A stretch of DNA of 63,860 nucleotides, filler included, from Atractiella rhizophila (lineage: Eukaryota), in NCBI GenBank assembly GCA_021432655.1. It is 4 parts of 4 records of this genome, joined end to end, with 100 filler letters (N's around TTAATTAATTAA, not from the genome) between each part and the next. Parts side by side here need not be neighbours in the genome. Positions count along the whole stretch, not along the records: positions 1 to 25,399 come from MU271362.1; 3 more parts are not named here. One strand, 5' to 3'. The notes beneath the pieces are model-generated. The model was not told the origin of the DNA and searched no databases. It saw only the letters and a list, made by a program, of their open reading frames with translations. A program made the translations under genes and the position numbers. Of the stretch, positions 1 through 63,860 are shown one piece after another (within the stretch, counting starts at the first letter, position 1; each line of letters opens with the position of its first letter).

Positions 1-105
1 CTACGGCAAGCTTGCATTTCCGACCTTCTTCACTTGCGCACGAAAACATCGACAATCTTCTTAGTCACTCACGACGCGTCTTACGTAGTCTGCGTGACCC
101 TCGCC

Positions 106-2807
106 ATGGACAACCCCCAACCGACAGAATCCTCACGCGCGATACCCATCAAAGGGCTACGGCGCATCAAGTTCAAGCCACCCGCTCCCCCAACAGCAGG
201 CAAGGATGGTTCGACCTCGACGACTCTGTCTCCTCAGGAGTCATCTGCCCTGGGAAGTTCTAGCGCTGGTGCTGGTGCTGGCGGGATCTGGCGGCGGCGG
301 TGGGTTGAAGATCAAGCTCAAGCTTCCCTCCCAGACAGTCCACTCAGACTCAACCCCTCCCTGTTGTGGGACCCTCCTCTCCTTCTGCCGGTCAAGTTCT
401 CTCTTCAGCGCAGGCAGCACCGGCAGTAGGTGTGGAGGAGAAGAAGCCGAAGAAGATCAAGTTGACGGTTGGGAAGAAGCGGAAGGCGACGGAGGAGATG
501 GATGATGCGCAAGCGCAGGGTGGAGAGGGAGAGGGAGCGAGGGAGAGTAAGAAGTTGAAGGTCAGGTTGGAGAGAGTGGATAAAGCGGAGCCTGTTTATG
601 GACCTAGTGGGAGGGAAGTGGATGATAGGACTGGGTGGATGAGAGGCGACGGACCTGTGAGTTTCTCCTTTTCCCTCTTTCTTTCGTTTTTTGGGGAGGT
701 TACTTTCATGACTTGAGGAACGTGTCCTTTCGTATGCTGCATTGCTATCCTATTTCTGGGCACCAACATCCATTCCTACTGTTGCAGCAAATACACTTCC
801 CTCCTGTCTAGTTCCATCTGACATTCCTATCATGCAACAGGGAATGATCCCCAAGTACCTGTCTATACTCAAGGCACTCCGTTCCGAAACATTCGAAGAC
901 CGTCAGCTCGCCGCTCCACTCATCTCTCTCCCGGATCCAGCAGCGAACCCATCCTACTACGTCCAGATCTCCGATCCCATTTCACTAGACCAAATCGAGG
1001 TTTGTTTTCCCTTCCTCCCTATGCTTTATAACTGACGAAATGATGTGACACAGACCAACGTCAACAACCAAGCCTATCCCACAGCAGAATCATTCGACCG
1101 CGACCTCCACCGTCTCTTCAAGAACGCGCGACTGGAGCACGCTCCCCCCTCCCCCTTATACGGCGACATCCTCGCGCTCCAACGGCGGTATCACGAATTG
1201 ACGAAGGTTCCGAACGTGGGAGGGAAGAAGGAATGGACGATGGAGGATACGACGGGACTGGAGAGCGTGAAGATGAAGGGAGAGCAGTTGAGGGTCGGGG
1301 ATTGGATTCATGTGGCGAACCATGAGAATCCTGCGAAGCCGACTATTGCGCAGGTTTATGCGACGTATAAGAGGACGGAGTATGTTTTTTTTTGCGTTCC
1401 AATTGTTCAAGGAAGTACTGAAGGATGATGGTGTGATGTGGATAGTGGACAACGGTGCCTTTCCGTTTGTTGGTTCTTTCGCCCAGAGGAAACGATGCAC
1501 AATGCATCTCGCACCTTCTACGAAAACGAAGTGTTCAAGACGAGCAACATTGTCGAGATAGTGTATGCATTCCTGTCCTCATCCCAAACGGAACTAACTC
1601 TTCCTATGACATGACATGGACAGGGCGGACGACTTCATTGCTCGCTGTTTCGTCATGTTCATCTCCTACTACGTCCGCGGCAGGCCCAAGAAACCTCTAT
1701 GGGAGCCGGGGATGGACGTTTACGTGTGCGAACACAAGTACATTGACAAGAGCAAGAGCTTCAGTAGGATCAAGAATTGGGCAGGACAGATGCCGGAGGA
1801 AGGGAAGCTGGCACAAACTGAATGTACGTCTCCTCTCTCCTCTCTCTGTCAGCGACATTCGTGCTGATGGGACACATTATGTAGACGAGATGGACCTGTT
1901 CCCTGCTCCGGCGAAGCTGAAGAAATACAAGTCGCCATTCGCTCCTGGTGGTGCAGTCAATGTTGGATCCGTCACGTACACAGGAGAAGATGCCGTCCTG
2001 GCTGCTACTTCAGCTTTGAGCCCTACCATGCCCGCAGACATCCCATCCTCATCCGTTCCAGCCCAATCTGTTCCCATCACCGTTTCAGCTTCCACTCCAA
2101 CGATTCAAGAATCCATCGCAGCTCAGCCGCCCATGCCTGCAACTCCAACTGCGTTAACGACACAACAACAAAAGGGACCGAAAATCAAACTCCCAGCGAG
2201 GACCATGAGCTCTCTCGGGTTCTCTAACTCTCCAGTACCCCAATCACAATCGCAGCCCCAACCTCCCTCGACCCCGGTATCCGTACCATCGACGCCTCCC
2301 GCTCTACAACCCCAAACTCCATACCAACAACGTCCCCGTCCAGCCTCATCATCGGCAACAGCGACTTCGACATACGCCGCCCACTCGTCTCATCCACAGC
2401 AACAATCGCACCCGCAACCCCGTCAAGCTCCACGACCGTCAGTGCTCCAAAACGCAATTTGGTGGAGACCTCCCCGTCCCTCACCCAACAACCCCGCCCT
2501 CGCCACCGCCTCCAAGAAGACGCACCGACAAAGCGTCGCCCAAGCCGCCGCGGACGCGTTCCGTGCCCAAGGCGGGAAGTGGCAGGAGGTGCCGGAGGAG
2601 ATCGCGGAGAAGGTGAGGAGGGACGATGAGGGGAGAGTGATTTGGTTTCCCACCATTGAACTCGGCGGAGGATTGGAGGAGAGAGTTTTGAGGGGTGGGA
2701 AGGGACATTCGCTTGAGTATCTGGTTTGGTTGGCGAAGAAGTATGGGAGGAAGGATGGGGAGACGGTGGAGAGGGAAACGATGCAGGAAATGCAGGTTGA
2801 TGCCTAA
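106..2807 (+). CDS. RSC1/RSC2/polybromo-like chromatin remodelling subunit (bromodomain + BAH domain), multi-exon
   Basis: Bromodomain pieces (LPDPAANPSYYVQISDPISLDQIE; YPTAESFDRDLHRLFKNAR) and BAH pieces (LRVGDWIHVANHENPAKPTIAQV; RCFVMFISYYVRGRP...VYVCEHKY...FSRIKNW), with GT-AG introns between them. Two apparent frameshifts near 285 and 365. Confidence 0.85.
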
Positions 2808-3064
2808 TTGTTCTATCGACTGGCAATATCCATCATGAGTTCAATCCAAACACATTACGTGCCTGTAGAAGGACAGAAATTGTTCCGAACCTTAGCTTTT
2901 GACAGATGACAGATTACACAGACGCAGATGATAAGAAATGAGCGGCATTTCCCTTGACACTTTTTCAGTTTCACTTTAGCAGACTTGAATTTCCAAAATC
3001 TAACATGAACATGGATAGAGACGTAGAGAAGGGTGCGTTGATTCCCTCTTGTTGATCTCAGCAG

Positions 3065-4500
3065 GTGTTTATGCAGTGGACAGGAGGGTCTCATGAGAAA
3101 GCGACTGCTGAACTAGTATCGCTTCCACCCGAAATAATTTTTCAAATAGTCCGGCACCTCTCCAAAGATGATGTACTTCCATTTTGTCTCACGAACCAAT
3201 ATCTCTGTGCTGTTACACGACAGCGAATTTGGCACAGTATCAGCGTCCGTGTCGACACTTATTCGCTCGAAAAAATTGAAGATGCCGTTTCTTTCCACCG
3301 CTGGATATCACAACCTTCAATTCTACCGTTGGTACGAAGGCTCTACGCCTCTGGTTCACGGAAGCCGAATGACGTTATGGGAAAATCCAGCATCGAACTG
3401 GTCTCTCTGCAAGAATTGAAAATCGCCCTCTTCTGCTATAGTGGACTGGAAAATTGTGTTGAAAGTCAACTCGAATGGCTTCAAGATTTGATTTCCGCTG
3501 CTTTCGAAAAGAAGACCCTGCGCGTCCTCCTCCTATCTTGCATCCCTCAAGGTGCATTCCCTCCCACTTCTCAGAGCCGCACCATCCGATCTCTCTTCGT
3601 CTCGAAATCGGAATACTCCTTCATCAAACCTTTGATTCTCGCCCTTCCAAATCTCAGGCATCTCAAGCTAGCAAACAACAAATCAAACCTCGTTACATCT
3701 TCTCATCAGCCGTCTGGATCCCTCGCATGGATAGGCAATGAACTATTCATGCGGCCATTGGAGTGTCTAGAACTGGACCACGTCGCACGAGCAGAAATGC
3801 ATGATATTTTGCAAGCTTTCGATGTTAGTTTTCTTCCTTCGTTACATTCCAACCAGGATCTAGATTAACAACTGCGACTATAGGAATTCGATGCCCCTGG
3901 CTCGCTAGAAAGGCTCTCCATCGATTGTACCTCTCTCAACCCAAGCGATATAACCTCCGTTTTACGAACATTTTCTGGTCGCCTTCCAGAACTTCGGTCT
4001 TTTGAACTCCTCAACATTCCTAAGCGGGAAACAGAAGAAATGGGGTACGGGCTCTTTGGGAGCATAGCCGTAGCTTTTCCGATGCTTGCACACTTGAAAA
4101 TTCATAGGGGAGCCTTTGGTATGCTTAGATGGACTGGAGATTTGGTGCGTCGGACCTTCCTCTACCGACGAGACAGTGACCCTGGTGCAATCTCAAGAGG
4201 ATATACGCGCAAGAGCTGTCGATCCTCAAATATCTCACCTCCCTAAACCTGTGAGTTAATTCCGCTCGCAGGCACTCCTACCTTACCCCTTTATGTTCAA
4301 AGCAACTACTCCGACGGCGATCACGCACCTGGTCGCTCAAGCGATGCTTTGATTTTTGGACAAGTGCTCCCTACCTTGCGCTTTGTAACGTTTGATGTAA
4401 GCCTCTCTTTCTCGGTACTGTTCACTGGATCACAATGCTAGATAGGGAGGCGCAATCTTCAGCGGGTACGATATAGTAACATACGAGTTGAAGAAAATTA
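3065..4500 (+). CDS. F-box protein with LRR-like C-terminal region, multi-exon (ends approximate)
   Basis: F-box motif LVSLPPEIIFQIVRHLSKDDVLPFCLTNQYL, followed by LPNLRHLKL, LPELRSFEL and FPMLAHLKI repeats. Confidence 0.7.
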
Positions 4501-4947
4501 GAGCTCGAACGCGCAGGAGGAGTTCTCGTCCCCTTCTTCATCAGGAGGTTGGTAGCACTGAGGAGATCGGGGGGACATGGATCGTGATAGCAGAAGAAGT
4601 TCCGGTCGAGAGCAAACAGCATTATTATGAGCGATATCTCTCTGAAAAGGATGAAGCTAGTTGAAGGGTATGTCCCTCAGCTCATCACGCGAACTTCAAG
4701 TTCACACGAGGCACTCTCGGCCTCATGTTGTCATTTGTGTGCGTGAGAAGGAGCAATGATCAAACTTGCTCAACGTGGCATGACTTTGAGCAGTGTTTTA
4801 TATCTGCGTTTGAGAAAACGATCTCTAGGGACGGAGGGAGAAAAACGTGTCAATCCACCGTCAAAAAAACGGTTTCGTTGATCTTAGAACTCGAAATTTT
4901 AGCCTACTGTTTTTCTGACCTGCCAAACCTCTGCAGCTGGGAGGGAG

Positions 4948-5913
4948 GTGGGGATGGAGAGTGCGCCAGCCGTGATGACCTTGAAAACTGGGACTAAAGT
5001 CACCAGGGGATCTTCTTTCGACAACGAGTTTTGGACAATGAGTGATTGCGAGATCGACGTTGACTCGGCGGTGGATATGACGGGTATAGGAAACTTGGAG
5101 GCGTTGGAATCGTTGGAGCTGCTCGGGGGCACATCTTCCATGTCGTCGTTCCCCTCGGCCTATCCCACCTCTTATCCTATTCAAAATCAACAGGGCTACA
5201 TGTTTCCGCCACCAACGATGCAATACCTACCCTTCACGCCGTTTGGATATGTCGCCCAACCTGGTATTTTTTTCCAATATCCTGCTTTGCAGACAGTCGC
5301 ACCTCATTCCGCTCCAGCGCATGTTCAAAGTTTCGTCCTGCCATCGCCTCGAGCGCAACCCCAAACGCTCCAACGAGACGTGCCAGTATACGCACAGGAA
5401 GAATGGAACGAAGCTGCCGCTGCTCTCGATCTCAGTATGCTAGGTACACCTCAGCCAGTCTCTGGAGGCGAGAACGAGATCACTCGACCGAGCACTGCGC
5501 CACTGCGAGGAACGCCAGTCCATTCTTCTGTCCCTACACTGGACTGGCTCCAAATAGACCCATACTCTTCTTCTCCTCCAGCCCCTCCGTCTCCAAGCAA
5601 GTCCCCACGGCCGCGCAGACGTTCCAACTCCAATTTGAGGCAGGCGAAGAGCAATCCTAACTTTGGACACGGAAAGGGTGTTCCCACGAAGTTGGTGGAG
5701 ACCAAGACGGTAGATGACAATGGAACGACTTGGGTCAATTTTACAGCTAGGGATGCGAGGGAGATTATGGGTGGAGTGGCACCGAGCGGAGCGTCGAAGA
5801 GGAGGAAGAAGGAAGAGAGGGAGAGGGAACGTGAGAGGTTGGAGAAAGAGAGGCTGGAGAGGGAAAGGGAGAAGAATAAAAGGCGAATCAAGAAGAGAAT
5901 GAGCATGGGTTGA
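4948..5913 (+). CDS. WetA/ESC1-related developmental regulator-like protein
   Basis: C-terminal TWVNFTARDAREIMGGVAPSGASKRRKKEE matches the WetA C-terminal motif (FVNFT..D...il.GVAPSG.SK) and is followed by a basic coiled coil. Confidence 0.7.
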   Translation: MGMESAPAVMTLKTGTKVTRGSSFDNEFWTMSDCEIDVDSAVDMTGIGNLEALESLELLGGTSSMSSFPSAYPTSYPIQNQQGYMFPPPTMQYLPFTPFGYVAQPGIFFQYPALQTVAPHSAPAHVQSFVLPSPRAQPQTLQRDVPVYAQEEWNEAAAALDLSMLGTPQPVSGGENEITRPSTAPLRGTPVHSSVPTLDWLQIDPYSSSPPAPPSPSKSPRPRRRSNSNLRQAKSNPNFGHGKGVPTKLVETKTVDDNGTTWVNFTARDAREIMGGVAPSGASKRRKKEERERERERLEKERLEREREKNKRRIKKRMSMG

Positions 5914-6118
5914 TGATTACTCTCACAAAACGGATAAATTGTTGCTTTTGTTTACTTTGAATTTCGGTCACTTTAACATTTTGGTCTGGTTGATATATTT
6001 TGCAGTTTATAATTACATGAACAATCTTGGTTGTTAGGCTGGAATGCATACTGATCTATGACGCTCTCTAGGTCCGGAATCGGGGCGACAGCTTACAGCG
6101 CAGGGAAAAAGGCTGTCA

Positions 6119-7162
6119 CTAATGCACCCTTGCCTCCTGCAGCATCAACTCGACGTTCCAAAGAATTCCATTTTCTCCTTCTATATTGATGTCGACCCGT
6201 CGTGAGTCCACGTTGTCATCATCTAAGCAATTGGATGACGAAACCAGCTCCCCCATCTTCGTCTTCCTCTCATCTATCAAACGCAGGCATGAATCGATGA
6301 GCACAGCACGCAGAGGGAATAGGAACGGACTGAGATTCCACTTGAGCCCTTTTGTTGTGAGGACCGTTTCCCCCTGCACGGGTATGAGTCCGATGGTTGG
6401 ATTCGGGGCAAAAGAATTTGTTTCTTCCCTCGAAGGGAACATGAAAGTATGCTTTCCCTATAGTACGCTTCCTGTTAAATACTCGAGCAAGCGGAGGAGG
6501 AGGATGGACAGACTCTGCGCATAAAACAGGCCAGATTTGGCGGATCAACGACCCAGATCTCTCTATCGTCCGCGTGTTCCATCCAGGCAAGAAAGGAGAT
6601 GGTGCTCAAAGTCTGGTCCAGTCTCCCGCTTAGTCCTCCAAAAATGACGAGCGCGTATTTATCTGTTGCATTTTCGCTCTTCTCCTGGGACAGGAGAGCC
6701 TTCCACGCTTTTCCCAAGTCGGTAGAGTCTTGGTCTGGATCTCGTACCACCGGAACGGAGATGGAGTGAAAGTATTGTTCCGAGACTGGTAGGAGGGAAT
6801 CGAGGTCACCTATTACTAGGTTAGGCCGAGGCGAACTGTCTATGAGATCAGAAAGGAAAGGTAGAGGAGGAACCACACACTTAGGAGAAGTCCCAAAAGC
6901 GTCAATCAACCGATTGCCGCCACCGTCAACGCAGTACACCAAGCTATCAGGCAAATAAAGCTGTGAGTACTAAACGCGGAGAACTGTTGATGAAGACGAA
7001 CCTGGAGGTGTCCAATAGATGAACGAGCAGCGGTTTGGAGGAGATTGAGATTGGGGTGTTGAGGATGAATAAGGCGAATTTTGGTGGTCTAGGGACGAAC
7101 ACAGGCTGGGAAGACTCTGTGGGAAGGAGAAACGAAGGGTTCCACTGGCGTGAGCGAGACAT
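6119..7162 (-). CDS. THI80: Thiamine pyrophosphokinase, multi-exon
   Basis: Motifs FALFILNTPI, CVDGGGNRL, VIGDLDS, DQDSTDLGKA, FGGLSGRLDQT, TTKGLKWNL, GELVSSSN. Confidence 0.93.
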
Positions 7163-7544
7163 CGACTATACCAGCGATGACAAACTTCATCAGTAAAATG
7201 GCACATTTCCTCCATCGAAGTCCCGGAGGGGCAAGGAGGTCTCGCACCTCTAGGAGTTCACCTCGGGATCTGTGAACCTCCCGGTGGCATGGACACTTCT
7301 TGTCCTCCTCTGCCTCCCTGCCTCCGCACTCCTCCTGGAGTTTAATACTTTTTCCAGGCGGTTATCACCAGATGAAGCATACTCGTCCCATAATTGCACT
7401 GTTCACTTCTATCCTCTGCTGAAAGCACTGCTACCAAGCATGATAAATATAAACATGAAATTTAATCACAAAGAATCTATATACAGCTTGGTCCTCTAGG
7501 TCTGCATCTGAAGGTTGAAGTTGTAAGAAAGAGACGAACCCTGT

Positions 7545-8122
7545 TACTCTTCCCAATCGCTCTTGATCGTGTAGTTGGCATCCAAATCGTCCTCATCGTC
7601 CTCAGGCTGATGCAGTTGCCCTTTCCTCACCGCAAAGTCGTACAGATCCTTTTGGATTCTTTCGGAACTACCTAGTTCCGTAGATTTTTCTTCAATGTCG
7701 TACACTTCTTCTTCCAAGAGCTAGACAGAGCAGGAAGCCATCCAAGATGCAATCCTTATGCAAGCCAAACAAGCTTTTCCATCTGGACAAAGAATAAAGA
7801 CTCCATCCTTGGTCTCAGGAGGCAAAAAGGACCAGAAAATTCGCAAACATTCACGAAAGATCTCTTTGCAGTGGAGAATAAAAAGGTCAGTATCATACTC
7901 TTGTTTATCTGCTGCCCATGTAGTAAATACTCCTGTAAATGAACACATAGGAAGATTATACACACTGTAAGGAATGGGAATCAAACTGCAGAATACATTT
8001 ACCCCCAATTTTGAGCTTTGATGCAAGTAGTTGGAGTGTCTAAGGAGGGAGATCACCAATGGCCAAAATTCAGCATTCCTTTTCATAGAAGGGACGATTG
8101 TTTTATCTGAAGATCCTTGCAT
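7545..8122 (-). pseudogene. Decayed ORF 3' end, unknown family
   Basis: The ORF at 7721-8122 continues in frame past a TAG into an acidic tail (LLEEEVYDIEEK...EDDEDDLDANYTIKSDWEE*). Confidence 0.35.
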
Positions 8123-8578
8123 AGTAATTTAAGTTGCGCCATTTGGAAGCTTTTTCTAGGATCAAGCGTCGGACGGAGGTGCTTGACCAAAATGCGAGCA
8201 ATTTGCTTACCTACTACTCCCATGCCCAGTTTTCTGAAAATGCCTCAGAATAAACATAGCCTCTTAATTAGTTGAACTCTCAATAGGTTGCATAAGTTGT
8301 ATCCTGTTCATAGGCCAGATTTCCAAATAGAAAGGTAACAATGTCAAAGATGTTGCAAAAGTAGAAAGTGGCATTCCTTTTTCAAGTTGGAGGGATCCAT
8401 GAGGCATAGGGTAAATGATCAAGGGAGATTGTTACTTTATGCCATTGTACTCGGCGTATCAAAGACTGTTCAAGGTTATTAAATATTTGATGATGATTTC
8501 AAAAAGGTGCAGGGACATTTCTGTAGAGATGTCTAGCAAATAAATCAAGCGTCGACCGGCCTCTGAGCTCAGATTCAA

Positions 8579-9304
8579 TGTAATGGTTAAGCCATATACA
8601 TGATAGGAGATACCGGAACCTTCTGGAACCTCTTAGAACAGTCTAGAACATTACTCTAGAATATGGTAGAACAGTCTAGAACATTCTCTGAATAACCCTA
8701 TCTGCCTGTTAGGGCTGACGCTATGTGCGGTCGCCGACGGGCGATGCGTCTGTAGTGAAGATAAATCTAAGAGCATGATTATGACATGAAGACTAACCTG
8801 TAGTGGAGATAAACCTAAGAGAATACTCTAAGGTCACCTCCACTACTCTCCAATCTATATTTACAAGTGGAATAACACTGCCACAGAGTGTAGAGGAGAG
8901 CAGATGAAACATGTAAGAGAACTAAAAGGGGAAGTGACAGTGGGATTATGCGGAGTTAATAAGAGGAGGATAGGCACAATTGGGCTAAGTGGCGATGTAG
9001 GTGCAAATGGGCGACGGGAGACGCAGTGGCGACGGGCGCCGATTCGCGTAAGATGCAAACCTGACACCTACTTCTTCAGCACATTCCAGAGACTGGATCA
9101 ACATCTCTACAACCAACCCTTCGAACCTCTTGTATACATTTCATCTTATAGCACTTCTTCAGAATAACATAAGGATAATCGACAACCAACGACGTCAAGT
9201 TTTGTGCCTAGGTTACAAAAGGATTGTTGTTTGAACCTAGTGTGAAAGAGATCAAAGGACATAAACTTTGTATAGTCTAGTCGTGAAACCTTCTAACTGT
9301 TACA
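8579..9304. mobile_element. Solo LTR (about 366 bp once the nested insert is removed) with 5-bp TSD TTCAA
   Basis: Starts TGTAATGGTTA and ends TAACTGTTACA (TG...CA, imperfect inverted ends). Flanked by TTCAA at 8574-8578 and 9305-9309. Internal TCTAGAACA-type short repeats at 8615-8690. Confidence 0.8.
8707..9066 (+). mobile_element. Solo LTR-like element, family B copy 1, nested in the LTR above
   Basis: TGTTAGGG...CCTGACA termini. The first ~150 bp align with the reverse complement of 20090-20242. No clean TSD. Confidence 0.7.
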
Positions 9305-12199
9305 TTCAACTTGACGATAAATTTTGTCAGCTTAGCTTCAAACTGTGAAGTAAAGGGGAAGTAAGGGTTGTTGAGTCGAAGTTTATTTTGCTCTTTCTGC
9401 ATCTCTAAGAGATGACATAGTGTCGGAAAAATAGAGCCTGCAACAAAAGGTCAGAGAAGAACCATGCATGTTGCGCGGAATAAATGTCTCACCTGCTTCA
9501 GAAAGTATTGAAGTAGACATTGCTCTGAAGATGGCTTCAGAGCCTCACCTGTGGCATTTGACTGCTGAAAAGCCCCAAACAAAAGTGTTTCATTTGTGGG
9601 AGCCAATGGGACTTTGTCAAGAGCAAGTTTGCTCCAAATGCAGTGGAGTCTGATTCAATAGGTGGGAAATTGCGAGAGGGAGTAGTTGTGGTTTGGAAGA
9701 GTGCTTGTGCATGATCTGAATCAAGATATCTCTCATTCTCTAGCTGTTACAGTTGTTGCTCTTCATGCTTGTGATTGAAGTGCAGGCTGATCAAAGCTTC
9801 TTTTGCAGCCTGGAAAGTTGCAAGGATATCTCTTGTTTGAGAGAGAAGGTATATCTGAGGTCTGAAGTGATATTAAACCAGCACTTTATTCTGAGGAGCT
9901 TAAGTATTTGACATAACACAAACTGTAAAACATAATTTCCCTCACTCATGAAGTGTATGCCATAAAAATAGCCATGGATGCACAATGACCACAAGCCAGT
10001 CAGGAAGCATCTTTGAAAGCTTGGCAGGGATAATAGTTGAAGGTGGTTACTTTTATCTCTACATTCTTTGCCTTAAAGACATCTCATTGGGTTGAGAACA
10101 ATAACCTGCTGGCTATGAAGAGGGAGCACAAAAGTTAGATCGTTATGATTGAACTAACTCAAACTGTTATGAACATAGACGGATAGATGCAGTAATATAA
10201 TGGGCAAAGAATGATAGTAGTTAATAATTGAGCAAACTTGAGAATGTGCTATATCTAATAAATGCTACTAAGGAATGTATTAAAATGGCAATAACATCTA
10301 AGATGGGAAATTTAATAATGTAGGCTTAAATGTAAGAGAAGTTAACCTCTTGATTCTCCCTCCTATAATGTGTCTTGCATGTACAACAGTATGGGCGGGC
10401 CTTATCACATGTCACCTTCCTTGCTCAACAAGTGTGACAAGAGGTGCCTTTCTTCGCCAGTCTGCTTTCTGTGGAAGAAGGAAATGGCTTAGAGATCAGG
10501 GAAAAAAAGAGGGGAGGTCACCATATTAGACTTGTGACGGCTAAGGGGTTTAGGAGGAAGGGTTGTATTGCAACTGACTCTAGCTATGGTGTAGCTCTCA
10601 GCAAGAAGGATGCTTGAGAGGAATAACAGACCTTGTTGCAACCCTTCTTTGGTCAGGATTTGGAGGCACAAATAGGATGGACTGGACCAGATGCATCAGG
10701 TTTCCAGTCCCAAATAGTCTATGTTCTGTCTGTGTTTGTCATGCAGAGTTCTAGGATTGGGTCCTTAACCTTGATTTCATTATACGGCACAACCTTGATT
10801 CGTTGGAGAATTGAACTGGGGATTTGACTAAGGTCAGGACCAATTAAGACATTCTTTGAGCATCAGTAGCGGGCATTAAAGCGACCATTGCAGCGGTGAC
10901 CTATTGAGTATTCGTTGACCACCTCATGATTGCACTTGTTGCATCTCCGTATCCATCCTGACTTACTCTGTTGCTCCATCAGCTCATTATCTCCTCAGAA
11001 GTAAAAAGAACTCACCACTCCCATTAGCTCAACAACCACTTTGACCCATTATGATGACCGTTGGATGGAAGGGGGAGAGGGGCAGAGTGAACTTTGATGA
11101 GGAGCAGAGGAGTGCTTGGTTTTCAAGCCAGTCGATGTAAGACTGTCAGGGTTCGAGCCCCTGATATAGCTTAAGTACAGACCAAGATGGATATAAACAC
11201 CCATCATTAGCTCTTTTAGTTCAGTTGGTTAGCTGTTGGTCTGCAGCCATCCTGCCACAGACGCATCTATTTGGTGAAAGAATCTCTGTCCCAAGTTTGG
11301 TGATAGGCTACTGATAAATAGAAACCAACACGATTGACAGTGGACAGAGTTAAGGATGTCTTCAGCAAGTATTGAGTTGAGGCCACTTGGAATGTCTTCA
11401 ATCTGAAAATTCATTACTTTGAACATGGAATAAGCATATAAAACACACTGTCGGATGAACTCAGGGTTCGCTGAGTTGATCATGATTTTCTTCATCTGAG
11501 CAGAGAGAATGTTGTCCTTGGAGAAGCTCAGGGGATGACACTCATGGAAGGAATCTGTATTTGCTGTGAATTTCTCCTCAGGTGACCTACTCATGCATCA
11601 GAACAGAAGGCATCAGCTACCAAAGAACATACAAGAAAAATGTTGCTTTCAGATGAGTTGCATCAATCGATGTGCTTTGTTGCCAGATAAGAGAAAGCAT
11701 GTAGGGCAGCAGTTCAAATGCTGAATCGGAGGAGGGCATAGGTTAATTATAGAGGAGACTGCCCTCTTATAGGTGGAGGAAACGAAGCGCCCACTCATCG
11801 TCTCCTACTCTGATACCTTTTGGAGCAGGTATGTGATAGGCAACCACTCTTTCTTATATTCTCCTTGTACTCCTTTATGAGCACATTTATTTAATCTATT
11901 TACTTTTCACTCTCATGCCATCAGTGCTCGCTGCTTAGACCTTGTTGAAGCTATGATCCTAATCAGATGGAACAGTGGGTAAGAGCAATGAATATTGTGA
12001 TCTTGCTGGACATTGCTTCTCTCCAACAATTGCTCTGGTCAATGGCGTCCACAGCGGACATTGTAAGCGACTTTTTCTTCAGAATAGAGAACTGGATCAG
12101 GCATTGATAGAGCGATAGAGTCTACCTAGCATTTCCTTTGAGAGCTATATCCACATTGAGAGACCGTACAATCCCATCGACCAGAAGGTTTTCTTCTGT

Positions 12200-13828
12200 T
12201 GTTTCAGGGTACAGGCTTGATCGATGTGATATCGATGTGATATGTGACACAGCCTTGAAGTTCTATGAGAAGAAAGATCCGTCGGACGTGTTCATAAATC
12301 AAGGGTCTGTACTTAAGATACCTGGTGTGAAAGTTGGGCAGGACCAGGTGGTAATCAGTAAGGGCTGGACCACACACCATCATGATGGGGACACCAATAG
12401 CATCCAGCCAGGCCTTGTACCTCAGTTCCACCCACTTCTTGATCTTCACCCCAGGATCGATAAGAGAGAGGATGTCAGTTGAGTCAAAGAAGAAAGTAGA
12501 CTTATCAACTACCCTCCATATCATCTGCAGGTGCCCAGATTGAAGAATATTGAACACTTTCGAGCTTTGGTAAAACATGAGAGAGCAGCCGCAGACAGAG
12601 ACAATGGCGCGGCATGTCAGAGAGCTTGATAAAGCTATGAACTCGATGTCTGGCAATAATGTGTGAGATTGTTCATAGAAACAAAGAACTGGAAACCTAG
12701 AACTAGATCGAACTTAAAATAGGTTTCTCAATGTCTTGATACAGCATAATAGCCTGATAGCTTTGAGCGGAGTTTTTTACTAAGCCCCCATCATTTCAGC
12801 TACCCTCCTATTATTATTTGTAAATAACTAGGTAAATTACATCACTGTCATCTACATCAGGCTTTTTCACCGAACCCTGCGATGCACCATATATTGATGA
12901 ATGCACCAAACCACTCAGCAATCTTCTCACCTTTGCTGGGTCCAAAGCATTGTCGCGGAGATCCCAGCAGAAATGGAGAAACTTTGTGAATGGAGCCGGA
13001 TCCACTTCCTACAATCTCACCCCAAAAGATCATCTGTCCCAACCAATCAAAAAGGGTAATGTCCTTGAGGACATGGAATTGAGAGATAAGCCTGTCCTTC
13101 TCATAGTGAAATTGGGTGGCACAGCGAATTATTTCCTCTAAAACAGAAGGGCACAAGGTGGAGCTGTTCGATTCGTCTTCTGGCAAGAGGTCAAAGTATC
13201 TCTTTACATCCAAGTAATGCTTGCACATGTTTGGGCACACTTTATCTCTGACAGCATTCAAAAGCACTACATCTATATTGTTCTACTCGCCGGAAAAGTG
13301 TCTTTCTTGGGAGAGAGGAATACTGAAGGAATGTTGTCAGCTGGGAAGGATGGTGGTTGGGGGAGAAAATGGCTGTCGACAAAAGTTATCGACGATTCAA
13401 CGCAGGTGAATATTGTCCGCTGTAGGTGTCCAAATGGGGTAAATTCCCCCACTGGCAGAGTTGAGGGCACTGAGGGCACCCCACCAAGCAATAGTGATGT
13501 AAAGCCCCTCTGCATAGAAGACGAGTACATCTAGGTGTTCTGCATCTGGAGAGGCGACCTCGTAATGAAGAGGAGTATAGACCCACAAGGTCCACTCTTA
13601 AGTTCCACCTGTAAAGACGATGTATCTGATCGCATGTGAACTGGCTCCCTTGGTCACTGCTGAGTCCTGCACAAAGCGACCATGGGCAGAGGATCAAATT
13701 CCATATCCAGCCTAGTGTCAGGAAACAGTGGAGAGTGGTTCAAAGGCACTGCTCCAGAATGCAGCATCCATCTAGTCGATAAATGCCTGTTCATGAAGGA
13801 ATGCATGTAGGTGTACAGAGACGTAGCG
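12200..13828 (-). pseudogene. Long decayed reading frame of unknown family
   Basis: One frame runs from ~13800 through the ORFs 13397-13588 and 12857-13267, broken only by TAG/TGA/TAA codons explainable as C-to-T changes of CAG/CGA/CAA. A further fragment lies at 12204-12656. Confidence 0.5.
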
Positions 13829-13896
13829 TTGTGAGGTGACTTGGTATTTTTCCAGTTCTGACATCTTCATTTAAAAGTATGCTTCGTGATAGAACT
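13829..13896 (+). repeat. 68-bp perfect direct repeat, copy 1
   Basis: TTGTGAGGTGACTTGG...GTGATAGAACT, identical to 15522-15589. Confidence 0.95.
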
Positions 13897-13971
13897 ACAT
13901 GAAACGAGAGCTTACAATGATACACCGAAGGATAGAAAAACTAGAAAAACTCAATGTTGAAAACGGTGCAT

Positions 13972-15420
13972 CTATGACACAACAGAAATGATATGGATGG
14001 GTTCACCCGAATTCGCTTGCTCTTTCTCTTCCACGCTGAAACCTTCCTCCTCCTCTGTATCTCCATCGTCTGTCTCACTCCAGTGACTCTGCAAATTATA
14101 CACATCACTCTGTTGGGCATTCAAACCCAGATTGGGCAGAACAAGGTTTGGCTTTCCCATTCTCCTAGCAAAGATGGTGGTTGAAGGAGAGTCTCTCTGG
14201 TCTTCTGTCCCATTGGAACTATTTACGGCGGTTACTTCCGAAGAAGCTACAGAGCTCTTGCGGTAACTATCCCGAGCTAAAGAAGAGGAAGCAGCAATCG
14301 ATCCTTGGTTCGTTTCGCTCTCACTTTCGATCCCGAACGATGTCCCAAGAACTTTCGTATATCCATCCCAAGAGATCGCCCTCTCCTCCTTGTCCTCGTC
14401 GGGGACAACCAAGTTCCCGAAAGCAACTGAGTTGACGGAGTCAGACTCAGGAGTTTGGAAGTTTAAGACGTTTTCGATCGCCTTTTCCCCTGCTGATTTC
14501 TCTTCCTCCCCGTCCTGAGCTCCCGCCGCGTAAGACCCCACGTAGATACCATGTCGAGGGCTCTTCTGTGGACTGGAAAACAAGATTGCTTCGTCGCCTT
14601 CCTCTTCACTTCCTTCTCTGCTCATCCTTTGCCTATACGTTTCTGCGAGAGCCAAATACGAGTCTCTCTTGCTCCCCGTCGAGCTGCTGACCTTTTGAGG
14701 ATAATAACTCGATGCAAGCCCTCTTCTCATTCGTGGGGTCATGGGAACAGAAGGTGGGGTCTCGTATGGCCTATTATCTTTGGGCGACTTCCAGTAGGCT
14801 GAATTCTCGGGAGTTCGCGGTGGAGAAGAGAGAGGAGAGTCTCTCGGAGGTGACGGAGGGACGTTGACTGGGACGACATTCACGGTAGGATTCCGTCTGG
14901 CTGCCAATCCCAGAGGAGGAGGACAGTTCGCTTTACGTTCTCGAAGTTTCAGGACGAAGCTGGTGTACTGCTTCCCATCCTCAGCCAATCTCTTCTCCTT
15001 CACAACTTCAAATTCACAATCCTCCTCCATCTCATCCTCTACTCTGAACTCAATCCCCTCCGGTCCCAAAGATTGAGTTGACCTCTCCCCGATGGGGAAT
15101 AGGACTGGAGTGAATGAGAGAGGCGATGGGGATGGGAGCGGAGATGGGAGCGTCACGGATGACGGAGATGCCCCGTCCTGACTGGAAAAGTGGCTGCCGT
15201 TAGCCATAAAGGGAGAGGCCAATGCTTTCGCCAGAGGGATAGTGCTGAGGTTGGCGCGAGCTGATGAGGAGCGTTGGCGTGAGGAGTGACGCGTCGGAGG
15301 CATCGTCAATTTGTTGCCGCGCGGTGGATTAGGAAAGGTATGCGCATTGGGGTGAGATACGCTGGAGATCTTGGAAGCCTGAGCTGGTTTCGTCTGGTCA
15401 GCACGTCCGCTTATATGCAA
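13972..15420 (-). CDS. Intronless Ser/Pro/Glu-rich hypothetical protein (likely start at MPPTRHSS, ~15303)
   Basis: 482-codon uninterrupted ORF with normal CpG content and no recognisable domain. Confidence 0.7.
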   Translation of the reverse strand: MHISGRADQTKPAQASKISSVSHPNAHTFPNPPRGNKLTMPPTRHSSRQRSSSARANLSTIPLAKALASPFMANGSHFSSQDGASPSSVTLPSPLPSPSPLSFTPVLFPIGERSTQSLGPEGIEFRVEDEMEEDCEFEVVKEKRLAEDGKQYTSFVLKLRERKANCPPPLGLAARRNPTVNVVPVNVPPSPPRDSPLSSPPRTPENSAYWKSPKDNRPYETPPSVPMTPRMRRGLASSYYPQKVSSSTGSKRDSYLALAETYRQRMSREGSEEEGDEAILFSSPQKSPRHGIYVGSYAAGAQDGEEEKSAGEKAIENVLNFQTPESDSVNSVAFGNLVVPDEDKEERAISWDGYTKVLGTSFGIESESETNQGSIAASSSLARDSYRKSSVASSEVTAVNSSNGTEDQRDSPSTTIFARRMGKPNLVLPNLGLNAQQSDVYNLQSHWSETDDGDTEEEEGFSVEEKEQANSGEPIHIISVVS

Positions 15421-15521
15421 TTGAGGGAAAAGATTGACGGACTCCTTCTATTGAGTAACAGATCGTCAGAGGAACTTGGTCTCTTTAAAAGCGGAGGTCG
15501 TCTCGTAGACTTCGGGGGTTA

Positions 15522-15589
15522 TTGTGAGGTGACTTGGTATTTTTCCAGTTCTGACATCTTCATTTAAAAGTATGCTTCGTGATAGAACT
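15522..15589 (+). repeat. 68-bp perfect direct repeat, copy 2
   Basis: Identical to 13829-13896. Confidence 0.95.
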
Positions 15590-15607
15590 CCTCGACAAGC
15601 TCATCAG

Positions 15608-16892
15608 CATTGGGGGTATACAACCCAATAAGTATCTATTGGATATAACCCCCTATACCAATGTATAGTAAATATAATTATTGAATTCTTTAAAAAACCC
15701 CTTTTTTAACATGAAATTTGATACACATCCTTATGAGAAAAGAACAAAAACAATATGAAAAAGAACAAAAAATATGAGAAAAGAAGTTACATAGAAATTT
15801 TAGTTATATAATTTTTATATATTTATAATAAATATATAAAACAAAATTTAATAAACAAAATAAAAAGAAAAACAACTCAAAAATTATAAAAATGAAAAGG
15901 CAACAAATTATATTTTTCTCAAAGATGTAAAATCTACATCTATAAATAAAGGATACTAAATAGTTTATAATACATAAATATGATAATAAAACAAATACAT
16001 ATACATATACATATACCAAAATTTCCTATTGCTACATAAAAGGAATTCCTAGATTTTTTCTAGGACACATCCTATGGGGAATATAAGTGAATTAAAATAT
16101 ATTAATGTAAGGTTTAGTGAGCGGTGATTCGTATGAGTAAGGGGAAAGTGGCAGAGAGTGTGGGTGTGTGCAGAGCGCCGATGGGTAGATACATGATCTA
16201 ATGGAATAGGAAGGTAGGTCATGTGACTTAGGTTGGTGCATTTCGATAATGTGTAGGGGCAAGCCTGACAGGTATTTTAGATAAATATTTATATACTTGA
16301 TGTACGTTATATTCATAATTTGTTTTTATTTATTCTAATTGTATAAAAAATAATATATTAAATTTAAGATATATATTAGGTATTGATATTGTTCAAAAGA
16401 TGGCTAAAAATAATGATATAACATATTCTTAAAAATCAATATAATATTAATGATGACATTATTTTTAAATTGGATTATATATTCAATTTTTTAATAGATG
16501 AACCATATAATTGATATATAAAAAATGATGATTATAAATTAAAGTTAGATATCAATCCTGAATATATTACTTTATTTAAAGATATAAATATTTATAGTCC
16601 TAATATAATGGGAATAGTGGTGAAGCCTAATTATGAAAATATGAAAATAAAAACTGAGTTTTTGGAGGATATCTAAATAATGATAAATAACGTTTTATTA
16701 TTTCATTTTTATTATCTAAATTTAATTGCAGAAATATTTATTTATTAATTTATTACCGTCTTTAGTTTCTAAATAAGTTAATATATTATTATTACTAATT
16801 ACAAATATAAATATTAATAATCATTCAGTATCTAATTTTTATAATTTAATTAATACTATTAATTATTTTAATAAAATTAAATTAACATCTTT
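15608..16892. other. Extremely AT-rich insert, candidate NUMT or mitochondrial plasmid/virus-derived DNA
   Basis: For example, only 5 G+C in the 60 bases 15781-15840. Contains an 84-codon frame (16422-16676) broken only by one TGA. Confidence 0.55.
16106..16270 (+). mobile_element. LTR family B partial copy inside the AT-rich insert
   Basis: Ends ...GCAAGCCTGACA and aligns with the reverse complement of 19764-19930. Confidence 0.75.
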
Positions 16893-17399
16893 ACCAGTTC
16901 GAAATCTGTCAGAAAAGGTTGCGAAGAGAGGTAAAATGTTGACAGCAGACTGTCAGACAGTAGAGAAGAAGTTGTATGGGAACAAAGGTTGAAGAAAACT
17001 GTTGAACCTATATGTGCAGCCTCATTTACCCTTCTGTTCCCCTTTGCCTAGTTCAAGTAATTGACTTGCCGCTTACATTCTTTTCCCTTCTGTTCGTTGT
17101 CTTCAGTGCTTTAGAAGAACTGGAATCCTGCCCAGAAGGTGATCTAGACCATAACTTTTCAGTCAAAGCTGCTCAGTATACTGGCCTACGACTTTTCAAT
17201 AGCCAAGTTGAAACGTAGAAGCCCACTGACAATGAGCTGAGAGTGCCTGACAAGCCCTTTGTTAAGAGTACACACTCAAGAGAGTGAAGAATTACAGGGT
17301 CAGTTTGACCATAGAAGAGCTTGTGAAATATGCACAGGCTGCCACAGACCCTTCTGAGCTGGCATAAAGACTAAGGAAGAATAACACAGTTGAGGAATG

Positions 17400-18530
17400 C
17401 TGCAGACACCTGTATATGGTCACAGGACAACAAACCAGTGGCTGTTTTCTTTAAAAAGGCCTGGCAATCCCATTTGGTGCTCATTTTCCCTTAAGGACAA
17501 GGCAAAAGACTGCTCGTTTCTACCATGCTTATGGGAAATACATTGCTCTTCAAAAGTTGAACATGGGTGGAGGGTTGATGTACAAGAACCTGGCTAAGGA
17601 TAAGAGACATAAGAAGCCTAGACGAATACGGTACCATAAGGCAATGATGCGGCAAAGACAGCTGGTTGGTTTGCAGTACATTGCTCTCTGGCATGAAAAA
17701 ATCAAAAGGAATCAGGATCCTATTCCTTGTGCCAGCATATTTCAAGGATGGAGAGAGCAAGTTCTTTTAACAAGCCTTTCCTTGAATATATTGAATTAAT
17801 TAGTGCTATCCTGGATATGCTATAAAGCGTTTCGCCGTTCAACAACTTGCTTCACATCTCCAAATTTTAGCTGCAACATATATTGCCATCTCTCCTCACG
17901 CTTTCCTCAGAACCAACAAACTCTTCAAATTTATCCAACACGCCAAGTTATACAAGGCTCCGCTTTGGGATTCAACTTCAAGCATACTTTTCTCCACTGG
18001 ACTAGTTCTTATCTTCAACAATCTGTCTTCTCGTCACGTCGACTGGAACAATACATTCGACTCACTTGATCCATCAGCACCACAGGCAGCTACGAAGGGG
18101 GCGACACTATGGATGATATTGGAGGGGTGGACTTTCGAATTCAACAGTGACCAGGCAACGTCCTCTTTCTTCTCGCCGGCGCAGCGGCTCACTGGATCAC
18201 GGACGTCCTTGTCGGCGAGAGCGTCTGTATCAATACGTTTACCCACCGAAAAGTACAGGATTATATCTCAAGGCAAATGGTGGATCGGACAAAGACAGGC
18301 GCCGAATTTGAAGAGTGAGTCCTTTCTTCCGTCTATTTGCTTGTGTTGATGAATAGATTAGTTTCTATTCATTTGAAGCTTTCGAAAACCAGGCTGCAGC
18401 GAACGAGAGGTTCAAAGCAAAAGAATTCGAGCTACAGGAGGCAAAGGCGGTATTTGTAGCGAAACGAGCCATCAGAATTAGCAACGACTGGAACTCTGCA
18501 GCCAAGAAGAATCTAAAGAGAAAAAGATGA
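17400..18530 (+). pseudogene. TET/JBP-like 2OG-Fe(II) dioxygenase pseudogene
   Basis: Reconstruction: GLQYIALWHEK...PIPCASIF / intron / ...FSTGLVLIFNNLSSRHVDWNNTFDSLDP [frameshift ~18070] ISTTGSYEGGD...QQ*PGNVLFLLAGAAAHWITDVLVGESVCINTFTH / intron / ...KKNLKRKR*. HxD at 18035, second His at 18190, and Rx5-aromatic spacing with Ser in place of Arg. Confidence 0.7.
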
Positions 18531-18808
18531 GATGGATTCCATATTCCAAGTTATATCTTTATGAATAAAATATTATCATTTAGCATTGCTGCTCCGTATC
18601 TTTGCATTTTCCTGTGCCTGAGCTGCAACGGATCTATACAAAAAAATAAAAGGTCATATCGAGGAAGAAACTATCGAAGCGAAGAAGAATCTAAAGAGAA
18701 AAGATGAGATGGATTCCATATTCCAAGTTATAGCTTATGAATGAATTATTATTATTTAGCATTGCTCTGGGATCAGCTCCGTATCTTCGCATTTTCCTGG
18801 CCCTGAGC
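18504..18808 (+). repeat. Diverged tandem duplication of a ~170-bp unit; copy 2 is split by the TIR element and resumes at 20505-20554
   Basis: 18504-18623 matches 18682-18808, and 18617-18670 matches 20505-20554. Confidence 0.85.
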
Positions 18809-20504
18809 CCTTGTCAAAAGGCCTTTCCTGCATTTTCCACATTTTCCAGCAAATGTTGACAAATACCAACCAATTTCCCACATTTTCAGTTTCAACCAGA
18901 AAATAAATCGAGCCACAAGCAGCCGCAATGAGCAGAGAAGTAAAATATAGGAAATTCCTGGGCTTGCTTTGCAAAACTGCAATGCTCTTTTTTTCTTCTC
19001 CAAGTTGAAACGTTGAAAGGTTGACTGGCGGTCGGGAATCTGCTGGTGAAAAATTTTCCTTTACCTTTTCGTGTGCAGGATTCTTCAGTTGCGCTCATTT
19101 TCCATGGTGCCATGCGAGGTCTATGAAGACTTGCTGTAAGAGATGTCTTACTCTTTCCCCTTTCCCCGCATCATGTATTACCATGCGACAACAATGATGT
19201 CCTGTTCTTCTAGGAAACTTGCTGCAGGGATTTGTGTGGGCAGCTTGGTGGTGTTTGAGCGTAGTAACAGGAGGAGTGACAGCCTGAATGAGGCGAAGTT
19301 CAGGTATCAAAAGTTATCGGACTCTTCAGTAAGTGCTTGCTTCCCACCTTGGAATAAAGGGTGACGAACCTGAAGTTTTCCACTCAGCTTTAGTGAGCTA
19401 ACCCTCCCCATCACCTTCATCCTTGCATAATGCAGGCAAACATGGCTCAAGGAAGGTGGTGAGTTGCCTGCTTCCTGCTTCATTTCAAGCTGCATAAGAC
19501 TGAATGTTTCACTTTAATAGTGACATGCACCGGCACTCTCGAGTCGAATAACAGGAAATGGATGCACAATACCATGGAAACGGATGGATGTGGGATATCC
19601 AGATTGTAAGAGTTGGTTCAATCCAAAAAGGAGGTGTGTCTTGTTTCTATCCTTTGCTTACTAGTATGCAAGTTGTTTGCACCGCGACTCTGACTGCACC
19701 ATGACAGCCACAGGAGCAACAAAGCGTTGTGACAGATGTGGGACAAAGTTGTTTGGAGGTCAGTGTCAGGCTTGCCACTACGCATTACCGAAATGCACCA
19801 TCCGAGGTCACGTGACCCACCTTACCGTGTCATGAGATCACGTGCCTACCCATCGCCGCTCTGCACATGTCTGCGCTGTTCGCCGCTTTCCCATTTCTCA
19901 CACGAATCGCCGCTCAGCAACCTTATACATTTCACCGGTCTGCACCGTCTCCATTTTCGCCTTATTGTCCTTTCTCACTAGTACTACCCAGTATATCTTA
20001 TTTCCGAGTATTCCCTTTATTACTTTCCTGATCTAGCTATCTTACACGTTTCAAGCAACGTATGTTACAGTTTATGGCAGTGCCTTTACTTATGTATATA
20101 TACATCGAGATGTAGTGGTGATGACCTCAGAGTATTTACCTCCACTACAGGTTAGTCTTCTCATGCCATACTATTCTCTTAGGTTTACCTCCACTACAGA
20201 TGCATTGCCCATCGGCGACCGCACATAGTGTTTGCCCTAACAGTTGGTCAAAGAAGTGGTGGGGGAGGAGGTGAAGAGGGGAGCGAGAGTCGATAATACA
20301 GGGAATTGTGGCTAATTCATGGATTATGCAACTTATTCAATTACAAAAATAAGCTCTCATGTGTTTTTCGCTTGAAGGAAATTCTGGAATAATCAGCAAC
20401 CCAGGCCCTACTTTTCGGTCTTTCCTGCATATTCCAGCACAACGGAAAAAGGTCAGAAAATCGAAGGAAATGTCGACAAATCACGGAAAGGACTTTTGAC
20501 AGGG
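18809..20504. mobile_element. Non-autonomous or decayed TIR DNA transposon, 1696 bp, 7-bp TSD CCTGAGC
   Basis: Left end CCTTGTCAAAAGGCCTTTCC versus reverse complement of the right end CCCTGTCAAAAGTCCTTTCC (18/20). CCTGAGC at 18802-18808 and 20505-20511; empty site at 18617-18640. Confidence 0.8.
19764..20242 (-). mobile_element. Solo LTR family B copy, nested in the TIR element
   Basis: TGTCAGG...CCCTAACA termini, homologous to 8707-9066 and 16106-16270. Flanks GTCAG and GTTGG are consistent with a decayed GTCGG TSD. Confidence 0.75.
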
Positions 20505-20551
20505 CCTGAGCTGCAATGGATCTACGCAAAAGAAAGTTCATATCGAGGAAG

Positions 20552-20560
20552 AAAAAAAAA
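20552..20560 (-). terminator. RNA polymerase III oligo-T terminator of the tRNA
   Basis: T9 run immediately 3' of the tRNA on the minus strand. Confidence 0.85.
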
Positions 20561-20642
20561 CGAACCGTGTGCGGGTCGAACGCACGACATCTTGATTCCT
20601 CGTAGTCCGAAGTCAAGCATGCTACCACTGCATCAACGGTCC
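20561..20642 (-). tRNA. tRNA-Arg(TCG) with a ~10-nt intron
   Basis: Minus strand: acceptor stem GGACCGT/ACGGTTC, D-arm ATGC-AGTGGTA-GCAT, anticodon arm CTTGA-CT-TCG-G[intron]A-TCAAG, T-arm GTGCG-TTCGACC-CGCAC. Confidence 0.92.
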
Positions 20643-20811
20643 CGCGGATGCTCATGAGTGTCTTTACCTGCTGAAGTAGTGATGGGAGTTTGACGTTTGC
20701 ATTGAGAAAACCTGGCTGCAAGTTGGATCGACTACTATCTCCAAAAATAGCACAAGCGCATTTACGCTTCCGCAACGGCGTCCTTTTGCGCAAAGCAAAG
20801 CTTCATCCACC

Positions 20812-22957
20812 ATGGCAGAAACTTGTCCCTCTGAAAACACGCTCGAGAAAGACCAAACCGATTTTTGGGATGAGAGTGGGATTCATTGGGATGCTCACAG
20901 AATTGGATGGGCCATCGCGGGTGGTTGTGCTCTCTTGAGCACCATCATTTCTAGCGTAAATATTTGGGGTCACTGCAGGAATTATAGGAAGCCGTGAGTA
21001 GCTGATTTGAGTTACTGGAAAATTGCATATTGGGAGTCGAGAGTCCGGCGGAGCTCAGCCTCAGGGACATGGTGCGATACGGCTCGGCTCGTTACATCCC
21101 CCGCTTGCCTGCACGCAACAACGAGCTCTGGATATTGATGGCACATTGCAGCTTTCGCCGCTAAGTGATTGAGCTGTGTCTCTTTACTACTAGCACCGGC
21201 TGGCAATTCCCTGCCGACAGCTGCCGCTACATAACAGCACTAGAGAGCTACAGTAGCTATAGTTTATGGTACCATGACCGTAAACTACTTCCTTTTGCAT
21301 GCCTACTGCTTGGAAAGTTGTGCCGCTGTTATTCCGTCAAGTTAATTAACTTTACCTTCTTGGTAGGATGGAACAACGGCAGGTAATTCGAATACTCCTC
21401 ATGCCACCAGTATATGCAATCATATCGTTCCTGGGCTATCGGTTTTTCAGGGAATATACGTGAGTTCTTCCACTGGGTCAAGCCAACTAAGCTAACCTCT
21501 TGTACAGCTATTTTGAGGTCGTGCGTGACACATACGAGGGTTCGTGCCTCCACTTTTGCTCTGTTCCCAGAATTCCGATGCCAAATTCGTAGCCTTCGCG
21601 ATCGCCGCCTTCCTCGTCCTCATCCTCCTCTACGTCGGACAGTCTCCGATCGAACAACGAGAAGCAATGATGAAGAAAGAGAAACAGTCACTTCCCCTCC
21701 CCTTCTGCTGTTGGCGATATCGTCCTTCCAAGCCTTACTTCCTTTGGGCCATCAAGTGGAGCGTTCTACAATTCGTTTTTCTTAAACCGCTGGAATCGCT
21801 GGCTAGCGTAATCACGGAGGCGTTCAATGTTTATTGTGTTGAGAGCATGAGTTATCATTTCGCGCATGTGGTATGCTCCTTTACTTTGGTGAAAGACATT
21901 GGCTGACCATTAATTGGCAGTATATCTTGTCCATTGATTTCGTCATTGTCTCGGTTGCTCTTTACGGGCTAGTAGGTCGCGTTCCACACTTCTAACGCGT
22001 TCGACTTAAAATGCCTTTTAGTTGGTGCTATACGGGCTTGCAAAGGAAGACTTGGAAGGCCGCCGTCCCCTCGCCAAGTTCTTGACCATCAAGCTTGTGC
22101 GTCCCTGTTTTCAACCCCCAAGCTACTATGTCATACGATGTTGAGCGCAGTCAATCTTCCTTACTTTCTATCAAGGATTCGTCTTTACTGTTCTCGCGCA
22201 TTACAACGTCATCACCGCGACCGAATACTGGACTGTCAGTAACATCTCCAATGGTTTAAACGCGCTCTGTACCACGATCGAGGTGCGTTCCTTCTTTCCG
22301 TCTTACTCTCATGACGATCACTCACTCCGCCTGCACTCCAGATGGTCCTCTTTTCTCTGCTGCAGTTTTGGGCTTTCAACTACCATGAATACAAACTCGT
22401 CATTCAGGATGAGCGGCCACCGACATCATTCTGGAAAAGCTTCCTGCACTCGCAAAAGCATGCTCTCCGTTTTTATCCTTTGGCAGAAAGAACTGACGCT
22501 TTTCCAAATTGTCAGTTATACGGATTTCATAATCGACTTTTACTACGCCTCGCATTTTTTCGTTGACAAAGTCAGAGGAAAGGCTTACACATCATCGAAG
22601 ACAGAGCGAAGAGCCGTTGAGAGTGCGTAACCCTTCTGTCCTTCTTCAAACGGTCTGACTTGGCCTTTTAACGAAACAGCTGCGGAAAAGTTCGATCTTG
22701 CCGATGTTTTCGCCCTTGATGCCTCCAAAGGAGGCGTGCGTTCCCACCGGCGGCCTCAGCAAGATTACATGTATGGTGTAGCTGGTACAGGGACGTCTGA
22801 GCAACTGCCCATGACCGCTAGTGCTAGCAAGATGGAGCGTGGGACGGCAGAATGGAGTTTGGGACCCGGAAGAAGTCAGGACATGTTGGACGAGATGGGC
22901 TTAGATGAGCGAGCAGTCGGAAAAGAGGAGCGAAGTTATCAACGCTTCGATAGCTAA
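20812..22957 (+). CDS. TMEM184/OST-alpha (DUF300, Hfl1-like) membrane protein, multi-exon
   Basis: HWDAHRIGWAIAGGCALL...HCRNYRKP / EQRQVIRILLMPPVYAI / FEVVRDTYE / LPLPFCCWRYRPSKPYF..IKWSVLQF / RPLAKFLTIKL / FLTFYQGF. Confidence 0.9.
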
Positions 22958-23344
22958 CTCTCTGTCACCTTGCGGATAGATGGACACTACTGTGTATAGA
23001 TTGAGGAGATCTAATTTGTCTAATTAGCTGAATAGCACTCATGTTACTGCCTCCCACTCCCATGCTCCCGCACAAACTGTACTAATCCAACCGTACACGA
23101 TTCTTCCACCAGCCATTTTCTTTACTATTGATGATGAATGCCCTTTTTGGCTGAAGACATTTGCTTAACAGCTGCGGTTGTGTCATCTTCCCGATCGATC
23201 GATCAAACTAACACCACGAATCAACGAACTCGAATCACTACCCAGCGTACTGCCTGTACTGCCTGGCGTCGCGATATTTAAATAGTCGGCTATCAGCACA
23301 AAAACCTCTGCGCCGTCCCAGAAACACTCTACTCATCGCCCCAA

Positions 23345-25399
23345 ATGCCACCGAAAACGCGTTCTTCTGCTTCGTCTGCTACCCGCAAAAAGCACGCCAA
23401 GAAGGCTGCTCACAAAGCGGAAAAGGCGTCGTCTGCTGCCACTCCGATTGATGATATCTCTGAGGCTGATGAAGGGGGAGAGGGAGAGGGAGAAGACACG
23501 TTGGGTGACGGAATGGGGGCTGCAGGGGGAGATGGACCGCAAGCAGGAGCACATGGACCAAAAGGAGGGCAAGGTGAAGTGCTGGCAAAGAAAAAGAAGC
23601 CCTCCAAAAAGGAGCTCAAGAAGTCTGCCGCTCCTCCCCCTCCGAAAAAGTATGTTCCACCGACTCGCCCAAAAGGTTACGATCCTGTCGATTCACTCGC
23701 GCCTAATTTGCAGAGGGAAGATCCGGAGCTTTACATTGTACTTAAGAAGTTGGGGAAGAGAGATGAGAGGACAGTGGACAGGGGGATGGAGGAGTTTAAG
23801 ACTTGGGTTGAGGGCACACAAGAAGGGGGAGGGAGTGTCAGTGAGGAGGTTCTGGGAGTTTGGGTAAGTCCTTTTCTAGAAGGCGATGGAGAGCAGCATT
23901 TTGGTTGCATTAACCTTGCTTGATTGATTGTGTGATCCATTCTGACACCATATCAGGCTTATCAATTCCCACGACTTGTACTGCATGCGTCACGGCGGAT
24001 TCGCTCGCTCACAACCGCGGTCCAAGCCTCTCTCACATCTTCCGCCATCTCTTCTTCCTTTTTAGTATCGCCTGTCAACCTTACCAATCCAACTTATATC
24101 GGGTCGTGGTGCCTCAATGCGTTTGATTCCGACAAGACCATTCGAAGCAGAGGGCAAGAAAGCTGGAGCAGCATGCTCAGAGTCCTCAACGACGAATTTT
24201 ATGGTCTAGACGAATATGTGCCAACCCTGATTGAGTTCATGGAAACCCTACTCTCTGCTCATCCATCTGATGAATCCGACGAGTCAAGCGAGGAGGAGCG
24301 TGTTGCCATGATAAACAAGGCTGTCTCTGCGGTCGACGCTTTAAGTTGGCTCATGAGTGAGCCTATTGTGCAGTTCAGCGCATTAATTGATGAGAAATAT
24401 AGGGCTGGATGTTGCTGCCGACGATCAAGAAGAAGCTTTTGTCGAATCATTTAGTGCCTTACTCGCTAGTAACGATTTTTGGGATATCCTCAATGGCCGC
24501 CAATGGAGCAGAAGAGGGAAGCGGTCCAAATTTCTGCCTAGTCGTGCACCTCCTGTTCGAACCGCATTGTGGGAGCTATTTTCCAAGGGCTTGATATCTA
24601 ATCCCCGAGCAAAACGTGAGCGTTATCTAGTTCGCAACCAAAAATTGACTGAAACCCAGGATTTGTGCAGAATAATGTCCATAGCCTGTCGCTCCGAGTA
24701 CTTCGCTTTGCCTGGGAAGAGTGGGAACCTCCCGTACAATCAGCGATTTGGCCAGGACTACTCGCCTTTCTGAAAGGTACGCCACATTGCTCCATCTTGA
24801 TTTTGCCTCAGGCCTTTCTTCTGTAGATCATCCGGAGGCTTGGACCTATGTCGAAGGAGAAGATAAGGACGAGACCGCCAAAGCTTTCGCCCCCGAAACA
24901 GAGTCCCAACCTCCAGCAACTCTCTCTCGCTTCCTAGAATGGCTGAAAGTCGGCTGCAACGGAAACCCTGTTGGAAACTACCCGGTCGTCATCATCATAC
25001 TGTCCACCTTACCTGATGGAGTGAGCATGCGGATCTAGTTAGTGATGGGGCTGATCAAAATGCCAGATACTTCCTATTAGGCAAGCCACTATCGATGCTT
25101 TTCTCGCCGTCGTCTCCTCTGCGTGGAATACTGGGAGTATTGACGCCTCTGGCTCTCGGGGCCTTGCTGCCTTTGTTTCCTCGTTTCTCGAGTGCTTCGT
25201 ATACCTTCTCTCGAAACAGAAGGCTCGTCAACCAGAAGACGACGCGGTTCTGTCAGCTCTCTCTCAACGTTGGTTCGCGGCTATATGGGATGACATGCTT
25301 GGAGCGAAGGCTATCACGACGGGGTGGTCTGGCGTGACCGATGAATTTGTCAAATGTTTGGTCCGCTTAGCAAAGCTATCATCTAGTAAGTTGTCTGTA
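23345..25399 (+). CDS. RKR1: E3 ubiquitin ligase listerin (Ltn1/Rkr1), N-terminal part, truncated at contig end
   Basis: MPPKTRSSASSATRKKHAKK start, then LKKLGKRDERTVDRGMEEF (Ltn1 N-terminal motif) and HEAT-like exons. Confidence 0.75.
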
Positions 25400-25499
25400 N
25401 NNNNNNNNNNNNNNNNNNNNNNNNNNNNNNNNNNNNNNNNNNNTTAATTAATTAANNNNNNNNNNNNNNNNNNNNNNNNNNNNNNNNNNNNNNNNNNNN
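25400..25499. other. Artificial contig spacer
   Basis: N run + TTAATTAATTAA (stops in six frames) + N run. Confidence 0.97.
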
Positions 25500-26649
<1,150 letters not shown>

Positions 26650-26871
26650 GCTCTCAAAACTTGGAGATATGAGTTGCAGGCAATAATTTTGTGCTGGCGA
26701 CCTTGAATAACTCGAACTCCTTGTACCTCTGGTTGGGTTGAACAGTTGAGGACGCGTTTGGCTTTCTCTGTCGGGAGTAGTAAATGAGATTTGTCCGAAC
26801 TTTAATTGCCACTTGACCACAGCTCTTTCCGTCTCTAACAAGTCGTTGTCCACCTTTCCAAGGAGACCATC

Positions 26872-29630
26872 ATGGCAAGCAATGCGACGATGAAAGAGTC
26901 CCTCTCCCTTGAGGAGACCAAGTTCGTGCTCTTCTTATCCTCAAATGGGTCTATTCTGATGGGGGATGGATTGTAGCAAGTTGCGTATTTCGATGGGTCT
27001 CAAGCCCTTGACTGCTAACGCTCCAGCAACTCTTACAGAGGACCAGAAAGCGGAGAAAAACTTCTCCACATATAGTGAGAATCTAGCGAAGGAGCGGCAG
27101 GCGAAAGAGCTCCAGGCTCGCTTGGACAAGGCGAGGAATAAACGGGAGCTAAGAGAGCGGTTGGGAGGCAGTGGGTTGGGAGACGGTGGAGAGGAAGATT
27201 TAAAGAGCTGGTTGAAAGGGACAAAGAAGAGGACGAAGCAGAAGGAACAGGAGCGATTGGATAAGGAGGCGAAAGAAAAGGAGGAGGAGAGGAAGAAGCA
27301 GCTAGCATCCCTGGACGCGTATTCAGAAGGTGAGTCTCATTTCTATTTTGTTGAGGCTTGGAAGGGACTAAAGACGGGAAGACTCATGCTGTCGTGGTGG
27401 GTGTCAGCCGATTTGAAGGGTCTCAAGGTATCCCACGATGCCACAGACTTTGTCGCAAATTCAAACACCATCCTAACGCTTGCGGACTCACGAATTTTGG
27501 CTGAGGATGGAGAAGATGTTCTGGAAAACGTCAATATGGCGGAGTACGAAAGGACGGCGGAGTATCTGGATAAGAAGAAGAAGGCTAAGCAGGTAGGAAG
27601 ACATGGGGTTATGGAGTATCGTCCTTGGGAAGAGGAAGAATTAGAGCTCGAAGAGTATAAGAAGAATGGAGGAGTGCTTAGCAAGTATGACAATTTCGTG
27701 TTTGATGGGGATGAGGGATTGGTCGGAAAGCAGAAGGAGAAGAGGGAAGGCTTCACCATTGGCAACACAACGAAGGTGCAAAGAGAGGAGGAAAGGGTAG
27801 AGGACGACGATGTGGTGAGGCTAGGGAACGTGCCTAAAAAGGTGGACAGGAAATTACTTGAAGTTAACTACGATAGTGCGTGTTCCCTCCCCCTTCATTT
27901 ATGCGAGAAGCCAATGGATGGCTATTCGGTGGTACTAGAGCATTTTCACGACGACTATCTCAAAGAAGGCGACGTTGGCTTCAAGAAGCCGAAGAAGAAG
28001 AAAACTCGTTCGACACGCGTCAAGACAGAGGCAGACGAAGCTGTTCCCTCCACCTCTGGCGACGTCGAGATGGCGCTTGCCCCAGCCCCGATCGTACGGA
28101 AGAACTTTGACGAAGAGAATTTGGTGGACGATGACGACCTACAAACCTCACTTGCGAGGCAACGCCGGATGCGGAATAAAAGTCGACTGAAGGCTCGGAA
28201 GCCTTCCGATGACGATGTTGCGATGGAGAATGGCACTCCTGCTGCCCCACATGCCGGAGACCAACCGATAGTGAAGACGGAAGAAGCTGAGATGTTGGTG
28301 AGACCGGATGAGGAGGAGGAGGAGGAAACTGTGACTGGCGGTGGTCTCGTTTTTGATGACACATCCGATTTTATAGGACGCGTAGGCAAGGCTGAACCAC
28401 CGCCAATTACTCGTCGTCTTCCTCCTCCTGCTAAACGCTCTTCCGTTCCACCTGTGGCTACAAAGGAAGGGGACAACTCTGTGCCTGCTGCAGTCGAGGT
28501 GGAAGATGTCCCTATGGTTGAGGTTGAAGAGGGAGAGGTCTCCGGGGATGAGGATGGAGATGTGGAGATGAATCGTTTGATGAATGATGGCGTAAAGAAG
28601 GAAGAGGAAGAGGACATAAAGAAGGAAGACGACGATGCGCACATCGGGACAGCCGGCGAACAACTCGTCTCTAATGGCATGGCTGCCACTTTGGGTCTTC
28701 TGCGGAATCAGGGATTGATCAAGGCTCTGACACCTGAGCAGATCGAACGCGATCGTGCACAGAGAGCCAGGGAGATGTGGACCTTAGAGCAACGGAAATT
28801 GGACGAGGAACGGGAGCTCCAACGACTGGCAGCTAAGGCGGCCGGTAACACGAAGGATCAACATCAGCGAGAGATCGAGAATCGACTTCGAGAACAAGAG
28901 CGTGCTCGAAAACAAGCGGAGATGTTCAGGGACTATAAACCTGTAGTCGATATCAAATACCACGACGAATTCGGGAGGGATATGAACCAGAAAGAAGCCT
29001 GGAAAGCCCTCAGTCACAAATTTCACGGAAAGTCGAGCGGGAAAATGAAGACGGAGAAGAGGCTAAAGAAGATCGAGGAGGAAAAGAAGAGAGAAGCCAT
29101 GGCTTCCGGCGACACCCCTCTCAGCACCGCGGCTGCCTTTGCGGCCAGACAGGAGAAAACGGGAAAAGCTATTATGGTGCTTTCAGTTGGTAACAAACAG
29201 TATGTATTCTGTCTACTAACCTCCTGCGATGAGGTGTTGAACCATTGTATCTAGGTCAGCACCGCAAGCTGAACAAACACTTCCGTCTAACCTAAACAAA
29301 CCTTCCACATCGCAATCAAAAGCCTCTACTTCGAAATCCGCTAAGGCGAAATCTCAAGCAGCAAAAGAACCTCCAATACTTACCAATCTCAACCCGCCAA
29401 TCACATCCCTTCGAGCACCTTCTGCCTCTGCCTCTGCCTCTGCCTCCCCAGCACCTGGATCCGGCACTGCCAGCCCGGCGGTCTTGGCTTTCAAACCCGC
29501 TGCTGTCTCTAAAGCGGTTAGCAAGAAGCCGGTGGACACTGTGACTGGGGAGAAGCTGAAGATCGGGCTGAAGAGGAAGGAACCGGATACTGGGAGAGAG
29601 GCAATAGAGGAGAGGCAGAGGAAGAGATGA
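26872..29630 (+). CDS. SNU66: U4/U6.U5 tri-snRNP protein SART-1/Snu66, multi-exon
   Basis: HIND motif SLSLEETN/KLRISMGLKPL; C-terminal YKPVVDIKYHDEFGRDMNQKEAWKALSHKFHGKSSGKMKTEKRLKK. Confidence 0.95.
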
Positions 29631-29779
29631 TTCCGTTTCAGTCATGTTCATGGCCTATCGACTTAGTCAATGTCAAAAGTGCTTATCAGTTTCAAGCAAT
29701 CGTTACATGTGAGCATACATGGTATCAACAAGAAAACCAATCAAACACAAAACTGTCATTTGAGAAGGATATCTCGACA

Positions 29780-30905
29780 TCATGCGTTCTCTTGCACGAC
29801 GTTTATATCTGCTTCGTTCTCTTCACATCTCTCGGTTGTGTCAATCCCTACCTCTTCCTCTATCGATTTCTTTGGAATATTCGCTTTGTTTTCCAGGAAG
29901 AACTCTTCAGGTGTGAAGAAAGGAAGCTGAGTATTCTTAGCAAAACCTGGCAAACAAGTCATTTGGCCCAACGACGAAGAAGGCGATGACGCACCTTTAT
30001 CAGCGTCGGAATGGTCACCTCGTCGTCCGGCAGCGTCGCCAACAAAAAAACTCTGTTCTTTGTCTGCGCATATTCAATGTCTAGCAGTCAGGCGGGGGGT
30101 GAAGGCTCACTAATGATAATGTGGTCATGATGCTTGGAAAGGCGTTTCCACATCCCACTCTCTGGTTTTCGAAACACATCTTTTCGCCTCGCTGCGAAAA
30201 CTTTGAGAGGAACGCCAATCTGTTCCACGCAGCGTTGGTAGGAAACGCGAGAAGAGAGTAATGTTCTCACGGCATTAACTGTCTTGGCTATTTTGCCGAT
30301 TACTTTGCTCCAGCGACTGTCGTCTTTCCAACACTGATTCGTGAAGATGACTATTTCGTACCTTCACAATCTCAAATCAGCCATTTGAGGAGGAAGCTAA
30401 GGAGTGACCAACCCTGCTTCTTCCAACTCCTTGAGACGCTTTGGAACATCTGGGTAGAGGAACTCCCAATCATCCGCAGACTTTGGCGTAATGTTTCCTC
30501 CTGGATGTCTGATGAGGGTTCCATCCTATGCCACCATGAATTACACCGACTTTAAGAGGCAGTAAAATTCAAACCAAATCGAAAGACGCGACTTTGACTG
30601 AATGAACTGGTGTCCCAAACTCGCCATAATAGCAGCTGGCCTCCTTTCGATCGTTCTCATATGTTCTGAGCCAACGAAACTTGATTGAGGGTGCGGCAAT
30701 GTCGAAACTTTCGGTGGTTTTCGAACTCGACGCAAAGGTCAAGGTACTTTGAACTGCAATAACTCAATCAAACGACGGGTCGCCCGCATGATGCCTTACC
30801 TGTGACGGTAGTCTTTAATTTCTTCACCAACTTCCCATCCTCTTTGGTTTCTTGGACTTCTTCGCGCATTCGTTTCCTAGTTTTCTCAATGGATCTTTCA
30901 GTCAT
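29780..30905 (-). CDS. Polynucleotide/DNA 3'-phosphatase (PNKP HAD phosphatase domain only)
   Basis: DGTLIR...DDWEFLYPDVPKRLKEL, IVIFTNQ, FRKPESGMW, FFVGDAAGR.GDHSDAD, FAKNTQLPFFTPEEFF. The gene stops without a kinase domain. Confidence 0.85.
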
Positions 30906-32193
30906 GTCAGCACAACGAGTCGAGTCAAGATATTTAACCACGTGACTCTTAGGCTGAAGACGGCACCTTAACTTACTTTGTCACCTTTAAAATGCGGCTT
31001 TTTTTGGTTGGAAAATTTTCTTTTCATCGAAAGTTATCTGTCTAACGATATTAGAGGTGCTTCCTTTATGTGGACGTTCCTTGAAGATTAGACATAGAGC
31101 ACCAATCGCTTCCCCAAGAGGATATCGACTTTATCGTGTCGATGCTGTTCCCCCGTAGGAGCGAGACATTCTTTCATGGCTGTCAATTCTTTCATGGCTG
31201 TCAATGGTTTGAGAGCAGAATGCTGCAGCGCTGAATATCGGCGATTTTGGAGGATGAAAGAGAGTTTGATCGGTGAGGGAACACTTGTTGTATGGGGTGA
31301 AATGCTGGGGACCGCGGAAGGCACGGATGCAGGGAAGGATATTTGTGCAAGAAATTTGCCGAAATTATCACAAACGGTGTATCAAATCAACATACCAGGT
31401 CTGAGGGCAATCTCACCCTGAAAGCTATCGGTTGAATTTTGTGTACATGATTGTCGTGACAATCCATGAATGAAATTACCCTGCAAAGCGTTGGCAGCTG
31501 CTGCCTGTCTCTTCCTTCTTCCGTCCTCCTTTTGCGGGACTCGTGTTCAACCTTGCATTTGTCGAACCATTTGAAAGAGCGCATAAATAGAATTGTCGCA
31601 GTTACAAACAGTGGGCAAAGATCAACGTGTCTGCACTATGGTCACCTTCCCTTTGCGGAATCCACTCAGATCGAAACATGAGCTGAAGTCAGAATCTTCG
31701 AGATTAGAAGTCTCGATATCTGCTTGTCCTCCTGCACTGAAAACAACATAAAGAGCTAAATGGTAAGCTTTGCACTACTATCTCCTATTCCGAAGGCTAA
31801 CGCAGCTGCATGGCCATTGCGCAACTCACAGTAACATCAAACCCAGAAGAAATAGTTGCCAACGTCAAAACGCATTGTAATAATTACCTCCTGGATGACG
31901 CTTGGAACGTCAAGTTATGTTGACGCAATGAGTTGTGAAGGTTGGAAGTGTGAGAATGTGCTAGCATGAAATTGAGATATGCTGTGAGAACGAGAACAAG
32001 CAGAGCAGAAGAAGATGAATGATCGGCAGCTTGCCCCCTAAGGTGTTCCTGTGGCTTTTGTTGTGTTGACTGATTGAGTTGCTGCTATTCTGATAAGCGT
32101 TTCTAGAGCAAGGGAAGAACTGAGAAGGCTTATCTTACCCAACGAATCGAAGGACGCCGTTACATCTGTGGCTGTGGCTTTCCTGGTAACAAG

Positions 32194-34664
<2,471 letters not shown>

Positions 34665-35045
34665 ATCGCAAATCAACGTGAAGCATCGATTGAAGGCAAA
34701 AACCTTGGTAGAATTACAATAAGTGTTTCAGTAATTGAAGTGTCTACATGTTCAGCACGAAATCCATTTCTCAAGATGGCTCGACGATCTTTACATTCTC
34801 GAATTGCTTCGGAGTATATGTTTTCTAACGGTCCCATCAATCGATGACCGTCACAACTAAGGGAAAGAGGACGCGCCTGGACGAAGGCGTGGAGCTGCGC
34901 AATCTCGTCTTTTAAACGCTCATTGACTGCAACAGCCAGGACTGAGCAGAGTATTTGCGGAAACGAAGAACCCACCTAATCGATGGCGGGCCAGAGTGGG
35001 TTTCCCTTCGAAAGAAGGCGAGACCACGATTACTTCATAGCTCTT

Positions 35046-37135
35046 GTATGACAGTTGAGTGGCGATTATTGTCAAGAGAAGCAGTAATCACCGTTCCACA
35101 ACCAGCTACGTGCATGCAAGAGATCTTAGTGCGCACAGGTCATAATGCAGAGAAGCTCACCAGAAATATCATACGCTTTCTATGAAGCAGAAAGTTCAAT
35201 CGCCATCTTGGGAATATGATTGGACGCACAACGAACGTTGCATCCGTGAACTAATTGCCAAATGAGAACCAGAACCAATTGCGTAAGCGGCAGAAGAGCC
35301 CACCCTTTCTCGCAAGGCTGCTTCAAGAGAATCTACGGACACTGACATCCCGATCACAGCCTAAATTCCTGGAGTACCTGTCAGCCCAAACGAGGGCCAG
35401 AGTTGAATTGAAAGCAGATATTTTAACGGAATAAACCTACTTGAACCTGGTTGTACACGCAGAACACACAAGGCTGGAGGTTGTGTGGCTAGTCAGCGTT
35501 CTTTCCACATGCAAAGCTACTCCGTTAAAACCCGGTGCCTATTCAGTCGACTGCGTGGTGTTCGGTATTACTTAGAAAGGCAAGCAGCAACGCAGCAGGA
35601 CTGGTAGCTCACAGAGAAACAACGAACTGCATTGAATTTCAGAATTTCAAGCGAAATTTTAAGAGGCTAGCTGCTGGTTTGTGGAAAGGCGAACGGGGGA
35701 GAGCTTGTGAGTCTTCAAGTCACTGTGACTGAATTTCGGCTGATTTCTGGGTGCAACTGGACAGAGAGGTGCACTTCTGTCTGACGAAAGACTGACTGTC
35801 ACTGAAGTATCAGCTGTCCAGCTCGCGCCCAGATACAGCGGTCTGTCGTTTCAAGCCTGTTCAGGACTCTGCTAGTCTGTTCGTGTTGCTGGAAAGAAGA
35901 ATCCCGCCTTGAAGCTTGCGAAGACGAGTGCCTCAAACACAGTTCACTTCCTCAACGTTTCTGCCGAATTGCCCCTCCTCCTTTTCCAGCAAGACCCCCG
36001 TTCACAATTTCCATTGCTCCCAGCATAACGCCAACAACCATACACCACCACTGCCATCATCAACCTGTTGAGGAGGTGCTCTTGTCGAGGAGTATGACAG
36101 TTGAGTGGCGATTATTGTCAAGAGAAGCAGTAATCACCGTTCCACAACCAGCTACGTGCATGCAAGAGATCTTAGTGCGCACAGGTCATAATGCAGGGAA
36201 GCTCACCAGAAATATCATACGCTTTCTATGAAGCAGAAAGTTCAATCGCCATCTTGGGAATATGATTGGACGCACAACGAACGTTGCATCCGTGAACTAA
36301 TTGCCAAATGAGAACCAGAACCAATTGCGTAAGCGGCAGAAGAGCCCACCCTTTCTCGCAAGGCTGCTTCAAGAGAATCTACGGACACTGACATCCCCGA
36401 TCACAGCCTAAATTCCTGGAGTACTGTCAGCCCAAAGGAGGACCAAAGTTGAATTGAAAGCAGATATTTTAACGGAATAAACCTACTTGAACCTGGTTGC
36501 ACACGCAGAACACACAAGGCTGGGGGTTTTGTGGCTAGTCAGCCTTCTTTCCACAAGCAAAGCTACTCCGTTAAAACCCGGTGCCCAATTCAGTCGACTG
36601 CGTGGTGTTCGGTATTACTTAGAAAGGCAAGCAGCAACGCAGCAGGGCTGGTAGCTCACAGAGAAACAACGAACTGCATTGAATTTCAGAATTTCAAGCA
36701 AAATTTCAAGAGGCTAGCTTCTGGTTTGTGGAAAGGCGAGCGGGGGGGAAGCTTGTGAGTCTTCAAGTGTGACTGAATTTTCGGCTGATTTCTGGGTGCA
36801 ACTGGACAGAGAGGTGCACTTCTGTCTGACGAAAGACTGACTGTCACTGAAGTATCAGCTGTCCAGCTCGCGCTCAGATACAGCGGTCTGTCGTTTCAAG
36901 CCTGTTCAGGACTCTGCTAGTCTGTTCCTGTGGCTGGAAAGAAGAATCCCGCCTTGAAGCTTGCGAAGACGAGTGCATCAAACACAGTTCACTTCCTCAA
37001 CGTTTCTGCCGAATAGCCCCTCCTCCTTTTCCAGCAAGACCCCCGTTCACAATTTCCATTGCTCCCAGCATAACGCCAACAACCATACACCACCACTGCC
37101 ATCATCAACCTGTTGAGGAGGTGCTCTTGTCGAGG
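35046..37135 (+). repeat. Near-identical tandem duplication of ~1045 bp (35046-36090 and 36092-37135)
   Basis: Direct comparison shows scattered substitutions and small indels; a single A separates the copies. Confidence 0.95.
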
Positions 37136-37749
37136 CACCAGATTGCCTCATTTGTAGGTTTTCACTCTTCATTGCATGTGACAGATGAGCTGAGAAACTT
37201 TTGACTTTCGCCCAGCCCTCAACCAAATAGAATTCGACGCCGTAAAGACGAGACTAGCTTTGACGGTCGACATCCAACGCTACAGACCTCTTTCAAATCT
37301 CCTACTCGCGTCACACCTCAAACTCTCTTACCTCACGGCCAACTTTCAATCTTCGCCCCATCTTCGTCCACCCCTCAGGAACTCGACAAGCTCCGGAATA
37401 AGCGGAGAAAACTGCTGGCTATCCCGATCGCTTTTCAATCGACTTGGCTCAAACTTTGTTAACTTTGAGTAAAGATCAGATCAGGACAAGACTAGGTTAA
37501 GAAATTTGTCAGTCGACTCTGCCTCCCCTTCACGTACAATCTCTTTTTGCCGGATCTGGGGAATATGAAGGAGACGATGTTGTCCTGGCTGCTTCAGAAC
37601 CTCAGCTGTTCCAGTAGTCATTCATAGCTGACGTGCTTGATAACTCAGTTTTCCGTCTCTCCCGTCATCCCAGACCATCCGAATCCTTTAAACACGCTCA
37701 CAGAAGTCGCTCGATCTCCCAAAGACTTGACTCATACTTCCAGAGGACG

Positions 37750-40408
37750 ATGTCAAAGGATACCCTGTCGCAGGACAAGTCCAGCGCTGAAGAGCAAACA
37801 AAAGCTCCAGTGAAGAAGCGGAGGAGTCAAAGCAAGGGAGGGGAACCCACTATGAGGTCAGTCAACCTTCGTTACTATATTCTTAAGTTTGTGACGTTTA
37901 CGAGACTGATGTTTTGCTGTTTAGTGCGTTTGCTAGCCTTGTCCGTCCGCAGTACATAATGCGTTTGATTAGGGCCGTCATGCAGTGTCTGCCGGGCCAA
38001 CAAGAGGAAGTGCGTCCGAGACGATGACCCTACTGGTGCCTGTCAAGGCTGTCGCAAAAAAGGACTCATGTATGTCCTCACTCTTCCATTCATGGTCCTT
38101 TAATCTGAGCTTGAATTGTATAATTTAGATGTACCTTCGAGCCAAGAAAACCTCGTCGAAAACCTTCCAAGCGAGATGAATTGACTTTGGCAGGAATGGG
38201 GCAGATGCAGCTGCCGTTTTCTAAGCCATATGCTGCTCCAGTACCAGGAGTGGATCATCAACTCATCGACCATCAGATAGCTGGATCTCTTATGCGGCAT
38301 CTAATAGAGGAGCACTTGAAGGCTAACCCTTTCAATATCGTCACCGACTGCGTCAATGGCGACCTTCTAGACCTTTTCGAGAAATCTGGCAGGGAAGGGA
38401 ACAAGATGTGGAAATTTGGAGAGGTGTGTCCATTCACTTTCCTACGATCCATCGCTTCATAGTCTCGACAAGGCTCTCCTCGCTACCGTGCTTGCCAGCG
38501 GCGCTCAATACTCCTGCCATGCGGCCATTCTTGGGATTCATCTGCCTCATGAACCACCACTTTCTGGCGACTTGTCGATGTATAGCCGTTCCCGAGAACC
38601 AACGATCCTCGCACTCACTCAGAGAGCTATGCAGCTCGTCGAGCAGACGGTGGCCCATGTATGTTACGAATCTGTGGTAGTTTTCATGGCCCTAGTCATC
38701 CTCTTATCAAGTACGTATTTCATTTACGTCTCCTTCTTCACCTCTACCGAACTGAACTGATTCTGCCTGCCATCAGCGAGCTTGCGTCAACGAGAGGCAG
38801 CGGCTGTCTTCCGTCGTGCATTGGAGCATTATCGACTTCTCATGCACACCTGTAAAACTCAAGAGGACAAACAATTGTTTCGTGATAAACTTGGAGCGTG
38901 GATTTGGGTTAGTGTGCTCTCTCTTTTTGAATGGATCCATGGTAATGCTCTCTAGATGAGCGATACCGGTCTTGCTCGATCTCTCAAAAGCGCACCTCTC
39001 ATGCAAGATAGCGACATCTTGGATACAGTCGTTCGCGGTCAAATTCCTCATGAGCTTTATCTCAGCGTGGACGAATTTCTAAATCAAGATCCTTGTGGAG
39101 AGCTTCCGGCCAGAGCTGAAATCTTGTCCATTGGTGGGAAAGCGTTCAACAGACTGGTTGCGCAAATTGTGTGGAATGCGCAACGAACCATACCAACCCA
39201 GGTGAGAGCAAGTTCCGCTGAGAGTTTGAAACGGGAGAGTTCAATTGAAACATAGGCGCTCGAGCTTTACAGAATCCTTCTTACCAAAATTGTGGCCCGT
39301 AAGTCATTACGTCAAATCGCGAGATCCAGAAGTTGATAGAGGTCGAATTAGGACACTCGTGGCTAAGTCGTCACCACCAACATTACCTTGCATCAGTTCC
39401 TCATATAGGTAAGGCTGCTTACCGCCTGACTCTCTAACTAATGTTTTACCCAGGGCCCGTTCACGCTGTCGATAACTCGTTCTGGGTTGTCAGTGATCGG
39501 TTGGTTCCTGTTACCCAACACAAAGTACTTGCTGAGCTGTTACCAGACTCGAATACTCGTTTCATCTTTTTGCTGCCATGGACAGACTAGAAGAGTACTG
39601 CTCTGCTCTACCCGATCCTACCGAATTTCAGCAGTTGTATCAAGAATATGCAGAGCTCGTCGAACAAGAGATTCTGCGTCTCGCGTCATGGTCGAAGAAG
39701 AATGTCATGGTCAGTGATACCTTGAACGGGTCCTGAATTATCACCGATCTCTTCCATAGGAGCCTCCGCCTTTGTCCTCAACATCTTCGGCCAAGCAGAT
39801 GTATTTGATCGCGACAATTTTTCAGTTTCTCCCTGGAGGTAAATATATTTCCATTTGAACTCACACTGATCACTGATCAAGAGGCGTAGGATTTCACTAC
39901 CTACCTTCATATCTGCATCGTCAAACCACGAAGGCAGGTTTACAGGAGAAGATTGATTCCATCGGCTGGTGATTTTTCGTTTTACATCAGGCCCTGTTCA
40001 TGGCTGACTCCTGCAACAGGATTCTGAAGGCACTCCAAGTTTGCAGTTTCTTCGACACCCGTCCTATCGAATGGGCACATCAACTACAGCTGGCTATTTC
40101 GCCTGTTCTCACACAGCCAAGCTGGGATCGCGCGGCCAGTTTCGTGTCTATGGATGGTGGTTTGCCGCATCACTTCTCTGACTCAAGTTCTGTCACAAGA
40201 GGTACGTCGTTTGTGCCTCCATTATAAGTTTAACTCTTGTCTTGCAGCTACCTCCTCGCCAGAGTCATTATCCTCACAGTTCGAACAGTTTACAAACGCC
40301 TTTCCGCAACACGAAAGCTTTGATACTGCTACATTTCCAATGATACCACCAACATTACCAGGAGGAGGAGATGCTTTTGATCAGCTCCTAAAAGATATTG
40401 TTCATTGA
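37750..40408 (+). CDS. Zn(II)2Cys6 fungal transcription factor, multi-exon
   Basis: ACSVCRANKRKCVRDDDPTGACQGCRKKGL/CTF binuclear cluster at ~37975-38135, followed by many GT-AG exons. Confidence 0.88.
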
Positions 40409-40627
40409 TTCACAGGGTTTATTTGCACATGGTTCTTGAAGTCTTATTTGCGCTTTGTATTCAAGCAGTGCTTGCAGTCTCTTCGAGGTGTTGTCTCCTT
40501 CAGTCTGAAGTCTTTTGTACAGTTCAGGACAGTGGTATCTTTGTCAAGGCTTGTTTTTCTAGGCATGGTCATCAGAGTTATGAAAGGCTGAATAATGATT
40601 GCTACAGACATTGGCATTGCTACAGTC

Positions 40628-43600
40628 CTACTGACACCACTGGGTGAAATCCTTGATTTTAATCAGCCCCGCCTCGGTTCTGTCGGTAACAGCTACTGGG
40701 ACTCCCTCTCCGGTTTCTGCCAGACTTCTCTCCTTGAGCCTCCTAATAAAGTTCAGTCGACTCCGCCAGGAAGAGACGTATTCGCTGTTGTGGCTTGATT
40801 CGAAGTAAATCTGTGAAAAAAGGCTCGCATGAAGGCTAAGTTGTCGTACTAAGTTGGCAAGTGATGAAGTTGAGACCATCTTGAAGTCGCCCAGTGGGCC
40901 CATCTCTGGCATATCGGGACGTCTCAACATTGTGACTTTGTAGAATTCCGTATTGCTGGTCATTCCGGGGATAGTCCAGGCTGCGCCAGCGGGTGTATGG
41001 GGCTCAATGACGATATTTACATACGTGAACTGTGTGGATATGGTGTCAAACAGGAATTCCTGTCCAGATTCATTGAAGATGATGTTGACATAATCGTTGC
41101 CGACGTGCTTTTTCTTGTGTATGCAGAGAGGATCTTGTTCTGGAGGAAGAGTAGGCATGAGAGTAGGGATGTGAAAGACGATCTGGGTGAGTTGATCCTG
41201 CCAAACGAAAGTCCATTTGCCGTCCAAGTCATTCTGGGTGTCAAGACCTCCAACATCCAAACCGTGGGTGCCCTTCAACCTCAATAAACTCCCTAATCCT
41301 GAAAGAAATTGCACAAATTTTTTGGATCCAGCTGTATTCCTTAGAATTTCCGTTTCCCGGCTCTGCTTTGGAGCGACATAGATAACCCCAATTTTGTGGG
41401 CGTCAACAACTTGCATAAAATCCATAGTCTGCACGCGTTGTTCTTGGGAAGGGGTGAGGGGAACTGGGGATTGCTGATTGTTGAGGTCGGGAAAGCCAGA
41501 CATCTGCAGGAGGAAGAAAGGGGGCTCCAGCCCATACTCTTGAGCTCGTTCACTTTTAGCAAACGGTTTGCAAGACTCCACTAGATCACGAAGAAATTCT
41601 TCCTCCCCATCGGCCTGTGAGTTTCGAGAGACAATAGGATTCGGCGGAGATGACGAAAGGCTCCCGACTGCCACAGTATTCGATCGTGCCCGACGTTTGA
41701 GAAATGGCTTTTCAACCTCTGCTGACGTCAGTTTTGTTGCTAAGCGCTGCTCCCGCAGAAATCGGTCGACAGCATCTCGATCAGGCTCATCCAATGGTCC
41801 ACTGATGTTTTGAGTCTCACAAAGAAAAGAAACTTTGCCGGACGCTCTCCGAACGACAATCTGCGTCCAAGCCGCTCGAGGCAGACTGGCAACAGAGATG
41901 ACGGAGTGACCAATGACCCAGGATTTAGTGGGAAGGTCTTGCAGACCCGCATTGGGCAGAGGATCAGAGAAGAAGAGTCGATCAAACGCCGAAATAGTGG
42001 GCCGTGGTTCAGCATTGGCGTAGGCATATCGGGCCAACATGTCAAGACAAACTTCGGTCGCATCGTCTAAAGTTGTATATCCAGCATCGAAAGTGGCAGT
42101 GACGAGCCGCTCAGTGATAAAGGAGACATACTTCTTCCGCTCTGGCAACCTAATCGCCAGATACCAAACCGCAATGAGGTAGTATGCGAGGAGGAGGACA
42201 TATTGTTGGAAGGCATAAGTTGTACCCCCTGCAGGAGCCCCTGCCTCGACATCCCCCGTCTTGTGTTGGGCAATGTACTTCAGCGAGATGGCGAAAACGG
42301 TACGGAAATCCTCGTCTGTAAAATTTACATGGAGTTTGGACACCTGAGCGATCGAGGCAATGAGTTCAAGGACATGTACGGCGACCTCCGACATAGAAAT
42401 GATCTTCGAGAGTGCTTGTAGGATTTCGGGAAGTGACTTCGTCATCGCTTGATCCAAATCATAGCACGAAATAGCCAAAGCGTGAATACACGGCTTTGCA
42501 GTCTCTTTGTACTTGCTAAGACCGTGTACGAAAGTCTGCACCGTCTCTTGCTTCGCAGATTGACTGAAAATTCCGGGGTAAGCAAGAAGGGTCACCAAAG
42601 TCTGGTAAGCTACGGAATACACCTCTGCGCGCTTGACGTTTCTAGGTAGAAGGACGTTCGCTTGGAGAGTTTCTCGTTGAAGGCCGTCACAGAGAGTTTT
42701 GCGAAGAAAGTTGAGCTGCTGAGAGGCGCGAGGTCCTGCTGAAAAGTGCTTATTCGCCAACTGCTGAGGCAAATAGCAAAGGATATAAGAGATCAGTTCC
42801 CAGCTCGTCTCGTACCGCAACATTCGGATCAAAACTTGAAAGTGATCAGAAGTGGGAAGGATAACGTATTTGCTGATTACTCCTTCGGATTGTGGTGCCA
42901 GGCTCTGATCCGTAATGACATCGCTCTCAATCCCGCTCACTTCTCTCTCTGCATCCGTCTGGTTCTCATCGTAATCGGACATGAGTTCTGTGTCCAAGGA
43001 CACGAGACCGCACTCTCCAACAGGTCTGGGGTCAAGGGAGGCTTCCGTAGGGATGACAAAAGGTAAGACATCGGGAATGGTCCACAGCTGAGGATGCTCA
43101 AGACTTGTCTGCAATCGGACGCGGCTAGGGCTGCGTTCGTTCCGTGGGGTTCTACTAGAGCTTCGCTCTCTAGACGTCCGCGATGACTGACGTGAAGGCG
43201 AATTGCCAGGAGATCGAACTCGACCACGACTCTCACTGTCTTCTCTATCTCGCTCCAAAGATGAACTGAGAGCTACCTCAGCGACTGACTGTGGTGCGGT
43301 ACGTCGAAGCTGCTCAGCAAGACCGAAGACATCTACCTCTTGAACGAAATAGATCCGATGATCAGGTCCAGCGCGAAGGCGCATGAGCCACTGCAAAATA
43401 ACCAGCCTTGCGCGGACAGGAACAGGATGCTGTTTTGTAATCTGGCCATCTTTCCCATCAGGTAGACTGTCAGCATCCGTCGATTGCGCCGGGAAGAGGA
43501 GCTCGATTAGGTCCCTGTTTTATGATTAGTGCTCGGCTATGCCAAAACCTTGGGCTTACCTGAAGATGTGGACACATCGGACCAGAGATGGTCGCGATGA

Positions 43601-46600
43601 CTGGTCCAGAGCAATGTGGAAAAGAGAGACGAGAGCACCCATAGCTAAGACAGGAATGTCTGCACCATCTCCAGTTGATTGATCGCTCAGACGGAGTGGT
43701 GAGGTTAACGTGTAAGGTGCTTTAAGATTGGCTGTTGACGCTTCCTTCGGATTTCTCAACATCGATAATCCCATCCCTCGCCTCTGGCCCTTAGCAATCG
43801 ATGGCGGAAGCTCACGCCTCTGAGCAATCTCGGGTGCTTTTGTAAGTTCGAGAAAAAGGGACTTCAACCGTTCGAAAAAATCTCTGTTCCCGGACGAGGA
43901 GTGTATTGGCATCTCAAGCTTGAACCAAGCTTGCGCGAGGCTAACCAGGAGCATGAGAGCATCTTCAGCCACTTCAGCTTCCGTTTCTACAGGAAGTGTC
44001 TGCTCCAGCAAAGGAATAATGACTCTCATTGTCAAAAGATCCCGGTAGGTTTCCATCTCCGTAATGTCCATATGCAGCTGCTTCAGAATAGCCAACATCT
44101 TTCGTCGCACCGAAGTGGGAATCTTCTGTATCGTTGAGCTTTTGGACTTCTTGAAGAGCACGCTATGGGAGGCAGATGCGTAGGGCTCAACATAAAAGGC
44201 TGTTAGGGCTTCGTGAAGCTTTTGTAGCCAGTCCTCTTCGGCGGGATAAAAGAGCAGATCGCGCTGGCATTGATCAAGGAAAGGGATAATGGTCATCTCG
44301 GAGAGATGAGGCGCTAGCCTAGTCAGGAGCTCGAAGAGATGATCCACAGGTCCGGAAAAGCTGTGGGTACGGAGGACGAGTACCAGACGGTGGAAGACGG
44401 CATCATATGCCGATATCAACTGCGTCAAAGAATCGCTTTTCTTGACAATGACGTTGTCTGTTTCCTCGAAGGAGTTGACTGAAGGTGACTTGATAGGGTC
44501 CAGTTGACGATAGCTTTCTAAATCGGCTTGTTCTTCCTGTTAGCCTTCCAGTCAAAACTAAGAAGTGAAAACGTACCGGGTCCTGCTATCTTAAACATGA
44601 AAGGTTTACGAGTGATCTCTTCATATGATTTGATGGACGGGGTAGCAGCGCTGAGAACTTCGAAAGTAATGTTCCAATCGGAGAGATGAGGCGCTAGCCT
44701 AGTCAGGAGCTCGAAGAGATGATCCACAGGTCCGGAAAAGCTGTGGGTACGGAGGACGAGTACCAGACGGTGGAAGACGGCATCATATGCTGATATCAAC
44801 TGCGTCAAAGAATCGCTTTTCTTGACAATGACGTTGTCTGTTTCCTCGAAGGAGTTGACTGAAGGTGACTTGATAGGGTCCAGTTGACGATAGCTTTCTA
44901 AATCGGCTTGTTCTTCCTGTTAGCCTTCCAGTCAAAACTAAGAAGTGAAAACGTACCGGGTCCTGCTATCTTAAACATGAAAGGTTTACGAGTGATCTCT
45001 TCATATGATTTGATGGACGGGGTAGCAGCGCTGAGAACTTCGAAAGTAATGTTCCACTCTTCAAACGAAATATCGTTTCGGTCATCCACAGAATCCCTTG
45101 TGCTTCGGCGGGAGAATGTCGCGCTGGTATTGCGACGTGAATAGCTTCCCGTAGTATCGGTCGCGCTCCCTCTTCGATTTTCGAACAGATCGTACTCCTC
45201 CTCATAATCCTCCAACCCTTCCTCAAGAATGGCGTTCTTCAGATCCATTTCCCAAGATTTCTGAATTTTATCAACCAAAGAAATGACTTCCGCATCCACA
45301 TCCTGGTTCTTCCATCCCATTGCTGCCTTCAAATTTTGATAAAGAAATGAACGGAGTGATCTGTGCAAAATTGGTGGCCATTTAGCCGTGACCTTGATAA
45401 CTGTCGTGGGATCCTCTGGGACAGATGCATGATCTTCATCGTATCGCCGAATGGCGAAGCTTAGACTACGTAGAGATCCAACAAGGAGAAGAACATCGCA
45501 GCCTTTCTCTTTCTCTTCTTCCGATGGGGGAGATGTGAACTTTCGGAGGCACCGCAGCGCTTGATTCCCTGGAGAGATGAGAAGTCTTTCCATGGCGTAG
45601 TAGGCACGATCTTGTAGCCGATGGAACAGGTCTAAGAACTGCTTTCGTTGTTCTGGTCCAAAAAGGCCGCTGGTAGTGTCAAAGTCTGCTAGAACTAGAG
45701 CTCGATGTTTGAGCCCAATAATCTTCGCAACGATGGAGACGACAGTGGGAAGAAAAGTGGCGGGTACTTCAGCAATTTCGACAACCATGGCAACATGATC
45801 AAGGAAAGCGAAGAGGTCATCTTCTGACGTGGTACGGAAACAAAGGTCGATGAAGGTCTGGAATGTGCCTTCAATAACTTGAGGACTGAGTTTGAACATG
45901 GAGAAGCGATGTACATTGGTGAGCAACTGGAAAGCGCTTAGGTGACAGGACGAGGTCGTGCTACAATGGACGTGGAGAGGGGTGTCTAGCTTGGGGTCCG
46001 ATAGTGTGCCAATGGTGTCTTCGAATTCTCCCATTCTAGCCCTGATCCAATGAAGCAACAACTCGCACACTTCCTCGAGTTCATCGATATCTCGCCCATC
46101 CTGGGTTAGGGCCGCAAGACAGTCAACGAGTGCCTGTACTTCTCGTGGCGCTAGGACCACAGCTCTCTCCTTCCCTTCTCGGATGGTAACGGCGCTCCCG
46201 TTTCCCTCCCCCCAATAGTTGCGAATATCGTGATAATACGCTAATCGACTGGCGGTCGAGGCAGCGAGTGTGCTATCCCTAGAGTCTTCTACTATCGCTG
46301 GACGGAACGTTGTGGCTTTGATACACGATCGCATAAGTTGAAGACCCGCCTGCCGGAATATTGTAGGTTGTGATGGCTCGATGAGGTAAGCAAGTGATCT
46401 CCAAATGGCATGTGCGTCAGGGTAGGAAGCAGGAGGGCTAGGTTTCGGGGAAGGAGATGGGAGTGGGATCTTTGCACGCAAAGTTGTCGGCGTTGTCGGT
46501 TCACTCGAGTCTGAACCTCCGGACGAAGATGAGAAGGACACGTCCAGAGGGTCAGGAGAGTGGACCATAGCAAAGTAGTCCTTGGACGCATGCTGGACCA

Positions 46601-47261
46601 CAGATCTCGCCAATTGATTAATAACGCTGATTTTCGCTTCAGTGCCTTCTTGCTTGTTCAGCTCTTCAATCAATATTGCAGGAGATGGAAGCAGATCTGA
46701 TTCAGGTGGGGTTGGACGAGATCCAGAAGGAAGTCGAGAACTAGAGGACGGCTGTCTGAACCAAGAGCTTGTCGACGAAGATGAGGCGGGAGAAAGTGGT
46801 TCTGCTGCAGAGACGCGTCTTGGGAACTTTGGCTTTCCGGACAAAACGGCCGCCACTTCCTCTCTCATCCGACTGAAAGCACCACTCTTCTGCACCTTCG
46901 AGGTCGATGGACTCTCTTGTCCAAGAATATGAGTCAATAAGGCCTGGCTCTGCGTGCGCTGAGAACTTGTTGATCGTTCTCTCGAAGACGACCGCATGCG
47001 AGCGCGGCCACGCGAGGATTCGTCCATGCTACTGCTCGAGTTGAAGCCGACAACACTACGCTTTACTGTCACGCTGCCACTACCAGAGGAGCTGGGCATG
47101 GTCATGAGACTTGTCGAGCTGCGCGGTCGGACGGTCTGCAGAATAGTGCTTAGACGCGCTTGGTTGCTCGTACTTCCACCACTCGAAGAGGGATTGGGGA
47201 CGGGGTTTGTGAGAGGAGGCGGGCGCTGGACAGGTGTAGCCTCTTCATTTTCGACGGTCAT
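40628..47261 (-). CDS. TSC2: Tuberin (TSC2) with C-terminal Rap/Rheb-GAP domain
   Basis: Tuberin region (ETSWELISYILCYLPQQLANKHF, AKPCIHALAIS, HVLELIASI, EVCLDMLARY) and GAP domain (VDAHKIGVIYV, GGLD, QIVFHIPTLMP, KKKHVGNDYVNIIFNESG). Confidence 0.95.
44298..45056. repeat. Intragenic tandem duplication in TSC2 (379 bp x2, period 380)
   Basis: 44298-44676 versus 44678-45056; one substitution seen (44411 C vs 44791 T); single A between the copies. Confidence 0.95.
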
Positions 47262-48636
47262 TGTCGTTGTATACAAGCCTGATAGGAAAGTGAGGGTTGT
47301 CACGGAGACGCGTTTGTAGAGATAAACATACTGATCCTCAGTGAGATCCCTAAAGTTTTTTTTACCGTATGAAGCTGATTTATTCACAACTACAAACCAC
47401 AGGTTAGTACTCGAAACTTGTACTCTTAAATATCGACAAGACGGGGAATCGTCGTATCCCTTTGTTCAATACTTCGTTGATAATCCTCAGCCAGCAAGCG
47501 GGATAGATGAAGGTCATTGATGTAGCATGAAACTAGCCTCCGAAGTACTTGTGGCTCTGTATCCAGTTTTCACGCGACAGGCCGCTCTGTACCAAGCAAT
47601 TTTATGGATCGTTATTTGGTTTATATACCGCGTTGGTTGGAAGCGAATGATCCCCATTGAGACCTATGAAAGGACTAGGGAGTGAGGTTCGCATGTACGG
47701 GCGAAGTGAATGAACCAAGTCAGTGGAGGAGTTTGCTCCCGGTCCACCAAACATAATTTATGGCAAGTGCAATGAGCTAAGTCCATTTAGAACGTTATTT
47801 CCAGTTAAAAACAACAAATGCCAAGCATTGGAATGGACGCTCACAACCACATCACGAGCAGAATGTGGCTACAAATGTCATGGGTGTACCTCACGACAAG
47901 GTTATTCTTGGCCATCTCAAGACAAGAAGCGTTACCCCATATCTCCTCAAATGAAAGCTCACCTGAAGAATATGTATCCACGATGTACCTAAAGCACCTA
48001 AAGCTATTCCACAAACCCCCTTTCCTCTTTGGTCTGAAAGATGCACAACTCTCCTATCCACACCACAAAGCGTACTTTACAGACTATAGGGCTAAAAAGT
48101 TGAGTCGAATGGAGCTGATAAAAGTCTGAACGGCTTGAATGAGGACTATGTCAGCGGTTGCAGTGTCGACAGCAGAGGGACAACCCACAGGTACAAGAGC
48201 TATTCCTCAGTCTCTGGAATTAATGTTGGTGCTAATGTATATCTCGAGAGCGGGTTATTAGCTGCACTACCGTTATTTCAGATTGGTGTGACCTGTGAGT
48301 CGAGGATATCCACAGGTTACGAGTTGGAACGGCTGGGAGGCGAATTGTTGAAATTCAATCAAACCTTATCGATTATGGACATCGATCAGGTTGTTGCAAC
48401 AAAGAATGAAGAAGAATTGCTGTAGAGAACTTATACAACGACTTCTGCCACCAGTTCTGCTCCAATCTCTGCCCTTGGTGAGTACTCGATGCAAAAATAA
48501 ATTGTGCAAGGTGAGTGATTTTATATTTACCAGGCATCCATCTATCAACATTCGACCCACTGCTGCGACGAAAGGCAAACTTCGCGACCCTTCAACTCTC
48601 GATCACTGCCATATTGCGTAAAGGAGCGCAACGAAC

Positions 48637-49519
48637 ATGTCTTACCCGGAACACCCAACGAATCCCTACCGTCTTCCACCAGAGTCTGCAAATGGTCCCA
48701 CTCCAGTACACTACGATCTCGGGATCAAGACAGATTTGACTGCTCTCATCTTTTCCGGGTTTGTATCCATTGACATCCATATTCCTGTATCCGTTCAACA
48801 AATTGTGCTCCACGTTGGGAAGGAGCTGAAGATCTTTGAGGATTCGATTGCGCTCGCGAGAACGGATAGAAAGACTGAAAGTATCTTGAGGGACGGGAGG
48901 AGCAGCTATGAGGAAGAGAAGGAGTTGCTGACGGTATGGTTTGGAGGGAAGGAGAGAGAGCACGGATTGGCCCTGGAAGAAGGGACGGTCAAACTTGCGA
49001 TGGCATTTGAGGCGGGAATCAGAGAAACGATGTCGGGTGCGTCTCAGTCTGCATGACCTTGTTGAACATACGCTCATGCGAGGGAAGCAGGCTATTATCG
49101 ATCTCCGTACGGCTCTGGAGAAAACAAAGAGAATAAATTCTATGCTGTTACGCAATTTGAACCAGTGCATGCAAGAGCCGCCTTCGTTCGCCTTCCTTTT
49201 CTACTTTATGATGATTGAAGAAGTATCACAGCCTTGCTTTGATGAACCAAATTTCAAAGCTACTTTCTCTATTACCATGATCTCCCGAGCCGGCACAACG
49301 TCTTTGAGCAACATGCCCGTCAAAACAACCAAACCGTGCCCAACGGGCTTGTTCGATGGATCAGATGTCCTGCCGGCGAAAGCTTTTGACAGTTTCAGCA
49401 AACCCGAAGGTGAGAATCAATGGGAGATCATCGAATTCGAGGAGACGCCAAAGATGTCCACTTACCTCGTCGCTTACGCCAATGGGAACTTCGCGTCAGG
49501 CCTTCTTTTTCCTGTTAAT
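48637..49519 (+). CDS. M1-family aminopeptidase (Ape2/puromycin-sensitive type), N-terminal part, truncated at contig end
   Basis: YRLP...PVHYDL, GYYRS, YAVTQFEPVHARAAF/PCFDEPNFKATF, SLSNMP, FEETPKMSTYLVA. Confidence 0.92.
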
Positions 49520-49619
49520 NNNNNNNNNNNNNNNNNNNNNNNNNNNNNNNNNNNNNNNNNNNNTTAATTAATTAANNNNNNNNNNNNNNNNNNNNNNNNN
49601 NNNNNNNNNNNNNNNNNNN
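49520..49619. other. Artificial contig spacer
   Basis: N run + TTAATTAATTAA + N run. Confidence 0.97.
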
Positions 49620-51174
49620 GGTTCTTGGGACTCAGTTCGCTATTCGCAAACGATTTCAACCCGCTTGAGGATGTATACCTTCAAACTAAGTTGTAACTGT
49701 AGAAGAACCTGTCCATGAGAGAAATAGTCTTATTGTTATTTATCAAATTCTAAGTCCGCTCCCTATGTTCCCGGGAAAAAGTAAAAGAAAGTTATGGGCT
49801 GCCGTCTATATCATCATGCTACCGCTCATATCTGTACCCTCCTAACCAAACGGTTTGCGGAACGTTGCTAATGAAGAAGACAAGGTGTTGGAGATTCTAT
49901 ACTTAATAGTGAGTCAGTTCCGCAATAACGAAATCTCGCGAGTCTACAGTGGCAGTGTCGACCACCAGACGAACGCTTGCGTCAAGGCTTCGATCTGACC
50001 GGACAATTTAGTAAGCCGGATGGTCCTTACGTCTAAGTAAGAGTGACCGCGGTTGACAACCGCAACCACGGCAGGTGAGCTTGCTCTCGCGTATGGAGGA
50101 ATTGTTCGGTCGTTCACAAAGGAGGATTTGTCATAGTGAGAAAAAACGCGTATTGAGAGTTACCGTGGTAGAACCCCCGTTGGAGGCAGGAGACGGTTAA
50201 GAGAGGAGTATGGAGTATTTGTTTCAGTAGTTTTCCATAACCTTGTGCATCCCCAGAAGAGGAACAACGAAAAGCCGTTTTGACATACATCTAATGAAAC
50301 CTAACCGATCTTGATGAGAGAGACGTTATGTACGCCTTCAGAAAAATATTCTTTAGATTTGTTCTCTGTTGTTGACTCTCTGAACTAGATAGATCTTTAT
50401 CTCTTGGTTCTCCTCCCGGCCCGTTGTTGTTCTCCAACTTTCCCTTATCTCCCCTAGTCTCGCCCTTGCACGCTTCTGGTGCGCTACCACGGCGGGGGCC
50501 TTCTCCAGATGATTCCCAACGTCATAGAAGGTATTTCCATAGAAAGGTAGAGCAACACACTCTTGCACTCTTACATTCATTCTACGCTAACTCAGTGATG
50601 TGGGATAGAATCTACTTTGTGGCTTATGTGCAATAAGTGCCAACCAGAAAGATAGGAGGCAGTTATTACTTTGGGTTTCCAAGCCTGCGCAGTATTAGTA
50701 TGCTGTTTGTGTAATTGATTGGCTGCTGGCAGATAAACACTTGGCTTCTTTCTGACATGAATCAGGGCAGATTTTTCTTCCATGGTACTAGATCAGCTCA
50801 GCACTTCAGTGTTTTATAGCCAGCCATTCGCCGGAGAATCGGTAGCAGAATATCGTCGCCTTTCCTCGGGCAGGATATGATACTTCGGTTCAACCTTTCA
50901 GACATCAGTCCAACCCTAGAATATCTGTACTGTGTTCTTCTTCCTTGTTCTTGCCGTTTCTTACTTGTTCAAAGAGAATAGACATCCTTCCATGTGTCCC
51001 GATGAGGATCTCGAGCCACAGCCGAGGTATCAGTTGCCTGTTACCGTTCCCCGAGATGCCCAAGCTCCACTCCGTACAGCTTGAGACGCCACTCGGTTTG
51101 CCAATGCAGCGGGCATCTCGGATGAGCCAGCTAGCCCTTAGACTTGGAGTTGCAAGGGTGTGACTCTAGCTGAG

Positions 51175-51183
51175 ATATAAAAG
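51175..51183 (+). promoter_or_regulatory. Candidate TATA box of the aldo-keto reductase gene
   Basis: TATAAAA about 65 bp upstream of the ATG at 51244. Confidence 0.45.
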
Positions 51184-51243
51184 CTCGACTGGAACGCTCC
51201 TGCTAAACTCAGAATCAGCAAACACGATTATATTGTCAAAGAG

Positions 51244-52598
51244 ATGGCCGCCACTATGAAATATGGTAAGTTTTTCTTTCTGAAGGTCATTTCATTCATT
51301 CGGCCGACAATAATGCACACCTAGTTCGACTGGGAGAGTCTGGGTTGAAGGTCTCCAAAATCATCCTGGGATGTATGAACTTTGGTTCAAAGAATTCCAT
51401 CCCTTGGGCAATGGGAGAGGAAGAATCGATTGCCTTGATCAAGGCTGCTTATGATCGGGGCATTAATACCTTCGATACGGCAGACATGTATTCGTCTGGT
51501 CTGTCTGAGGAGTACCTTGGGAAGGCATTGAAGCAGCACCAGATTCCACGAGAAAAGGTCAGTGTTTCCCCATTATCCAAGTTGCCAAGTGAGAATGTCG
51601 TTGTCAGGTGGTGGTGTCAACCAAGATTTATTCACCAGTCCACGACGTGCCTGGAGAAACAGCAGCTCCGATGTTATTCGCAGGAACTTTGGACGCGAAC
51701 GGATATGTGAATCGATGGGGATTGAGCCGCAAACACATTTTCGCGGCCGTGCAAAGCTGTCTACAACGGTTGCAACTCGAATACATCGACGTTCTGCAAA
51801 TTCATCGCTTCGATAATGACACTCCGATTGCGGAAACGATGAGGGCTTTACATGACGTCGTGTAATGTTCCTTTGGTTCTTTCCCCTTCTTGAAAATTAA
51901 CAAATGGAAGACAGTCAAAAAGGCTGGGTCCGATATATCGCATGCGGTTCTTGTTGGGCATATCAGCTGCAAGCAATGCAAAATTATGCTCTGAACAACA
52001 ACTTGACGCCTTTCATTGCCGTTCAAAACCACTATTCGGCATTGTACAGGGAGGAGGAGCGTGAAATGATGCCTACACTCAAGGCATGCCCCTTTTTTAC
52101 AAACCTCATCAAGCGAGCTGAGAACAGTACAGATGCTTGGAATGGGTTCATTTCCCTGGCGTCCATTGGCTGGAGGATACCTCTGTCGTCCTTTCTCTGA
52201 TCGGGAAGCGAGCAAGCGAGCCGAAGTGGACGTCTTTGGTAAAGCGACATACTCTGCTGCCGATAAAGCTATCATCGATGCCGTGGAAACCATTGCGAAG
52301 AAAAGGGGTATTTCCATGACTGCCGTTGCTCTCGCTTGGACCTTCACAAAGGTCACTGCACCTGTCGTCGGTGAGATTCAGTCTTGCAGTTTGTGGACAG
52401 GAGCTGATACGACCGCGTGCTCACTGTAGGGCCAACTAACGTCGACGCCCTTGACGATTATTTGAATGCTTTACAGGTGGAGCTCACAGAGGAAGAGATA
52501 AAAAGGTTTGTGTTTGTCCCTATGAAAATCATCCCGCTGACTAGTTGGATAGCATCGAGGAACCTTACCAGGCTCGCGCAATCTTCGGTCATTTCTGA
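51244..52598 (+). CDS. Aldo-keto reductase (aryl-alcohol dehydrogenase-like), multi-exon
   Basis: [88 protein letters not shown]. Confidence 0.93.
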
Positions 52599-52781
52599 GG
52601 CGTGCTATGCAATAATTGATCAACTGCTTCTAGTCTATATTTTGGTCCTTGTTTCTAGATGGGGCTGCAAATGCTTAGAATCCACATATCGATCGAACTA
52701 CAACAGGATAGACTTGCACGTATAAGTTAGTTGAACACTGATTCCTAAATGATGTACAATCTCAAACAACACTGAGTATGG

Positions 52782-55154
52782 CTAGGCTTTCTGGAAGAAA
52801 CCCTTCAAACTCATCTGATCGCCAGGTTTCTTCCTTTTCTTCCCGCTCCTTTCTTCCCGCTCCTCATCCTTTCTCTCTCTCTCTTTCTTCTTTGTCTTCT
52901 TCGGTTTTACCTCCTCCTCCTCCTCGCCCCGACCTCGCCGAAACTCATTTTCATGCAGCTTCTTCGCAAAATGATAATCCTCATGTTCTGCCTTCACCGC
53001 GGTCAATGCCGCTTGCACCGCTTCAGCGTCCCCAACCATCTCGTCCGGGAGGACACTGGAAGGGATCTCAACTTCCTTTCCACACTCAGGACACAGAAAG
53101 AAAGGTTTCCGTTCCGTTTTCTTTTTCTTCTTTGTCGGGTTCGGGGGGGAGGAAGACGAGGTTTCTAACTTGCGCTTCTTCGATGGTGGTGACTCTTCTA
53201 CCAAGTTTTTCGATGAGCTCTCTTTCTTGTTCGAATCCCCATTCATCCTGTCCGTAGCTTTCCCAAAAAAGCCCTCAATCCCCTTCTGCCCAGCCTCCAT
53301 CCTTTCCAGACCATTGAATGCGAGACTAAGATTTGTAATCTTCCCCAATCCGCCTTCCTCTCCCTTTTTCTTCTCGCCTTGTAGGTCGCGCATCAACTTC
53401 TCGGCTAGCTTCGTAATGTATTCTGGGGAGAGGTTGGAGGTGTACGAGAAAGGAGCCTGTTTGGATTTTGTCGTGTAAGTCGAGTTGCGGGCGTGGAGGA
53501 CGAGCGTTTTTGGCCACAGACCAGGGGATAGGGAGATGGATTCGGTGAGGCGAGCGGCAAGATCGGTGGACAGGACTCGAAACCAATGCAGCTTTTAGAG
53601 CCAACCAAACAACGATGTTGGTAAAAGCAAAATATGACGAGACAGGGACTGACGACTTGCTCCCATGTCGTGATGTAGGGTCTGAAATTCTTAGAGCTCA
53701 ACATCGACTTGGTTTGCACCTTTGGAGTCACTTCGGAGTGGTCCACTCCTGAAGTCTCTGATCAGTCAACTATTCGACGTAGGGAAAGGGTAAACAACCT
53801 CGAACCACCTGCCAGATCCACATTCCACCCTCCTCTCCGAACCTCTTTTGTAGTTCATCCAAGCTAATCGTCCTTCATACAATGCGCATCAAAGATCAGT
53901 CTTCCTGCTCCGACAGTGAACAAAACCAAGACGAACCAAACGTCTCCAACGGTTGCGACATCAAACTCCTTCGCAATCTCGTCCCCTCTCTTCCCACCAA
54001 GGTTCCTGAGCTTTTGAAAGTTAAGTGGTCGCAGGAAATCAGCTATCGCATCCGGCGGTAGGATTGTTTGCTCATTCGGTTTCTTCCAACCTGAACAGAG
54101 TTTCGAGAGTAGCTTGTTCTGCGCTATTCCGGCGCTACAAGTATATTGTAGCTCGTCGTAGACCTGCCGACAGCAGTCAACTCTGCTTCTAATATGTCGA
54201 ACGGAAAGGTTGGACGGACAGCTTGTCGACACCGTTGCATCATTTCTGCTCCTAATCCGAGAGCGACGTCCGTCCAGGTATAAGTCTCCCTCTCCTTCTG
54301 CTTCTCGATCTCCTCTGGAACATCGTCTACTCCCAGTTTCCGTTTCTCGGCACTTCCCTTCCTGATAACATTACCCTTCCCCTCCCAGCTCCAGTCGCTG
54401 GGTACAGGCGGAAGTGGATCATCAAGCTTTACGGAGCCTTCAGGTCGTTTCTCGAAATCTAGCTGGGGATATCGCTCAAGGAGAAGCTGGCGCACGGGTA
54501 GCGTGAGGTCAAGAAACGCTTCGTCAATTGAAGCTTTCTCAATTGTTGGACAATGTTCCGAAAAGACTTTGAGAATCTTCAAGCTCTCTCTTCTGTACGG
54601 GTCGAGGGAGACCTTAAACAATAAACATGCCTCAGAATTTTATCCACACCATACGTTAACACCTGAGACGGAAAAGCGTACCTTGTGAGTCTCAGGTCGC
54701 GCGTTCTCCCAATATCCAACCTCACTTTCTCCCTCCTCCTCTCCACTTCCGACCTTGTAAGTGGCCACATGCACAAACCTGATATTAGGACATTTCTTCT
54801 TCGCGTCTTCGATCTTTTCATGTCTCGTGATGCCGAACGCTCGAGCTGGATAGTTGATAGCGATTAATCCTTGCCATTGTTGAACTGCCACAGGGAGATC
54901 TCGAGGTAACGAGAGTCTGGACATCTCGAATTGTGCGCTTCGAACATTCTAATCAGCCTAGAATGTTTCTTTACAGATAAAGCTCACTAGGCAGCATCTA
55001 TGTCACAGTGCGCGATAACTCGCAGCGGGTTTCTGCACCAGTGGAAAGGTTGAGTCAAACCGAAGATGGGCACACAGGGAAGATCCTGAACCTACGTGAC
55101 CGATGTTCCAGCATTGTGAAGGTGTCGGTAGGTTATTGGCGCTGTTGACGACAT
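52782..55154 (-). CDS. RAD30: Y-family DNA polymerase eta
   Basis: RVIAHCDIDAAY, AVQQWQGLIAINYPAR, KVSLDPYRRES, EKASIDEAFLD, CSAGIAQNKLLSKL, KSMLSSKNF, UBZ finger CPEC...EHEDYHFA, PIP box QMSLKGFF. Confidence 0.95.
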
Positions 55155-55782
55155 TCTCTTCGCTTTAACGAGCTACACCATACCAGCAGCAATCGTTCTC
55201 TTTCTTCTCTTTCTGTTCGCCCTCGCGTGTCGTCACGTGCGCCAAGTTCGTTCGTTACCATTTTGTAGTGTAGTTCTTAGTGCTGCTTTCCAGTTGTTTC
55301 GTTCAATGTAATTCGAGATGGGCGGTGTCCTTCAAGTTACCCTTACTTATCAGTGGGCGTGGGGGAGGATGTTTTGGGCAGCCAGTCAAGGATCAGGGAA
55401 CTGCTTGCGCAGTTTGGAAGATGGAAATTGACCATGGAATTACTGTACTGTACCCAGGCATTCGTGAGTCGCGGACCGCGCACGTTATCACACTAGCACC
55501 AGCGCGCAAGCAGCATGGAAAGATGTTGGTTCAATTCTGACGGTCGTCATGTCAGAGGGCTTGGGTGCGATGAACGGCAGTTAGGCTAGTGAGGCCACAA
55601 TAAATTCAGCCTGTCTGCATTGAAGCTGGAATCTGTGTCTTCCTTCTTTGTTGCGGCCAACAGCTTGTAGCTGAGATTACGCTTCCTTCCCTTCTCTTAC
55701 TCGACGGACTGTACCTACCGTTCTCCTTCCTTCAAACAACATTGGGTAGAAATTCTTTCGTTTTTCTAAAAAGGCATCAAGC

Positions 55783-57973
55783 ATGCATTTCATATTCCTT
55801 TCGGTTGTATCTTCTGTCTTTTCCCTCGTCTCAGCACGAACAAATGACTGGTCCGTCCCTTGCTTGTCAGGACAATGTTCGTACGATCTCCCCGTCTCCT
55901 TCAACAAGGAGACCAATAGTCGCTCTCTGGGAAGCATGAGAGTGGTCAGTCCTCTCTCCTCTATCTCACCATAAGCTTTTCTGAAGCTTGCATGGCGAAG
56001 TGGGGAAACACGTCTGCTTTGTCGGATATCACGTCTGCCGCTGGTTGGACGATATTGGACTGCAATGCTACCTCGCTTTCACAGGACATCCGCATTGTCT
56101 GCCCTCGCGGTGATGAAGGGTGTAACAACCTCTTCTCTGGACGTGGAGGTGGAGTCAACAAGTTGGTGAGATTGCCAGAGAGTGTAAGCTTCCTAACTTA
56201 TTCATCGATCGCAGACAATAATGAGAAGGATTAGTGCGGAAAGATGCCTTTCGCCAGAGTAGCGAGAGTGTGGACGCACAAGAACCAGTCCATTCCCAGT
56301 AATGTCAAGCTAGCGAACTCAGGAAGAATACCAACAGTCCATGGCCTCGCGATTGACACGAACTTCGCGGCAGTCGATCCTTCAACGTTGGTCCTCACTC
56401 CCTGTTCACAGACAGATTCTAAATCTTGTTTCCAACAGCGTTGGAACCGTGAATATCGCTATCCAAGGCTCCAACCTCCCTGGTCAAGCGGACAACGCGA
56501 CAGTCACACCCGCTGACTCGTCAGAGGCTGCTACCAAACGCGGCCTTTTCGACTTCATCACCGACGCGCTGAACAAGTTCAACCAGATTAAAGTGAACGA
56601 GTCCGAACCATTGGATCACTTATCATTCTCCAAGAATTTGACAGTGTTAGACGAATCCATCAGCTGCTCTCTACCTGATGGAACCACCTTTGATGCGGGA
56701 TTCGATGTTGATGTCAGCGGAAGATTTGAAGGTGACGTTACTATCGGGATAGTCGCGACTGGTACCATCGTACCTCCCGTGTTGGACAATTTTGCCGTCT
56801 ATGCTGGTGAGCGTGCTTATTGTCGTGGAGATTTCTTCGCTCACTGAAGGGAGGAAGGCCTGAGCGCTTCGCTGGGAGGAACACTTGATATCAAAGCACA
56901 TGCAGGAGCCAGCGTAGCCCCACCTGACATTACAATTTTCCAAGCCAACCTCGCAGGCCTAAACTTTCCTGGGTCAGTCTCCTGTTATCAGTTGGCGTTT
57001 CGAAGCTCTGAACAGACAGATTAGCATCCTGAATGTTGGCCCTTCCTTCAACATTGTTGCACGAGCGAAAGCGGGCATCCAAGTCGATGCAGATCTCAAA
57101 GTTGATCTGTCATACAGCACACAAGATACAATCCTCTTCTTTCCCCCGAACGATCAGTTCCAAAGCGGCGGAACATGGAAACCTGACCCTGCCGGTCAGT
57201 TGTGTTTATTTACTCCCATGAGAACCGCGACAGGCACTAGACGCTGATGTTGGGGAACGCAGATCTCTCGCTCAGCGTTTCCCCTGAAGCTACAGCGAGT
57301 GGTACTTTAGAATTTCATCTTATTCCTTCTGTGCGTCATTCTTGCTCTCTTACCACAAAATGCTGCTTACTTCTTTCATTCAACTCGGCAGATCTCAATC
57401 GGTCTCGACGCTCTTTCTATCGCGAAGGCGGAAGTGTTCCTCAACCTCGACTCGTCGGCGACTCTCAACGCAAATCTCGCAGTCACCGGTCCAGAGATCA
57501 ATCAAAATCTCTCTGTTCCGATCAATGCTTCGGATCCCCAGTTCTCTGGTTGTCTCGATATTGCAGCCGGATTGGATGTTAACGCTGGAGCTTCCGCTGA
57601 CTTCTTTGACATCTTCAAGAAGGACGCGACCATCAGTCTGTTCTCGAAAGATTTCCAGATCCTCAACGTTCGCTCTTCTCTCACGAGTTTCCTTGCCCTG
57701 TCTTGACGCATTGAGATAGAAATGTTTCGGAGATGATGCTACAGCTACGACAAAGCGGTTAAAGACACGACGAGCTATAGAAAGTCATCGTAACAGGCAA
57801 ATCAAACGACTTGGGCATAGCGCACTCAGCGTGAAACGTCAAGACAGCACTGGACTCAACTGCATACCCCAAGCTAGCTCAGATTTGTTCAACATCGCAG
57901 ATACTTCTGTAACGTACGTCCTCCTTCCTCATTGATCGTTTGTTGACGACAATCTTGCTGTAGCTTATCGTAA
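55783..57973 (+). CDS. Secreted beta-rich, Cys-containing protein of unknown function, multi-exon
   Basis: Signal peptide MHFIFLSVVSSVFSLVSA; NDWSVPCLSGQCSYDLP; ALSDITSAAGWTILDC; KLVRLPES/CGKMPFARV; dibasic KR sites. Confidence 0.75.
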
Positions 57974-58229
57974 AAAAGTAAGGTTGTGCTGTGATGTTGT
58001 ACTTTCACCTCCCTATTTATTGAAATAATATCTCAATCGTTAGTCTGTGGCTGGAGTCTTGTCCCTTGTCCCTGGAGAGCTGTTCAGGAGAGATAATTAT
58101 CAGATTCAGATTCAACAATTCAATCATGATCGTTTCGGCGATGGATCACCGAGAAAAGCTGCGACAAGCATCCTCAACATTCTGCGTGGTGGTGTCTCTG
58201 TGGGACTGCCATCGAGGACAGCCAAAAAT

Positions 58230-58970
58230 ATGTTTCTGCCAGTGCACGTCCCTTTCACCCTCGCGGTGTTCACTGCCGTCTGCAGTGGCCTTTCCGCTGA
58301 AGAAGATCCCTATCTCTCGCGATTCGGGGTGGTACCAGACTTGTCGTTCTCAGGTTTGCCCTTCCCTCACAGTATCTCCGAGTCACTTAGGTTGACTGCT
58401 CCTTCGAAGGTATTAACACCTTTGCCCACCTCCCTCACAATCCTTGCCTTAGCAATCTCTCTGCCGAGTACGATATCGCAATCCTAGGCGCTCCTTTTGA
58501 CACTACTACAACTTTTAGGTGCATTCATTTCCTAAATTGCGTCTACTCGAGCCCAGTCAGGTGAGATACTGACCGACTGTTTGATCACGTAGGCCAGGAG
58601 CGAGGTTTGGGCCCCATGGTATCCGTACTGGCTCCAGGCGACAAAGGCCAGCGATGGGATATTCGTCAAGGTTGGAGGTGAATCCTTACGCTTCCGGATA
58701 CAGGGTCCTAGGTACAGGCTTTGTTTTGTTCTAATCGGTATTGAATGAGGTGACAATATTTGCTGAAGATTGTGGCGATGTTCCCATGTCGCCGTTCTCG
58801 AATCGGTTGGCGATAGACATGCTGGAATCTGTACGTGCCTCCACTTATGCCCTCCCCTGCCTTCTTAAGCTCAAATGTAACTAAATTCAGGCATATAAAT
58901 CCCTCCTGTTGCGTCCAGCCTTGAACTTCAAAGCACCCTTCTCCAGCCATCCAAAAATTGCTACATTAGG
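58230..58970 (+). CDS. Agmatinase/ureohydrolase, 5' half with signal peptide (continues in the reversed block)
   Basis: Spliced MFLPVHVPFTLAVFTAVCSG...DLSFSG/INTFAHLP...DIAILGAPFDTTTTF/RPGARFGPHGIRTGS...VL/DCGDVPMSPFSNRLAIDMLES/AYKSLL...HPKIATLG. Confidence 0.92.
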
Positions 58971-59203
58971 CTCGAGAGGGGTTGTATAAAGACGCTTTAT
59001 AACGTCTAAGACGTTGATAACTACTGTCTAAATAAGGTCGACAACTAAAAAAGGACACGCAGGTATGCGGCGATAGCTTGCCGTAGAATCTTTACTTCCC
59101 GAAACATGTCAGTGTCTACGTTCCGTCTATTACGTCTTAAACTGTCGCTTTCCCCTAATTTTAGTGGGACTCGGGTTATGATGGCTTTTTCGTCTAACGA
59201 GTG

Positions 59204-59414
59204 GAAGGAGGAAGGGGAAGGGAGGTTCGTCGAGGAAGTGTGGTAGTCGTCCGTTTCGCGCGTATAGGAACTTGGGGTCGAAGAAACGCTCGAGTGACCG
59301 GAAGGGGTTGAGGAAAGGAACGAGATCTCTGTGGTGTTGTTCCCTCTAGACCGATAGAAAACGGCGACTAAACCCGAACTTCTTTACACACTCATCTAAG
59401 CCGCGCCGACTGTA
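59204..59414. CDS. Prolyl-tRNA synthetase N-terminal (YbaK/ProX-like) exon 1, readable only right-to-left on the plus strand
   Basis: Reverse read from 59414: MSAAPNLLTHFFKPKSAAKDSQISLVVVSLEQGKELGKASELAKKLGFKDMRALPADGVKELLGGKGKEE then a GTGAGC donor. Resembles the FKPK...VVVAL start of fungal ProRS. Confidence 0.6.
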
Positions 59415-60213
59415 AAACCTTGCCTTTTACCGACTTCTTGATTATGTTGCACTCTTTTCTTCTCCAAATCTTTTTAGACCCCTACCACATCTCTCGGTTA
59501 CGCGGCAAAATAGAGCAGCAGTCTCTCTCTACAACTAGCTTAGACCAAATGAGGTGGGTTCGTTCAGTACAAACAACGGTCTCAAATTTGTTGGTAAGTG
59601 TTACCTGACAGCTGAGCTGAAATCCAGCTTAGAGCAGCTGACTCCTGGTAATCGCGACTAAGTGCACATAAAATAGAAACGGACTCAGCATAAGACACTA
59701 CCTCTTACCTCTTAACTGCAATTCGTAACAGGTACAATTTTCAGATATTTAGCTATTGGTAAATGTTGACAGAAGTAGAACATACAGGAAGGTAAACTTT
59801 CAACACCCACCTGAGAAGACATTCGGAAAGAGGACGGTGTTACCTGTCAACCTTACCCTGCTGCGGCAGATTGCGTACGAGACTTCTGAACAGACACAAG
59901 TGCTTACAGGACGTGACTTTAAAGCGCTAAAAAGCATAAGGAGAAATTCCATCACGGACAACTGTAAGTGTTAAAAGGAAGAAGGTTAAATGTCGTCGTT
60001 CGTTGTCGACACGCGGCGGTTAGATCATTACACCGTGTCTCTTGGCGGTCTTACGATCCTCTGTTGTCCCTTAATTGTGACTCTCGTTCGAACGATAGGT
60101 ATATAAACAAACTATAAGTAAGAAGAGGTAACGATCTTACTACCGGACAAAACTAAACTTACGTATGTGTAATAGGGTCTAAGGAACAGAAGCTTTTCGA
60201 AAACGTACAATGG

Positions 60214-61097
60214 GATTTCAAGCAGAAAAAGGGAAGGCGGGTCGAAGAGGCGTATTAAGTACAGTAAAAACTGTTGGTGGCTGTCGTCAACTTTATAGTC
60301 TAGACGCCGACGTTTAGGACAATGAGGTCGTCCTAGTATTAGGCCACGTTGGAGGTGTTGCAGCTTTGGTTGCTACAACTCTAACTCCAATTGTTTAGGT
60401 CGCTACTATGCGAAGTTGAGTGCGCTGCAGGTGGGCGGCGAGAGACCGCACGGATGTTTAACGGGTAGTCCTTATACATACGCACCTCTATCTTTGCTGT
60501 CTATCAATGGTCATCGTCCACGTTTACGACCTAGGTCCTGTAGCTACAGGTGTGACTATATCTGCTCTAACAGGGGATAGGAGGAGAACTGGAAAAGATC
60601 ATAAGGAAGGTGTGGTTAGAGTAGATAGAGTAGACAGAGGTGATTAAGCTTAGGGTGAAGGGCTAGTACGGACATCAGGAGATCTGGTCAGTTGGAGCAG
60701 GCATAGGGTTCCACCTATGATCCACGGTCTTCCAAGAGAAGGCGGCGATACACTTTCTTTCAAGGCACCCAACACGCTGGTCTCGGTATTACTAACACGA
60801 GGTGACGTCAACGCAACGGTTCCATATCTAGTAGACCTCAGGTACACAGAGACACATGCTAGTCTATCTTCTTTCCCTGTTTCTTTCTCCGACTGTTCAC
60901 TCGCAGTTTCACCTAATGACTCTAAACCGCGACCATCTGAACTCTTTCACGAGACTCCTAACCGATGTTTCCACTGCACTCGGTACGGTACTAAAATAAA
61001 CCTACTCTCTGTATGATCCTGCTAGCACACTAGACCCACTGTTCGTAACTACGAGTCGGTTTCGAGTCGTTCTCTTTTCGCTTTCCTGCTTGGTGGC
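60214..61097. CDS. Agmatinase 3' half, readable only right-to-left on the plus strand
   Basis: Reverse read: G/DHTIVL/PILRAL...VIHFDAHL/DTW...THGTFFH...SIHLGIR...VYISVDIDVLDPAFAPAT/GTPESGGWTSREL...GFDVVEVAPDYD...GGREKDEL*. Confidence 0.93.
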
Positions 61098-61197
61098 NNN
61101 NNNNNNNNNNNNNNNNNNNNNNNNNNNNNNNNNNNNNNNNNTTAATTAATTAANNNNNNNNNNNNNNNNNNNNNNNNNNNNNNNNNNNNNNNNNNNN
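61098..61197. other. Artificial contig spacer
   Basis: N run + TTAATTAATTAA + N run. Confidence 0.97.
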
Positions 61198-61947
61198 TAC
61201 CTGCTTTGATTCGAAAGAGTGGCAGTTTGATCCCGATCCTGCTTCTATCCTCCAATGTGAGAAGGCTGGCATGGAGGTGAAGAGAAAACAATTATCGATC
61301 TTGGATCAGGGACGGGACACCTTCCCAAGTCTTTGATGCCGCTGTTGGGGGAGGGCAAAGCAGACCAGATCGTAGCCACGGACTTGGACGAGGTGGTTCC
61401 GTTACTTCGAAAGAATCTTGAATCCTCTTCGAGCGTCCAAGTGCGGCCTCTGAGTTGGGGATCGGACTTAGACGTCGAAAACATTCTACGATCGTATGGT
61501 GTTCCGAATCTCATACTGGCATCCGACACAGTCTACTTCCCATTCCTTCATCCTAAACTGCTCTCAACCCCTACTCGCCCTGACGGAAACAGGAAATTCG
61601 GTGACGAAGCTGGTCATCGGTGCGGTGGAGAGGAGTTTGGAGCAAGGAAGCCCCGTTTTGGAGCGCGTTAGGTGATTCTTGATGCTTCCAGTCTCCTCCC
61701 CTTCCAGGCTGCAAAGCGTTCCGGGAAGCTAACAAACACTCTTTCGTGGGGCAACTTAGCGTCTTACTTCGAACTCACTCCTATCCTTTCCCGTCCCAGA
61801 GGGACGACACAATCGTGGTCCCGCCACAGACGTGATATTTTGCCTCAACTTCTTCATTGGTCGTCGACGAGCAAGTACACAAGGTCGCGAACTTTGGAGG
61901 AAACTGACAGAGGAGCAAGTGATGGCTGGAGAGGGAGGGGAAAGTGA
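61198..61947 (+). CDS. Family-16 (METTL21/Efm-like) SAM-dependent methyltransferase, 5' truncated, 3' part apparently frameshifted
   Basis: IIDLGSGTG, IVATDLDEVVPLLRKN, VRPLSWG, LILASDTVYFP. Confidence 0.8.
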
Positions 61948-63860
61948 AGGGAGGGAAAGAGTGGAAGAGTTGAGACTGATGGAGATCGAATGGGACTAAG
62001 GCACATTATTTTCCCTGTCTCCCCTCAGCCCTCGATCAATAACGCCGGCCTGTCCTCCGATACCTTCGTAGAGCCTATCCAACTGGCAACTATTCCAACG
62101 GGTGGGCCAGGAGATGCCCAATACAGTCATTACGAGCGTGGAGCTGGTGGAGCAGAATAATGCCCGGCTCTTCAGCGGTCTTCTGGTGCCGATACCAACC
62201 GGTGCTTTGACCTCATTTTTTGTTCTCTCTTGCCAAGCACTTGTAATAGTCGTCTTGACACAACCACTTTGAGCTGTGGACAAGTCCCACCCGTCACGGA
62301 TCGAGCTTTGCCTTTTCGAGGCATTGAGTGTGAATGACGATTGATACGTTGGCGTCTCACGTCCTAAGTTCTACTCCGTTCTGCAGAAGAGCAAGCAGTC
62401 TGCTTCGCGTACAATTTTCATCATCCTCTCGTTTCGGAAGGGGACATTCTGACGCGATGTTGAAGCGTTCAAGCCCAACCCGCTTTGCTCAGCTTGTTCA
62501 TCGGACCAAGTGTCCTAATTGTTACTGATCTTGGAAACGATGATACATGGCTGTAGTGCTGAAAGCACTCCGCGATAAGATCATGATGTGGGTACGGCAC
62601 ACTGGACTCTGAGTGTGATAATCTTTAAGGTCCCGGAGTCCGGGATGATGCGAATCGGTGATTACTCGGAGCATATGCAACAAGGATAGAGCCAGCATTT
62701 ATTGGCTTACGATACGTGCTCGGCGTAGCTTTCACGCTGCTAGCTTGGCCCAACCATCATTTTTCACTTCACGGCCGTATGGAAGCCTGATGGAAGACAT
62801 CCTTTATTACTGTCTGCGTAAAAGAAGCGCGAAGGCCCTTTTTGCCAACACGGTTTGGAAGATCGTTTCGCAATTTCAAGCAATGCTTTATGGGAGCGGA
62901 AGCTGCAAGTAACCATCCGCAGGGAACTGGTCCATGCCGCAGGTTGCTTGATATGATGAGCCTAAGGAGATCGTTTCAAGTCCCCACAATATCGCGATTT
63001 CAATTCGTCTCAGCGTGCTGGACGTCCTCAGCTTGGTTGAGAAGCCAAGGTGGGTCCTGTTGAAGGACATAATGGAGCTTGGGGAGCGTTTGGATGTTCC
63101 CCGTCTGCTGGAATTGGACAATCAATTGGCTGCCGGCGTTTGTCCTCAGATAGACTCAACTCGAGATGTTGAGATTTACGCCGAGATTCATTAACCTTGC
63201 ACAAAGAGGAAAGTGAGCCTAATCTTGCGCTCGGATCTCCAGTTCTGAAAACGAACTACAACTCTGTCAGCCCAACAGGGCGTTGTGATCCTGGTTGGCG
63301 TGATGGCAGACGAGACGAGGGAACAATCATCGGAAGCGAGATATGTCGAGTTGTTTGGCCCTCGGAGGCATTGTTGAAGGCATTCTCATTGCAAATGTCG
63401 AACTGCTCTCAACCCACTTCATTGAACACGGACAGGTGGTTTGGAGAACTCTTCGTCGGACAACAGGGTTTCTGGATCCAAGGAATCGAGCTGTTCTCAA
63501 TGGACGCGTGAGCAGGTTTCCTGATCGTTGAAAACGTCGGTTCGGCAGGCACGTACCATACCGAGGTACCGCTGAGCAGCAGCCTTTACATTCGTTGGTG
63601 GTCGTGATGTTAGAGCAACCATCTCGATCTCACCCACTTCTGTCTCGTGTTGATCGATCAGTTCGTCCATTTCCTCCCCTGCACCTTGACTAGAATTGGG
63701 CTGCTCGTTCCATTCTTCCTCCGCGAGTTGAATAGCCTTTAAAAAGATCGATCTGATACCTTCGATGTTGAAAGTAGACGGACTAGAGCGTTCGTGGTGA
63801 TCTTGAGGGAGGAGGTGAAAGAAGAGCTGCAAAACACCTAGGTAATAATTGAGCAGGGAG

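Follow-up and report, generated by a model that had tools for sequence, protein, structure and literature searches.

Introduction

TET/JBP enzymes travel as cargo of fungal DNA transposons, with 11 lineages distinguished in the parts of Kojima 2025 (PMC12730594) cited here, where oxidation of 5-methylcytosine (5mC) by transposon TETs is described as not yet validated. In two mushrooms 47 of 74 and 32 of 47 TET copies are predicted to be active and copies with predicted inactivity are common, according to the relevant passages of a second paper (PMC8889193). For the rusts, the cited sections of Kojima 2025 (PMC12730594) report PU-type TET/JBP genes in Dileera, hAT7, PHISTA, IS3EU, EnSpm, ESTA and Helitron1 transposons. 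In the same paper, Asp337 of CcTET is required for 5mC and Gly331 is tied to 6mA activity (section 3.4), and JBP and CMD1 are given a thymine substrate or other products.

Here we describe a TET/JBP pseudogene of Atractiella rhizophila (assembly GCA_021432655.1) that lies in the window, the whole stretch of 63,860 nucleotides, filler included, that was analysed. At a probability of roughly 0.78, we consider it a dead CcTET-like (AG-type-like) Fe(II)/2-oxoglutarate DNA dioxygenase that was once transposon cargo and countered methylation silencing. TET relics are already known in fungal genomes and, as a pseudogene, the window copy matters little. What it adds is a CcTET-like enzyme in a Pucciniomycotina host absent from the cited parts of Kojima 2025 (PMC12730594), where neither text nor supplement mentions this host, and a pair of copies that preserves, in an inverted block, the decay by CpG mutation of a TET gene once under selection. 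A literature search at the bibliographic level returned no paper dealing with this gene or with TET in either Atractiella or Mutator elements.

Structure of the gene and its disabling lesions

The gene is real but broken and occupies 17276-18530 on the plus strand in three exons (Table 1). The sequence-only reading had let it begin at 17400; its start lies near 17276, and two introns and five further lesions (the lost ATG, a TAA at 17365, two frameshifts and a splice acceptor) have to be added. A genome-wide DNA search found one further full copy, on contig C193 (G000:C193), which is 88% identical and is adjoined by fragments of a third copy. The same own-genome search found the gene nowhere outside the window locus and its C193 counterpart, the paralogs being distant. 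Since its sequence agrees with the two window flanks at 97-98% identity (7.2 and 4.7 kb), C193 most likely represents the other haplotype.

Table 1. Positions of the pseudogene parts and of neighbouring features in the window
Feature	Position	Strand	Evidence or remark
Exon 1, N-terminal region	17276..17756	+	Alignment to C193 copy; unitigs; external profile
Intron 1, predicted, 58 nt, GC donor, GC-AG	17757..17814	+	Excision gives an open 315-codon frame in the C193 copy
Exon 2, catalytic double-stranded beta-helix (DSBH) domain	17815..18314	+	Motifs, C193 alignment, profile
Intron 2, predicted, 47 nt, GT-AG	18315..18361	+	Junction shared with P0006, the model annotated for the C193 copy
Exon 3, charged tail, stop TGA 18528-18530	18362..18530	+	
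Tandem second copy of gene 3' end (18500-18623)	18678..18808	+	86% identical; also in C193
PlavakaB relic	7188..9876	-	Terminus CATCAGTAAAATGGC after TT at 7188; absent from C193
360-bp high-copy TG..CA repeat, read as solo LTR	8707..9066	+	Within the Plavaka relic; partial inverted copy 20066-20243
Block common to window and C193 (24635-39691)	10105..20650	.	Inverted relative to flanks; matched parts 79-89% identical
1.7-kb non-autonomous element	18808..20504	.	Inverted ends of the CCCTGTCAAAA type, shared with the C130 EnSpm-like element
tRNA gene (called tRNA-Arg)	20561..20642	-	Right inversion breakpoint

Six-frame translation placed the iron triad HxD...H where it had been proposed, with His at 18035, Asp at 18041 and His at 18190. 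The HVD motif (18035-18043) is preceded by N, G.YEGG and PGNVLF follow in the next frame, and the triad is interrupted by a frameshift and a stop. Exon 3 ends in a basic motif, KKNLKRKR, that is a possible nuclear signal by prediction.

Eight disabling lesions were counted in the window copy by comparison with the C193 copy, in agreement with its earlier designation as a pseudogene. The ATG is gone through a 7-nt deletion near 17276, a TAA stands at 17365-17367, exon 1 carries a +1 near 17396 and a -1 near 17458, and the acceptor of intron 1 reads GG at 17813 where the C193 copy has AG. A single base is absent after 18070, causing the -1 frameshift that had been placed at about this position, and TGA at 18148-18150 replaces a CGA that the C193 copy retains at a CpG site, the origin that had been suspected for this stop. 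The last of the eight is a serine in place of arginine at 18220. The exon 1 indels and the 7-nt deletion also occur in unitigs of one sample, for which two runs were used; these runs may themselves be the source of the assembly. Exon 2 also differs from the C193 copy by an in-frame +9 near 17945.

With the serine (AGC, 18220-18222) and Phe 18238, the last strand of the window copy reads Ser-x5-Phe, not Arg-x5-aromatic. Arginine occupies this position in the third copy (Q-R-S-C, more decayed, on C193), in the paralogs on contigs C447 and C130 and, across an alignment of 44 rows, in at least 90% of them, and is therefore ancestral; the sequence-only reading was right to see a serine at the 2-oxoglutarate-binding Arg.

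The open frame of the C193 copy keeps HxD, His and Arg. One base is missing directly 3' of the Arg codon, which shifts the frame. The third copy continues after this Arg in the CINTFTH frame, as do the paralogs and the family, so the conserved aromatic is lost in the C193 copy, which is less decayed yet probably disabled too through this missing base. Unitigs carry both versions of the gene, the C193 version over 578 nt without differences, and since this 578-nt unitig lacks the same base a slip in the deposited contig is unlikely. Unitig depth was about twice as high for the window type as for the C193 type (~2:1). The annotated C193 model, P0006, skips the HxD segment.

Family, fold and enzyme type

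Assignment to the TET/JBP family was upheld using a profile of 40 homologs, none of them from this genome. The repaired, X-joined read-through of the window copy scored 49.5 bits and the segment from 17341 scored 17.7 bits, against 5.1 bits for the best non-gene segment among 756 six-frame window segments, a control that is not fully independent because the homologs were gathered via a profile including the C193 copy. The C-terminal half of the window copy matched Pfam Tet_JBP (PF12851) with E 0.0066 and 16.1 bits (gathering score 34.9). For the C193 copy Tet_JBP was the sole significant Pfam family (E 3.6e-8), with the truncated domain at 33.2 bits against the same gathering score. A profile built from four own-genome copies, run against 1.84 billion proteins, retrieved 435 of them at E<=1e-3; among 32 relatives scanned, from 150 listed, 30 had a Tet_JBP match and 20 were above the cut-off. 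A word-index search among longer proteins returned nothing but the C193 annotation.

Models were made of C193 exon 2, whose DNA is 89% identical to that of the window gene, and of the C447 paralog, and both recovered the expected double-stranded beta-helix; the evidence on fold is that of these two models, which depend on the supplied alignments. The C193 exon 2 model (pLDDT 85) found CcTET as its best fold match (E 7.6e-6, TM 0.69), and so did the C447 model (pLDDT 93, E 1.6e-7), with NgTET1 next in both cases. Ranking solved structures by profile gave the same order, CcTET at E 1e-17 and NgTET1 of Naegleria (PDB 4LT5, 5CG8) at E 2e-11; the Naegleria enzyme shares the catalytic core and is more distant than CcTET. 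A PDB search with the C193 domain as a single sequence gave no match.

Compared by eye at the sequence level, the enzyme appears CcTET/AG-like and not of the rust PU type. It shares with CcTET the fold, the HxD...H...Rx5F layout, the Asp337-equivalent and the GER.C strand, and the AG-type rows of Table S1 look alike by eye. The motif is HxD and not HxE, which separates it from the PE type. The Atractiella locus differs from CcTET and the AG type in having Asn at the Gly331-equivalent, in the window copy and all four aligned own-genome copies, where the AG type has Gly/Ser; there is also no Kyakuja or Zisupton transposase nearby, and the copy is dead. A further difference is that Atractiella belongs to Pucciniomycotina, for which the cited parts of Kojima 2025 (PMC12730594) report the PU type only. 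PU-type rust genes share with the window gene the subphylum and a repeat-rich, CpG-eroded setting, but their sequence type is unlike it, as judged by eye. In a FastTree tree of 61 sequences, all of them search matches, the own-genome copies clustered with 0.98 support together with one outside long-branch sequence.

In the working ancestor HxD...H would have coordinated Fe and the Arg would have held 2-oxoglutarate, and the substrate oxidised would have been 5-methylcytosine in DNA. It is unlikely, though it deserves some weight, that this was instead a TET/JBP enzyme with another target (thymine, RNA bases or 6mA) and no anti-methylation factor. Identity to CcTET is just 16-25% in the fold matches, and the nearest named relatives outside the genome, among 20 looked up, are hypothetical ascomycete proteins, both of which leave room for another substrate. 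However, the two 5mC oxidases CcTET and NgTET1 come out on top by sequence and by fold, and neither the window copy (at 18068) nor any of the four aligned own-genome copies has lost the Asp337-equivalent.

Past selection and loss of CpG

Across 288 codons compared between the window and C193 copies, dN/dS was 0.34 (Fisher p<1e-4), with 0.25 for exon 1 and 0.46 for exon 2. Purifying selection therefore acted over part of the divergence of the copies, and the gene once worked.

The CpG observed/expected ratio is 0.3-0.7 across most of the island and 0.87-0.92 in the flanks. C/T differences, counted over three aligned block segments, affected 54% of CpG cytosines as compared to 8-15% of cytosines in other contexts. 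Of the CpG sites, 48 of 74 differed in the gene region and 66 of 491 in flanking sequence (p 5e-20). The loss was greater in the window copy, which kept 11 CpGs where the C193 copy kept 28 (p 0.009). The proposal that the gene was killed partly by CpG decay stands for the block, with its strong CpG loss, and for the TGA, but it does not extend to the lesions as a group: one of the eight is a CpG transition, the rest being indels, a transition at CpA, an altered splice site and the change of the Arg codon. The TCG preference reported for Pucciniomycotina was not seen in these sites (TCG 53%, CCG 76%, GCG 59%, ACG 33%), for which counts are small. A cytosine methyltransferase domain is encoded on contig C133 next to a helicase-like frame; from this neighbour and from its motifs we take it to be probably DNMT5-like. 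We propose that, after the two versions of the block had diverged, the window copy died via at least eight lesions under what would have been methylation-driven mutation.

Selection of this strength would also fit a gene serving the host, and the main rival to our reading is that the TET gene was captured (domesticated) by the host. It would then be a selected single-locus gene free of a transposase, the window copy would be a null allele, and the C193 copy would work with a changed last strand and tail. The gene does occupy a single locus in the genome, no carrier was found, the open frame of the C193 copy runs to 315 codons and includes HxD, His and Arg, and the C193 model retains a strand at residues 130-141. 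Against this, the C193 copy has lost the aromatic of the conserved frame through a base whose absence is unlikely to be a contig slip, and it lies amid CpG-depleted repeats beside a destroyed duplicate. We regard host capture as improbable.

TET paralogs and their transposon context

TET paralogs were found on four contigs of the genome (C447, C15, C130 and C5), and the window gene is about 25-35% identical to the transposon-borne ones. On C5 (90450-98461) and C130 (15320-34713, with nested insertions) the paralog lies inside an 8.0-kb element that is 95-96% identical between the two sites, has 28-bp inverted ends and is flanked by a distinct 9-bp target duplication at each site, which we presume to be the mark of a Mutator-like element. 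A third pair of ends, and ends only, was found at C144:797-9109. Carriage by a transposon is demonstrated for the C5 and C130 paralogs only. The paralog of the 8.0-kb element shares homologous N-terminal and catalytic regions with the window gene, but the ends and the other genes of the element are undetectable around the latter. The C130 paralog has its catalytic residues, and in the C5 copy there is a stop as well as a deletion.

The remaining two paralogs, at C447:35515-37694 and C15:171014-173190, share a 2.2-kb TET cassette that is 75-82% identical and has a small inversion within it. The C447 copy has retained HxD, His, Arg and Phe, and the C15 copy has His for Arg and a stop. As with P0006, the annotation on C447 omits the HxD segment. 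The C447 and C130 paralogs, with their full catalytic set, offer a direct test of 5mC oxidation by transposon TETs.

At C130:15531-22616 there is also an EnSpm-like element with CCCTGTCAAAA ends and a transposase that has 92 matches in the genome. It was rejected as carrier of the C130 paralog since the TET gene lies outside these ends and three sister copies are without TET.

Search for a carrier around the window gene

The sequence-only reading had called the window copy transposon-borne, which is not shown for this copy: no termini, target duplication or transposase enclosing it were found. The absence of a KDZ transposase nearby, also part of that reading, was borne out. PF18758 gave no match in 7001-21002, and the 20 KDZ transposase matches of the genome lie on eight other contigs, none on C183 or C193, with no homology to them in the region. 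The 28-bp ends of the 8-kb element had eight matches on five other contigs and none on C183 or C193, matches in the window were at chance level, and outside TET the window region had no homology to this element.

PlavakaB and the EnSpm-type element beside the gene appear to have inserted separately. A Plavaka transposase pseudogene (9876-7733), above the Pfam cut-off and with a 4.4-kb internal deletion, lies 7.4 kb from the TET gene. The idea that the gene was cargo of this PlavakaB element, as a TET-positive Plavaka, draws on this proximity, on the terminus match at 7188 and on the missing second terminus, which leaves the element without a set limit. PlavakaB was rejected as carrier, however: C193 diverges at the TT before the terminus and lacks the element, resembling an empty site, yet keeps the TET block. 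No second terminus was found, including beyond the TET gene, and no CATCA..TGATG enclosure with a 2-3 bp duplication. The closest complete relative, at C169:77752-84813 (7062 bp, both termini, TT duplication), has no TET. In the cited parts of Kojima 2025 (PMC12730594) TET-positive Plavaka were not found in Pucciniomycotina. We give this origin hardly any credence.

The 1.7-kb EnSpm-type element lies downstream of and outside the TET gene and is missing in C193. EnSpm-like transposase was found neither on C183 nor on C193 among the 86 of 112 candidates scored. The CACGTGCA ends in C193 were rejected as EnSpm termini, having no duplication and an end that is not repeated.

Two inverted repeats were likewise rejected as element ends and are read as LTR-type insertions. 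The one at 8706/20173 is a high-copy repeat and not a terminal repeat of the island; of 424 candidates for the 360-bp repeat 40 were scored, and about 40 near-full copies were seen among these. The other, at 16118/19764, has TG..CA ends and recurs in part on C256.

Returning to the origin as transposon cargo, we propose that the TET gene would have arrived with a cut-and-paste DNA transposon, as in the C5 and C130 paralogs, and that the enzyme may have served against methylation silencing. Deletions, the inversion and later insertions would then have erased the ends and the transposase of the carrier. A combined scenario, which we hold to be very improbable, has a CcTET-like lineage that is borne by Mutator-like elements elsewhere in the genome (a carrier outside the 11 lineages of Kojima) and was captured by the host here, with null and active versions segregating within a recombination-blocking inversion. 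If true, this would be a natural on/off polymorphism for DNA demethylation.

Other features of the region

Within the block, 10105-13800 has no Pfam match and, apart from C193 and short repeats, no other copy in the genome. A 141-codon frame at 12857-13282 on the minus strand gave a weak, sub-threshold match (0.85) to a fungal STAND Goodbye domain in an Atlas search and is possibly the relic of an NLR-type gene. At 13829-15589, two identical 68-nt direct repeats surround a Ser/Pro-rich ORF of 491 codons on the minus strand (13972-15447), which has no Pfam match and a CpG content like that of the host. This segment is missing in the C193 block and could stem from the recent capture of a gene or from a join made in assembly. 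Directly upstream of the TET gene, 15600-16900 is AT-rich (22% GC), unmatched in C193 and contains a short TG..CA repeat at about 16108-16270.

C193 in turn has a Copia-like retrotransposon relic and a 6-7 kb insertion (20500-24600 and 32800-39500 of that contig), neither of which is in the window; the insertion contains Cys-rich frames with no Pfam match. Elsewhere in the window, tandem duplications of 97-98% identity lie at 35046-37135 and 44287-45059, the latter interrupting a tuberin-type gene, and are probably two haplotypes joined during assembly.

Follow-up and report, generated by a model that had tools for sequence, protein, structure and literature searches.

In the stretch of 63,860 nucleotides of DNA analysed here, which we refer to as the window, both ends of one contig are written with their letters reversed and not complemented, and we regard these mirrored ends as almost certainly an artefact of data processing by software rather than as biology. 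The window consists of four pieces of the Atractiella rhizophila assembly GCA_021432655.1, and the finding concerns the third of these, positions 49620-61097 (MU271369.1, hereafter c3), in which the letters run reverse(A) + B + reverse(C), with an A of 983 nt, a B of 8368 nt and a C of 2127 nt, the real DNA being A + B + C, an ordinary genome. Every concrete statement that a preliminary description of this DNA had made on the right end of the contig is confirmed, and mirroring of the left end, which was absent from that description, is new in the present analysis. DNA that is reversed and left uncomplemented escapes BLASTX, gene finders and two-strand read mappers, and anyone meeting such a block might take it for an orphan or a rapidly evolving sequence, or see something extraordinary in it. 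The value of the present observations accordingly lies in a data-quality alert on a public record and in a simple detection test; they contain no new biology.

Layout of the contig

The correctly written core of c3 spans 8368 nt (50603-58970), gives positive k-mer scores and is matched both by contigs from public sequencing runs and by Pfam profiles. It carries ordinary fungal genes, namely an aldo/keto reductase at about 51270-52430 on the plus strand and a Y-family DNA polymerase-like gene with a UBZ finger at about 52785-54640 on the minus strand, both from Pfam matches, as well as an unnamed spliced gene at about 55440-58000 on the plus strand, seen in the run contigs, which show GT..AG or CT..AC joints on the core. 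On either side of the core lie a left mirrored block of 983 nt (49620-50602) and a right mirrored block of 2127 nt (58971-61097), in both of which the letters are reversed and not complemented. Both junctions are base-exact, with zero bases lost or gained at either, and each mirrored block ends at a spacer. The limits of the right block are uncertain by one base per end, since 58971 and 61097 are both C, and those of the left block are likewise uncertain by one, its end letters both being G. The left end is judged to be mirrored because the loose ends of run contigs carry un-mirrored letters there, as described below, and the earlier warning that other contig ends might be affected has thereby come true at 49620-50602 on the very same contig.

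The three spacers of the window are 100 nt long and identical, each reading N44 + TTAATTAATTAA + N44. One lies at 25400-25499, that at 49520-49619 marks the contig or gap edge left of c3, and that at 61098-61197 adjoins the right mirrored block, so that position 61097 stands directly before it and the block indeed ends at a contig edge, as had been stated. The linker TTAATTAATTAA is palindromic and has stops in all six frames; among the literature matches listed for it, no pipeline was identified.

The interrupted ureohydrolase gene

The right junction cuts through a gene of the arginase family. The plus-strand gene that had been described as breaking off at 58970 does so inside a codon, after the residues ...ATLG plus two further bases, and the continuation proposed for it, read leftwards from 61097, supplies C GGT G, an intron GTTCGT...CAG (61092-61033) and AT CAC, which together complete ATLGGDH. 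The correctly written part of the ureohydrolase (58230-58970, plus strand) encodes residues 1-166 in exons at 58230-58353, 58410-58518, 58593-58711, 58769-58830 and 58891-58970, separated by GT-AG introns at 58354-58409, 58519-58592, 58712-58768 and 58831-58890, all four of which are confirmed by GT..AG joints in the contigs of a public sequencing run (X3, see below). The remainder, residues 167-387, is readable only from 61097 leftwards to 60214, and in our gene model it is made up of the exon pieces 61097-61093, 61032-61016, 60963-60896, 60850-60510 and 60452-60214 and the GT-AG introns 61092-61033, 61015-60964, 60895-60851 and 60509-60453. The model hence reproduces the four GT-AG introns and the stop previously assigned to the mirrored part, the stop codon being 60216-60214. 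Once un-mirrored, it has 9 exons, 8 GT-AG introns and 387 codons for amino acids ending in a C-terminal KDEL, and the reversed reading of the block holds an open stretch of 249 codons with ureohydrolase-like content and the KDEL at its end. The real locus would accordingly comprise a nine-exon gene for a 387-aa ureohydrolase, followed by a second gene.

The public proteome contains two proteins of this species that bear on the locus. The first, P0006, is the 93-aa 'Arginase/deacetylase, partial [Atractiella rhizophila]' annotated for the window copy, and it is 100% identical over 95% of a 42-aa query taken from window positions 58588-58713. P0006 (58394-58803) opens with residues (DCSFE...) that come from intron 1, at its 3' end, and breaks off 27 nt before exon 4 is complete, and it looks like a homology-seeded partial model and not like the true exon structure. 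The second, P0157, is a 387-aa 'Arginase/deacetylase' from another scaffold (94945 nt), which clusters with P0006 (80047-nt scaffold). Our model of the window gene was built before P0157 was seen, and the two are of equal length and identical at 382 of 387 residues, with a single difference within the 221 mirrored residues. A full-length protein with the exact exon sequence of the window copy was not found among the longer public proteins. The near-identity of the gene copies on two scaffolds points to either two haplotypes or a locus assembled in duplicate.

Homology places the two parts of the gene on either side of the junction in a complementary manner. A library search with P0006 returned 1830 relatives at E <= 0.001, and from 156 proteins (the best 150 of the 1830 plus earlier ones) we took all those of 360-480 aa, 16 in number, and compared them by tblastn with the as-given window, on both strands, and with the letter-reversed window. 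The N-terminal third of all 16 homologs matches the as-given positions 58367-59004, and the remainder of all 16 matches the reversed window only, from 60975 leftwards to 60232, with E values from 1.6e-24 to 1.5e-48. There were no other tblastn matches of these homologs elsewhere in the reversed window, and none to the as-given block past 59004 on either strand. That the reversed sequence should match ureohydrolases had been expected, and it does so for 16 of 16 arginase-family homologs. The as-given part accounts for positions 48-177 of a profile made from the 16 homologs and the mirrored part for positions 178-376, the two meeting at the junction with neither loss nor overlap, and the full model scores with an E value of 5.5e-142. 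Furthermore, when P0157 is the tblastn query, its residues 1-170 are found in the window as given, whereas it takes the mirrored window to find residues 173-387 (E 1.9e-133).

P0157 is a complete protein of the arginase family. It matches Pfam PF00491 with an E value of 4.9e-82 over residues 63-364 and profile positions 2-277 of 280, scoring 276 bits against a curated cut-off of 22, whereas P0006 reaches 55.1 bits and covers profile positions 2-65 only; single short exons as given produced one sub-threshold arginase-family match in Pfam (E 0.014). Residues G165 G166 D167 H168, H190 D192 H194 D196 and D296 D298 D301 P302 are common to at least 16 of the 17 aligned sequences, and we take GGDH, DAHxD and DxDxxDP to be the conserved metal-site motifs of the arginase family; the junction of the mirrored block falls inside such a motif, between G166 and D167. 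Among solved chains, P0157 comes nearest to 3-guanidinopropionase (3nip, E 9.5e-50), with guanidinobutyrase (3nio, E 3.4e-48) next; proclavaminate amidinohydrolase (1gq6) ranks behind these two and ahead of agmatinases (7lol). By sequence the hidden gene would encode a ureohydrolase of the arginase family, in the guanidino-acid hydrolase / agmatinase branch, whose nearest solved members use guanidino acids and agmatine as substrates. Its product shares PF00491 membership with the enzymes of PDB entries 3nip, 3nio and 7lol, but the fungal protein differs from them in its hydrophobic N-terminus and its KDEL end. The N-terminus (58230-58310) is hydrophobic and signal-peptide-like, and the KDEL is found at 60231-60214 read leftwards. 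A C-terminal KDEL or HDEL occurs in 2 of the 16 homologs and hydrophobic leaders in most of them, a pattern suggestive of an arginase-family clade that belongs to the secretory pathway or resides in the ER.

Sequencing runs and composition of the blocks

Public runs were searched with positions 52000-61097, and contigs of runs X1-X4 were then placed on the whole of c3. The run data are Logan contigs and not raw reads; X1 and X2 represent one DNA sample, and X3 is from another sample, its contigs being spliced and RNA-like. Behind the right junction at 58971, contigs of X1 and X2 run on for 30 letters, every one identical to the block read backwards at its letters 2-31, and the X3 contig runs on for 12 letters, all of which agree with that reading once the predicted intron 61092-61033 has been spliced out. 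Before the left junction at 50602, 30 of 30 letters in X1 and X2 equal the reverse of window positions 49621-49650, and the loose end of X3 before 50605 has a 12-letter core that is found only in the un-mirrored left block. The earlier opinion that a software error is the likeliest cause of the right block gains support from these run contigs, which continue in the backwards reading, as well as from the 382 of 387 residues shared with P0157.

A transcript-like X3 contig crosses the left junction as well. Its loose end is placed about 60 nt upstream in the un-mirrored reading, so that 50545-50604 is skipped, and no canonical GT-AG or CT-AC ends could be placed for this skip; a shift in the alignment, a variant with a deletion or a non-canonical intron may account for it.

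Over roughly 8.4 kb the run contigs and the window disagree at about 100 positions (40 listed plus 61), and X1-X3 may stem from another isolate or from a twin haplotype; the two-copy locus may itself be the source of these differences of roughly 1%. The loose ends of X1-X3 could consequently belong to the intact twin copy and not to the window copy. In X1, 7 of 30 depth bins are without cover and these are exactly the bins lying wholly inside the mirrored blocks, and in X2 the same 7 bins plus 53067-53832 are uncovered, but in neither run is missing cover counted as evidence. The share of sampled words in common with the window, 0.60 for X1 and 0.56 for X2, where 0.77 would be the most attainable with the mirrored quarter missing, is not counted as evidence either.

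The composition of the DNA provides a measure of the reversal in which neither homologs nor reads take part. Real DNA is symmetric under reverse complementation and asymmetric under plain reversal, and the score that we gave to each k-mer is a log ratio comparing how often it occurs with how often its reversed spelling does, with k-mer frequencies trained on the rest of the window in a strand-symmetrised, leave-out manner. With 5-mers in 1-kb windows the mean score is +58 (sd 38) and the right block gives -94 to -124, and the cumulative 5-mer score has its change points at 58958 and 61077. With 6-mers, normal windows of 300 nt have a mean of +30.1 (sd 20.4, n=594, 7.7% below zero) and mirrored windows of 300 nt a mean of -46.2 (n=26), just 1 of the 26 lying above zero. 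An inward 6-mer scan from the contig edges falls to -421.5 at the right end of c3, reached after 2122 nt, and to -59.7 at the left end, reached after 972 nt, and both values are below all 1954 null values, the minimum of which is -40.0. The four other spacer flanks give -2.0 to -6.2, values equalled or undercut by 28-54% of the null, and look normal; flipped k-mer sign is hence seen at 2 of the 6 flanks in the window, both of them on c3. Stop-free stretches of at least 100 codons agree with this, amounting in the right block to 109 aa/kb as given vs 349 aa/kb reversed, and in four other pieces to 222-401 aa/kb as given vs 86-132 reversed. The k-mer score is reference-free and separates mirrored from normal DNA well, and with it a whole assembly can be screened in seconds.

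Weak negative dips of the k-mer score also occur in normal DNA, at 8601-9400, 19801-20300, 33200-33599 and 53903-54402, with -12 to -31 per 300 nt. We considered and rejected mirroring for these, as they are within the normal spread and as the dip at 53903-54402 is covered by run contigs, from which it follows that dips of such size do not indicate mirroring.

Origin of the reversal and its consequences

The letters of c3 would be explained if its two terminal segments had been reversed in place without complementing, and a strand flip followed by complementing without reversal would leave identical letters. Several other explanations of the mirrored order need to be weighed against such an artefact. 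An ordinary inversion, a mis-oriented (reverse-complement) join or a chance resemblance is virtually impossible. The situation does resemble reverse-complement misassembly in that software is the cause and that a gene is broken, and its annotation cut short, by a block at the end of a contig, but it differs in that the right block of c3 is a plain reverse, to which BLASTX and six-frame gene finders are blind. Indeed the C-terminal two thirds of the homologs (n=16) and of P0157 are absent from both strands as given in tblastn, and matches, with E values down to 1.9e-133, appear only after plain reversal, which also speaks against chance, as does the 6-mer edge score of -421.5 against a null minimum of -40.0. 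As the hidden sequences are encoded on neither strand of the record, inversion and mis-oriented join are excluded. A mirror repeat is excluded as well, since the window, which was the whole of the search space, holds no second arm: when the mirrored window was compared by blastn with the given one, there was no match at E <= 1e-5. Mirror repeats of the H-DNA type have two arms in one DNA and are short and of low complexity. The right block of c3 is like such homopurine/homopyrimidine repeats in that reading a sequence backwards along its own strand gives another sequence, but unlike them it is a single arm of 2.1 kb of complex genic sequence.

It is just as hard to credit that the mirrored order is the physical DNA of the sequenced isolate, the letter-reverse of an ancestral segment. 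Polarity reversal that leaves the bases uncomplemented is not known from any reaction of replication, repair or recombination, and an inversion produces the reverse complement. The only opening for mirror DNA in the isolate is that the runs X1-X3 are possibly not the isolate's own reads, but near-identical organisms carry un-mirrored junctions on both sides, in DNA as well as in spliced RNA-like contigs, each of the two separate blocks stops precisely at an edge of the contig, and frame and base count are kept exactly across the junctions. A different matter is the stage at which the artefact arose. The same reversal might have been made after deposition, during collection or preparation of the window, in which case the public assembly would be correct, and the N44 + TTAATTAATTAA + N44 spacers, which look like the work of window or pseudomolecule building and are abutted by both blocks, are in line with that. 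This is unlikely, however, in view of P0006 being a 93-aa fragment that starts in intron 1 and ends before the end of an exon, and of the same annotation having given the twin copy its full 387 aa, as a mirrored deposit predicts and an intact one does not. The error therefore very probably resides in the deposited assembly and not in later handling, the deposit being favoured as its site because the twin has a full 387-aa model and the window copy a 93-aa fragment.

As to how a software artefact in the deposit came about, we infer, tentatively and with more doubt than conviction, that contig ends beside scaffold gaps were extended and that the strings were put in the wrong order. A routine for leftward extension that forgets to reverse its string, and that is used on both ends by way of the reverse complement, would write reverse(A) + B + reverse(C). 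The exact junctions fit either reversal in place or wrongly ordered end-extension strings beside gaps. A faulty graph-path writer trimming k-mer overlaps was also considered and is less likely, since the junctions are exact and there is no duplicated overlap. Among the literature matches listed on reversal without complementing, none is about assemblies according to titles and the beginnings of abstracts, and among those listed on the Atractiella rhizophila genome, no title describes the assembly. There is a real possibility, falling somewhat short of an even chance, that the bug is systematic and that many gap-side contig ends in this assembly, and possibly in others from the same program, are letter-reversed. 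If this were so, each reversed end would hide or truncate genes beyond the reach of six-frame tools.

For c3 itself the consequences are plain. Because of the mirrored block the public annotation of the window copy amounts to only 93 aa, so that an enzyme of 387 aa figures as a 'partial' protein in the public proteome, and at least one further gene is cut. A second gene start had been noted at 59414, and 59414-59412 read leftwards is in fact an ATG opening an ORF, with an open stretch of 118 codons in the mirrored reading. The ORF runs towards 58971, which is the true contig end and where it is cut. A public protein search with a 120-codon ORF that is present in the block as given (60654-61013) produced 2 candidates, none at E <= 0.001. 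The N-terminal part of the second ORF may resemble YbaK/ProX-type aminoacyl-tRNA deacylases.
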